DNA from: Microbacteriaceae bacterium
GTDB lineage: Bacteria > Actinomycetota > Actinomycetes > Actinomycetales > Microbacteriaceae
NCBI GenBank assembly: GCA_035556395.1
Contig: DATMFB010000014.1
Coordinates: forward strand, 1-49,175
Length of the DNA: 49,175 nucleotides
Reading direction: 5' to 3'
The notes beneath the pieces were generated by a model, which saw nothing but the letters and a program-made list of their open reading frames with translations, was not told the DNA's origin and made no database searches. Below are positions 1 through 49,175 of the stretch, piece by piece (position 1 is the stretch's first letter; each line of letters begins with the position of its first letter). Both the position numbers and the translations under genes were made by a program.

Positions 1-312
1 GAGCAGCGCCTCGAGCGCGCGGGGGTGGGCCGCATTGTCGTGGCCGAGGAACCAGTACCAATCGGTCGGCTCGGGCCCCGCGGCGCGGCCGAGCGCGAGG
101 TCGATGACCTGCGCGAGCGAGCCCTTCTTGGCGCTCACGATGAGCGCGCCGGGCAGCTGCTGCTGCAGGATCGCGAGCGACGAGTCGCTCGAGGCCGAGT
201 CGATCGCGACGATGCGATCCGGCGGTCGCGTCTGGGCCTGCAGGGCGGCGATGGTCGCCGGCAGGTATTGCGCGCCGTTCCGGGCGACGAGGATCGCGGT
301 CACCGAAGTCAT
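1..312 (-). CDS. Glycosyltransferase family 2 protein, N-terminal fragment (gene runs off the left edge of the window)
   Basis: The reverse complement of 1..312 is open from ATG (comp. 312..310): MTSVTAILVARNGAQYLPATIAALQAQTRPPDRIVAIDSASSDSSLAILQQQLPG...WYWFLGHDNAAHP. This is a GT2-like N-terminus. GGAGG lies immediately upstream. The frame is absent from the ORF track because it is truncated. Confidence 0.6.
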   Translation of the reverse strand, partial: MTSVTAILVARNGAQYLPATIAALQAQTRPPDRIVAIDSASSDSSLAILQQQLPGALIVSAKKGSLAQVIDLALGRAAGPEPTDWYWFLGHDNAAHPRALEALL

Positions 313-417
313 ACGCCTCCGACCCTAAATCCGGGTCGCGTGCGACTCGCGAAGCCACTCCGCAGTCGGGTGTTCTGCGCCGCCCGTGCGGCGGCAGGGT
401 CGCGCGTGCCGGACGAG

Positions 418-738
418 TTAGGCGCGGCGGCGGAGCTTGCGGCGCTCACGCTCGGAGAGGCCGCCCCAGATGCCGAACCGCTCGTCGTTTTGCAGCGCGT
501 ACTCGAGGCACTCGTTCTTGACCTCGCACGTCGTGCAGATGCGCTTGGCGTCGCGGGTCGAGCCGCCCTTCTCGGGGAAGAACGCCTCGGGGTCGGTCTG
601 CGCGCAGAGCGCGTCGACCTGCCAGGCGAGGGGACTGTCATCCTCGACCTCGGCCGGGCGACGGACGCCGGGGACTCCGAGCCGGACGGGGTCGACGAAC
701 CAGTCGCCGGGCACCTGGCCTCGGATGCTGCTCGTCAT
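418..738 (-). CDS. whiB: WhiB-family (WhiB2/WhmD-like) Fe-S transcription factor
   Basis: Four-Cys pattern C-x24-C-x2-C-x5-C (ALCAQTDPEAFF...RICTTCEVKNEC), the GIWGG turn and a basic tail RERRKLRRRA. Start chosen at ATG comp. 738 because AAGGAG lies 5 nt upstream. The ORF track offers an upstream ATG at 813. Confidence 0.9.
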   Translation of the reverse strand: MTSSIRGQVPGDWFVDPVRLGVPGVRRPAEVEDDSPLAWQVDALCAQTDPEAFFPEKGGSTRDAKRICTTCEVKNECLEYALQNDERFGIWGGLSERERRKLRRRA

Positions 739-886
739 GTCGGCTCCTTCGTCGCTTCCCCGCACTGAATCTCGGTTGCGGATAATTACACCGCTGTAGT
801 TCTCCGGCGTCAAGTTCCGCGGCTATACCCGCCTCATGTCGTACTTGCGGGTTCCGACACGCCGTCCGCAGCGAATGCGGCGCTGA
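739..886 (-). promoter_or_regulatory. whiB upstream region (promoter plus 5' leader), locally A/T-richer
   Basis: 148-bp non-coding gap between the manA stop (887) and the whiB start (738). It contains the least G+C-rich stretch of this end (ggataattacaccgctgtagtt). I could not assign exact -10/-35 elements. Confidence 0.35.
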
Positions 887-1999
887 TCAGCGGGCGAGGT
901 ACAGACTGCCCGAGCCCGAGATGCGCAGCTCGCCCTCGTCAGGCGTCGCGAGAATCGCATCGCCCCGAGCGATGTCAATCGACGACTCGTCGCCGCGGAC
1001 CGTGAACGAGCCATCAGTGCAGAGGGCGATCGCCGCGCCCGCGAGCGGGATGGCGGCGTGCTCCTGGACCAGCGTGAGCGAGAAGTTCGCGGCGGGATCC
1101 TCCGGCGCGTAGCGCAACCCTCCCTCGTCGAGCGTCACCGGCTCTAGTCGCGGGACCGGGCGGGCCTCACGGTCCAGAATGCTGGCGAGCTCCGGCACGT
1201 CGATGTGCTTCGCAGTCAGACCGCCGCGCAGCACGTTGTCCGACGGGGCCATGAGCTCGATGCCGATGCCGTCCAAGTAGGCGTGGATGTTGCCTGCCGG
1301 CAGGTACAACGCCTCCCCAGGCGTCAGAACGACATGGTGCAGCAGGAGCGCGCCCGCGATCCCAGGGTCGCCGGGATACCGCTCGGCGATGCGTGCCGCG
1401 TAGGGCAGCACTCCGGGATGCACGCGGAGCGTCCGCTCGATCGCTGCGACGGCAGCTGTCGCCTGCGAGTCCGCCTCGAGCAGCCAGACGAATGCATCGC
1501 CGATGCGCTCGTCGTCGACGAGTCGGTCGACCAGCGGCCGGACGAGCTCGCGGTCACCGGTCCGTGCCACGAGATGTTCGATGTCGGCACGTGCGTCGTC
1601 CGCCGGGCGGAAGCCGCTCAGCGCTTCAAACCGGTCGGAGACCGCGATGATGATTTCGGGCTTCGGGAAGGGATCCTTGTAGTTGCGCTCCGACGCATCG
1701 AGCGCGACGCCGGCCGCGTTCTCCCGCTCGAATCCCTCGCGCGCCTGCTCGGCGTCCGGGTGCGCCTGCAGGGAGAGCGGCGAGCCCGCCGCGAGCACCT
1801 TCAGCAGAAACGGGAGCTCCGGCGCAATGTCCGCGAGGCTCCGCCCATCCCCCGTGACGCGGGCCGGCGAACCATGGTGGGTGCCGAGCCAGAGCTCCGC
1901 CTCGACCTCGTCGGTCGCGGGCCGGCCGAGCAGCCTGCTGATCGCGCCACGGCGGCCCCAGGCGTAGTCGCGGGGCGAGTTCTGGATGGTCAGGAGCAC
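887..1999 (-). CDS. manA: Mannose-6-phosphate isomerase, class I
   Basis: 370 aa. N-terminus NSPRDYAWGRRGAISRLLG...AELWLGTHHGSPARV, the Zn-ligand motif SLQAHPD, and YKDPFPKPE. Confidence 0.9.
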   Translation of the reverse strand: MLLTIQNSPRDYAWGRRGAISRLLGRPATDEVEAELWLGTHHGSPARVTGDGRSLADIAPELPFLLKVLAAGSPLSLQAHPDAEQAREGFERENAAGVALDASERNYKDPFPKPEIIIAVSDRFEALSGFRPADDARADIEHLVARTGDRELVRPLVDRLVDDERIGDAFVWLLEADSQATAAVAAIERTLRVHPGVLPYAARIAERYPGDPGIAGALLLHHVVLTPGEALYLPAGNIHAYLDGIGIELMAPSDNVLRGGLTAKHIDVPELASILDREARPVPRLEPVTLDEGGLRYAPEDPAANFSLTLVQEHAAIPLAGAAIALCTDGSFTVRGDESSIDIARGDAILATPDEGELRISGSGSLYLAR

Positions 2000-2000
2000 G

Positions 2001-2972
2001 TCAGCGCCGCCATGCCGCCCAGGCGCTCTCGACCATTTGGCGCAGATCGTTCCGCGCGCGCCATCCGACCAGGTCCGCGATCCGCTCGACGACCGCGACG
2101 ACCTGCGGCGGATCGCCCGCGCGTCGCGGCTCGACGAGGGGCTCGACGTCGATGCCGGTCACCTCTCGGACGACTCGCAGCACCTCGATCACGCTCGAGC
2201 CCGAACCGGTCCCGACGTTGAAAGCATAGTGGTCTCCCGGCGCTCCCTGGCGCCCGATCCAATCCAAGGCTGCGACATGCGCATCGGCGAGATCGACGAC
2301 ATGAATGAAGTCCCGGATGCACGTCCCGTCCGCCGTCGGATAGTCCGCGCCGAAGATGCGCGGCCGCTCGCCCGCATCGAGGCGCTCGAAGACCATCGGG
2401 ATGAGGTTCGTCGCTTGGAGGTCGCCGAGCTCCGGACGCGCAGCGCCGGCGACGTTGAAGTAGCGCAAACTCGCGGCGGGGATGCCGAGCGCGCGCGCGG
2501 TGTCCGCAGTGAGCCACTCGCCGGCGAGCTTCGACGCGCCATACGGGTTGACCGGCTGCAGCGGCGCATCCTCGCGGACGCGGGCGACCTCCGGCGAGCC
2601 GTAGACTGCGGCGGAGGAGGAGAAGAGCAGCGCGCGCAGGCCGACCTCGCGAGCCGCTGCGACCACCGTCCCGAGTTCGGCGAGATTCTCGCCGAGATAA
2701 CGCTCCGGATAGTCGACGGATTCGCCGACCTGCTTTGCGGCCGCAAGGTGGATCACCGAGTCGACCTCGTGGGTGGCCATGAACTCGGCCAGCTCGGCGG
2801 AGCGGTCGCTGCGACGCAGGTCGAGTTCGAGCACCGGCACGGTCTCAGGCACGCGGGAGGCCGACCCCGTGGAGAGGTCGTCGACGACGACGACAGGGCG
2901 GTCGACGCATTGGAGCGCGTCAACGACGTGGGCGCCGATGTACCCGGCACCACCGGTCACCAGGACTGTCAT
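2001..2972 (-). CDS. galE: UDP-glucose 4-epimerase (GalE-type SDR)
   Basis: Start at MTVLVTGGAGYIGAHVVDAL (ATG comp. 2972), which overlaps the upstream stop as ATGA. YGASKLAGE catalytic motif and GADYPTADGTCIRDFIHVVDLADAHV. The 95-aa N-terminal extension in the ORF track overlaps the upstream gene and is rejected. Confidence 0.85.
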   Translation of the reverse strand: MTVLVTGGAGYIGAHVVDALQCVDRPVVVVDDLSTGSASRVPETVPVLELDLRRSDRSAELAEFMATHEVDSVIHLAAAKQVGESVDYPERYLGENLAELGTVVAAAREVGLRALLFSSSAAVYGSPEVARVREDAPLQPVNPYGASKLAGEWLTADTARALGIPAASLRYFNVAGAARPELGDLQATNLIPMVFERLDAGERPRIFGADYPTADGTCIRDFIHVVDLADAHVAALDWIGRQGAPGDHYAFNVGTGSGSSVIEVLRVVREVTGIDVEPLVEPRRAGDPPQVVAVVERIADLVGWRARNDLRQMVESAWAAWRR

Positions 2973-3325
2973 CCGCGCGATTCCCACGGTCGCTCGGCCG
3001 CGGCGATCGCCTGCGCACGGGCGACGAGCGTGAGCTGCGCCTCGTGACGCCGCTTCTCGATCCGCGTCATGAGCACGAACCCGATGAACGCGAGGACGGT
3101 CGCATAGAGCAACAGGTCGGCACCGCGGCCCACGCCGAGCAGCTCCGCGATGGATGACAGGATCTGCGGGAAGATGATCGCCGCGACGGCGGCGAGCACG
3201 AGCAGGATCGAGCCTATTCGCCGCAGCGCCACACGCCGCTGGCCGCGACCAGGCCACAGGATCGCCAGCGCGACGATGACCACGACCGCGATGAGGACGA
3301 TCTTGATTCCGATCTGACTGTCCAC
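2969..3325 (-). CDS. Small membrane protein, DUF2304-like (Rv3632-like partner of a polyprenyl-P glycosyltransferase)
   Basis: 118 aa with about 4 hydrophobic helices (IVLIAVVVIVALAILW, ILLVLAAVAAIIF, LLLYATVLAFIGFVLM). It lies immediately downstream of, and is coupled to, the short GT2 at 3331..4011. Confidence 0.7.
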   Translation of the reverse strand: MDSQIGIKIVLIAVVVIVALAILWPGRGQRRVALRRIGSILLVLAAVAAIIFPQILSSIAELLGVGRGADLLLYATVLAFIGFVLMTRIEKRRHEAQLTLVARAQAIAAAERPWESRG

Positions 3326-3330
3326 GATCC

Positions 3331-4011
3331 CTACTTCAGTACGAGGTCGATGAGGATGTTGACCGAGTTCCAGAGCGACTGTCCCTTGGACCGGCTGTAT
3401 TCGGTGTAGATGATCTGGACGGGGATCTCAGCGACCCGCAGCTTCGCCTTCGCGATGAGTGAGACGATCTCCGAGGCGTGCGCCATCCGGTTCTGCCTGA
3501 TCTGCACCTGACCGAGCGACTCCCGCGTCAACGCCCGCAGCCCGTTGTGCGCGTCGGTCAGCCGCATCCCGGTAGTGACGTTCGTGAAGGCGATGGCCAT
3601 GCGGAGCACGACACGCTTGAGCCATCCGGCGTTCGTGCGGTCGTCGAGAAATCGCGACCCGAGAACGACGTCAACATCGCCGGCGCGGAGCCGCTCGACC
3701 GCGGCGAGCGCATCCTCGACGCGGTGCTGGCCGTCCGAGTCGAACGTGACGACGCAGCGCATACCCGGGTCCTGTCGAGCGAAGTCGAAACCGGTCTGCA
3801 GCGCAGCGCCTTGTCCGAGATTGATTGGGTGGCGCACGACCACCGCACCCGCGGACTCGGCGAGCGCCGCCGAGTCGTCGGTCGAACCGTCGTCGACGCA
3901 AACGACGTTCGGGAACACCGGCAGCACGTGCTCGATGACGTCCGCGATGACCGCCGCCTCGTTGTACAACGGCACGACGAGCCAGACGTCGTCGGTCCCG
4001 TTGCGCGGCAT
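3331..4011 (-). CDS. Short GT2 glycosyltransferase, polyprenyl-phosphate sugar synthase type (PpgS/Rv3631-like)
   Basis: 226 aa. VVPLYNEAAVI, VDDGSTDDS, FDSDGQHRVEDA (D-x-D-G-Q-H), and the C-terminal IIYTEYSRSKGQSLWNSVNILIDL. Paired with a DUF2304-like gene. Confidence 0.8.
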   Translation of the reverse strand: MPRNGTDDVWLVVPLYNEAAVIADVIEHVLPVFPNVVCVDDGSTDDSAALAESAGAVVVRHPINLGQGAALQTGFDFARQDPGMRCVVTFDSDGQHRVEDALAAVERLRAGDVDVVLGSRFLDDRTNAGWLKRVVLRMAIAFTNVTTGMRLTDAHNGLRALTRESLGQVQIRQNRMAHASEIVSLIAKAKLRVAEIPVQIIYTEYSRSKGQSLWNSVNILIDLVLK

Positions 4012-4064
4012 GCGCGAGAGTCTACTGGCGCTGGTATCAGCGGGCTTTCTGAGAGGATGGCGGG

Positions 4065-5096
4065 GTGACCAAGCGCGCGCTCATCACCGGCATCACCGGG
4101 CAGGACGGTTCCTATCTCGCTGAGCTGCTGCTCTCGAAGGGCTACGAGGTGCACGGTGTGATCCGACGCGCGTCGACCTTCAACACCGCGCGCATCGACC
4201 ACCTCTACGTCGACCCGCACGACCCCGCTGCGCGGCTCTTCCTGCACTACGGCGACCTCTCCGACGGGTCGAGGCTCGTCACGCTGCTGCAGGAGATCGA
4301 TCCGGACGAGGTCTACAATCTCGCGGCGCAGTCCCACGTGCGCGTGAGCTTCGACGAGCCCGAGCACACCGCGGATACCACCGGCACCGGCACGATCCGC
4401 CTGCTCGAGGCCGTGCGGCTGGCCGGCGTCAAGACCCGGTTCTACCAGGCGTCGTCCTCCGAGCTCTACGGCGCGACGCCGCCGCCGCAATCGGAGACGA
4501 CCCCGTTCTATCCGCGCTCCCCGTACGCCGCGGCGAAGCTCTATAGTTTCTGGATCACGAAGAACTATCGGGAGGCATACGGTCTCTTCGCGACGAATGG
4601 CATCCTCTTCAATCACGAGTCGCCGCGCCGTGGCGAGACGTTCGTGACCAGGAAGATCACCCGCGCGGTCGCCCGGATTGCAGCCGGCATGCAGACGGAT
4701 CTCTATCTCGGAAATCTCGATGCGATCCGCGACTGGGGCTACGCGCCCGAGTACGTCGAGGGCATGTGGCGGATGCTCCAGGCCGACGAGCCGGACGATT
4801 TCGTGCTCGCGACCGGGATCGGCCACACGATCAGGGACTTCCTTGAGGCGTCATTCGGTCACGTCGGACTCGACTGGCACGACTACGTGCGATTCGACGA
4901 GAAGTACCTGCGGCCGACCGAGGTCGACGCGCTCATCGGCGACGCGTCGAAGGCGGCGCAGACGCTCGGCTGGACGCCGACGGTCGACGGACTCGCGCTC
5001 GCCCGAATCATGGTCGACGCAGATGTCGCGGCACTCGCGCACGAGGGACGGCACTGGATCGACACTCCGGAGCTCTCCGGCTGGGGCCCCGCGTGA
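4065..5096 (+). CDS. gmd: GDP-mannose 4,6-dehydratase
   Basis: 343 aa, GTG start. [51 protein letters not shown], and [17 protein letters not shown]. Confidence 0.95.
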
Positions 5097-6094
5097 GGAG
5101 TGAAGCGGACGGGCCGCGCGTCCACGACGACGTCGACTACTCGCCCGGTCCGCTGGATCGAGACGCGACGTTCTACGTTGCAGGCCATCGGGGGCTGGTC
5201 GGCTCCGCGATCGTACGCAAGCTCGAGGCCGAGGGATTCGGCGATATCGTCGGACGCACCTCCTCCGAACTCGATCTGAAGGACCGCGATGCCGTCTTCG
5301 CGTTCTTCGCCGAGACGAGGCCGCGCTATGTCGCGCTCGCTGCCGCCAAGGTGGGCGGGATCGTCGCGAACAACACCTACCCCGTCGAGTTCCTCTCCGA
5401 GAACATCCAGATCCAGACGAACGTCATCGACGCGGCCCTCGCAACCGACGTCGATCGGCTGCTCTTCCTCGGCTCGTCCTGCATCTACCCCAAGTTCGCG
5501 CCGCAGCCGATTCGCGAGGATGCGCTGCACACCGGCTACCTCGAGCACACGAATGACGCGTATGCGATTGCGAAGATCGCGGGAATCATGCACATCCAGG
5601 CGGTGCGGCGCGAGTACGGGAAGGCCTGGATCTCTGCGATGCCCACGAACCTGTACGGGCCGAACGACAACTTCAATCCGCAGGGCTCGCACGTGCTCCC
5701 CGCGCTCATCCGGCGCTATGCCGAAGCCGTCGAGACCGGCGCCGAGTCGGTAACGAACTGGGGCACCGGAAGCCCGCGCCGCGAGTTCCTCCACGTCGAC
5801 GACATGGCCGACGCGAGCCTGCATCTCCTCGAGCACTACGACGGACCGCAGCAGGTCAACGTCGGCACGGGGTCAGATGTCACGATCCGCGAGATCGCCG
5901 AGACTATCGCGCATGTCGTCGGCTTCGACGGCGAAAGCGTGTGGGACACATCGAAGCCGGACGGCACGCCGCAGAAGCTGCTCGACGTCTCGAAGCTCGC
6001 GGACGCCGGCTGGCGCGCGAAGATCGACCTCGAGACGGGCCTGCGCTCGACGATCGACTGGTTCTACGAGCACGAACGGTCGCTGCGCGACTGA
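5093..6094 (+). CDS. fcl: GDP-L-fucose synthase (GDP-4-keto-6-deoxymannose 3,5-epimerase/4-reductase)
   Basis: GTGA start/stop overlap with gmd. [16 protein letters not shown] and [42 protein letters not shown]. Confidence 0.92.
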
Positions 6095-6124
6095 CACGAG
6101 GCCACGCAATACCGCCTCTCCGGC

Positions 6125-6865
6125 TCAGTGCTTGCGTCGACCCTTCAGCAGCCACCAGACGAAGTACTTGGCTTGCGCAGGCAGCGCGGAGACGCGCCGT
6201 CGACGTCGACGCCCCGAGGCATCGGCCGGCACATCCTCCGCGCGCATCCAGAGCGCGTCGCCCCAGCCGACCCGCCACAGGAGGTACGAGTCGACGAGCA
6301 CGAATCCGCGAGCGACGAGCATCGCATCGAGGTCCGCGAACCGCGCGCCGCCGCTGTAGATCTCGCGGACGTTGACCTCGGAGTAGATGGCACGGACCTT
6401 GTCGAGCTGCGCGCCGAAGCCGCGCAGGACATGGAGCTCGGCTCCCTGGACATCCAGGTTGACGAGATCGATGCGCTCGAAGCGCTCGAGTCGAAGCGCC
6501 TCGTCGGCCCTCTGCGTCACGAAGCTGCGGACGCGAGTCACCTCGATGTCGGGATAGAGCTCCTTGGAGTCCTTGAGGTCGAGCGCACTGCTCGCCTGCG
6601 TGTTGTTCGTCTCCTTGAACTCGATGGTCTCGCCGGCACGGTCCCACAGAACCGCATTCACGACCTCGTGGTTCGGGAGGTCTCGGGTCTTGGCCCGCAC
6701 CTCGGCGGCCTTCTCGGGGAGCGCGTCGACCCAGACGGTCGCCGCGTCGCCCCAGCCGAGGTCGCGGTAGTCCCCGAGCTCCTCGGCCTCGTGCGCTCCG
6801 ATGTGCACGATGACTCGAGGGTCGATTCCCCAGATCCGTTTGAGCAGTTGCGGCGCGATCAGCAT
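6125..6865 (-). CDS. FkbM-family SAM-dependent methyltransferase
   Basis: Start taken at MLIAPQLLKRIWGIDPRVIVHIGAHEAEE (ATG comp. 6865). IDLVNLDVQGAELHVLRGFG matches the FkbM-type motif. The upstream 74 codons in the ORF track are Arg/Pro-rich and overlap the divergent gene. Confidence 0.78.
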   Translation of the reverse strand: MLIAPQLLKRIWGIDPRVIVHIGAHEAEELGDYRDLGWGDAATVWVDALPEKAAEVRAKTRDLPNHEVVNAVLWDRAGETIEFKETNNTQASSALDLKDSKELYPDIEVTRVRSFVTQRADEALRLERFERIDLVNLDVQGAELHVLRGFGAQLDKVRAIYSEVNVREIYSGGARFADLDAMLVARGFVLVDSYLLWRVGWGDALWMRAEDVPADASGRRRRRRVSALPAQAKYFVWWLLKGRRKH

Positions 6866-6921
6866 GTCCCTGGCAGTGTATCGATCGGCGCACCCCGGGC
6901 ACGGCTGCCTAGAATTGCCCC

Positions 6922-7725
6922 GTGCCAGCCGAACCCGTCGTCTCCGTCGTGGTTCCTGCGCACCGGGTCGATGCATGGCTCGATCGTGCCGTCGGCTCGG
7001 TCCTTGCGAGCACGGACATCGATCTCGAGCTGATCGTCGTGTTCGACGGGATCGCCGAGGCCGCACCGCTGTGGTCGACGGATCCACGAGTACGACTCGT
7101 CTTCCGCCCCGTGAGCGGCGGACCGTCCGTCGCGATGCAGGACGGGGTGGATGTCGCCAGTGGCACCTACATCGCGCGGCTCGATTCCGACGACCTCACG
7201 GATCCGGAGCGCCTCGCCGTGCAGGTCGCGCACCTCGACGCGCACCCCGACACCGTCGCGGTCGCCGCACTGGTCCGCATCATCGACGAGGACGACCGGG
7301 TCACGGGTTCGTTGACGGCACCCGTGGGAGACGACGTCCGGAGGCGCCTGCTCCTCTACAACTTCATCGCGCACTCGACCGTGATGTTCCGCAGGGACGC
7401 CGCCCTGCGGATCGGTGGCTACGACCGCGCGTTGCGCGTCATGGAGGACTACGAGTTCCTCCTGCGCCTCGCCACGCTCGGTCCGATCGCGCAGCTCGAC
7501 CGGCGTCTCGTCGGCTACCGGCTCCACACGGGTCAGACGAGCCACTCGATCGCGCTTCGCGGCCCGCACATCGACGCTGTCCTCGCGGGTCGTCGCGCAC
7601 TGGCCGGTGCGCTGGGCGTCGGCCGGGTCGCGACCTGGGCCCGCGACGCGCTCTGGGGCGCGACGCGACGCTGGCGCGCGCGCTCGAGCGGCGCTCAGAT
7701 CGCGAGAATCAGGCCCGAGGCGTGA
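6922..7725 (+). CDS. Glycosyltransferase family 2
   Basis: 267 aa. VSVVVPAHRVDAWLDRAVGSVLAST, LIVVFDG, and ARLDSDDLTDPERL (DxD region). Confidence 0.8.
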   Translation: MPAEPVVSVVVPAHRVDAWLDRAVGSVLASTDIDLELIVVFDGIAEAAPLWSTDPRVRLVFRPVSGGPSVAMQDGVDVASGTYIARLDSDDLTDPERLAVQVAHLDAHPDTVAVAALVRIIDEDDRVTGSLTAPVGDDVRRRLLLYNFIAHSTVMFRRDAALRIGGYDRALRVMEDYEFLLRLATLGPIAQLDRRLVGYRLHTGQTSHSIALRGPHIDAVLAGRRALAGALGVGRVATWARDALWGATRRWRARSSGAQIARIRPEA

Positions 7726-8882
7726 GCGAGGCGGATCAGACGGCGGCTCGCGAGCACGTCCTCTTCGTGGTCGGGGTCTACGCCCCGATGATCGGCGGAG
7801 TCGAGTCGCATGTCGCCCATCTCGCGACGGCGCTGCGCGCCGCCGGCCACGGAGTGACGATCGCGACGATCACCGGCCATCCTTCGGACCAGGACGAGGA
7901 CGGCATCCGCGTCGTCAGGTATCCCCGGCGTTTCGACGTCGGCGGCATCGTCGCGTTCCCCCCGCTCGGGACCGCTCGCCGCCTGGCGCGCCTGGCTCGC
8001 GAGCACGGTGTGACCGCGGTCTCGACGCACACGCGACTCTTCCCCATGTCGTTCGTCGGCTGGCGGGTCGCTCGCCGCGCCGGCGTGCCGCATCTGCACA
8101 CCGAGCACGGCTCGGATCACGTCCGGGGCGTGTCCCGGCTGGTCGGGATCGCGAGCAGGATCGTCGACGCGACGATGGGCCGCTTCATCCTGCGGCACGC
8201 AGATCGTGTCGTGGGCGTGTCAGAGGCGGTCGTCGCGTTCGTCCGTCGGCTCGCGGGTGTCGGCGCTGACGTGTTCTACAACGCGATTGACACGACGACC
8301 TGGCGGCTCGGCAGCTCCGAGAGCCCGCCGACGGCACCTCGTCGCGCAGTATTCGTCGGGCGCATGGTGCCTGGCAAGGGCTGGGACGACTTCACCGCGG
8401 CATTCGCACTCGTCGCGCGGGACCTCGGGCCGGACGTCGTCGAGGGACATCTCCTCGGCGGGGGGCCCGACCTCGAGGACTGCCGTCGTGCCGTCGCGGT
8501 GGCGGGGCTCTCAGACCAGGTGACCGTGCACGGCGCCGTGCCGCCCGTCCTCGTCCGTGCACTGCTTGCGAACGCGGTGCTCGTCAATCCGACGCAGCTC
8601 GCGGAGGGATTCCAGACGACCCTGCTCGAGGCGCTCGCGGTCGGCGCCGAGATCGTTTCGTATCCCGTACCCGGTCTCGACGCGCTCGCCGCCGATGGCG
8701 CACCAGTGACGGTCGTCCCTGTCGGTGATCTGTCCGGCCTCGCTCATGCAATCCGCGACGCCGTCCGTGCGCCGCGTCCGCCTATGCCATCCGAGCAGCT
8801 GGACGCCTGGTCGTGGGAGCGTCGTGCCGGCGAGTACGTGCAGGTGATCGCGACAGCCCGCACGCATGCGGCTCAGCCGTAG
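7722..8882 (+). CDS. Glycosyltransferase family 4 (GT-B, GT1/GT4-type)
   Basis: GTG at 7722 overlaps the upstream TGA (GTGA). HVLFVVGVYAPMIGGVESHVAHLATALRAAGHGVTI and the C-terminal E-x7-E region EGFQTTLLEALAVGAEIV. The 5' 920 nt of ORF 6801..8882 is rejected because it overlaps the GT2 in another frame. Confidence 0.8.
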   Translation: MSEADQTAAREHVLFVVGVYAPMIGGVESHVAHLATALRAAGHGVTIATITGHPSDQDEDGIRVVRYPRRFDVGGIVAFPPLGTARRLARLAREHGVTAVSTHTRLFPMSFVGWRVARRAGVPHLHTEHGSDHVRGVSRLVGIASRIVDATMGRFILRHADRVVGVSEAVVAFVRRLAGVGADVFYNAIDTTTWRLGSSESPPTAPRRAVFVGRMVPGKGWDDFTAAFALVARDLGPDVVEGHLLGGGPDLEDCRRAVAVAGLSDQVTVHGAVPPVLVRALLANAVLVNPTQLAEGFQTTLLEALAVGAEIVSYPVPGLDALAADGAPVTVVPVGDLSGLAHAIRDAVRAPRPPMPSEQLDAWSWERRAGEYVQVIATARTHAAQP

Positions 8883-10255
8883 TTCTGACCGAAGGTCCAG
8901 GCGAGGGCGATGCCGAGGCCGAGCAGGCCGACGCAGTACGTCGTGATGAGCCACGACACGAACCGGTTCCGCAAGACGAACGCCACAAGCAGCAGGAATG
9001 CCGGAAGCAACCCGATTCCGTAGCGCGACGGCATATAGAAGTAGCTACCGGTCAGCAGCTGGAACGCGATCGACATGACGGGCGCCGCGAGGAATGCGGC
9101 GAGCACGACGCCGATGACGAGCGCTCGGTGCGGACTCGACCGGCGAAGCAGGAATGCTGCGCCGAGGACACCCGCCACGACGGCCCAGCCGAGCGGCGCA
9201 TAGAGGTATTGCGGGATCACGCTGTCCCATTGCAGGCCGGTCGTCAGGGTGTAGCCGAGGAAGTTCCAGAGCTGCGGTATGAGATTGCCGAGCTCGAGCT
9301 GCGTCGAGATGCCCTGATCGACCCGGTCGGCGCTCGCCGGGATGGAGGCGATGAAGCGCATCCAGACGACCGGCACGACGACCGCGAGCACGCCGGCGAG
9401 TACGGGGAATCCGATGAGCCCGAGCGAGCGTCGATGCGGCTGATCGGGACGCCGCGTCCCGATTCCCGTCCAGGTCGTCCGACGCGCCTCAAGGATGAAC
9501 GCGGTGACGAGCACGAGCAGGACCAGCCCGACGGGCAGCGCGACCGTGACCTTGAACAGCGCACCGACCGCCGCGACTCCGACGGTCCACCAACCGGAGA
9601 TCTCTCCCGCGAGGTATCGAATTGCAAGCCAGAGGAGCATCGCGCCGAAGAAGAGGATGGGCCCGTCGGTTGAGACCCAGCCGTACGACCAGAACGCCAG
9701 CGGCGAGGCGATGAGGACCATGCCGATCGCCAGGATCGCAGCGTTCGACACGGGGAAGCGCCTGAGGATGACGTAGATCACGACGAGCGCTGCGCAGAAC
9801 CAGAGCACGCCGACGAGGCGCCAGCCGAAGAGCGGGTCGACACCGAGCAGCAGCGCGATCCCGTCGCCGACCACTCGGACGATCCAGAACTGGACGGGCG
9901 GATAGGCGGATCCAGATGTCAGCCCGAAATACGGGTAGTCGGCAGGAGGTCCCGGCGCGAACTCGCAGGCGGTACCGAGGGTGCCGTACATGACCTGACC
10001 GGAGCAGGACATGAGGGTCCTCGCCCACTCACCGTATGTCTCGCCCTCACGGACGAACCCCTGGGAGTAGAGCTTGGAGATGTAGTCGAGATAGGCCCAC
10101 TCGTCGATCGGCGACATCGTGCGTCCGTGGACGAGCACGACGGTCGAGAGGTAGACGACGGCGACGGCGACGAGCACGACGATCGGCCAGTGGCGGGCGA
10201 GGAACATCCTCGCCCGCTGACCGGACGACCGTGTCATGTCGATGCCGGCGCTCAT
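8873..10255 (-). CDS. Polytopic membrane protein, paralogue A (GT-C-like glycosyltransferase or polymerase candidate; family unknown)
   Basis: 460 aa from ATG comp. 10255, which forms an ATGA overlap with the upstream paralogue's stop. About 12 hydrophobic segments. Acidic first-loop motif SPIDEWAYLDYISKLYSQGFVREGETYG. Collinear with 10252..11595. Confidence 0.75.
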   Translation of the reverse strand: MSAGIDMTRSSGQRARMFLARHWPIVVLVAVAVVYLSTVVLVHGRTMSPIDEWAYLDYISKLYSQGFVREGETYGEWARTLMSCSGQVMYGTLGTACEFAPGPPADYPYFGLTSGSAYPPVQFWIVRVVGDGIALLLGVDPLFGWRLVGVLWFCAALVVIYVILRRFPVSNAAILAIGMVLIASPLAFWSYGWVSTDGPILFFGAMLLWLAIRYLAGEISGWWTVGVAAVGALFKVTVALPVGLVLLVLVTAFILEARRTTWTGIGTRRPDQPHRRSLGLIGFPVLAGVLAVVVPVVWMRFIASIPASADRVDQGISTQLELGNLIPQLWNFLGYTLTTGLQWDSVIPQYLYAPLGWAVVAGVLGAAFLLRRSSPHRALVIGVVLAAFLAAPVMSIAFQLLTGSYFYMPSRYGIGLLPAFLLLVAFVLRNRFVSWLITTYCVGLLGLGIALAWTFGQNYG

Positions 10256-11595
10256 GGATACAGCCTCGCGAGCTCGGCCGACAGCGAGATCCCGTAGACC
10301 ATGACGACGAGCGCATAGCCGCTGACGATCCATACCGTCGTGCGGTTCCTGATGAGCTGCATGGCCATGAGCAGCATGCCGGGGAGGATGACGATGCCGT
10401 AGCGCGGTGGGATGGAGAAGTAGCTTCCGGTGACGAGTTGGAACACGACGGCCATCACGGGAGCCGCGAGGACCGCGGCGATCGCGACGGCGATCGTGAG
10501 TGCGACGTCTCGGCTCCCGCGCCGGAGCAGGAAGATCGATCCGACCACGCCGACGATCGGGATCCAGCCGAGCGGCAGGTAGAGGTACGTCTGCGCGACC
10601 GAGACGTCGATGCCCGTGCCCATCGTGTGCTGGAGGAAGTTCGAGAACTGCTGGAGCAGCGCAGGCGGCGTGAGCCCGTAGCTGATGCCCTGGTCGACGC
10701 CGGTGTCGCTGACGCGGAGGAGCGGCTGGAGCCGCATCCAGGCGATCTGCGCCGCGAGCGCTGCGGCGAGGGCGATCGCCGGCCCCCAGATGAGCGCTGC
10801 CGCTGCGGGTCGACCCGATCGACGTCGGATGATGTACCGGACGACCAGGTAGACCAGCACGAGTCCGAGCGCGAGGATCGCCGTGACCTTGACGAGCGTC
10901 GCGATGACCGCGATGACGATGAGCGGCCAGGCCCTCCCCCGCCCCTGCGTGAGGCGGACCCCGAGGAGCAGGATCAGTGCGCCGAAGAACCACGAGGCCG
11001 CGTCGGTCGACACATAGGAGAACGACCAGTACGCGAGCGGAGACGCGACGAACGCGAGCGCGACCGCCAGGAACGGACCGTGCCCGAGCCGCAGCGCACG
11101 TGCGAGCCGGTACAAGACGATCAGGCCGCCGCTCAGCCAGAGGATGCCGACGAGGCGGTACCCCGCGAGCGGAGACACGCCCGGGAGCAGCGCGATCGCG
11201 TCGCCCGCGACGCGCGTGAACCAGAACTGGAAGGGCGGATACGCGGCGGCGCTGTTGACGCCCTGATAGGGGAACAGTGCCGGATCGAGCTGTCCTGAGG
11301 CGCAGGCCGCGCCCAGGACACCGTGGGGGATGATGCCGTGGCAGGCCATCTGCTGTAGCGCCGCCTGCCCGTAGGTCTCACCCTCGTGCACGATTCCCTG
11401 GCTGTAGACCTTCGCGATGTAGTCCAGGAAGCCCCACTCATCGCGTTCCGACATCGTCTGGTCATGCAGCAGCGTTACGGTCGCCATATACGCCACGGCC
11501 ACGAGGATCACCGTGATGATCGACCAATGCCCGATCGCGAACCGCTCGACCCGCCCCCAGGCGTGAGCGATCAGGGCACGGGGAGCCGTCGTCAT
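10252..11595 (-). CDS. Polytopic membrane protein, paralogue B (GT-C-like glycosyltransferase or polymerase candidate; family unknown)
   Basis: 447 aa. SERDEWGFLDYIAKVYSQGIVHEGETYG, AYPPFQFWFTRVAGDAIALLPGV, ASPLAYWSFSYVSTD, VDQGIS, and AAPVMAVVFQLVTGSYFSIPPRYGI. All are shared with paralogue A. Confidence 0.8.
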   Translation of the reverse strand: MTTAPRALIAHAWGRVERFAIGHWSIITVILVAVAYMATVTLLHDQTMSERDEWGFLDYIAKVYSQGIVHEGETYGQAALQQMACHGIIPHGVLGAACASGQLDPALFPYQGVNSAAAYPPFQFWFTRVAGDAIALLPGVSPLAGYRLVGILWLSGGLIVLYRLARALRLGHGPFLAVALAFVASPLAYWSFSYVSTDAASWFFGALILLLGVRLTQGRGRAWPLIVIAVIATLVKVTAILALGLVLVYLVVRYIIRRRSGRPAAAALIWGPAIALAAALAAQIAWMRLQPLLRVSDTGVDQGISYGLTPPALLQQFSNFLQHTMGTGIDVSVAQTYLYLPLGWIPIVGVVGSIFLLRRGSRDVALTIAVAIAAVLAAPVMAVVFQLVTGSYFSIPPRYGIVILPGMLLMAMQLIRNRTTVWIVSGYALVVMVYGISLSAELARLYP

Positions 11596-11669
11596 CGCGA
11601 CCAGTATAGGGAGCAGGCCGATCGTGGCATCCGGGATGCGCGTCGCGCCCGAACTAGACTTCCAGCCGT

Positions 11670-12578
11670 ATGACCGCCGACATCCGGGATGGGATCACCG
11701 CGTACCTGCAGGGCGGGATCGGGAACCAGCTCTTCATCCTCGCCGCCGCCTGGGCACAGGCGCGGCGTCTCGACGTGCCCCTCTATATCGACGCCTCGCG
11801 GTTCATCGCCCCCGATCCGCTCGAGCGCCCCGAGACGCGACACCCGTTCACGCTCCAGCGCTACACGCTGCCTGGCGTCGTGCTCGAGGAGACCTCGCCC
11901 TGGTATCGCAACTCGCCGCGGCGCCCGGTCCCGATCCGCGTACCCGGCCGGGGCTCGTGGCGACTGCCGGTACACCGGTACACGGGCCTCGGCTACGACG
12001 AGCGCATCGAGCAGGTCCGGCCGGGCACGACGCTGCTCGGGTACTTCCAGTCGCCCCGCTATTTCGAACGAGTGGCGGACGACATGGCGGACATGATGAC
12101 GGGCGTCCTTCCATCGGCCTCGGAATCACCGATCCTGGCTCGGATCGACGAAGATCCGCGTGCGACGCTGCACGTGCGCCGCGGCGACTATCTCGATGCC
12201 GCCACTCGGCGCCACCACGGACTCGCCGAGCCGCAGTACTTCGAGCGATCCGTCGAGCTGCTGCAGGCACTCGGCCGCTGGACGGGTGGCCGGGTCTACT
12301 CCGACAGCCCCGACATCGTCACCGACGAGCTCTCGACGATCCCCGATCTCGAGTTCGTCCGCGACTCCCGGGCGCTGGACGAGCCGACGACTCTGCTCGC
12401 GATGTCGACGGGCACGGCGTTCGTCATGAGCAACTCGTCCTTCAGCTGGTGGGCCGCGTGGCTCATGTCGCGACGCACCGACGCCCCCGTCATCGCACCG
12501 CGGCCGTGGGTGGCATCCGGCGCCGCGGCCGCAGACCTCCTGGATCCCGCCTGGATCACGCTCGGCGCGAGCGCATGA
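11670..12578 (+). CDS. GT11-family alpha-1,2-fucosyltransferase
   Basis: 302 aa. All three GT11 signature regions are present: GGIGNQLFILAAAWA, LHVRRGDYL, and MSNSSFSWWAAWL. Confidence 0.85.
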   Translation: MTADIRDGITAYLQGGIGNQLFILAAAWAQARRLDVPLYIDASRFIAPDPLERPETRHPFTLQRYTLPGVVLEETSPWYRNSPRRPVPIRVPGRGSWRLPVHRYTGLGYDERIEQVRPGTTLLGYFQSPRYFERVADDMADMMTGVLPSASESPILARIDEDPRATLHVRRGDYLDAATRRHHGLAEPQYFERSVELLQALGRWTGGRVYSDSPDIVTDELSTIPDLEFVRDSRALDEPTTLLAMSTGTAFVMSNSSFSWWAAWLMSRRTDAPVIAPRPWVASGAAAADLLDPAWITLGASA

Positions 12579-13870
12579 CGAGCACCGGTCCGATCCCCCT
12601 GCCCACGGTCGGCCCGAACCGGCGCCAGGAGACCTCGGCACTGCTCGCGAGCACGGTCCTGCGCAATGTGGCGCAGATCGTCATCATCTGGCTCCTCGCG
12701 ACCCTGACGAATCCCGAGACCGTCGGACGATACGCCCTCGTACTCGCGATCGCGACGCCCGTCTTCGTGGTCGCCCAACTCGGGATCCGCGGCATCTACC
12801 TGACCCACGCGCAGCCGATCGCGCTTCGCTCCTACGTCCTCGTCCAGCTGGCATTCCTCCTCGCCGCGGGAATCATCACGATCTCGGCGGCAGCGGTCTT
12901 CAACCCGTCGCTCGTCCTGCTCGCGCTGTTCGTGAGCGGGGCGAAGGCATCGGATGCGCTCGCAGAGCCCTTCTCCGGTGTCGCGCAGCGCTTCCATCGC
13001 ACGTCGCTCGTCCTCGTCTGCAGCACGCTCGTCGCCGTCGTCGGCAGCGGAGCCCTCGCCCTCACACTCATCCTGACGTCGTCGCTCGAGCTCGCGACCC
13101 TCGCGTTCGCCGTCATCAGCCTCCTCAGCACCGCAATTGCACTCGCCGTACCCGCGACGAGGATCGCGCGCACGCGCGAGTCGAACCAGGCGATGCTCTC
13201 CCTCGCAGGATCGTGGCGATTCATCTTGGCGGCCGGGCTCCCGCTCGGCGTCTCGACCGGTCTGCTGCAGCTCATCACCTCTGCGCCGCAATACGTCCTC
13301 GATCAGACGATGGGTGCGGCGGACGTCGGACGACTCGCAGTGCTCATCTACGCCTATGCGGTCGCCGACCTCGTAGCCGGCACGCTGTCGATCGCCTGGA
13401 TCCCCCATGCGCAGGACGACTTGCGGCAGCGGCGCGGACGCAGGATGCCGATCACCGGGATCACCCTGCGAGCGATCTCCCGCTGGAGTCTCATCTACAT
13501 CCCGCTCACCGTGGTCGGCCTCGCGTTCGTCTGGTTCGCCTACCCGTTCGTCTTCGGCGAGGCCTACGCGCTCACCCTCGACGCCGCGATCCCGCTCGGC
13601 ATCGCCGTCCTGTTGCTGCCGGCCGCGAACTTCTCGACCGCGGCGACGATCGTCTCGAACCAGTACGCGCACAGCCTCGCGTTCAGTATCGCCGCCGCCG
13701 TCGCGGGCATCGGTGCCGCACTCCTGCTCGTGCCCATCGCCGGAATCGCCGGGGCGATCTGGGCGATGGCGATCGGCAACGCTGTGCGTGCGATCGCCGC
13801 GTTCCTCATCGTCGCGTTCGGGGAGTCGCGCGAGGCCCGGCGGCGGATCGTCCCGGAATCCGGATCCTAG
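12575..13870 (+). CDS. wzx: Polysaccharide flippase, Wzx-like (MOP superfamily)
   Basis: ATG 12575 overlaps the fucosyltransferase stop (ATGA). 431 aa with about 12 hydrophobic helices. N-terminus LLASTVLRNVAQIVIIWLLATLTNPETVGRYALVLAIATPVFVVAQLGIRGIYLT is typical of Wzx/RfbX proteins. The 5' part of ORF 11624..13870 is rejected. Confidence 0.6.
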   Translation: MTSTGPIPLPTVGPNRRQETSALLASTVLRNVAQIVIIWLLATLTNPETVGRYALVLAIATPVFVVAQLGIRGIYLTHAQPIALRSYVLVQLAFLLAAGIITISAAAVFNPSLVLLALFVSGAKASDALAEPFSGVAQRFHRTSLVLVCSTLVAVVGSGALALTLILTSSLELATLAFAVISLLSTAIALAVPATRIARTRESNQAMLSLAGSWRFILAAGLPLGVSTGLLQLITSAPQYVLDQTMGAADVGRLAVLIYAYAVADLVAGTLSIAWIPHAQDDLRQRRGRRMPITGITLRAISRWSLIYIPLTVVGLAFVWFAYPFVFGEAYALTLDAAIPLGIAVLLLPAANFSTAATIVSNQYAHSLAFSIAAAVAGIGAALLLVPIAGIAGAIWAMAIGNAVRAIAAFLIVAFGESREARRRIVPESGS

Positions 13871-13879
13871 ACTCGCCGC

Positions 13880-14737
13880 ATGCCCAGACACGTCGTCGCC
13901 GTCGTCGCGGCGTTCCGGCCGGACGACGGCTTCCGCGAGCGCGTCCGGGTCCTGCTCGAGCAGGTCGAATCGGTCGTGATCGTCGATGACGGCTCCGGCG
14001 TGCCGCCGATCGCTGAGGAGCGCATCGACTGGATCGCGCACCCGACCAATCTCGGCATCGGCGCGGCGCTCAATACCGGCGTGGCCCGCGCCCGCTCGCT
14101 CGGCGCGACGCACGTGCTGACGCTCGATCAGGACACGCTGCTCCATCCCGACTACGTCGCGAGCGTCTCAGGGGCATTCGATGCCGCGACGATCACTCGA
14201 GCCGGGGTCGCGGTCGCCGACGTCATCAACGGCGTGGCATCGATTCCGACCTGGCACTCCCCGGAGGGCCTCCCGCTCGCACCCGAGGCCATCCAGAGCG
14301 GAATGCTGGTCTCCGTCGACTGCATCGACGACGCCGGGGCCTTCGACGAACGGCTCTTCATCGATAGCGTCGACCGCGAGTTCTGCCACCGCATCCGCGA
14401 GCGGGGCTGGGCCGTCGTGATCGCGTCAGGCGCCTCGATCGAGCACGAGATCGGCCGACTCGAGCCGCTGCGAGCCGGAGGCTCCTACGAGTGGCACGCG
14501 CCGTTCCGCCAGTACTACATCGCACGCAACGGCGTGATTGTCGCGCGGCGCTTCCGGCATGCGGAACGCGAATGGTCGAACGCGATGCTGCGCGCCACCT
14601 TCGATGAAGCGAGGAAGCTCGTGCGCAACGGTCCACGTCGCGCCAAGCACGCACTGGCCAGCGGGATCGGTGTCCTACACGGCCTCGTCGGTGTCGGCGG
14701 CCGGATCCCCCGGACTCTGGAGAGGCTGCTTCGCTGA
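13880..14737 (+). CDS. Glycosyltransferase family 2 (rhamnosyltransferase-like)
   Basis: 285 aa. VVAVVAAFRPDDGF, VVIVDDGSG, NLGIGAALNTGV, and LTLDQDT. Confidence 0.78.
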   Translation: MPRHVVAVVAAFRPDDGFRERVRVLLEQVESVVIVDDGSGVPPIAEERIDWIAHPTNLGIGAALNTGVARARSLGATHVLTLDQDTLLHPDYVASVSGAFDAATITRAGVAVADVINGVASIPTWHSPEGLPLAPEAIQSGMLVSVDCIDDAGAFDERLFIDSVDREFCHRIRERGWAVVIASGASIEHEIGRLEPLRAGGSYEWHAPFRQYYIARNGVIVARRFRHAEREWSNAMLRATFDEARKLVRNGPRRAKHALASGIGVLHGLVGVGGRIPRTLERLLR

Positions 14738-15682
14738 CGGAAGCGGCCCAAGCGCCGCGGGTTCGACGTCGACAGCCGCGAGCGTCGCCCGACGATGTCC
14801 GACCCACTTCGACACGACGTAGCCAGGGTTCACGAAGAGCCATCGCAGTCGAGTGAACAGGCCCCATTGCCGATCCCGGACGATCCTGACCGAGTCGCGC
14901 AGCGCGCCGCCGAGGACGAGACGCACGACCTTGCCGCGCGTCATCGGCGGGATCGACGTCCCGATCCGACGCAGTCCGGTCGTCTCCTCATACGCGCGTC
15001 GGCCGGCCTCGCGGATGGTCATGTCGTTCGAGTGGATGACGGCAGCGCGTGGCGTGTAGGCCTTGCGCAGGCCCGCGGTGAGGACGTCTCGGCCGAAGAG
15101 CTGGTCCTCGGCGTATGAGACGTCCCGATAGGGCACCGCACCGGTGAGCACCCCGCGTCTCGCTGCCGAGTTGACGTCCGAGTAGAACGCGGCGGACTCG
15201 AACTCGGCCCTGGACGCGAACGCACCTGAGTCGCGGAACACGCTCGTGCCGAACTCCGGCCCAAGGCGAGCGAAGGTGCCGAGGATCTCGTACTTCAGCA
15301 TCGGATGGCAGTGCGGCCGGGGCACCTGCCGCCCGAGTACGGCGACGATCCGGTCGTCGTCGATCATCGGAGCCAAGATCTCGGCGAGCCACGTGTCGGA
15401 TGCCGGGGTCGCATCGTGCGTGAGATAGGCAACGTACTCTCCCGTGGCGAGTCGCGCTGCGAGATCGCGGGTGCGTCCGTGGCCGAACTCCTGATTGGGT
15501 ATGCGATGCAGGCGGACGCGCGGATGGGCTGCCACGATCTCGAGCGTCCGATCGCTCGACCCCGAGTCGATCACGAGGATCTCGACCTCGCCGGCGACCG
15601 CCTGGCGCTCGACGGCGACGAGGATCTCGTCGAGGTAGCGCTCGCCGTTGTAGGTCAGTATCGCGACCGTCGCGAGCGTCAC
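14675..15682 (-). CDS. Glycosyltransferase family 2
   Basis: 335 aa, with the GTG start overlapping the upstream stop (GTGA). VAILTYNGERYLDEILVAVERQ, ILVIDSGSSDRT, and YLTHDATP. Confidence 0.8.
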   Translation of the reverse strand: MTLATVAILTYNGERYLDEILVAVERQAVAGEVEILVIDSGSSDRTLEIVAAHPRVRLHRIPNQEFGHGRTRDLAARLATGEYVAYLTHDATPASDTWLAEILAPMIDDDRIVAVLGRQVPRPHCHPMLKYEILGTFARLGPEFGTSVFRDSGAFASRAEFESAAFYSDVNSAARRGVLTGAVPYRDVSYAEDQLFGRDVLTAGLRKAYTPRAAVIHSNDMTIREAGRRAYEETTGLRRIGTSIPPMTRGKVVRLVLGGALRDSVRIVRDRQWGLFTRLRWLFVNPGYVVSKWVGHRRATLAAVDVEPAALGPLPSAKQPLQSPGDPAADTDEAV

Positions 15683-16605
15683 GGCGTCCTACCGACCAGG
15701 TCAGCCCACGTCGCGGCGATGCCGTCCTCGAGATCGACAAGCTCGGGAGCACCGAACTCGTCGCGGAACCTGGTCGTGTCGAGCACGACCCGCTCGACAA
15801 ATGTCGGCGGGACGGGCCGTCGCTCGATGCTCGGCTCGCTCCCGGTCACACGTGCGATGACGTCGACGAGCTCCGAGATGGTCACGCCGCGACCACTGCC
15901 GATGTTGTAGAGGTCGCGCTTCGGCTCGCCCTCGACGACCCGCACGATCATCGCCGCAACGTCCTCGACCGCGACGAAGTCCCGGACCATCGACCCGTCT
16001 CCGAGCACCGTGAGCGGGCGCTGCGCGAGGACATCGTGCAGGAAGATCGGGATGACTCCCTGGCGACGCCCTGCGCCCTGCCTGGGTCCGTAGGGGTTCG
16101 AGATCCGCAGCGCGACCGACTCCAGCCCGGAACGGCGCCTGAAGTACCGCAGGTAGCCCTCGATCGCGAGCTTGCCGATCGCATACGGCGAGATCGGACG
16201 TGGCGCGAGCTCCTCGCTCATGACGGCGACGTCCTGGTCGCCGTAGATCGCGCCGCCGGTCGAGGCGAACACCACGCGCTTGACCCCCGCGTCGACCGCG
16301 AGCTGGAAGAGCTCGATGCTCGCCGGCAGATTCGTCCGGAGGTCGAGCGCTGGCTCGTCCTCGACCGTCGCGGGCGTCGTCGTGGACACGAGGTGAATGA
16401 TCTGCTCGTGGCCCGCGACCGCCGCCGCCAGATCGGCGCGATTGAGCACGTCGCCGACACAGCGTTCCACACCCGACGCGGTGTAGCGGACCAGGCCCCC
16501 GGAGAAGCGATCGAGTACCGTGACGCGATGTCCGCGCGCGGCGAGCGCGTCGACCACGTGCGAACCGATGAAGCCATTGCCGCCGATGACGAGGACGCTG
16601 CTCAT
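15679..16605 (-). CDS. NAD-dependent sugar-nucleotide epimerase/dehydratase (extended SDR)
   Basis: Start at [21 protein letters not shown] (ATG comp. 16605, ATGA overlap with the upstream stop). YAIGKLAIE is the YxxxK motif. Confidence 0.85.
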   Translation of the reverse strand: MSSVLVIGGNGFIGSHVVDALAARGHRVTVLDRFSGGLVRYTASGVERCVGDVLNRADLAAAVAGHEQIIHLVSTTTPATVEDEPALDLRTNLPASIELFQLAVDAGVKRVVFASTGGAIYGDQDVAVMSEELAPRPISPYAIGKLAIEGYLRYFRRRSGLESVALRISNPYGPRQGAGRRQGVIPIFLHDVLAQRPLTVLGDGSMVRDFVAVEDVAAMIVRVVEGEPKRDLYNIGSGRGVTISELVDVIARVTGSEPSIERRPVPPTFVERVVLDTTRFRDEFGAPELVDLEDGIAATWADLVGRTP

Positions 16606-17813
16606 CGCATCCCCCTCTCGAACGCTCGCAGGAACTGCTCCCCGGCAGCTTCCCACGACGCGCCCTGCACACTCGCTGCAGCTCGCTGGGAACGCGCAAC
16701 CGGATCGGGATCGTTGAGCACGGCGAGCAACGCCTCGGCGAGCGCGGACGGGATCGGCTCGGTGTACACGATCTCCGGATGGTCGGCGACCAGACGGTTG
16801 TTCGGCGCATCGTTGACGATGGGGATCGTGCCGGCGGCGAGGAGCTCGAGCGGCAGCAGCGAGAGATTGCTGAAGGACAGCACGAGCGCCACCGCACAGC
16901 GGTTATAGATCGGACCGAGATCCTCGACTGACAGGCCGTGAAGATTGCGGTGCGGGAACGGGACCTCGAGCCCCCCCAGGTCCTCCCCCACGAGATTGAT
17001 TGTCACGTCCGGTCGTGCCTTCGCGACAAGGTCGAGCGCCATCAGGCCGAGCCCGAGTCCGCGCCGCTCGGTCGTACGGCGGGCGTAGAACAGGACCTCG
17101 GTCCGTGGTCCCATGTCGTCGAGCAGACGATAGTGATCCGGGTCCGCTCCGAAGTCGAAACGGTCGGCCATCATCCCGTAGTCCTCGCGGAGCTTGTGCT
17201 CGAGCCAACCGCCCGCGGTGATCCCGCGGAACCCGAATCGGTAGGTCGCCTCCGCGAGCGCCGACGACGTGCCGGCGCCGGTGAACCAGGGCTCGAAGTC
17301 CTGCACGAAGTAAAAGCGTCGAGCCGGCGACGCGCTCCGGAACGAAGGGTATGCCGTCTCCCAGCCTGTCGCGACGATCGCGTCGATGTCCGGCGACGGC
17401 TCACCCTCCCACAGTCGGAACTCGGCATCGCTCGGCGCGTACGACGGCGAATCTCGCACCACTGATTCCGAGGCAGCGACGGAGTTGCCAGGCTCGTTCG
17501 AATAGAGGTAGACGACATTGCGGTGGCCGGCCTGCTCGAGCACTCGCATGAAGCGGAAGAGGTTCTGGTGCCCACCTGAGTTCTGACCGGGAGGCGACAT
17601 GATCCATGCGACTGTCCAGGGTCCGTCCCCGCGATCGGATGGATTCGCCACGGCCGGATGCGGTAACCGCCAGTCGACGGCCTGCGCGTCGTCGAAGCGC
17701 ACCAGCCCGATACCGCGATCGTCGCCCCGACCGAGCCGAGACCCGAGCCGCTGGAGCACCTCGCGCACGCCCTGCTCGCGGAGCACTCGGAACGCCTTGC
17801 CGACCAGACCCAT
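16602..17813 (-). CDS. WsaF-like (GT4-related) glycosyltransferase, putative rhamnosyltransferase
   Basis: Start at MGLVGKAF (ATG comp. 17813). WTVAWIMSPPGQNSGGHQNLFRFMRVLEQAGH resembles the WsaF N-terminal motif, and the C-terminus has SLLPLELLAAGTIPIVND. The upstream 245 codons of ORF 16602..18548 are antisense to the next gene and are rejected. Confidence 0.7.
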   Translation of the reverse strand: MGLVGKAFRVLREQGVREVLQRLGSRLGRGDDRGIGLVRFDDAQAVDWRLPHPAVANPSDRGDGPWTVAWIMSPPGQNSGGHQNLFRFMRVLEQAGHRNVVYLYSNEPGNSVAASESVVRDSPSYAPSDAEFRLWEGEPSPDIDAIVATGWETAYPSFRSASPARRFYFVQDFEPWFTGAGTSSALAEATYRFGFRGITAGGWLEHKLREDYGMMADRFDFGADPDHYRLLDDMGPRTEVLFYARRTTERRGLGLGLMALDLVAKARPDVTINLVGEDLGGLEVPFPHRNLHGLSVEDLGPIYNRCAVALVLSFSNLSLLPLELLAAGTIPIVNDAPNNRLVADHPEIVYTEPIPSALAEALLAVLNDPDPVARSQRAAASVQGASWEAAGEQFLRAFERGMR

Positions 17814-17867
17814 CGCGATCGAGCATAGCGACGATCCATGCCCGAATCCGAGCGGTAACGTGGTGCC

Positions 17868-18836
17868 GTGGCATCCTCCGGCGCGCTCGATCGCCCCGAG
17901 GTCGCCGTCGTCATCGTCGACTGGAACGAGCCCGATGTGACCCTCGAGGCGGTGCAATCGGTGATCGATCAGCCCGGTGCCCCGAGCACCGAGATCGTCG
18001 TCGTCGACAACGGCTCGGATGCGACTTCCACCGGGCACCCAGCAGCGGATATCCCCGGAGTCCGGGTGGTGCGTTTGGCCGAGAATCTCGGCTTCGCCGG
18101 GGGCGCGAACGCCGGGATCGCTGCGACCACCGGCGACACGATCGTCCTCCTCAACAACGACGCGCGCCTCGAACCGGGAGCGCTCGCGGCGCTCGTCGCG
18201 CCGCTCGCCGACCCGCGGGTTGGCGCGGCCACGGCGCTCATCCTGCTCGATGCGACGAGCCCGCAGCTCGTCAACTCGACTGGCGGCGAAGTGACGAGAT
18301 CGGGCAACGGCCGTGACCGGGACTGGGCCCTGCCCCTCGTCGATCTGGAGCGCGCGTCCGGTCCCGCACCCGCATTCTCCGGCGGCGCGGTCGCACTGCG
18401 CCGCGCCGCTGTGGTCGATGCGGGCGGGCCGTTCGACGAGCGCCTCTTCATGTACTACGAGGACACCGAGCTCTCCTGGCGCATGCGGCGCCGGGGCTGG
18501 GAGATCCGCTACGCGCCGGACGCGCTCGTGCACCATCGTCACGCCCACTCATCGAACGCCGGCTCGGACTTCTTCCTGCGACTCAACGAGCGCAACCGGC
18601 TGCGTTTCGCGATCGTCCACGGCACCGGAGGCGTGATCGTCCGCGCCCACCTCAGGTCGATCGCCGGTGTCGGCACTCGACTCGTGCGCCGCGACGCTCG
18701 AGGTGCGGCTCGTCGCCTCGGTGCACTCGGGCATGCGATCGCTCACCTGCCGGAGCTCCTGCGATCGCGCCGTGCCGCCGCTCGGACGGCGACGAGCTCG
18801 TTGCGCGAGCTGTGGGCCGGGGCCCCTTCGGACTAG
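17868..18836 (+). CDS. Glycosyltransferase family 2 (WbbL-like rhamnosyltransferase candidate)
   Basis: 322 aa. [43 protein letters not shown], and [10 protein letters not shown]. Confidence 0.8.
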
Positions 18837-19693
18837 TCCAGCAGATTCAGCAGGTACGAGCCGTAGCCGCTCTTGACGAGCGAAGCACCGAGGTCTCGCA
18901 GCTGCACGTCATCGATCCAACCCTGTCGCCAGGCGATCTCCTCGATGCAGCCGATCTTGAATCCCTGCCGGTCCTCGATGACCCGCACGTACTCCGCCGC
19001 CTGCATCATCGACTCGAATGTCCCGGTGTCGAGCCAGGCGGTGCCGCGATCGAGTACCTGGACGCGCAGACGACCAGCCCGGAGGTAGGCATCGTTGACG
19101 GCCGTGATCTCGAGCTCACCCCGATCGCTCGGCACGATCGACTTCGCGATGCGCACGACGTCGTTGTCGAAGAAGTAGAGACCGGGCACGGCGTAGGAGC
19201 TCTTGGGCTTCGCCGGCTTCTCCTCGATCGAGATCGCGTTGCCGTCGGCATCGAACTCGACGACGCCGTAGGCGCTCGGGTTCGCCACGTGGTACGCGAA
19301 GATGACTCCGCCATCGAGGTCGGTGTGGCCCTCGAGCGCCGTGCCGAGTCCGCTTCCGTGGAAGATGTTGTCGCCGAGCACGAGTGCGACGGAGTCGTCC
19401 CCGATGAACTCCTCGCCGATGATGAACGCCTGGGCGAGGCCATCGGGCGACGGCTGGACCGCATAGGTGAGCTCGATCCCGAGGTCCTGCCCGTCGCCGA
19501 GCAGACCGCGGAACGCGTCGTGATGCTCGGGGGTCGTGATGATGAGGATCTCTCGGATCCCTGCGGCCATGAGGGTCGACAGCGGGTAGTAGACCATCGG
19601 CTTGTCGTAGATCGGCATCAGCTGCTTCGAGATCCCCTTGGTGATGGGGTGAAGCCGGGTGCCGGAGCCGCCGGCGAGGATGATGCCGCGCAC
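18833..19693 (-). CDS. rmlA: Glucose-1-phosphate thymidylyltransferase
   Basis: 286 aa. [42 protein letters not shown] and VLGDNIFHG. Confidence 0.95.
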
Positions 19694-19704
19694 GGGATTC
19701 GAGT

Positions 19705-20310
19705 CTACCGGTCCGCCAGATCGCCGAGGTAGGCGAGCACGTCGGCGTAGGTGGGGAGCGTGCCGGACGCGAGCGCCTCGGCCAGGCTCGGAGCATCGCG
19801 GTCCTTCTCCGAGAGCACGAGCTCGTCAAGCGGGATCGGGAACTCCAGTCCGATCGCCGGGTCGAGCGGCGAGATCCCGTGCTCCCGCGGCGCGTTGTAC
19901 GGCTCCGAGACGAGATAGCCGACGGTCGTCTCGTCCTCGAGCGCGAGGAACGCATGTCCGAGGCCCTCGGAGATGTAGAGCGCGCTGCGAGTGACGTCGT
20001 CGAGTCGGACGGCATCCCACTCTCCGAACGTGGGCGAGCCGACCCGGATGTCGACGACGAAGTCGATGACCGCGCCACGGAAGCACTGGATGTACTTGGC
20101 CTGACTCGGCGGCACGTCGGCGTAGTGGATGCCGCGGACCACTCCTCGTCCGGAGATGGACACGTTCATCTGCGCGAGCTCGAAACGATGTCCGATCGCC
20201 TCCTCGAGCCGTTCGGACCGGTACGCCTCGAGGAACCCGCCCCGGGCGTCGTGCAGGACCGTCGTGGTGATCTCCCACGCTCCGGCGATCGACAGCTCAC
20301 GGAGCCCCAT
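19705..20310 (-). CDS. rmlC: dTDP-4-dehydrorhamnose 3,5-epimerase
   Basis: 201 aa. [40 protein letters not shown] and GLGHAFLAL. Confidence 0.92.
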
Positions 20311-21325
20311 CGCGTCCCCCCTCTTCTTCGAATGCCGCGGCGGGATCGTCGACGACGACGTAGAGCGGACGACCCATCGCGACGTTGAGCGTGACGCCGA
20401 TGTACTCCGCGACGATGCCGAGGGAGACGAGGAGCGCTCCAGAGCACAGCAGCGTGATGACTGCGAGACTCGTCCAGCCCTGCGCGTCCACTTGGCCCGT
20501 CAGACGCTGAACCACGATGTAGACCGCGAGGGCGATCCCGAGCAGCGCGAGCACGACGCCGAGGACCGACACGATGCGCAACCCGCGCGTGCCGCTCGAG
20601 AGGACCATGCGCCAGAAGTGCGCGAAGAGCGTACGTGTCGAGTAACCGGACGGACGGTCGCCCTCCGCGCGGAGCGTCACCGGCGCGAGTGCGACACGGT
20701 CGTTGAGCCAGCCGAGCGCGACATCGAGGTAGACGCCGCTCGCGGCGAACTCCGCCAGGCGACGCCCGATGTCGCCGCGCACGAGCCGGTAACTCTGGTA
20801 CTCGCGGAAGCCCTTGCTGCCGAGCACGAGACCCATCAGACGCTTGGCCCCTCGCGATGCGGCATTGCGGAACGCGCCATGCGGTGGCGCGTTGACCGGT
20901 GTGCCGTAGACGACTCCGGCGCGCCCCTCGACCGCGGCGTCGATGAACCCGCCCAGATCCGCGGGATCGTGCTGGCCGTCCTCATCGAGCGTGGCGATCC
21001 ACTCCCCTGCGGATGCCGACATCCCCGCGATCGTGGCAGCATGCTGGCCGAAGTTGCGACTCAGCCAGATCGCCCTGACCTCCGGATGGGTCCGCTCGAG
21101 CTCGCGGATGACCGCGTCCGACGCATCCGGGCCGTTGTCATGGACGAGGATGACCTCGTCTATTCGGAACCTCCGACCAGCGGGCGTTCGACGCTGCGCG
21201 CTCGGCTGCAGGAGCTCGTCGACCACGCCGCCGAGGGTCGCCGCGCCCCGATAGACCGGGATCACCGCACTCACCGAGTGCACGCGGACGTTCTCATGGT
21301 CAAGGGCCCCGGCCACGTCGGTCAC
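20297..21325 (-). CDS. GT2 polyprenyl-phosphate glycosyltransferase (GtrB/ArnC/GacI-like) with two C-terminal TM helices
   Basis: VSAVIPVYRGAATL, LVHDNGPD, NFGQHAATIAG, LDEDGQHDPADL, and C-terminal helices IVSVLGVVLALLGIALAVYIVV and LAVITLLCSGALLVSLGIVAEYI. The start is uncertain. I chose GTG comp. 21325, and the Arg/Ser-rich upstream 143 codons of the ORF track are rejected. Confidence 0.78.
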   Translation of the reverse strand: MTDVAGALDHENVRVHSVSAVIPVYRGAATLGGVVDELLQPSAQRRTPAGRRFRIDEVILVHDNGPDASDAVIRELERTHPEVRAIWLSRNFGQHAATIAGMSASAGEWIATLDEDGQHDPADLGGFIDAAVEGRAGVVYGTPVNAPPHGAFRNAASRGAKRLMGLVLGSKGFREYQSYRLVRGDIGRRLAEFAASGVYLDVALGWLNDRVALAPVTLRAEGDRPSGYSTRTLFAHFWRMVLSSGTRGLRIVSVLGVVLALLGIALAVYIVVQRLTGQVDAQGWTSLAVITLLCSGALLVSLGIVAEYIGVTLNVAMGRPLYVVVDDPAAAFEEEGGRDGAP

Positions 21326-21353
21326 GGTATCACGGCGGGAATGAGCACTGGTC

Positions 21354-23138
21354 TCAGGCGAACGGGAAGAACGCGAAGCGCGCGTCCCGCGATTCGAGTA
21401 CGGGTGCGCCAAGAATGCCTTCGAGGTCCATCTCGATCTCTCCTGCTGGGTCGCCTGCACGATCGACGACGACGCCGGAGAATCCGAGCGCCTCAGCCTC
21501 GACCCGGAACTCGTCCGCAGGCAGCGACGCGATGTCGCCGAGACGGTCGATGTCCGCCCGGCCACGGATGCCGCCACCCGACCAGCGCAGCGAATCGGAG
21601 TGCAGGTAGAGCCGGAGCTGATCCTGATCGAGCGCCATGCCGACGGGCGGAGATTCGGGGAACGCGATGTAGGGCAGCTGGAACACGGCAGCGTTGTCTG
21701 GAAGGCCCGACTGCAGGGCTGCGGTGAACGCCGCATCGGAATCGAATGTCGCAACCGTGGGCGCCCGCGCCTCGGCGTTGGCCGGCGGCACCTGATCCCA
21801 GTACGCGACTCCGACGAGCACTATCGCGGCGAACGCTCCTGCGCCCGCGACCGCTCCGGCGCGTCGGGCTCCTCGGGTCGAGCGCTCGATGAGCGCCGCG
21901 ACGAGCAGCCCGACCGCGACGAGCGCGACCGCCGCGATAACGATCGACATTCGATTCCAGCCTCGGACGACCTGCGTCACGAATCCGATGAGCGTCGCGA
22001 TGCCACCCACCCAGGAGAAGAAGAGGGCCATGAACGCGATGAACGCGAGACCGACGAGCGCCTGCCATCGTCGAGTCGGCTCCCTCGTGCCGCCCGCGAC
22101 CACCCGTACGAGCGCGATCCCGATCGCGACGATGAGCGCGACGAGCCCGAACGCCGCGATGAGACCGAGCGCGGGCGATTCGCTCGGCAACGGATAGTGC
22201 GCGTCGTAGAGACCCCGCAACTCCTGGAACGGTCCGAACCGGTGGTGCGGCGCGGGCAGCAGCAGCTGCACGAGCTTCAGCGCATAGACCTCGGACTCGA
22301 CCGGGGTGCGCACGAGCGCTCCTGGATTGGGCCCTTCGATCATCGCGTGGATCCAGTCCGGCAGCATGTTCATGACGATCACGACGACGATCACGCCGCC
22401 CGCGGCGACAGCACTCCAGAAGGCGCGCCACCGCCGTCGAACGATGAGTGCGCCGACGGCGGCGCAGACCCCGAGGATCCCGATGAACAGTGCGTAGTAC
22501 GCAGAGACGGCCGCGAGCAGACCGAGCGAGAGCACCGTGCCACCGCTCCGGCCGAGCAGATGCCCGAATCCGCGTCGGACTCCTTCGCGTGCCCCCCAGA
22601 GCGGCTCACCGGTCAGAATGCGCCATACGACCACGAGCCCGAGCGGCACGACCCAGTACCACGCGAGGAACATGTGGGCCTCGCCGCGCTGGAAATGGTA
22701 TGGCGCGAGGGCATAGACGACGCCGATCGCCCCGGCCAGCCAGGAGTCGAGCCCGACTCTGCGTGCGAACCAGGTCATCGTCGCCGCGGCGAGTGGGAAC
22801 CCGACTAGGAAGAAGACGTTCATGACGACGCCCCAGGTGGGCAGCACGAGCCCGAGGAGCAGGATCATGAGGTAGTTCAGATCGTCGCCGGTCGCGTAGT
22901 CGTGGTAGTTCTGGCCGCCGGGAGCGCCGAGTGCCGACTGCCACTCGTACCATCCGGTCTCCATCACGGTCTTGACGTGGGCCGCAACAGACAGCCCGTC
23001 ACCCTGATAGGTCAGCGGGACGTCCCAGCGATTCGTCAGCAGGCCCGTCGCTGGCAGTGCGAGCGCGAGCGCCGCAATGGACGAGCCACCGACGGCGAGG
23101 ACCCCCGGACGTGCGATCCAGGTGCGGAAGCCCATCAT
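21354..23138 (-). CDS. Large polytopic membrane protein with C-terminal extracytoplasmic domain (GT-C-like candidate; family unknown)
   Basis: 594 aa from ATGATG (comp. 23138), with an ATGA overlap on the upstream GT2 stop. More than 10 hydrophobic helices, then a soluble tail of about 170 aa (VFQLPYIAFPESPP...LRWSGGGIRGR...GFSGVVVDRAG). Confidence 0.72.
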   Translation of the reverse strand: MMGFRTWIARPGVLAVGGSSIAALALALPATGLLTNRWDVPLTYQGDGLSVAAHVKTVMETGWYEWQSALGAPGGQNYHDYATGDDLNYLMILLLGLVLPTWGVVMNVFFLVGFPLAAATMTWFARRVGLDSWLAGAIGVVYALAPYHFQRGEAHMFLAWYWVVPLGLVVVWRILTGEPLWGAREGVRRGFGHLLGRSGGTVLSLGLLAAVSAYYALFIGILGVCAAVGALIVRRRWRAFWSAVAAGGVIVVVIVMNMLPDWIHAMIEGPNPGALVRTPVESEVYALKLVQLLLPAPHHRFGPFQELRGLYDAHYPLPSESPALGLIAAFGLVALIVAIGIALVRVVAGGTREPTRRWQALVGLAFIAFMALFFSWVGGIATLIGFVTQVVRGWNRMSIVIAAVALVAVGLLVAALIERSTRGARRAGAVAGAGAFAAIVLVGVAYWDQVPPANAEARAPTVATFDSDAAFTAALQSGLPDNAAVFQLPYIAFPESPPVGMALDQDQLRLYLHSDSLRWSGGGIRGRADIDRLGDIASLPADEFRVEAEALGFSGVVVDRAGDPAGEIEMDLEGILGAPVLESRDARFAFFPFA

Positions 23139-23983
23139 CCCTCCCGGTCTGTCGGCAGGATCAGCCGTCGCCGATGGATCTTGTAAAAGGCCCGACGCGC
23201 GAGCGCTGCGACCCTCGCCTTGCGATCGCCGGTTCGGAGGTCTGAGGAGGTCAGGATTCCCGGGTGCTCGGCGGCGAAGGCGTGGTGGAACTCGATGACC
23301 TGCTCCGCCTGATGCCGGGAGAGGGCGATACTCCACTGTCCGGCGTTCACCCGGAAGGCGCTGACGACGCGGTCGAGGCCGATCATCGATCCAGTGAGCA
23401 GCACGCGCGCATAGCTCGCCTGATCGATCAGATACGCGTGGCGCCCGTCCCACCCACCTGCGGCCGCGAGTGCGCCCCGGCGCATCATGACCGCACCAGG
23501 CTCCCCGAACAGGTTGGTGCCGGCGCGAACCGTTGCCCGAATCGCAGCTCGGCCATCGTGGCGGCCGACGAGCGGTCCGAGCCCTCGGCCCCCGAGCAGG
23601 ATCTCGCCGCGCGCGTCAAGGATGTCTCGACGTCCCGCGACGAGCACCGCCTCCGGGTCCGCGGCGAGGGCGGCCGCCTGTGCGGCGATCGCACCTGGAC
23701 GCAGCAGGTCGTCCCCCGGTACGAGCTTCACGAACTCCCCCGTCGCCGCCTCAGTGACTCGCTGCCAGTTGCGCGCCGCGCCTCCACCCGCTGGCGTCGA
23801 GATCAATGTGACGCGCGCATCCTCGATGAAGGGCTCGACCACGGCGAGCGTGCCATCCGTCGACGAGTGATCGGCGACGATGAGCTCGATGTCCGCGTCC
23901 TCTTGTTCAAGGATCGAACGAATCGTCTCTGCGATCGTCATAGCGTTCTGATAGGCCGGAATCACGACCGAGACCCGTGTCAT
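23135..23983 (-). CDS. Glycosyltransferase family 2
   Basis: Start at MTRVSVVIPAYQNAMTIAETIRSIL (ATG comp. 23983, GGGAGG 6 nt upstream). IVADHSSTDGT, and KLVPGDDLL as the DxD-like region. Confidence 0.8.
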   Translation of the reverse strand: MTRVSVVIPAYQNAMTIAETIRSILEQEDADIELIVADHSSTDGTLAVVEPFIEDARVTLISTPAGGGAARNWQRVTEAATGEFVKLVPGDDLLRPGAIAAQAAALAADPEAVLVAGRRDILDARGEILLGGRGLGPLVGRHDGRAAIRATVRAGTNLFGEPGAVMMRRGALAAAGGWDGRHAYLIDQASYARVLLTGSMIGLDRVVSAFRVNAGQWSIALSRHQAEQVIEFHHAFAAEHPGILTSSDLRTGDRKARVAALARRAFYKIHRRRLILPTDREG

Positions 23984-24005
23984 CCTGCGCCTCCCGAACT
24001 GGACA

Positions 24006-25478
24006 TCAGCGTCCGATCCACGAAGTCGCACCCGGGACCACGTCGCATACGACGAAGCCGTTTCGCTCGAAGCGCACGTCGGCGCAGAGGTCGAGTGCAG
24101 CCGCGTAGGTCTCGGCCGAGAGCTCGCGGAGGATCGGTTCGATGACGATCGGTCCCGTGCCCTGGCCGATGGGGACCGACGTCACTCCTGACAGGAATCG
24201 AATCGCCGGTGCGGCGAACCAACCCAGACCCTGGACGCGATCGACGCCGGCCGAGGCCACGAAGCCAGCTGTGGCCTGCTGGTCTTCGCGCGACCAGATC
24301 GGGGACTGCGTGGACTGGATGATCGCGAGCACCCCGCCGTATGCGGTCACACCAGCCGCGACGGCCCCTGCCGCGAAAGCTGCCCCACGCCAGACCCGAC
24401 CTCGGGCAGACACTCGGACGAGGCCCGCGACCGCGAGCGCTGCGAGCACCGGGACGATGAGCATGATGAGCGGCATGCCGTGCCGCACGAACTCGCTCGA
24501 CGACACGAAGATCCACCACACCAGGAATACCGCGATCAGGACCCCGATCGCCACGACGTCCACGCTCGCCCGTCTCCGCCAGATCCCGACGACGGCGAGC
24601 GAGATGATCAATAGCCCGAGGACGATCGCGACCGCGAGCGGCAATCGCCATGCCTCGAAGAGGAGAACGACGCGCGTCAGATAGTCCGAGGAGTTCGTGC
24701 CGTCGGCCCCCGAGCCGCTGTGATAGACGAACACCGCCGTGCTGCGCAGCGACACCAAGTACTGCGCCGGACCGAGCGAGACGAGCTTGACGAGCTCCCA
24801 CGCGACGCTCGGGATGGCCGCGAACCCGAGGAACGCCGCGGCCTCGCCCACTCGACCGCCCGAGCGCCTCCGGCGCACGGCCGGCACGAGCAGCAGCGCG
24901 AGCACGAAGACCGGGATCGCCATCGCCGCGATGAACTTCGCGAGGACGGCGAATCCGACTGCGAGACCGGCGACCATGCGTCGCTTCGGGAGCAGGACGA
25001 GCCCCAGTGCGAGCATCGACGCGGCCGCGATCTCGCCGAGCGCGTCCGACGACCCGTAGAGCACACTCCGTGGGAAGTCGACGCGGCCGTCGAGCATGAG
25101 CAGCGCGCCGAGGGCCGCGGCAGCGCCCCACCACCCCGCGTAGCGGCGGCCGAGCAGCACGAGGCACGCGAGGAGCAGCAGAAAGAACGGGAGCGTCACG
25201 ATGCGCGCCGCGACGATCGAAGGCCCGAAGACCAGGAAGGACAGCGCGACCGGCAATCCAATCACTGGCCCTGTCGTCACAGTCGCGTCGAATGCGATGT
25301 TCGCCCCACCGCCGAGCCAATCCTCGGTCGAATAGCCGAACCCCTGCGCGAGGTTGAGCGGAGCCTGGAGGATGAATGCCTCGTCGAAGCCGATCGGCGA
25401 GATGAACAGGGAGAGGAAATAGGCCGTGAGATGCGTTGCGGCAAGCACCACGACCGCTCCGATCGCGATGCGCGTCAT
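24006..25478 (-). CDS. Polytopic membrane glycosyltransferase, GT39/ArnT-like (GT-C) candidate
   Basis: 490 aa from MTRIAIGAVVVLAATHL (ATG comp. 25478). About 12-13 hydrophobic helices, and a first-loop acidic motif SPIGFDEAFILQAPLNLAQGFGYS as in PMT/ArnT-type GT-C enzymes. The family assignment is by eye only. Confidence 0.65.
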   Translation of the reverse strand: MTRIAIGAVVVLAATHLTAYFLSLFISPIGFDEAFILQAPLNLAQGFGYSTEDWLGGGANIAFDATVTTGPVIGLPVALSFLVFGPSIVAARIVTLPFFLLLLACLVLLGRRYAGWWGAAAALGALLMLDGRVDFPRSVLYGSSDALGEIAAASMLALGLVLLPKRRMVAGLAVGFAVLAKFIAAMAIPVFVLALLLVPAVRRRRSGGRVGEAAAFLGFAAIPSVAWELVKLVSLGPAQYLVSLRSTAVFVYHSGSGADGTNSSDYLTRVVLLFEAWRLPLAVAIVLGLLIISLAVVGIWRRRASVDVVAIGVLIAVFLVWWIFVSSSEFVRHGMPLIMLIVPVLAALAVAGLVRVSARGRVWRGAAFAAGAVAAGVTAYGGVLAIIQSTQSPIWSREDQQATAGFVASAGVDRVQGLGWFAAPAIRFLSGVTSVPIGQGTGPIVIEPILRELSAETYAAALDLCADVRFERNGFVVCDVVPGATSWIGR

Positions 25479-25509
25479 CACCGTCACCTGACTGCGACGG
25501 ATCTGCGCG

Positions 25510-26637
25510 TCAACCTGCAGCGAAGAGCTCACGAGGTAGCACACGCAGCGTCTCGGCGACCTGGTCGACCTGGGCGTCGGACATCCATGGCCCCATCGGG
25601 AGACTGACCACCTCTCGACCGAGGGCCTCGGCACGATCGAACGAGGGCTCTGCAAGTCGGACGAACGGGTCGAGCGGACGGATGTCGCGGATCGAGTAGG
25701 GATAGTGAACGTCGGTCGCGACACCGTGCGCGGAGAATGCCCCCCGCAGCTCAGCGCGGTCGGCGGCACGGACGACGAAGTGATGCCAGACGCTGTCGGT
25801 CACGTCGCGAGGACCGACGACGTAGTCGGCACTGTCGCCAAGAGCGTCCCAGTAGACGGAGGCGATCTCTCGGCGACGTGCAGTGAACTGGTCGAGCTCA
25901 CGTAGATGGATTGACAGGAATGCGGCCTGAAGCGGGTCCAGGCGAGTATTCCATCCGGTGTCGACATGCTCGTACTTCTGTGCGCCCTGGCCATACGAGC
26001 GGCGCGAACGGATCCGCATTGCCAGGGCGGAGTCATCCGTGGTGACCCCGCCGGCGTCGCCAAGGGCTCCTAAGTTCTTCGTCGGATAGAACGAGAACGC
26101 CGCGGCGTCGGATCCTGATCCCACTTGCAGTCCGTCGCGGACTGCACCGTGCGCCTGCGCGGCATCCTCGATCAGCTTGATCCCGTTGGCTCGGGCCAGT
26201 TCCCCGAGCGCGGCGAGGTCGGCTGGGATCCCGAAGAGGTGGACCGCGAGGATCGCGCGCGTCTCGCTGGTGATCGCGGCCTCGACTGCGCGGACGTCGA
26301 TCGCGGCGGTCGCGAGCTCGACATCGACCGGGACCAGCGTCGCGCCGACCTGCTGCACAGCGAGCCATGAAGCGTAGTAGGTGAAGGCCGGCACGATGAC
26401 CTCGTCACCCATACCAATGCCGTAGCCCTCGAGGATCAGCCGGATCGCGTCGAGTCCGTTTCCGACGCCGACGCCGTGCTCCGCACCGACACGCTGCGCC
26501 CAGGCATGCTCGAAGCGCTCGACCGCCGCACCCCCGACGAAGTAGCCGGAGTCGATGACCTCGTCGAGTGCTGCGTGATACTCACTGCGATGGTCGCGTG
26601 CTTGTGCTCCGAGATCGAAGAACGGCACCTCAGCCAT
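25510..26637 (-). CDS. DegT/DnrJ/EryC1/StrS-family PLP aminotransferase (FdtB/QdtB-like dTDP-3-keto-6-deoxyhexose 3-aminotransferase)
   Basis: Start at MAEVPFFDLGAQ (ATG comp. 26637). VGVGNGLDAI, and the active-site Lys region FSFYPTKNLGALGDAGGVTT. Adjacent to the isomerase and acetyltransferase genes. Confidence 0.88.
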   Translation of the reverse strand: MAEVPFFDLGAQARDHRSEYHAALDEVIDSGYFVGGAAVERFEHAWAQRVGAEHGVGVGNGLDAIRLILEGYGIGMGDEVIVPAFTYYASWLAVQQVGATLVPVDVELATAAIDVRAVEAAITSETRAILAVHLFGIPADLAALGELARANGIKLIEDAAQAHGAVRDGLQVGSGSDAAAFSFYPTKNLGALGDAGGVTTDDSALAMRIRSRRSYGQGAQKYEHVDTGWNTRLDPLQAAFLSIHLRELDQFTARRREIASVYWDALGDSADYVVGPRDVTDSVWHHFVVRAADRAELRGAFSAHGVATDVHYPYSIRDIRPLDPFVRLAEPSFDRAEALGREVVSLPMGPWMSDAQVDQVAETLRVLPRELFAAG

Positions 26638-27043
26638 GTCGAGCCCACGCGACGAACGCGTCGTAGTCGCGGATGTAGTCGTCCGGGTCGTACTCCTCCG
26701 ATGCAAATACGAGCGCCGCGGCACCAGTCGTGAACCCGCTCAGAGTTCGCCAGTAGCCGGGTGGCACGACGAGCCCCTTGGTCGGCGTATCCAGCGGCCA
26801 CGTCGACTCGGACGACCCGTCGTCGAGCGTCACGGTGAACGAGCCGGACACGGCCACGATCAGTTGCCGGAGTGCCTTGTGCGCGTGCGACCCCCGGACC
26901 GCCCCGGGCGTGACCGAGTGAATGAAGTAGACACGACGGATCGGAAACGGGAACGGAGCATCGCCTTCGACCACGCCGAGGGAACCGAGTTCGTCTGTGA
27001 TGGTGGGCACCTCGACGACGCCGGGTTGTGACCAATTCAGCAC
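26630..27043 (-). CDS. dTDP-4-keto-6-deoxyglucose 3,4-ketoisomerase (FdtA/QdtA, WxcM-like cupin)
   Basis: 137 aa. DELGSLGVVEG..PFPIRRVYFIHSVTPGAVRGSHAHKALRQLIVAVSGSF...PPGYWRTLSGF. This is the typical FdtA cupin pattern with the His pair. Confidence 0.8.
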   Translation of the reverse strand: MLNWSQPGVVEVPTITDELGSLGVVEGDAPFPFPIRRVYFIHSVTPGAVRGSHAHKALRQLIVAVSGSFTVTLDDGSSESTWPLDTPTKGLVVPPGYWRTLSGFTTGAAALVFASEEYDPDDYIRDYDAFVAWARHG

Positions 27044-27065
27044 CGGCTCATCTTAGACTCTGCCC

Positions 27066-27656
27066 ATGGCTGTCGACCCGAATGCTGAGGTGAGTCCGAC
27101 TGCATCGGTCGACCCTTCTGCCACCGTCTGGGCGGGCACAATGGTGCGTGAGGACGCGGTGGTCGGCCCGGGGACGAGCATCGGTCGGCAGTCGTACGTC
27201 GGACCGGGCGTCGTCATCGGTGAGGACTGCAGGATCCAGAACCAGGCCCTGATCTTCGAGCCGGCGGTGTTGGAAGACGGCGTCTTCGTGGGACCCGCGG
27301 TCGTGCTCACGAACGATCGATTCCCGAGGGCGGTCAACCCGGACGGCAGCCGGAAGACTGCGGACGACTGGGAGCCCGTCGGGGTCGTCGTGAGGTATGG
27401 GGCATCGATCGGCGCGCGTGCCGTGTGCGTCGCGCCGCTGGAGATCGGCGAGTGGGCGACCGTCGCGGCTGGTGCCGTCGTCACCAAGGATGTACCGGCG
27501 TACGCGATCGTCGCCGGCGTCCCGGCGCGGCGAATCGGGTGGGTCGGACGCAGCGGCCAGCCGCTCGTCGTCGACGGCGACCTCCTGCGGGACCCGGCGA
27601 CTGGCGACAGCTACGAGGAGGGCGACGGCCGCCTTGTACTGCGAACCGAACCGTGA
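27066..27656 (+). CDS. Left-handed beta-helix (hexapeptide) N-acetyltransferase, FdtC/QdtC/WlbB-like
   Basis: 196 aa with repeated hexapeptide pattern (VGPGTSIGRQSYVGPGVVIGEDCRIQNQALI...). The C-terminus has VPAYAIVAGVPARRIGWV. Confidence 0.8.
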   Translation: MAVDPNAEVSPTASVDPSATVWAGTMVREDAVVGPGTSIGRQSYVGPGVVIGEDCRIQNQALIFEPAVLEDGVFVGPAVVLTNDRFPRAVNPDGSRKTADDWEPVGVVVRYGASIGARAVCVAPLEIGEWATVAAGAVVTKDVPAYAIVAGVPARRIGWVGRSGQPLVVDGDLLRDPATGDSYEEGDGRLVLRTEP

Positions 27657-29437
27657 CCAGCGATTATCAGCGGTTCACATCGGCGGTCCTCGAAGCGAGT
27701 GCGTCATACGCTCGCGACGGAGATCCGGCACACCTTCGCGAGATCGCGGCCCAGCTCGCCACACTTCCGAGCGGCGACGATGTTCCCGCCGCCGAGCTTC
27801 GCTGGTCCATCGTCGGCTGGACCGCGCGTGGTGGTCTCGTCACGGCGTCGGCATTGAGTCGGGCGAACCCGGACTGGACGATCCGACTGCGACGCGCACC
27901 TCGCCCCGACGTGTCCTCGAGTAGATGGCGCCGTGTTGGATTCCGTTTGAGTGCGACCGGGAGTGCGGCCGCAGCGCCATTCCGCTTCGTGTTGGCCCGC
28001 GGGGCGCTCGCAACGCCGTCGAACGCCGACGTGCGAACCCAGATGCATCAGCTCGGTTGGCCCATAAACGGCGAGGGCACCCCGACCGTCTACATCGACG
28101 ACGTCACACGTTCGCCGGTTGTGGACGATCGACCAGGTCGCTGGATCGACGGGCTGGTCAACCGATGGCCCGCCGCGCTCTGGCGGTTCGCGGACGCCCC
28201 GGAGGGTGTTGCCTGGCGCGAACGTTTGGCGCGAGGCATCGACGATGGCTCGTCGACGCACTGGTCGGATCGCTTCCGACTCACGCTCGGCACTCGGTCG
28301 CTCGAGCCACGATCCGATCTGCGCGCCCTCAGGGTCACGCGCCCGATCCCTCACGACCCGTCACCGGTCGACGGGCTCGAGATACCGCTGCTCCAGCGCG
28401 ACGGCGATGTCGTAGAACCAGTCGGCTCGGGACGCATGGCCCCAGCGCCCGGACGCGACTGGCTCGCGATCGATCACGCTTGGATACAGGGCGGCGGGAC
28501 CGTCTGGTCCGACTCCGAGCTCATCTGCTACGAGCTCGCTGCCGATCCGGCGAACGATTCAGTCGCAGGGCAATGGGAGTATCTCTTCGGTTCGATGGCA
28601 AATCGATCGCTCTCGCTGCTGCAGAAGTCCGCCGAATCTCCAGCGTCGATCCCGGAGGCCATCCTCATCGGGGGCCGGGCCGACGAGAACTGGTACCACT
28701 GGCTCGTCGACTACCTGGCTCGGGTCCTCGAGATCCCAGATGGGATCGCGGCCGACGTGCCGGTCCTCGTGAGCAGCCGAGTGCCGAGATCAGGCCTGCA
28801 AGCCCTTCGTGAGCTCACCGAGCGTCCGATCCTGATGCGCAATCCATCGCTTACGACCCGAGTCGACCGCCTCCACGTCGCGGCGCCGGTGGTGCAGTTG
28901 CTCGACGATCCCCGCGTGCCCTGGGCTGACGGCTTCGCACTGCGAGCTCCCGCACTGCGCCGTCTCCGCGAGCGTTGGGGCGTGGCTGGTTCTGCATCTC
29001 CCGATGGGCGCCGGGTGTTCCTGTCGCGCCAGAGCGGCATACGTCGGGGAGTCCTGAACGAACCGGAACTCGTCGACGTCGCGCGATCCGCGGGACTCGA
29101 GATCCTGGACCCAGCGCGACTCGGCTTCGCGGAGCAGCGGGCGATGTTTCAGGAGGCAGCGCTCGTCGTCGGCGGCTCTGGCGCCGTGATGGCGAACTAC
29201 CTCTTCCTGCGCCCCGGCGCAGAAGTCATCGCGCTAACGTCCCGCCAGCTATGGGACTTCGTCATGCCTGCCGCGCTCGCCGAGGTCGCAGGAGCTCGCT
29301 TCAGATACCTCACCGGCCCCTCCTCGAGCACTCTCTCCGAGGCAAGGAACCGCAGCGAGTGGATCCACGCCCCGTTCTCGGTCGAGCCCGAGTTGCTCGA
29401 GCGGACGCTCGCCGAGCTACCTTCGCTCCGCGCATAG
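27653..29437 (+). CDS. GT61/DUF563-like glycosyltransferase with about 290-aa N-terminal extension of unknown function
   Basis: GTG 27653 overlaps the upstream TGA (GTGA). The C-terminal half has the DUF563 hallmark ENWYHWLVDYLARVL and RVFLSRQSGIRRGVLNEPELV...GGSGAVMANYLFLRPG. The 5' part of ORF 27425.. overlaps the acetyltransferase and is rejected. Confidence 0.65.
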   Translation: MTSDYQRFTSAVLEASASYARDGDPAHLREIAAQLATLPSGDDVPAAELRWSIVGWTARGGLVTASALSRANPDWTIRLRRAPRPDVSSSRWRRVGFRLSATGSAAAAPFRFVLARGALATPSNADVRTQMHQLGWPINGEGTPTVYIDDVTRSPVVDDRPGRWIDGLVNRWPAALWRFADAPEGVAWRERLARGIDDGSSTHWSDRFRLTLGTRSLEPRSDLRALRVTRPIPHDPSPVDGLEIPLLQRDGDVVEPVGSGRMAPAPGRDWLAIDHAWIQGGGTVWSDSELICYELAADPANDSVAGQWEYLFGSMANRSLSLLQKSAESPASIPEAILIGGRADENWYHWLVDYLARVLEIPDGIAADVPVLVSSRVPRSGLQALRELTERPILMRNPSLTTRVDRLHVAAPVVQLLDDPRVPWADGFALRAPALRRLRERWGVAGSASPDGRRVFLSRQSGIRRGVLNEPELVDVARSAGLEILDPARLGFAEQRAMFQEAALVVGGSGAVMANYLFLRPGAEVIALTSRQLWDFVMPAALAEVAGARFRYLTGPSSSTLSEARNRSEWIHAPFSVEPELLERTLAELPSLRA

Positions 29438-29446
29438 GCTGGCAGC

Positions 29447-30559
29447 ATGCGGCTTCGTCGACTGCCGTCGCGGCATGTTTGCCTTGCCAGCCGCGACATC
29501 GCCACGGTCGAGCACCTCGGTGCCATCGCGGACCAGGCCAGAGCGGCCGAGTTCGACGTGTGTTGGCTCGACCTCGGGGATCAGGCGGACGTGCGTTCAG
29601 CGATCAGGCAGTGGGCCGAACCGACAGCCGAGCCGCTCCGCACCCCGAATCGTTCCGCGCTGCAGCGCCACCTCAGGGCAACGCGGTCAGAGGCCATCTG
29701 GCTCCAGACGCCGTATCCCGAGCACTATCCCGAGTGGTTCTGGGAGACCGCCGGTGGGCGGCTCGCCTATGCCGGATACGGCTTGACACTTTCGACGTGG
29801 AACGAGGGCCTCTACGGGCTAGAGACTTATCGAAAGGCTCGCTGGCTCATCACCGAGTCGGAGTCCGATCGATCGGGCTACCTGCAATTCGGCGTGCAAC
29901 CGGATCGCGTCAGAGCATTCGGGAATCCGCTGCTCCACGTGTTGCGCTCACGCGACGGCAACGTTCGCGCACGGGAGCACGACCTGCTGTGGGCGCCGCA
30001 TTGGACTGAGGAGTGGTTCGGCGGATCGGGCTTCTCCACCTGGCGCGAGACGGCGCCGGCCATTCGGGAGTTCGCAGGTGCCAACCCCGGCATCCGGGTC
30101 CGCGTCCGGCCACACCCACTCCTTCCTGCGGCGATCGATCGAGCCGAGCGAGGGGATGTCGGCACGCAGTCCTACCTCAGCCTCCTCGATTTGCCGAATG
30201 TCTCAGTGTCGGCCGGACGGCTGCTCGATGACATCGAGTCGAGTCGTGCACTCGTGACCGACGGCGTCTCGATCATCGCCTATTGGGCATCGACCGGGCG
30301 GCCGCTTGGAATCACCCGCAGCGACTTGAGCCCACGGTTCAATGACGCCGGCGAGCGGTTGGTCGCGGCCGCGGATCAACTCTCGACGCCCGAGCAGCTT
30401 CACGACTGGCTCGACGGTCTCCGGGACGCTGCGGACTCTGAAGAGCGGCGAGCCCTATCCCAGCAACTCCACCCGACCTTCGACGAGAGCCCGATCGAGT
30501 TGTGGGCCGACTACTCTGCGACAGCAGCCAAGGGGCCACGGCAAAGGAACGCGACGTGA
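29447..30559 (+). CDS. TagB/TagF-family (CDP-alcohol) phosphotransferase-like protein
   Basis: 370 aa. HDLLWAPHWTEEW (compare the ILYAPTWR motif), RVRPHPLL, and SRALVTDGVSIIAYWASTGRPLGI (compare DxLITDYSS...kPii). Confidence 0.6.
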   Translation: MRLRRLPSRHVCLASRDIATVEHLGAIADQARAAEFDVCWLDLGDQADVRSAIRQWAEPTAEPLRTPNRSALQRHLRATRSEAIWLQTPYPEHYPEWFWETAGGRLAYAGYGLTLSTWNEGLYGLETYRKARWLITESESDRSGYLQFGVQPDRVRAFGNPLLHVLRSRDGNVRAREHDLLWAPHWTEEWFGGSGFSTWRETAPAIREFAGANPGIRVRVRPHPLLPAAIDRAERGDVGTQSYLSLLDLPNVSVSAGRLLDDIESSRALVTDGVSIIAYWASTGRPLGITRSDLSPRFNDAGERLVAAADQLSTPEQLHDWLDGLRDAADSEERRALSQQLHPTFDESPIELWADYSATAAKGPRQRNAT

Positions 30560-31146
30560 GTCGAGTTCGAATGGAGCTTGAGCTCCTCGGGATACGGACG
30601 CACCTCGACTGAGGAGAATCGCGCTCCCAGCCGAGCGCGCTCCTCGGCGATCGCCGGATAGCGACCGACATAGCGAGTGCCGAGCGCCTCGGACTGCGTA
30701 TCGACCTCGAACCCGGCGCTGTCGGAGCACTGGTGCTTGACCAACGCGAAGCCGCCCGGGGCAAGCAGGTCTCGGATCGTGTCGTAGACCATCTCCTCCT
30801 CCTCGACCGTCAGGTGCGTGACGACACCGAACAGGAGGATGATGTCGAACTCGCCCTCGGGTCGATAGGAGACCACGTCGGCCGGGACGAACTCGAATCG
30901 ATCGTCCCCCTCGAATCCGGCAGCCATCCCAGGCTCGGCGTCAACCGCGACGAGGCTCCCGTCGGCCGGAGTGATCCCCTTTGACAACTCGCCGAAACCG
31001 CTGCCGAGGTCCAGGATTCGCGACCCCGGGGGGACGAGCGGCGGGAGGTATGCCAGCTCGTAGGCAAGCATCGAGTCGCCGGTCCAGCGGGTCGTCCCGT
31101 CCTTGACCTTGTTTCGCCAGAAGTCGCGGATCGTCAGCTTGTCCAT
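30511..31146 (-). CDS. Class I SAM-dependent methyltransferase
   Basis: 211 aa. SAM motif I SRILDLGSGFGELS, post-I LVAVD, and FDIILLFGVVTHL. The 3' end overlaps the convergent gene by 49 nt. Confidence 0.75.
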   Translation of the reverse strand: MDKLTIRDFWRNKVKDGTTRWTGDSMLAYELAYLPPLVPPGSRILDLGSGFGELSKGITPADGSLVAVDAEPGMAAGFEGDDRFEFVPADVVSYRPEGEFDIILLFGVVTHLTVEEEEMVYDTIRDLLAPGGFALVKHQCSDSAGFEVDTQSEALGTRYVGRYPAIAEERARLGARFSSVEVRPYPEELKLHSNSTHVAFLCRGPLAAVAE

Positions 31147-31796
31147 GCAGTCCTCGATTCATCAGTGCGCGCCGCGAGCCAGGTGCTGGCCCGCTCCAAG
31201 TCTTGGGGATGATCCACCTCGACCGTGTCGCACTCCGCGACGCGGATCGGCAGGTGACCCTGAACGCTCTCGAAGACGTGCCCGGGGCCGAACGCCCGGA
31301 CCTCCTCCGCCGGCATTCGAAGCAGTCCATTCCACTCGACCGGACTGTCGACGTCGAACCCCATCGACGTCGCGAGTCCGTCCTCGACCGTGACCCCGAC
31401 CGCGTTCGTCGTCGTCCGCGGCGAGACGCCGACCAGCGGCTCGCCTCCCTCCAGCCATTGGGTCAGGTCCTCGGGGGCGACGAGCAGATCCCCGTCGAGC
31501 GAGAGGACCCAGTCCTGCGCGAGCCGCGCACCCAGTCGCAGCGATGCGGCGGTGCCGGTGCTGCGGAACTCGTGGTTGAGCACGATCGGAACGTCCGGAC
31601 GCTCCGATCGAAGGTGAGCCGCGACATCACGCGCTCGGAATCCGGCCACCACCACGACCTCATGATCGCCGAGGAGATCGAGCTGCCAGCTGATCAGCGG
31701 GCGTCCGAGGATCGGCACGAGGCATTTGGGAAGTCCGTAGTCGAGCCGCGAGCCGATGCCCGCGGCATTGATCACAACCGTGACAGCACTCGGCAC
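31134..31796 (-). CDS. Nucleotidyltransferase, LicC/MobA-like NTP-transferase fold (putative cytidylyltransferase for a phospho-alcohol)
   Basis: 220 aa. VVINAAGIGSRLDYGLPKCLVPILGRPLISWQL is the G-x-G-S-R-L...PK signature. Confidence 0.72.
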   Translation of the reverse strand: MPSAVTVVINAAGIGSRLDYGLPKCLVPILGRPLISWQLDLLGDHEVVVVAGFRARDVAAHLRSERPDVPIVLNHEFRSTGTAASLRLGARLAQDWVLSLDGDLLVAPEDLTQWLEGGEPLVGVSPRTTTNAVGVTVEDGLATSMGFDVDSPVEWNGLLRMPAEEVRAFGPGHVFESVQGHLPIRVAECDTVEVDHPQDLERASTWLAARTDESRTAWTS

Positions 31797-32374
31797 AGCG
31801 CCTCCTCATCGTTGACGATGCAGTCGGCCGACTCGACCAGCACCTCGGGCGCGGCATGGACCAACTGGCTCGCGATGCCGAAGTCCGCCGCTCGCACGAT
31901 CTCGGCGTCGTTCGCGCCGTCTCCGGTCATGACCCTCATGCGTCCGGTGAACTGGGACAGGACCGATGCCTTCTCCAGGATCCCTCCGGTCGGCAGCGTG
32001 AGCGCGCCATCGACGATGGCACTCGTCGATGCGAACCCGCGCAGCCCCCAGTGATCGAGCCAGGGCTGGACCCATCGGTCCACGTTGCCGGTGACGATCC
32101 ACACCTGATCACGGCGCTCCTGGATCCAGGCCATGAGCTGTTGGTGCACGGGCACCGCGAGAATGATCTCTGCGACGACTTCGACCGGCACCCTCGACAG
32201 CATCGAGACGCGACGGCGGAACGACTCCTGGAATGGGATCTCACCCGCCATCGTTCTGCGCGTCAGCTCGTCGATGTCCGGCAGGTCCGCGGCCCGAGCG
32301 ATCTTCGGAAGCAGCTCCTCGGTCGTCACCGTACCGTCGAGATCGAAGAGGTACGCGGTCTCGGATGGGGCCAC
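31772..32374 (-). CDS. HAD-superfamily subfamily IB hydrolase/phosphotransferase (phosphoserine-phosphatase-like)
   Basis: 200 aa. Motif I FDLDGTVT, motif II IVTGN, and motif III/IV MTGDGANDAEIV. Confidence 0.8.
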   Translation of the reverse strand: MAPSETAYLFDLDGTVTTEELLPKIARAADLPDIDELTRRTMAGEIPFQESFRRRVSMLSRVPVEVVAEIILAVPVHQQLMAWIQERRDQVWIVTGNVDRWVQPWLDHWGLRGFASTSAIVDGALTLPTGGILEKASVLSQFTGRMRVMTGDGANDAEIVRAADFGIASQLVHAAPEVLVESADCIVNDEEALCRVLSRL

Positions 32375-32409
32375 CCGCCCATGTTAGATGCTCGTTCGCC
32401 TGCCCTCGG

Positions 32410-35400
32410 TCAGGGCTGGACCCAGGCTCCCTGACCGTCGGAGACGATGGTGCCCCGCTCGAAGGCCTGCGTGCACACGCCGGACGCACAGGTCTCGTCC
32501 GCGATCGGATACCCCAGTGTGCTCCCGGCGAGGCCGCCCAGACTGCCGAAGTGCGTGCGGATCGGACCGTTCGAGATGGTGTGCGCGCCGTGCTGCCTGG
32601 TCCAATACATGATCGTCGCCGTCCCGGCGAAGTACTGCCAGGTGCCCGAGGTCCCGGTCGTCGCCGTCGCCGCCACCGGGTCGTTCGATGGGAGGCCCAG
32701 AGCACCGCCTGTGCCCCCGCGTGCGAGGTACGCATCGAGCATCGGACCTCCGACGGCGTAACTGGTGCTGCCGTTCGCGAATGTCCGGATCTCGCCGCCC
32801 TGGAAGGCCTGGGTGCAGTTTCCGGACCCGTCGCACGCGGCATTCCCGATCGGCCAGCCGAGGGAGCCGGAGGAACCGCCCAGCGCACCGTAGGCACTTC
32901 TGATCGAGCCCGTCTTCACGATCACCGAGCCGGTCGGCGCCGCACTGTAGACGATCCCGCGCTCGAAGTCGCGGTATACCCCGGAGACGCCATTCGCGGT
33001 CCAGGAGATATCCGGGCCGATTGGCCAGCCCAGTTCGCCACCCGTCCCTCCGGCGTTCGTGAACGTCGTGAGGACCGAGCCGGTCATCGCGAACGCAGAC
33101 CCGGAGACCTCATGAATGAGACCGCCCTGGAACGCCTGCTCGCACCGACTGCTCGGGTCGCACACCGCATCGGCCGTCGGCCAGCCGAGCGGCCCGAGGG
33201 TCCCGCCCGCTGCCGAGAACGCGGTGCGGATGCGCCCCGCGAGGATCGTCGTGCCGAGGGCGGACGAGTCGTAGACGATCCCATGATCGAAGTAGGTGTA
33301 CGTGCCGGACACGCCTCCCGCGGTCCAGGCCACAGCGGAGGACCAGGGCCAGCCGAGCGGTCCTCCTGTCCCGCCCTGGGCGAGGAACTTCGTGAGCACC
33401 GCTCCCGTGATGACATATGCGCTCGACGCCACCTGGTAGATCCGGCCGCCCTGGAACACCTGCTCGCATCGACCATCGCTGTCGCACGACGCATCGGACG
33501 TCGGCCAGCCCAGCACACCCGAGGAGCCGCCGGCCGCACCGTAGGCACTGCGGATCGCAGCGCTGAGAATCCCCACCGTCCCGGTCGTCCCGCTGTTGTA
33601 GACGATGCCCTTCTGGAAGTTGACGTAGGTCCCGGTGACGCCATTCGCGGTCCACGCGATCGGTGCCGATGCGGGCCAGCCGAGCGCTCCGCTCGGACCG
33701 CCCTTGGACGTCAGGTAGTCCGCGTACACGAGCGGAAGGACACGGGTTCCCGCGGCGGACAGGTAGATCGCACCGCCCTGGAAGTCCTGCCACGACCCGC
33801 CGGCCGCGGAGCGCGTGTCAGAGACCGGCCAGCCGAGCGATCCCGTCGAGCCGCCGGCCGCACCATAGGCGTTGCGCAGCGTGCCAGAGACGGAGGCGAC
33901 CGGTGTCGCAGCGCTGTCGTAGAGGGTCGCGAACTGGAAGTACTGATAGATGCCGCTCGTGGAGTTCGCGCTCCAGGCGGTCGGCGCTCCGGTCGGCCAG
34001 CCGAGCGAACCGCCAGGCCCGCCCGCGTCGATGTAGTAGGTGAGCGCGTCACCCATGACCGCGAATGCCGGGGAACCGTTCCGCGCATAGATCGCGCCGC
34101 CTTCGAAGCGCTGCCACAATCCGGCGCCGTTCGCCGAGAGGGGGAGCACCGTCGACTTCGGGATGCCGAGCGCACCGGAGGACCCGCCCATCGTGTTGTA
34201 GAGATCGGCGATCACCCCCGCGACGCCGTGCGGGACGAGCACGGTCCCGCCCGAGGCGAGAACCGTGACGATGCCCCCCTCGAATGCCTGGGAGCAATCG
34301 CCGCCCGCCGGGCACCGGCTCGCCTCGACCGGCCACCCGAGCGAACCCGTCTGGGCGCCCTGTGTGAGGTAGTAGTCGTAAATCGGACCATGGACACCGA
34401 ATGCGCCGCCACGCGGCGAGGAATACACCGCGCCTCCCTGGAACTCCTGGACGCATTCCCTGCCTCCGGCGCAGTCGGCCTCGCCGACCGGCCAGCCGAG
34501 CGGTCCCGAGGTGCCTCCGGCCGCACCGAATGCGACTCGAACGGGACCGGTAGCGATCGATACCGTGCTGGTCGATGCGCTCGAGTACACGATGCCGTAC
34601 TCGAAGTTCTGGTACAGACCTGTGACTCCGCCGGCCGTCCAAGGGACCTCGTTGCCGGTCGGCCAGCCCAGCCACCCGGTCGGACCGCCCTGCGCGAGGT
34701 AGTAGTCCTCGACCGCGCCCCAGACGGCGAACCTCGCACCCGAACTCCGTGCGAGCAGCGTGCCGTGCTGGAACGCCTGCATCGACCCGGCGCTGCCCAC
34801 GCGCACCTCGTCGCCAATCGGCCAGCCGGGACGTCCTGCGGTCGCGCCGAACTCGATGAATGCCGGCCTGATGGTGCTCGGCTGGATGACCCGTGCACCC
34901 CAGTCCGCGGTCCAGTACATGGTCGCCCCCTGGAAGTACTGGTACTTCCCGCTGACGCCGTTGGCCGTGAAGTCGGTCGTCGCGCCATACGGCCAGCCGA
35001 GCCAGCTGGTCGGGCCGCCGATCGCGTTGTACTTGGTGAGGACTGCTCCGCTCAGCGCCGCGAGGCCGTTGGTCCTCGTCCAGTAGAGCGTCCCGTTCTG
35101 GTAGGTCTGCCGATATCCGACCTGTCCGAGTCCTTGAAGGAGCTCGGCCGAACCGACCGCAGAGCCGAGCCATCCCGAGTTCCCGCCGTTCGCCGCGTGG
35201 TACTCGGCGAAGTAGTCGGGACCCGTCTTCTCGGTCGGGCTGCCGAACCAGTCGTACCAGAGGACGAAGAAGTTCCGATTGCCGTACGCGGAACAGGAGT
35301 CGCCGATGCCGTAGGGATTCGCGAGTGCCGCGGCGTTCGGCTGATACGGGGTGTAGTTGTAGAGGCCGGCCGTCGCATAGTTGCGGATGTAGACCGGGGT

Positions 35401-36072
35401 CGAGCCGCAGGCGGCATTCGGACTCCAGCGGATCTGGTTCGTCTGGAACGCCTTGTAGTTCGGTCCACCGCCGTTCGCCCGGTAGGCGCGGAATGCATAG
35501 GCCGCACCGTAGACCTGACTGAAGAAGCCGACGTAGCCGTCATCGCACGGCGCGGTGTCCGGACATCCGTAGCCGGTCGCAGCGCGGTACTGCGACTGGT
35601 AGGGCCACGTGTCAGTGACGAGCGACTGCTCCTTCTGCAAGAGCACGAGGAGGGTCTTCGGGCTGATCCCGCAGACTTGCGCCACCCGCGCGATGATGTC
35701 GCTGGCGCGTTCATTCGCAGATCCGCTGTAGGCCTGGCACCGAATGTTCGCGGCGACGTTCGGAGTCGCCGAGGTGTAGTCCTTCAGACATGGCATCTGC
35801 GCGCGCGCATAGTCGCAGACTGGGACCTTGCCATTGAGAAACGTCTGAATCTGGGCCGCCGACATCGCGTATCCGTCATAGAACTGCTCGTCGGAGATGA
35901 TGTAGCCGGGATCCCAGATGCTCTGCAGAACCGACGACGTGATCGAAGGGCTCGGCGCTGAAATGGATACGGCCGACACCGGGGAGGCGCTCGAAAGCGG
36001 AGCCAATGCGACGCCGGCGACCGCGACGACCGCGACGAACAACGCTCGGACTATGCGCGACAAATGAGACAC
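32410..36072 (-). CDS. Secreted cell-wall-associated protein: signal peptide, Cys-rich N-terminal domain of unknown function, and about 17 LGFP repeats
   Basis: 1220 aa from GTG comp. 36072 (GGGAGG 8 nt upstream). Signal peptide VSHLSRIVRALFVAVVAVAGVALAPLSSASP. Repeated G-x-LGWP...(Q/N)xF(Q/E)xG modules run to the C-terminus. Confidence 0.9.
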   Translation of the reverse strand: MSHLSRIVRALFVAVVAVAGVALAPLSSASPVSAVSISAPSPSITSSVLQSIWDPGYIISDEQFYDGYAMSAAQIQTFLNGKVPVCDYARAQMPCLKDYTSATPNVAANIRCQAYSGSANERASDIIARVAQVCGISPKTLLVLLQKEQSLVTDTWPYQSQYRAATGYGCPDTAPCDDGYVGFFSQVYGAAYAFRAYRANGGGPNYKAFQTNQIRWSPNAACGSTPVYIRNYATAGLYNYTPYQPNAAALANPYGIGDSCSAYGNRNFFVLWYDWFGSPTEKTGPDYFAEYHAANGGNSGWLGSAVGSAELLQGLGQVGYRQTYQNGTLYWTRTNGLAALSGAVLTKYNAIGGPTSWLGWPYGATTDFTANGVSGKYQYFQGATMYWTADWGARVIQPSTIRPAFIEFGATAGRPGWPIGDEVRVGSAGSMQAFQHGTLLARSSGARFAVWGAVEDYYLAQGGPTGWLGWPTGNEVPWTAGGVTGLYQNFEYGIVYSSASTSTVSIATGPVRVAFGAAGGTSGPLGWPVGEADCAGGRECVQEFQGGAVYSSPRGGAFGVHGPIYDYYLTQGAQTGSLGWPVEASRCPAGGDCSQAFEGGIVTVLASGGTVLVPHGVAGVIADLYNTMGGSSGALGIPKSTVLPLSANGAGLWQRFEGGAIYARNGSPAFAVMGDALTYYIDAGGPGGSLGWPTGAPTAWSANSTSGIYQYFQFATLYDSAATPVASVSGTLRNAYGAAGGSTGSLGWPVSDTRSAAGGSWQDFQGGAIYLSAAGTRVLPLVYADYLTSKGGPSGALGWPASAPIAWTANGVTGTYVNFQKGIVYNSGTTGTVGILSAAIRSAYGAAGGSSGVLGWPTSDASCDSDGRCEQVFQGGRIYQVASSAYVITGAVLTKFLAQGGTGGPLGWPWSSAVAWTAGGVSGTYTYFDHGIVYDSSALGTTILAGRIRTAFSAAGGTLGPLGWPTADAVCDPSSRCEQAFQGGLIHEVSGSAFAMTGSVLTTFTNAGGTGGELGWPIGPDISWTANGVSGVYRDFERGIVYSAAPTGSVIVKTGSIRSAYGALGGSSGSLGWPIGNAACDGSGNCTQAFQGGEIRTFANGSTSYAVGGPMLDAYLARGGTGGALGLPSNDPVAATATTGTSGTWQYFAGTATIMYWTRQHGAHTISNGPIRTHFGSLGGLAGSTLGYPIADETCASGVCTQAFERGTIVSDGQGAWVQP
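32413..35214 (-). repeat. Protein-level tandem array of about 17 LGFP-type repeats (about 55 aa each) inside CDS 32410..36072
   Basis: I counted 17 occurrences of (L/P)G(W/I/L/Y/S)(P/A) cores: WLGSA, WLGWP, RPGWP, WLGWP, PLGWP, SLGWP, ALGIP, SLGWP, SLGWP, ALGWP, VLGWP, PLGWP, PLGWP, ELGWP, SLGWP, ALGLP, TLGYP. The DNA copies are diverged and are not a nucleotide-identical repeat. Confidence 0.85.
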
Positions 36073-36274
36073 GATCGGCACCTCCCTACCTTGCGATCGC
36101 TTCGAACGAGCAGGCGATTCTTCGAGTTTAGGTTGAGCCTTTGAACATTCCCAGGAGCTTGCGCCCAAAGGATGGGGCGCGCCGCGCCTTCGAACCTCCC
36201 GTCGGTAGACTGCGGACGTCGGCAGAGTGCTGTGCCCGCGCGTCGACGAACCCAACTGAGGAGCCGGTAAGCCG
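36073..36274. promoter_or_regulatory. Divergent promoter/operator region between the LGFP-protein gene and the 36275.. operon
   Basis: At 202 bp this is the largest non-coding gap in the window and it is locally A/T-richer. It contains the related 8-mers CTTCGAAC (36100), CTTCGAGT (36120), CTTTGAAC (36139) and CTTCGAAC (36188). A possible -10 TAAACT lies on the minus strand (comp. 36130..36125). Confidence 0.4.
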
Positions 36275-37732
36275 ATGACGTTAGACCGAGGGGCTGCCAC
36301 TCGGAGGCCCCGTCAACGCCCGGGATTGTGGGCACTCCTCGCATTCTCTGGCTCGCTGCTCATCTATCTCGCGGTAGCGTTCCCGAGGCTCGGCGAAACC
36401 CAGTTCTATGGGCTGGGAATCGATGCGAGCGTCCCCCATCTGATCGCGACCCTCGGGGGAAGCGACGCGGGCAGCTACACGACAATCGCCTACGACTTCC
36501 TCGACGGACGTATCGAGGACCAGAACCGCTGGATCCTCAATCTCTGGCCTCCGGGCGTGCCGTTCCTCCTGTGGTTCATCATGCTCGTCAACGACGGCAC
36601 CCTCCCGATCGTCCCGTTCGTCGTGATCACCGGCGTTGTGTGGTCCGCGGCCCTCGCATTGCTTGCCTGGCTGCTCATCCATCGGCGAGCGTTTATGGTG
36701 CTCGGGCTGTTCTCGCTTGCCTGGCTGTTGACGCCGCTGCTGACTGGTTGGATCGTGCAAGGTGGCGCAATCTCGAGCGACGGCATTTCCGCCGCGCTTA
36801 CTGCAGTGCTCGCACTCGGTTTGCTCCTCATCGGCGAGCCCGAGTTCGACAGCGTTCGAGGGTTGCGGCGCCATCTCTATTTCGGCGCACTCGGCTTGCT
36901 GCTCGGCGTCCTGTGTCTGTTCCGAGTCACCTGGCTCTTCGCGATCCTTGCGTCGGCAGGGGCGCTCGTGCTCTACCTCTCGATTCGAGCGATCGTTCGG
37001 GTCGTTCGGCGCCACCGGCACACCGATTCAGCGCCCAAACCACTCGCTCGAACCTTGCCATGGATCGCGGCAGCCGTCGGCTTCGCGATCGTCGTCGTGC
37101 CCTGGACCGGAGTCGTCGGCCGCGTAGTCCATCCTGGAAACTACAGCTGGTCCCAGGGCGACTACCAGCTCGCGCAAGCATGGATGACCGACGAGCGCCT
37201 TGCCGAACTGAATGCCGACTTCCTCATCGATGGCGAAGTGAACTATGCCTGCAAGCTCGACCCCGTGCAGTGCGCAGAGATCGAGGCGACAGAGAGCGCC
37301 ATGGAAGTCCCCTACGGCGGGCTTGGCGCGAACTCGTTCGCCGACTTCGGCAAGCGCGCGGTGCTCACCGCACTCGCCAACCCGATTCCATTCGTCGGCG
37401 CTCGATCCGCGACGACATTCGTCACGTGGATGAGTACGCCGGGCGAGCGAGTCGGCGCGTGGTCAAACGTACCGTTCGGCATCGTGAGCCTGATCGCGTT
37501 CCTCAGTTCCCTCGTCCTTCTCGTTTGGCAGAGCGCGCGCGGGCGCAGCGCAGCGTTCTTCCTGCTCATGCTCACCGGTGCGAATCTCGGTTTGATCTGG
37601 CTGAGCCATTTTGAGACCCGGTATCTCTTGCCGCTTCAGGTCATCGGACTCGTCGTCGTGGCGGTCTACGCCTCGCGCCGCGAGTCCAGCGCCTGGCGCC
37701 GATTGTTGCACCGACAGGAGACAGCACGATGA
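36275..37732 (+). CDS. Polytopic membrane protein, GT-C-like glycosyltransferase candidate
   Basis: 485 aa with about 11-12 hydrophobic helices. First loop has acidic residues ([25 protein letters not shown]). A central soluble loop of about 90 aa contains Cys residues ([15 protein letters not shown]). TTA appears as codon 3. Confidence 0.7.
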
Positions 37733-38667
37733 CGCGGACCCTCGTAACTGGTGGAGCAGGCTTCATCGGCAGCCATGTCGTCAGAGAGCTGCTGTCCCGA
37801 GGTCATGAGGTCGTCACTCTCGATTGCATGCTCGACGAGTCGTACTCGGCCGAGATAAAACGCAGCGTCTGGACCGAGGTCACGCAGCTCCCAGGAGTGA
37901 CCGGATATGAGCTCGATCTACGAACTGACGACCTCGCCCCCGCGTTCGACGGGGTGACGCACGTGGTCAACGAAGCGGGAATGCCCGGGCTCATCCGCTC
38001 GTGGGACGACCTCGGGCTCTACATCGACTGTAATCTCCTCGCGCTCGACCGCCTCATGTCCGCCGCGACAGCGGCGGGCGTCGAACGATTCGTGCAGGTG
38101 TCGACCTCATCGGTCTATGGCGCATCCGCGATCGGTCCCGAGACCGCTCCGACCGAGCCCGTGTCGCCATACGGAGTGTCAAAGCTTGCCGCCGAGAAGC
38201 TACTGCTGGCACACCACGCGAACTTCGGCTTTCCCGGGGTGATTCTCAGGTACTTCTCCGTCTACGGGCCGCACCAGCGACCCGACATGGGATACAACCG
38301 GTTCATCGAAGCTGTGCTCGACGGACGTCCCATCAACGTGCACGGCGACGGGCTCCAGACGCGGACGAACACGTTCGTCACGGATTGCGCGTCGGGCACG
38401 GCGAGCGCACTCGAATCGGCGCGCGTCGGCGAAATCTACAACATCAGTGGGACCTGGTCGATCAGTGTCCTCGAGGCGCTCGATCTCATATCGGATGCGC
38501 TCGGCAAGCCGCACGAAGTCAGGTTTGTGGCCAAGCGTCCCGGCGATCAGCTCGATACAAACGGTGATGTGAGCAAGGCGCGTGCCGAGCTTGGCTATGC
38601 TCCGAGCATCCAGCCGGCGGAAGGCCTTGCTCGACAAGCGCACTGGCAGCGAAGCAGACGTCGATGA
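37729..38667 (+). CDS. NAD-dependent sugar-nucleotide epimerase/dehydratase (extended SDR)
   Basis: 312 aa, with an ATGA overlap on the upstream gene. [24 protein letters not shown], and YGVSKLAAE. Confidence 0.85.
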
Positions 38668-39641
38668 CCGACGAAGCACCTGGGGCCGATCGCTCGAACG
38701 CCCTCGAGCACCCGGCGCGCCAGAAGCGCAACCGGCGGATGATTCTCCTGCAGTCGGTCATCGCCGCTGGCTTTCTCATCGCGATCGGGTTCTGGGTGGC
38801 CCTGAACTGGTCGACGGTCGCGAACACCTTCTTGTCGATGTCACTTGGCGCGATCGCGGGAGGGGTCCTCGCCGCAACCGCCGGACTTGGCGCGAGCGCG
38901 ATGGCATGGCGCGCCGTACTCCGGTCGCTCGGCCAGCCTGCCGGAATCGTGCCAGCCTCGGTCGTCTATCTCGTCGGTCAGCTCGCGAAGTTCATCCCAG
39001 GCGGCTTCTGGGCATTCATCTACCAAGTCGCGCTCGGGATGCGTCGGGGACTTGCCAAGACCCCGACGTTGCTCGCGGGACCGATTGCGGCGGGCGTGTC
39101 CCTCGCGATGGGCGCGGTCGCCTGCAGTTTCGGTCTCGCACGGCTCGATATTCCGTTGCCGTGGCTGTATCCGATCCTCGGGGCGCTCCCGGTGATCGCC
39201 GCGATAGTCTGGCCGCCGTTCGTGAATCGAATCGTCCGATGGGGCCTTCGCGTCCTGCGCCGCGGGGAACGCGATATTCGCTTCACTCGAATCGGAATTG
39301 CGGAGATCATCGGGTGGTCGCTGCTCTCGTGGTTCTGCTACGGGCTCCAACTCCTCCTGCTCGTCTCTGGCGAGCAGCATCCGCTCACGATCCTGGGGAC
39401 GACGGCGATCATGGCCGCGGCGCAAAGCCTCGGGTTCCTCGCATTCATCTTCCCCTCTGGAATCGGAGTCCGCGAGGGAGTCATCGTCGCGGGGCTCGCG
39501 GGAGTGGTCAGCCCGGCCGTTGCGCTGACGATCGCGCTCGCAGCACGTGCAACCTCGACGATGGCCGATCTCGTCGCGGCTGGCCTCGCACGAATCATCG
39601 AACTCGTTGTGACGAGGACTCGACCTAGCGCACCAGGCTAG
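38664..39641 (+). CDS. UPF0104 / lysyl-phosphatidylglycerol-synthase-TM-domain family membrane protein (MprF flippase-domain-like)
   Basis: 325 aa, with an ATGA overlap on the upstream gene and about 8 helices. [14 protein letters not shown] and [18 protein letters not shown] resemble the two P-x-G-x-G-(x)-(R)-E motifs of the family. Confidence 0.65.
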
Positions 39642-41860
39642 TTCGTCGAGGTGCCGGTCGACCCGAGCGCCGATTGGTCGACCGACTGGAAGTCGAGCGC
39701 GACCGTTGACACGACCGGCGAGCGCTTGCCCGTCCGGAGGAGCGGGATGACGTCAACGTACTCAAACGAGATCGCGGTATCCCCGATGTACTCCCGGAGC
39801 CGATCGATTACCTCGTCGAACCCGTGCTGCGTCCACTGCGAGCCCTTGACAATCTTGAGCGCGAACTCCCCGGGCTCATGCTGCACGATCTGGAAGAACG
39901 CAATGAGGTGCTCATAGTCCTTGAAGAAGTGGAGGAAGAACGCCCCTGGCATCCAGGTGCCGTTCGCGCAGTGCACGATCGCTTGGGTCCGACCCTCAAT
40001 CTTGCCGATACGAGGCATACTCCGTCCGCACGGGCATGGAACGCTCTCGTCGACGGCCGTCGCAAGGTCCCCGAGCCGATAACGAACGAGGGGTGTCGAG
40101 AAATTGTTGAGATCTGTGATGACGACCTCGCCGACCTCTCCCGGCTTTGCGGGCTCCCCTTCGACGAGCAACTCGACGATATAGCTCTCCGACATGACGT
40201 GGTGGTCACGCGACGCCTCGCACTGGTATGCGATTCCGGAGAACTCGCGACTTCCGTACTTGTCGTAGACCCGGGTGCCAAAGCCGCCTTCGATGACGTC
40301 GCGAATGTTGTCAGGCAGCGCCTGAGCCGATGACATCATCGCAGGAACCGAGAACCCGGGATCGTTGCCCTCGCGCACAAATGTCGCGAGGAAGTTGAGC
40401 GACTCCGCGTAGCCATCGACAAGGACCGGGCGATGCCGTCTGATGCGATCGATCATTCGGCGCAAGTTCGCCGCACTCAGCTCGAACGCGGGGATAAAGA
40501 GTCGCCGCATGAACCACGAGTCGATGCGTTCGCGAATGATCTGACTTCGTGACATGCCGAGCGTCTGGTGCCACAGCCGAGCCTGGCGGTCACCGAACCG
40601 CCAGCCGGTCCACTCGAGAGCCCGCAGGGTCGTCGCGAAACGCACCTCGAGCTGGAACTGGTCGGCATACGTTGTCGTGGGCTCGCCGGTCGAGCCACTC
40701 GTGGAGATCTTGTGCATCTTCTTCTTGACGTGGTTGTCAGCGAAGAGATCGAAGTAGAGGTTGCGTCGAAGCTCCGGCTTGCTAAGCAGCGGCACTCGCG
40801 CAAGGTCTTCAGCACTCGTGACAGTCGATGGATCGAGCCCTGCCTCCTGAAAGACCTTGCGGTAGTACGGAACGTGCGTGAACGAGTGCTGGAGCAGGCG
40901 GCGAAGCTTCTCGGCCTGGAGATCCCGCATTTGGTCGGCAGGGAGATACTCGGTCTGCTTGAGCTGGAGATAGATTGCCCTGGCATTCCGACGAATGAGC
41001 CACTTATGAAACGGCATCGTCATGAAGAAGAGTTCAAACCACGCCCGGCGCCAGCCCCGATATGGGTGCGGAGCGCTTGGGAGCGGCTGTCGCGTCGGCA
41101 CGACGCTCCGGTCGCTCGGGCGAGAACGACCACGACCGAACTCGCCGAGTGCAACGGGGATGTCGACCAGAGCCTCCGCTGTGACCTTGAGCATGTTTCG
41201 ACCCTCGAGAAACGATTTGCCTGCGTATCGCGGGAAGAACAGCGTTTCGACCTCGACCACCGAGTAGCCGTGGGAGCGCGCTGACACTCGAATGAACGTC
41301 TGGAAATGGCGATACCGCTTGCGGTGGTGGAGGATCTCGCGCATGACAAGTCTCGGCGCGAGCACGAACCCGGACTTGTTGTCTTTCGCCCGATCTCCGA
41401 ATGACACGTTGAGAATCCAGTTGAGCACCCGCGATGAGAAGAGCCGGAAGCCGTCTTGACGCTCGATGTGGGAGCGGTAGCCCTGTGCGATATCCGCACG
41501 CGACTCCTGCAACGCCGCGTAGAGACGTGGGATGTCGGCAGGCGAATTCTGCAAGTCGGCGTCGATGAGCACGACATAGCTACCGCGCGCGATCGACACC
41601 CCTGTCGTCCAGGCGACGGGGATGCCGCCGTTGACCTCATGCTGCTCGACTCGAACGACATCCGGGCGCGCCGCGCTCAGTTCGCTCAGGCGTTCCCAGG
41701 TCGCATCAAGGCTGCCATCGTCGACGAGCACGATCTCGTACGTGAGGCCTGCCTCAGAGAGCGCCTTGTCGACCTGATCGACGAGCGCGCCGACCGTCGC
41801 CTCCTCGTTGAAACACGGAACGACGACTGTCAGCTCGGGGAGGCTCGCAGTGTCAACCAT
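39638..41860 (-). CDS. Fusion protein: N-terminal GT2 polyprenyl-phosphate glycosyltransferase domain plus C-terminal PaaK/coenzyme-F390-synthetase-like (CapK-annotated) adenylate-forming domain
   Basis: 740 aa from ATG comp. 41860 (alternative ATG at 41899). N-terminal domain: LTVVVPCFNEEATV, LVDDGSLDAT, IDADLQNSPADIP. C-terminal domain: LLQHSFTHVPYYRKVFQEAGLDP..LARVPLLSKPELR, ISTSGSTGEPTTTY, YDKYGSREF, ITDLNNFSTPLVRYRLGDLA..CPCGR. There is no stop between the domains. Confidence 0.8.
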   Translation of the reverse strand: MVDTASLPELTVVVPCFNEEATVGALVDQVDKALSEAGLTYEIVLVDDGSLDATWERLSELSAARPDVVRVEQHEVNGGIPVAWTTGVSIARGSYVVLIDADLQNSPADIPRLYAALQESRADIAQGYRSHIERQDGFRLFSSRVLNWILNVSFGDRAKDNKSGFVLAPRLVMREILHHRKRYRHFQTFIRVSARSHGYSVVEVETLFFPRYAGKSFLEGRNMLKVTAEALVDIPVALGEFGRGRSRPSDRSVVPTRQPLPSAPHPYRGWRRAWFELFFMTMPFHKWLIRRNARAIYLQLKQTEYLPADQMRDLQAEKLRRLLQHSFTHVPYYRKVFQEAGLDPSTVTSAEDLARVPLLSKPELRRNLYFDLFADNHVKKKMHKISTSGSTGEPTTTYADQFQLEVRFATTLRALEWTGWRFGDRQARLWHQTLGMSRSQIIRERIDSWFMRRLFIPAFELSAANLRRMIDRIRRHRPVLVDGYAESLNFLATFVREGNDPGFSVPAMMSSAQALPDNIRDVIEGGFGTRVYDKYGSREFSGIAYQCEASRDHHVMSESYIVELLVEGEPAKPGEVGEVVITDLNNFSTPLVRYRLGDLATAVDESVPCPCGRSMPRIGKIEGRTQAIVHCANGTWMPGAFFLHFFKDYEHLIAFFQIVQHEPGEFALKIVKGSQWTQHGFDEVIDRLREYIGDTAISFEYVDVIPLLRTGKRSPVVSTVALDFQSVDQSALGSTGTSTN

Positions 41861-42770
41861 TCCGCATCCAGCTCCATACTCGGTCGAGTCCATCTTCAAG
41901 TCCCACCCGGGGGCGCCACCCCGCCTTGGTCAGCAGGGCGGGGTCGCCCACACGAAACGTGCCCGCAGTCCAATCTGGCGGCAATGCGACCGGGGATCCC
42001 AGGTAGCCGACGACCTCCATCATGGTGTCGGTGAGTTGGTTGATCGTCGGTCCCTCGCCGGTCGCCACGTTGAATGTCCCACCATCGTGTCGATGCCCCG
42101 CGAGTTCGATCAATGCGTCGATGCAGTCGTCGATGTAGACGTAGTCGAGAGCCTGCTCGCCGTCGCCTTTGATCGTTGGAGCGAGACCCGCTGCGAGACG
42201 TTCGAAGTTGGTCATGATGACCGACTTGTACCCGCCCTCTGCATACTGATTCGGTCCGTAAATGAAGAACAGGCGTGCGACGGTCCAGGCGAAGGGCGTG
42301 TCCCGGTCGATCGCGCGCAGCAGGTGCTCACCCATGAGCTTTGACGCGCCGTAGTGGGTTCGCGGAGCCGGCAAATCAGTCTCGCGCATCACCTCTGGGC
42401 CGACCGCGCCATAGGCGTAGAGAGACGACGTGAACACGAGCTTGTCGACCGAGACGGCAGCTGCCCGGAACAAGCGTTCGGTCGCGACGACATTGACATC
42501 AAGCACCCGCTCAGGGGTGGCGTGTGATGAGTTGTACTTCTCCGCTGCGAGATGAAAGACGACATCGACGCCCTTGAGGCGCTCCATCCAGTCGGACAGG
42601 CTGAAAGCCTCAATGCCTCGCGTGTCCCGCTCGGCGGCAGCGGCGACCCGATCCCAACGGCCCGAGCGCTCGTTGTCGACCACCACGACGCGATGCCCAT
42701 CCCCGAGGAGGCGGTCGACGAGATGATGTCCGATGAAGCCGGCGCCGCCGGTTACAAGATACGTCGTCAT
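41853..42770 (-). CDS. NAD-dependent sugar-nucleotide epimerase/dehydratase (extended SDR)
   Basis: Start at [22 protein letters not shown] (ATG comp. 42770). YGASKLMGE. The upstream 203 codons of ORF 41853..43379 overlap the GT2 gene and are rejected. Confidence 0.85.
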   Translation of the reverse strand: MTTYLVTGGAGFIGHHLVDRLLGDGHRVVVVDNERSGRWDRVAAAAERDTRGIEAFSLSDWMERLKGVDVVFHLAAEKYNSSHATPERVLDVNVVATERLFRAAAVSVDKLVFTSSLYAYGAVGPEVMRETDLPAPRTHYGASKLMGEHLLRAIDRDTPFAWTVARLFFIYGPNQYAEGGYKSVIMTNFERLAAGLAPTIKGDGEQALDYVYIDDCIDALIELAGHRHDGGTFNVATGEGPTINQLTDTMMEVVGYLGSPVALPPDWTAGTFRVGDPALLTKAGWRPRVGLEDGLDRVWSWMRNG

Positions 42771-42786
42771 TGTTTTGCTTCCGAAA

Positions 42787-43758
42787 CTAGTCACGCTCAC
42801 GTGGCCGCATAGCTGCGCCCGAGCCAGCCAGCGCGATGAGCTCAGCCAGGCTAGCGCGATCGATGCCCAACTCTTCGAGCGCAACATCGCCGCGCGTGGC
42901 GAGATCGTCGAACAAGTCGTCGAGCCCGTACCGAACGAGCCCGGGCAACTGGCTGCAAAGCCGCACCAAGAGGCGACGAATCGCGATGGGGGCGCCCTCG
43001 GCTCGGCTCGGCACCGAGCCCAGCCGAACGAGCATGCTCTCGTCCGCGGTGCCGATGAACCGGTTGCGGATCCAATCGCGCTCGAATGACTCACGCCACA
43101 CCCGCGGTGAATACCCCGAGTACTCCCGAGACAGATTGCCCGCGTGCTTTCGGTACTCGACAACCGGCTCACCGAGGCGGACGATCTGACCTCGTGCGGC
43201 GAGCTCGAGCCACAGCGCGTAGTCCTGCAACTGATCGACGTTCGAAGGGAAGCCGCCAGCATCGAGGTAGTCCGTCCGCCGGACTGCTGCGGACGGAGCG
43301 CAGATGAAATTTCCGTCGAAGAACAGAATCCGGAGCGGGTCCTCGCCCTCAAACCCCTGGAACTCAGCGGCGACCTCATCCGGCAGCCGCTGACCGACCG
43401 CGTTGATGACGACCGGGGGTGAATGCACGAGGGTTACGCGCGGATCGCGGAGCCGCTCAGCCGAAGCGCGAGCACGTCCTGGAATCGTCCGGTCGTCGCC
43501 GCCCTGGATCAGGACGATCTCGGCGTCGAGCGCCTCAACCGCCGCGTTGTACGCCTCCGAAACGCCACGCGGCCGGGCGCGCCGGATCGCTCGGAATCCA
43601 AGTTCACGAGCGAGCGCAGCGACAAGTTCGCCGGACCCGTCGGAGGACCCATCGTCGACGACGACGAGCTCATCTGTCTCAGCCGCGAGCGACCTGATCG
43701 CCTCCTCCGCCCAATGAATCTGATTGTGTATCGCGACGACCCCTCCGACACGCGTCAT
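42787..43758 (-). CDS. Glycosyltransferase family 2
   Basis: 323 aa. VVAIHNQIHWAEEAIRSL, LVVVDDGSSDGS, and LIQGGDDRT. Confidence 0.78.
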   Translation of the reverse strand: MTRVGGVVAIHNQIHWAEEAIRSLAAETDELVVVDDGSSDGSGELVAALARELGFRAIRRARPRGVSEAYNAAVEALDAEIVLIQGGDDRTIPGRARASAERLRDPRVTLVHSPPVVINAVGQRLPDEVAAEFQGFEGEDPLRILFFDGNFICAPSAAVRRTDYLDAGGFPSNVDQLQDYALWLELAARGQIVRLGEPVVEYRKHAGNLSREYSGYSPRVWRESFERDWIRNRFIGTADESMLVRLGSVPSRAEGAPIAIRRLLVRLCSQLPGLVRYGLDDLFDDLATRGDVALEELGIDRASLAELIALAGSGAAMRPRERD

Positions 43759-44624
43759 CGCACGACCACCCGCTGCGCATCGACGATGAACTGCCTTCCG
43801 ACGGGGAGCATTGGCGCTCCGCGATCCATGAGCGCATCGGCCTGAATCGCCGTCGCCGGCACCACAAGCCCCCCGACGGAGACTTCGAGGTCGTCGACGA
43901 CCGATGCACGCCGCAGGAACAAGATCGTCCCTGCCTCGACCTGGTCCCCGACCGCGATCCCGAGCACGCCCTGTTGGGAGCGCACGAGGGTGCCGTCGCG
44001 ACTCACGACGTCGTCACCAGAAACCAACTCGGCTGCAGCATCGGCGAGCATGAATCCGCCTGCCACGTGGTAGCGGCCCGCTCCCCACTCCTTAGTCGCC
44101 GAATGGGCTGCTTGGGCAGCCCAGAAGCGGAGTGCGCCGAGCCGAATCAGCCCGGGGTGCCGCAGCGCGAGCAGACCTGCCGCTGTCCGCACTGGATCCG
44201 GGGCAGTCGCGAGGTCGATCGTCCCGAGTCGCGAGCGCACCCACGGCTCGCTTGGCCGGTCTCGCAGGATCTGCACGACCGGGTGCGTTCGACCGTCCCA
44301 TGGTCCGGACTCCATGAAGCGCTCGACATCGAGATACGGGCTCGGCGACAGTCCCCAGCGAGCACGATCCCCGAGATACGTGTCGAACACCTCGGCGAGC
44401 CGCACGTCCGGCATTTGCGCGGCGAGCCGCGCAACATCGACAAATGGGTGGGGACTGCGACCCTCGAACTTGCCGTATCGCGTGAAGTGGCGGTGCGCGC
44501 GGCGAATGTTCGCTACGTCCGGGTATGCGAGGCGATAGTACGCGGCGAGGAATAGCACGTCTTGCGGTCTCCTCATCGCGGCTCGGAGCCGCAACGTGTT
44601 GAGCACGCGTGACGGGAATGCCAT
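43755..44624 (-). CDS. Hypothetical protein (no recognisable family), first gene of the minus-strand operon
   Basis: 289 aa, with its stop overlapping the next gene's start (ATGA). It contains YYRLAYPDVANIRRAHRHFTRYGKFEGRSPHPF, a motif type seen by eye in uncharacterised polysaccharide-cluster proteins. Codon usage matches its neighbours. Confidence 0.55.
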   Translation of the reverse strand: MAFPSRVLNTLRLRAAMRRPQDVLFLAAYYRLAYPDVANIRRAHRHFTRYGKFEGRSPHPFVDVARLAAQMPDVRLAEVFDTYLGDRARWGLSPSPYLDVERFMESGPWDGRTHPVVQILRDRPSEPWVRSRLGTIDLATAPDPVRTAAGLLALRHPGLIRLGALRFWAAQAAHSATKEWGAGRYHVAGGFMLADAAAELVSGDDVVSRDGTLVRSQQGVLGIAVGDQVEAGTILFLRRASVVDDLEVSVGGLVVPATAIQADALMDRGAPMLPVGRQFIVDAQRVVVR

Positions 44625-44732
44625 TGCCCTAGTCTGCCGCAGCCGTGCGGCGGAGGGCTGTGCACGACAGCCGATTGCGACGAGGCTGGTGGTACGCTGG
44701 CGAGCGCATTCGAGCGGGAGGTCGGCAGGTCA

Positions 44733-45650
44733 TTGAACGCCGAGGAGCGGTTTGCAGCACTCGGCGCCGCGCCGTTCCACGGGCGCCGCAACGGCGGCCC
44801 GACTGAGTCGTCGATCGGCGCGATCGGGCAGGTCCGCGAGATCCTGCGTCAACGACATGCATTGTCGCTCCTCATCCGGCGAGATCTGAAGGCTCGCTAC
44901 AAGGACAGCGCACTCGGCTTCCTGTGGACGCTTGCGCGGCCGCTGACGCAACTCGCGGTCTATGTCGTCGTCATCGGCCATTTCCTCGGCGCTGCACGCG
45001 GCATTCCAGACTTCGCGATCTACGTCTACACGGGGATCGCGGCCTACACGCTCTTCTCCGACATCGTGACGGGGGGCACCGGCTCGATCATCGGCAATGC
45101 GGGGCTCGTGAAAAAGGTCTCCGTACCGCGAGAGCTCTACCCGATCGCGAGCGTCGGCGGGGCGCTCTTCAACTACGCGGTCCAGGTCGTCGTGCTGATC
45201 CTGGCGACCATCGTCTTCAACGCGTTCCCGTGGAGCTGGGATCTCCTCTACGCGATTCCCGGGATCCTGCTCATCGTCGTCTACGGCACCGGCCTCGCCC
45301 TGCTGCTGTCAGCCCTGACCGTCTTCCTCCGCGACGTCAGCTACGTCGTCGAGGTGATGCTGCTCCTGCTCATCTGGATGAGCCCGATCGTTTACTCCTG
45401 GGCGATGGTCCGGGATGCCGTCTCCACCCTCCCCGGCGGTCCGATCTGGGTCGAGATCTATACCGCGAATCCGCTGACCCTCAGCGTGCTCTCGCTGCAG
45501 AAGGCGTTCTGGGCCAGCGGAGCCGGCGCAGAGTATCCCACTGACCTACTGCTGCGCATCGGGATCGCCCTAGCGGTCGGTCTCGTCCTGCTCGTCTTCG
45601 GCCACTGGGTCTTCCGCAGGCTCCAGGGCAACTTCGCACAGGAGCTCTGA
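44733..45650 (+). CDS. wzm: ABC-2-type polysaccharide/teichoic-acid export permease (Wzm/TagG-like)
   Basis: 305 aa. LIRRDLKARYKDSALGFLWTLARPLTQLAVYVVV and 6 hydrophobic helices. The start (TTG 44733) is uncertain. Confidence 0.85.
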   Translation: MNAEERFAALGAAPFHGRRNGGPTESSIGAIGQVREILRQRHALSLLIRRDLKARYKDSALGFLWTLARPLTQLAVYVVVIGHFLGAARGIPDFAIYVYTGIAAYTLFSDIVTGGTGSIIGNAGLVKKVSVPRELYPIASVGGALFNYAVQVVVLILATIVFNAFPWSWDLLYAIPGILLIVVYGTGLALLLSALTVFLRDVSYVVEVMLLLLIWMSPIVYSWAMVRDAVSTLPGGPIWVEIYTANPLTLSVLSLQKAFWASGAGAEYPTDLLLRIGIALAVGLVLLVFGHWVFRRLQGNFAQEL

Positions 45651-45653
45651 CCG

Positions 45654-47874
<2,221 letters not shown>

Positions 47875-47875
47875 C

Positions 47876-48769
47876 GTGACGCGCATCGCCGTCGTCGGGG
47901 CGAACGGGATGCTGGGGTCGGATCTGGTGGCCGCCCTTCGAGGTCTCGATACGCGCCTGCGGCGCACTCGACCCGCGCCCACTGCGCTCGAGACAACGCC
48001 GCTCACCCGCGCCGACTTCGATGTGACCGACGCGCCTGCGGCCCGGAAAGCGCTCGACGGCTTCGACGTCATCGTCAACTGCACCGCGTGGAACCGGGTC
48101 GACGACGCCGAGACGATGGAGGCCGAGGCGTTCGCGGTCAACGCGGACGGCCCCGCCAACCTCGCTGCTGCCGCGCACGCGACGGGCGCGAGGCTCATCC
48201 ACGTCTCGACCGACTACGTATTCGACGGCTCCGCGACCTCGCCCATCCCGGAGGACGCCCCGCGCAACCCGGTGTCCGCCTACGGCCGCTCTAAGGCGGC
48301 CGGCGAGGAACGCGCGCTTGCTGCGAACCCTGGCGCGACCGCGATCGTGCGCACCGCCTGGCTCTACGGCGAGCACGGGCCGAGCTTTCCGCGGACGATG
48401 CTGCGCCTCGCGAACGAGCGCGACACGATCGCCGTCGTGACCGACCAGGTCGGTCAGCCGACCTGGACGCGCGACCTCGCGGAGCAGATCGTCCGGCTCA
48501 TCGACGCCGGCGAGCCCGCGGGGATCTACCACGGCACGAACTCGGGCGAGACGAGCTGGTACGAGTTCGCCCGCGAGGTGTTCCGCCTCGCAGACCTGGA
48601 GCCCGAGCGCATCCGGCCGACCGATTCGACCGCGTTCGTCCGCGCGGCTCCGCGCCCGGCGTTCTCCGTCCTCCGCCACGAGGCCTGGCGAGGCGTCGGC
48701 ATCGAGCCCATGCGACCGTGGCAGGACGCCCTCGCCGACGCGATGGCCCTCGGTATCCTGGGGGCATGA
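47876..48769 (+). CDS. rmlD: dTDP-4-dehydrorhamnose reductase
   Basis: 297 aa, GTG start 1 nt after the rmlB stop. IAVVGANGMLGSDL, HVSTDYVFDG, and YGRSKAAGEE. Confidence 0.9.
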   Translation: MTRIAVVGANGMLGSDLVAALRGLDTRLRRTRPAPTALETTPLTRADFDVTDAPAARKALDGFDVIVNCTAWNRVDDAETMEAEAFAVNADGPANLAAAAHATGARLIHVSTDYVFDGSATSPIPEDAPRNPVSAYGRSKAAGEERALAANPGATAIVRTAWLYGEHGPSFPRTMLRLANERDTIAVVTDQVGQPTWTRDLAEQIVRLIDAGEPAGIYHGTNSGETSWYEFAREVFRLADLEPERIRPTDSTAFVRAAPRPAFSVLRHEAWRGVGIEPMRPWQDALADAMALGILGA

Positions 48770-49175
48770 CGACCGCGCCGCGCGTCCTCGTCGACGCGAC
48801 GGCGATCCCGGCCGATCGGGCCGGTGTCGGTCGCTACGTCGACGAGCTGCTGCGCGCACTCGACGCCGCGGGCGAGCCCATCGCGATCGCGTGCCAGGCG
48901 CGCGACGAGGCGCACTACGTCGCGACGTGCCCGGGTGCGACGATCCTGCCGGTCGCGGGCATCGAGCGGACACTCCGGCGCTTCGCCTGGGAGCAGTTCG
49001 GCCTCCCCCGTCTCGCGAAGCGCGCGGGCGTCCGACTCATCCACTCCCCCCACTACACGCTGCCCCTCGCTACCCGCAGGAAGCGGACGGTCGCGTTCCA
49101 CGATGCGACGTTCTGGAGCGACCCGGGCGTCCACACGCGTGCGAAGCGCCGCTTCTTTCCCGCCTGGATGCGGCT
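48766..49175 (+). CDS. GT4-type glycosyltransferase, N-terminal fragment (runs off the right edge of the window)
   Basis: ATG 48766 overlaps the rmlD stop (ATGA). My translation is MTTAPRVLVDATAIPADRAGVGRYVDELLRALDAAGEPIAIACQ...RLIHSPHYTLPL...VAFHDATFW, open to the window end. It is typical of the Glyco_trans_4 N-domain and is absent from the ORF track because it has no stop. Confidence 0.7.
   Translation, partial: MTTAPRVLVDATAIPADRAGVGRYVDELLRALDAAGEPIAIACQARDEAHYVATCPGATILPVAGIERTLRRFAWEQFGLPRLAKRAGVRLIHSPHYTLPLATRRKRTVAFHDATFWSDPGVHTRAKRRFFPAWMR

Follow-up and report, generated by a model that had tools for sequence, protein, structure and literature searches.

A widespread bacterial fusion of a lipid-sugar synthase-like glycosyltransferase with a CapK-family ligase, probably involved in cell-envelope decoration

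The window analyzed here, a 49,175-nucleotide stretch of a Microbacteriaceae contig (DATMFB010000014.1, assembly GCA_035556395.1), carries a polysaccharide locus with a gene for a fusion of a GT2 glycosyltransferase and a CapK-family ligase. The fusion gene, its internal features and its neighbors are as follows:

36275..37732, plus strand: GT-C-like polytopic membrane protein of a rare family (468-485 aa), with a predicted fold resembling GT-C
37729..38667, plus strand: SDR2, a UDP-glucuronic acid 4-epimerase-like protein that keeps the equivalents of T126, S127, S128, Y149, K153 and R185 of BcUGAepi
38664..39641, plus strand: LPG_synthase_TM, an MprF-flippase-like polytopic membrane protein and candidate flippase
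39638..41860, minus strand: GT2-CapK fusion gene, 740 aa plus stop, with its ATG at 41860
39638..41062, minus strand: CapK-family (PaaK-fold) adenylate-forming module, residues 267-740, starting with a conserved helix of basic and aromatic character, YRGWRRAWFELFFMTMPFHKW
39725..39727, minus strand: K712 of the TGK motif, candidate A10 catalytic lysine
40676..40705, minus strand: ANL P-loop (A3), STSGSTGEPT, residues 386-395
41063..41131, minus strand: linker and fusion junction, residues 244-266, rich in Pro and Arg, predicted coil
41132..41860, minus strand: GT2 domain of the polyprenyl-phosphate glycosyltransferase type (DPMS/ArnC/GtrB-like), residues 1-243
41432..41476, minus strand: putative acceptor-phosphate site, residues 129-143
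41549..41563, minus strand: DADLQ motif (metal and nucleotide diphosphate)
41853..42770, minus strand: SDR1, an extended SDR (about 305 aa) of GalE-like type, whose gene is translationally coupled to that of the fusion
42787..43758, minus strand: a second, ordinary GT2 upstream of SDR1, not conserved elsewhere
44733..46841, plus strand: Wzm/Wzt-type ABC transporter, ABC2_membrane followed by ABC_tran plus Wzt_C

The open reading frame of the fusion runs uninterrupted on the minus strand (39638..41899); its product has 753 aa if translation starts at a TTG and 740 aa if it starts at the ATG at 41860. This ATG overlaps the stop codon of the upstream SDR1 gene (ATGGTTGA), whose own start at about 42770 was placed from the sequence MTTYLVTGG and the length of its orthologs. 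On its other side, the fusion gene is convergent with the LPG_synthase_TM gene, with an overlap of 4 nt. The original prediction had called a single 740-aa frame comprising two domains and left the strand unstated. The frame is confirmed, on the minus strand, and all the motifs that had been quoted are found in it: VVVPCFNEE, VDDGS, IDADLQNSP, VPYYRKVF, ISTSGSTGEPT and YRLGDL..CPCGR. Both domain assignments are likewise upheld by profile matches from Pfam and NCBIfam, by sequence matches in the PDB and by Foldseek searches with an AF2 model of the fusion (pLDDT 85.9, pTM 0.81).

The fusion is a real and widespread bacterial enzyme joining a lipid-sugar synthase with an ATP-using ligase. Relatives of 720-750 aa form more than 120 protein clusters, with 58-80% identity to the query over 97-100% of its length. 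A relative is encoded by at least 273 species genomes, spread over many phyla, and both halves are matched in all of the 80 best genomic loci. The flanks of the linker are kept across the aligned homologs. The chance that we are dealing with an assembly or frameshift artefact, or with a pseudogene in decay, is negligible: we found no point in support of this, and it is contradicted by full-length homologs in hundreds of independent assemblies, complete genomes included, by the strong conservation of both halves and the linker edges, and by the confident model at full length. The homolog clusters, the conservation and the loci matching both halves refute an assembly artefact. A split form also exists with the same gene order, namely SDR, GT2 (243 aa), CapK (477 aa, 61% identity) and SDR, and CapK is further found fused to GT4 enzymes in both domain orders. 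Taken together, the conserved fusion, the split version in the same order and the CapK-GT4 fusions support the functional coupling of the GT2 and CapK activities that had been proposed. No characterized member of this architecture was found, in agreement with the original prediction, which knew of none.

The GT2 half is recognized by the Pfam Glycos_transf_2 profile on residues 11-170 (E 2.3e-27) and by the NCBIfam ArnC profile on residues 8-216 (E 1.2e-21, far below its equivalog cut-off). Sequence searches of the PDB recover DPMS, ArnC and GtrB (E 6e-18 to 9e-13), and the best structural matches of the model are ArnC and GtrB (E about 1e-13 to 1e-15, over 226-244 columns); weaker matches include soluble enzymes, such as glucosyl-3-phosphoglycerate synthase. 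The DADLQ motif lies within IDADLQN at residues 99-105, and its D100, D102 and Q104 show no variation among 62 homologs. Equally invariant in these are R129, R139 and S143, which align with R117, R131 and S135 of PfDPMS, the residues that form its dolichyl-phosphate phosphate site (PMC5526996). R211, the equivalent of the PfDPMS A-loop arginine R202, is also invariant, E19 corresponds to E12, and the position of PfDPMS K178 is taken by an invariant glutamine (Q187). With PfDPMS and human DPM1 the fusion shares the GT-A fold, the DADLQ motif and the conserved acceptor-phosphate triad; its predicted helices 138-154 and 221-241 sit where interface helices are expected. It differs from DPMS in falling below every equivalog cut-off, in the replacement of K178 by Gln and in the addition of a 470-aa ligase module.

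The C-terminal TM helices of this class, two in ArnC and GtrB and four in PfDPMS, are absent from the fusion: its Kyte-Doolittle maximum over any 19-residue window is 1.13, hence it has no TM helix, and the loss that had been noted for it is upheld. Such helices are not universal in the class, as human DPM1 has none and DPMS without them is still active and membrane-targeted (PMC5526996); DPM1 and the PfDPMS variant lacking residues 230-352 thus function without TM helices, and the fusion is likewise TM-less. The stretch WFELFFMTMPF, previously taken as a replacement for these helices, is not what remains of a TM helix: its aligned counterpart in a stand-alone CapK protein is residues 6-30, which makes it the N-terminal helix of the ligase module.

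The CapK module is matched by the PaaK and DVU_1553 families of NCBIfam on residues 294-629 (E 1e-32 to 3e-39). The C-terminal half retrieves PaaK from the PDB by sequence (E 1e-33), and Foldseek aligns the module with PaaK1 (2y27; E 4.9e-28, target-normalized TM 0.69, 437 columns). As this match spans the C-terminal subdomain too, the module has the two-subdomain adenylate-forming fold, which bears out the fold predicted for this half. Precomputed matches to PF27533 (CapK_C), some of them marked weak, are present on the window protein and its homologs. The ANL motifs are intact: T387 to G392 and P394 of the P-loop are invariant, and across the 62 homologs so are Y535, G536 and E539 (A5), the A7 aspartate D583, R593, R595, G597, D598, G623 and R624 (A8 and hinge), and G711 and K712 (A10). 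The core motifs are common to stand-alone CapK proteins at 30-34% identity, the TGK of A10 reading SGK in distant ones. The complete PaaK fold with invariant A3, A5, A7, A8 and A10 motifs makes the ligase half look catalytically competent, as judged from sequence and model. Like PaaK (2y27, 4r1l), it has the two-subdomain ANL fold, the P-loop, A5, A8 and A10 motifs and a CPCGR motif. Unlike PaaK, to which it is only 23-25% identical, it has the region of the aryl-acid pocket replaced by a polar, aromatic and invariant motif (RLWHQTLGMSR), and its context is not aromatic catabolism. PaaK proper was ruled out, since the scores of 113.3 and 107.8 bits lie far below the equivalog cut-offs of 700 and 646.3 and the gene belongs to a polysaccharide locus. 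The module also gives weak matches to F390 synthetase families (TIGR03335, 5e-14; TIGR02304, 7e-13), and JGI annotates members as phenylacetate-CoA ligase.

Across genomes the fusion sits in a conserved cassette. Its most conserved neighbor is SDR1, which in 49 of 73 loci is found immediately upstream on the same strand; the SDR1 stop overlaps the fusion start. In 39 of 47 loci a polytopic membrane protein is encoded no more than three genes away from the fusion, and GT-C families (Arabinose_trans, PMT_2 and PMT) recurrently adjoin it. The membrane protein of the window (485 aa) has no Pfam match; it conserves the acidic residues D47, D57 and D60 in its first loop, and its top 11 structural matches are all GT-C, at weak Foldseek E-values of 0.02-0.4. 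LPG_synthase_TM occurs in three of the seven distinct loci with inspected gene tables (the window, L001 and L006). The partnership of this GT2 type with a GT-C and a flippase is thus seen in the recurrent GT-C neighbors and, in the window, in the 485-aa protein and LPG_synthase_TM; together with the invariant Dol-P residue equivalents, these neighbors support the lipid-phosphate character ascribed to the GT2 half. SDR2, whose best matches are UDP-GlcA 4-epimerases (2e-57) and which retains their carboxylate-binding residues including R185, has orthologs in 17 of 47 loci. Roughly two loci in three lack an SDR2-like gene in the vicinity of the fusion and only 2 of 47 have UDP-glucose dehydrogenase nearby, so that a uronic acid donor is not established in general. 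Methyltransferases are frequent neighbors. In Polyangia a NodB (polysaccharide) deacetylase and an MFS transporter replace SDR1, a pattern more in keeping with the N-acylation of an amino sugar. Around the fusion no gene that would supply an amine is conserved, nor is an aminotransferase, an acid-supplying gene or an acyltransferase conserved in the cassette.

We propose that the fusion is a bifunctional, peripherally membrane-bound enzyme of a multi-component pathway that would decorate the envelope from outside the membrane, with a logic like that of the ArnC/ArnT, GtrB/GtrC and RgtE/RgtA-D systems. The nucleotide-sugar SDRs would prepare the donor: SDR1 as a GalE-like epimerase and, in the window, SDR2 probably by converting UDP-GlcA to UDP-GalA. 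In a second step the GT2 domain would make a polyprenyl-P-monosaccharide by loading the sugar, probably a uronic acid, onto polyprenyl phosphate. With ATP, the CapK module would then adenylate a carboxylate, most likely the one at C6 of the uronic acid, and join the resulting acyl-adenylate to an amine or, less likely, to an alcohol; by analogy with what the CapK-like VpsH appears to do, the bond is probably an amide, and the sugar would be neutralized or re-functionalized. The tailored lipid-linked sugar would be flipped, here perhaps by the MprF-like LPG_synthase_TM protein, and a GT-C would move it onto a wall glycopolymer. The 485-aa protein may play this part in the window, and an Emb-like, PMT_2 or PMT protein elsewhere. 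We infer which sugar and which lipid acceptor are involved, which carboxylate reacts with which nucleophile, and which of the second and third steps comes first. That the enzyme makes a polyprenyl-phosphate sugar and tailors it via an acyl-adenylate for use by a GT-C outside the membrane is a model we hold with moderate confidence. In broader terms, the fusion probably serves to produce a sugar donor, and to modify it chemically, for cell-envelope decoration, and the Wzm/Wzt-type transporter of the window probably exports the glycopolymer being decorated.

Several known systems provide partial parallels. In the ArnC/ArnD/ArnEF/ArnT pathway a GT2 with a DADLQN motif yields a polyprenyl-P-monosaccharide, which is tailored while lipid-linked (deformylation by ArnD), flipped and then transferred by a GT-C. 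Unlike the fusion, ArnC bears two TM helices and is not fused to a tailoring domain, its sugar is a different one, and the tailoring is a hydrolytic deformylation as against the ATP-dependent ligation proposed here. In GtrB/GtrA/GtrC, as in the three-component glycosylation system CsbB/GtcA/YfhO, a cytoplasmic GT2 forms a C55-P-sugar, which passes via a small flippase to an extracytoplasmic GT-C; these systems lack an adenylating module, and their flippase candidates are of the GtrA family as opposed to LPG_synthase_TM. The RgtE/LpsL/RgtA-D system of Rhizobium, which uses bactoprenyl-P-galacturonic acid, combines a UDP-GlcA 4-epimerase, a lipid-P-uronic acid GT2 and GT-C transferases that use the donor (PMC7663294). 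By kind, these are the genes of the window (SDR2, the GT2 domain and the GT-C-like protein); RgtE, however, has no adenylating domain, and its GalA is transferred unmodified.

For the ligase, NatL2 and ClxA of the PaaK family are among the structural matches of the fusion in Foldseek and show that their fold, that of PaaK, is not restricted to phenylacetate activation. CoA plays no part in the ester or amide bonds that they make. They belong to secondary metabolism, use aromatic acids and are only 18-21% identical to the module. CapK, which gave the family its name, is encoded in the type 1 capsule locus of S. aureus. The type 1 capsule has taurine amide-linked to GalNAcA (PMC12043029). VpsH of Vibrio cholerae, described as PaaK-related and CapK-like, is genetically required for glycine to be attached to a bactoprenyl-PP-linked uronic acid at its carboxylate (PMC13463779, 2026). 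VpsH, likened here by its published description, and the CapK proteins of capsule loci share with our module the PaaK-like CapK family and the polysaccharide setting; they are stand-alone proteins of Wzx/Wzy pathways that act on polyprenyl-PP-oligosaccharides. An amide on a hexuronic acid, one of the outcomes offered by the original prediction, draws circumstantial support from the VpsH genetics (PMC13463779) and the UDP-GlcA 4-epimerase signature of SDR2.

The proposed tailoring of a sugar carboxylate has to be weighed against a reversed chemistry, in which CapK would activate a small carboxylic acid in free form, for instance an amino acid or a short-chain hydroxy or keto acid, and the sugar, lipid-linked or still on its nucleotide, would be the nucleophile that is N- or O-acylated. 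Characterized PaaK-family enzymes (PaaK, HCL, AjiA1, NatL2 and ClxA) do use free small acids, the deacetylase adjoining the fusion in Polyangia would expose a sugar amine, and SDR2 and UGDH are missing from most loci. Yet the cassette conserves no aminotransferase or other acid-supplying gene, the invariant RLWHQTLGMSR stands in place of the aryl-acid pocket, the window has its UDP-GlcA 4-epimerase-like gene, and the sole CapK-like protein with a genetic study behind it targets the carboxylate of a sugar; we regard this reversal as unlikely.

More doubtful still is a GT2 half that dispenses with polyprenyl phosphate and uses a soluble or glycan acceptor, making a soluble glycoconjugate or adding directly to a growing chain. 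The lack of TM helices, the weaker matches to soluble GT2s and the methyltransferases beside the fusion would suit it, but TM-less DPMS forms are active, the equivalents of the Dol-P phosphate-binding triad are invariant, ArnC and GtrB are the best structural matches, and the recurrent GT-C neighbors are enzymes that require lipid-phosphate sugar donors. An F390 synthetase-like transfer of AMP onto the lipid-linked sugar, at a hydroxyl or phosphate group, is highly improbable, the weak TIGR03335 and TIGR02304 matches being far inferior to the PaaK-type ones and no context speaking in its favor. There is also little to recommend CapK as an ordinary acyl-CoA ligase feeding a separate polymer-decorating acyltransferase: the closest solved structures are indeed CoA ligases and the JGI label agrees, but the bit scores fall far short of the PaaK equivalog cut-offs (113 and 108 against 700 and 646), the cassette has no conserved acyltransferase, and the covalent fusion of CapK to glycosyltransferases of two folds speaks for the glycan itself as its target.

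The fusion gene is a single unbroken reading frame on the minus strand (39638..41899), coding for 753 aa if translation starts at a TTG or 740 aa if it starts at the ATG at position 41860. The stop codon of the preceding gene shares bases with this ATG (ATGGTTGA), and a GGAG lies 11 nt before the ATG. All the motifs on which the original prediction had based a GT2 glycosyltransferase joined to a PaaK-like adenylate-forming enzyme (CapK family) were found in this frame. A protein search recovered over 120 clusters, 720-750 aa in length, that align with 97-100% of the query at 58-80% identity; among their sources are the complete genome of Protaetiibacter intestinalis, a cultured isolate whose orthologue is 80% identical, as well as Nanopelagicales and Acidimicrobiia. 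A scan of one genome per species yielded at least 273 relatives. The best 80 of these, in which both halves are matched in 80/80 cases, span Actinomycetota, Acidobacteriota, Myxococcota, Bdellovibrionota, Nitrospirota, Cyanobacteria/Obscuribacterales, Verrucomicrobiota, Planctomycetota, Alphaproteobacteria and CPR. An alignment of 62 fusion sequences displays strong conservation in both halves and at the edges of the linker, with a mean column identity of 67%. Together, the same-length clusters, the relatives matching both halves and the conserved alignment exclude an assembly or frameshift artefact. The homologues are named only 'glycosyltransferase' or 'phenylacetate-CoA ligase' in databases. 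For the full-length protein, we found no covering curated family in NCBIfam and no informative name in the protein-cluster search, nor did we find a description of the GT2-CapK architecture in the literature. The original prediction, too, had known of no characterized enzyme with this architecture.

Profile and structure comparisons recover both of the predicted domains in the one polypeptide. Pfam detects Glycos_transf_2 at residues 11-170 (E 2.3e-27) and gives only a weak AMP-binding match. The NCBIfam matches, all far under the equivalog cut-offs, are to ArnC at residues 8-216 (1.2e-21) and to PaaK, DVU_1553 and FlxY-type ligases at residues 294-662 (1e-32 to 3e-39). Sequence comparison with solved structures pairs residues 302-628 with PaaK (1e-33) and residues 1-224 with DPMS, ArnC and GtrB (6e-18 to 9e-13). 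An AlphaFold2 model made from 62 homologues is confident (pLDDT 85.9, pTM 0.81): Foldseek aligns it with PaaK1 over ~437 columns (target-normalised TM 0.69), which therefore cover the C-terminal subdomain, and its best GT2 matches are ArnC and GtrB. The junction between the halves is modeled as a coil (residues 244-266). Assignment of the C-terminal module as a true PaaK or F390 synthetase was rejected on the equivalog cut-offs and genomic context.

In the 62-sequence alignment, the invariant residues of the GT2 half are D100, D102 and Q104 of the DADLQ motif, E19 and R211. R129, R139 and S143 are also invariant and align with R117, R131 and S135 of PfDPMS, which were shown crystallographically to hold the phosphate of dolichyl phosphate (PMC5526996). 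No 19-residue window of the fusion exceeds a Kyte-Doolittle value of 1.13 and, therefore, it is without a TM helix. DPMS deprived of its TM domain is still active and membrane-targeted, and human DPM1 has no TM helix (PMC5526996); hence, the absence of TM helices is no argument against a lipid-phosphate acceptor. A hydrophobic stretch, WFELFFMTMPF, had been proposed to stand in place of the TM helices, an assignment that we correct: a stand-alone CapK protein, P0121 (477 aa, 61% identity), starts YRGIRRIRFELFF and aligns from fusion residue 267 onward, making the stretch the N-terminal helix of the ligase module. A relic TM helix was rejected on this same alignment and the low hydropathy. The ligase half is invariant at T387 to G392 (the P-loop), Y535, G536, E539, D583, R593, R595, D598, G623, R624 and K712, residues common to stand-alone CapK proteins of 30-34% identity. 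The segment forming the aryl-acid pocket in PaaK is replaced in the fusion by an invariant polar and aromatic RLWHQTLGMSR. A putative pocket is made up of R407, R413, W420, R428, W430, H431 and Q432.

An exhaustive, profile-free search with residues 287-740 recovered 25,055 representative clusters at E <=1e-3 and 4,306 at E <=1e-30. The 30 best representatives (39-66% identity) include 21 proteins of 679-755 aa matched at the C-terminus and six of stand-alone length; below them come ordinary CapK-like proteins of 440-470 aa (30-37% identity). Other architectures include fusions with GT4 in both orders (CapK-GT4 and GT4-CapK) and tandem CapK-CapK proteins. Five uninformatively named proteins (P0207, P0264, P0142, P0147 and P0162) are CapK-GT4 fusions or tandem double-ANL proteins, the tandem form being ~960 aa long. 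The orthologues, whose fused or split state the original prediction had left to be checked, proved to be of both kinds: fused in the best 80 of 273, and split at the P0121 locus, which has the order SDR (308 aa), GT2 (243 aa), CapK (477 aa), SDR (317 aa) and two methyltransferases. The split genes keep the order of the fused domains, a Rosetta-stone relationship showing that the GT2 and CapK activities work together. Another stand-alone CapK, P0137 (44% identity; L088:8394-9752), lies in a classical Wzx-type heteropolysaccharide cluster. This cluster also has GT4 and DegT aminotransferase genes, and P0137 is followed by an overlapping DUF362 gene, whose product may be its partner.

At all seven loci examined with gene calls, a GalE-like SDR (~305-366 aa; SDR1) comes before the fusion, its end overlapping the fusion start; these SDRs are mutual orthologues (51-72% identity). 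Neighbors were counted at 47 loci with 4-kb flanks, and the gene directly upstream at 73 loci with sufficient upstream sequence.

Neighbors of the fusion gene across homologous loci
SDR1, same strand, immediately upstream: 49/73 loci
SDR1 within 3 genes: 36/47 loci
Polytopic membrane protein of >=400 aa with >=7 TM within 3 genes: 39/47 loci
SDR2-like gene (UDP-GlcA 4-epimerase-like) within 3 genes: 17/47 loci
Emb-like (Arabinose_trans-like) protein within 3 genes: 7/47 loci
Methyltransferase within 4 genes: 15/47 loci
PMT_2-like protein within 4 genes: 7/47 loci
PMT-like protein within 4 genes: 3/47 loci
UDP-glucose dehydrogenase within 4 genes: 2/47 loci (rare)

The recognized GT-C families (polytopic membrane glycosyltransferases) among these neighbors are Arabinose_trans (Emb-like) in actinobacterial and related loci, PMT_2 in 3 of 10 sampled proteins and PMT in one CPR locus. 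In a Nanopelagicales locus (L002) and in L007 the cassette lies amid two Emb-like GT-C genes and a LytR_cpsA_psr gene, with L007 additionally coding for a 919-aa protein with a GLF domain (UDP-galactopyranose mutase); these surroundings are arabinogalactan-like wall genes in actinobacteria without mycolic acids. A carboxylic-acid-reductase-like route, with adenylation followed by reduction by SDR1, was set aside: a carrier domain is absent, and SDR1 has the TSS/YxxxK epimerase pattern and a thioester-reductase score much below its epimerase score.

In the window, the fusion lies in a wall-glycopolymer locus, probably from a member of the Microbacteriaceae, that also codes for Wzm/Wzt, RmlABCD, more GT2 enzymes and a wall protein with LGFP repeats.

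Genes downstream of the fusion in the window
38664-39641, convergent with the fusion: LPG_synthase_TM protein, related to the MprF flippase domain
37729-38667, next after the LPG_synthase_TM gene: SDR2
36275-37732, next after SDR2: 485-aa membrane protein

The same set (LPG_synthase_TM, SDR2 and a 485-aa-type membrane protein) is present in the Protaetiibacter locus. SDR2 best matches Bacillus cereus UDP-GlcA 4-epimerase structures (6zl6, 2.3e-57) and MoeE5 (2.3e-50), and retains the equivalents of the epimerase residues T126, S127, S128, Y149, K153 and R185, the last of which binds the UDP-GalA carboxylate in the B. cereus enzyme. The family of the 485-aa protein is rare (12 homologues, every one 'hypothetical'), and the protein has no match by sequence in the PDB, Pfam or NCBIfam. 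Its AlphaFold2 model (pLDDT 80, pTM 0.83) has exclusively GT-C enzymes as the top 11 PDB fold matches (STT3, AglB, PglB, ArnT, ALG3, Pmt4, EmbA/B and DPY19), with weak E-values (0.02-0.4) and probabilities mostly of 0.97-1.00, but of 0.66-0.72 for PglB 6gxc and EmbA/B. The model is suggestive, though not conclusive, of a GT-C enzyme.

We propose, as the best-supported reading and with about even confidence, that the fusion is a bifunctional enzyme of an Arn/Gtr/Rgt-like pathway. The SDRs would ready a nucleotide sugar, in the window probably UDP-GalA; the GT2 domain would form the polyprenyl-P-sugar; the CapK module would form an acyl-adenylate and then ligate it; and a flippase and a GT-C enzyme would bring the tailored sugar to an envelope polymer. 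ArnD offers a precedent for tailoring a lipid-linked monosaccharide, and the Arn pathway resembles our proposal in that the sugar is modified while lipid-linked. For lipid-P-GalA donors, the precedent is RgtE of the Rgt system (PMC7663294). A non-lipid acceptor for the GT2 half is less likely; the invariant residues equivalent to the phosphate-holding triad of PfDPMS favor a lipid phosphate.

As to the chemistry, amidation of the sugar's own carboxylate is the likeliest, if tentative, candidate. To our knowledge, VpsH is the sole CapK/PaaK-like protein with functional data, and the CapK that gave the family its name is presumably that of the S. aureus type 1 capsule locus. In V. cholerae, genetics shows VpsH to be needed for joining glycine to the carboxylate of a uronic acid linked to bactoprenyl-PP (PMC13463779), and GalNAcA of the type 1 capsule carries amide-linked taurine (PMC12043029). 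These two cases, and the UDP-GlcA 4-epimerase-like gene in the cassette at a third of the loci, are what place uronate amidation foremost. Its main rival is activation by the CapK module of a free acid, which then acylates the sugar: this agrees with the usual substrates of the PaaK family and with variant loci from Polyangia (L040:2853-3788, L043 and L056), where a divergent NodB-family polysaccharide deacetylase and an MFS transporter precede the fusion in the place of SDR1. The Polyangia arrangement itself hints at a variant pathway using an amino sugar. Two further roles of the CapK module are less likely. An ordinary CoA ligase fits poorly with scores far below the PaaK cut-offs, a cassette in which no acyltransferase is conserved, and CapK fusions to glycosyltransferases of two folds. 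For adenylyl transfer of the F390 type, the F390 synthetase matches are much weaker than the PaaK-type ones, and the genomic context lends it no support.

Each half of the fusion is of a known kind, as is the pathway logic; the novelty lies in two conserved features, namely a lipid-phosphate-sugar synthase covalently joined to an adenylate-forming tailoring module, and the cassette of GT2-CapK with SDR and GT-C across many phyla. With less than even confidence, we suggest that SDR, GT2-CapK and GT-C, with or without UDP-GlcA 4-epimerase, methyltransferase and flippase, could constitute an unrecognized, phylogenetically broad pathway in which a polyprenyl-P-monosaccharide, still on its carrier, is ATP-dependently amidated or acylated by a domain that shares a polypeptide with the synthase of that lipid-linked sugar. 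Envelope modifications driven by polyprenyl-P-sugar donors alter charge, immune recognition and the susceptibility to antibiotics and phages; examples are lipid A carrying Ara4N, arabinogalactan carrying GalN, and glucosylated O-antigens and teichoic acids. GT2-CapK would couple donor synthesis to ATP-dependent ligation, so that lipid-linked monosaccharides would be tailored by a new chemistry. It would also offer a testable biochemical role for the large and mostly unassigned CapK family (~25,000 representative clusters). Fusion of the ligase to the likely producer of its substrate narrows the substrate search. If true, there would be a new class of lipid-linked donors, e.g. polyprenyl-P-galacturonamide or aminoacyl-uronate, with which Emb-like, PMT-like or novel GT-C enzymes would decorate the envelopes of Actinomycetota (including freshwater Nanopelagicales), Acidobacteriota, Myxococcota and CPR bacteria. 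Donors are thereby suggested for new GT-C families as well as for the uncharacterized Emb-like GT-C enzymes of non-mycolate actinobacteria. Abundant uncultured lineages that have the cassette include Nanopelagicales, Vicinamibacteria and CPR.

Polysaccharide genes in the window
18833-20310, minus strand: rmlA, rmlC
44733-46841, plus strand: Wzm/Wzt ABC transporter with a Wzt_C domain
46879-48769, plus strand: rmlB, rmlD

A rhamnose-containing wall polysaccharide dependent on an ABC transporter could be made with these genes and is the likely acceptor polymer. A 587-aa protein (24006-25769, minus strand) with a weak PMT_2 (GT-C) match just under the cut-off (E 3e-5) is a second candidate user of the lipid-P-sugar donor. 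A 289-aa ORF (43755-44624, minus strand) with no match in Pfam or NCBIfam separates an additional GT2 gene from the divergently oriented Wzm gene. Genes for a class I methyltransferase, a MobA/IspD-like nucleotidyltransferase and a HAD hydrolase stand in a row at 30511-32374 (minus strand) and may specify an activated-polyol or phospho-substituent pathway. Adjoining the cassette is the gene for a 1296-aa protein with 10 repeats of the wall-associated LGFP type (32410-36300, minus strand); a large LGFP protein is also found near the cassette in the Protaetiibacter locus. The GC content is 0.61-0.65 over ~35000-47000 against 0.67-0.73 in the flanks, and the entire locus for glycopolymer decoration may have been exchanged horizontally as an island.
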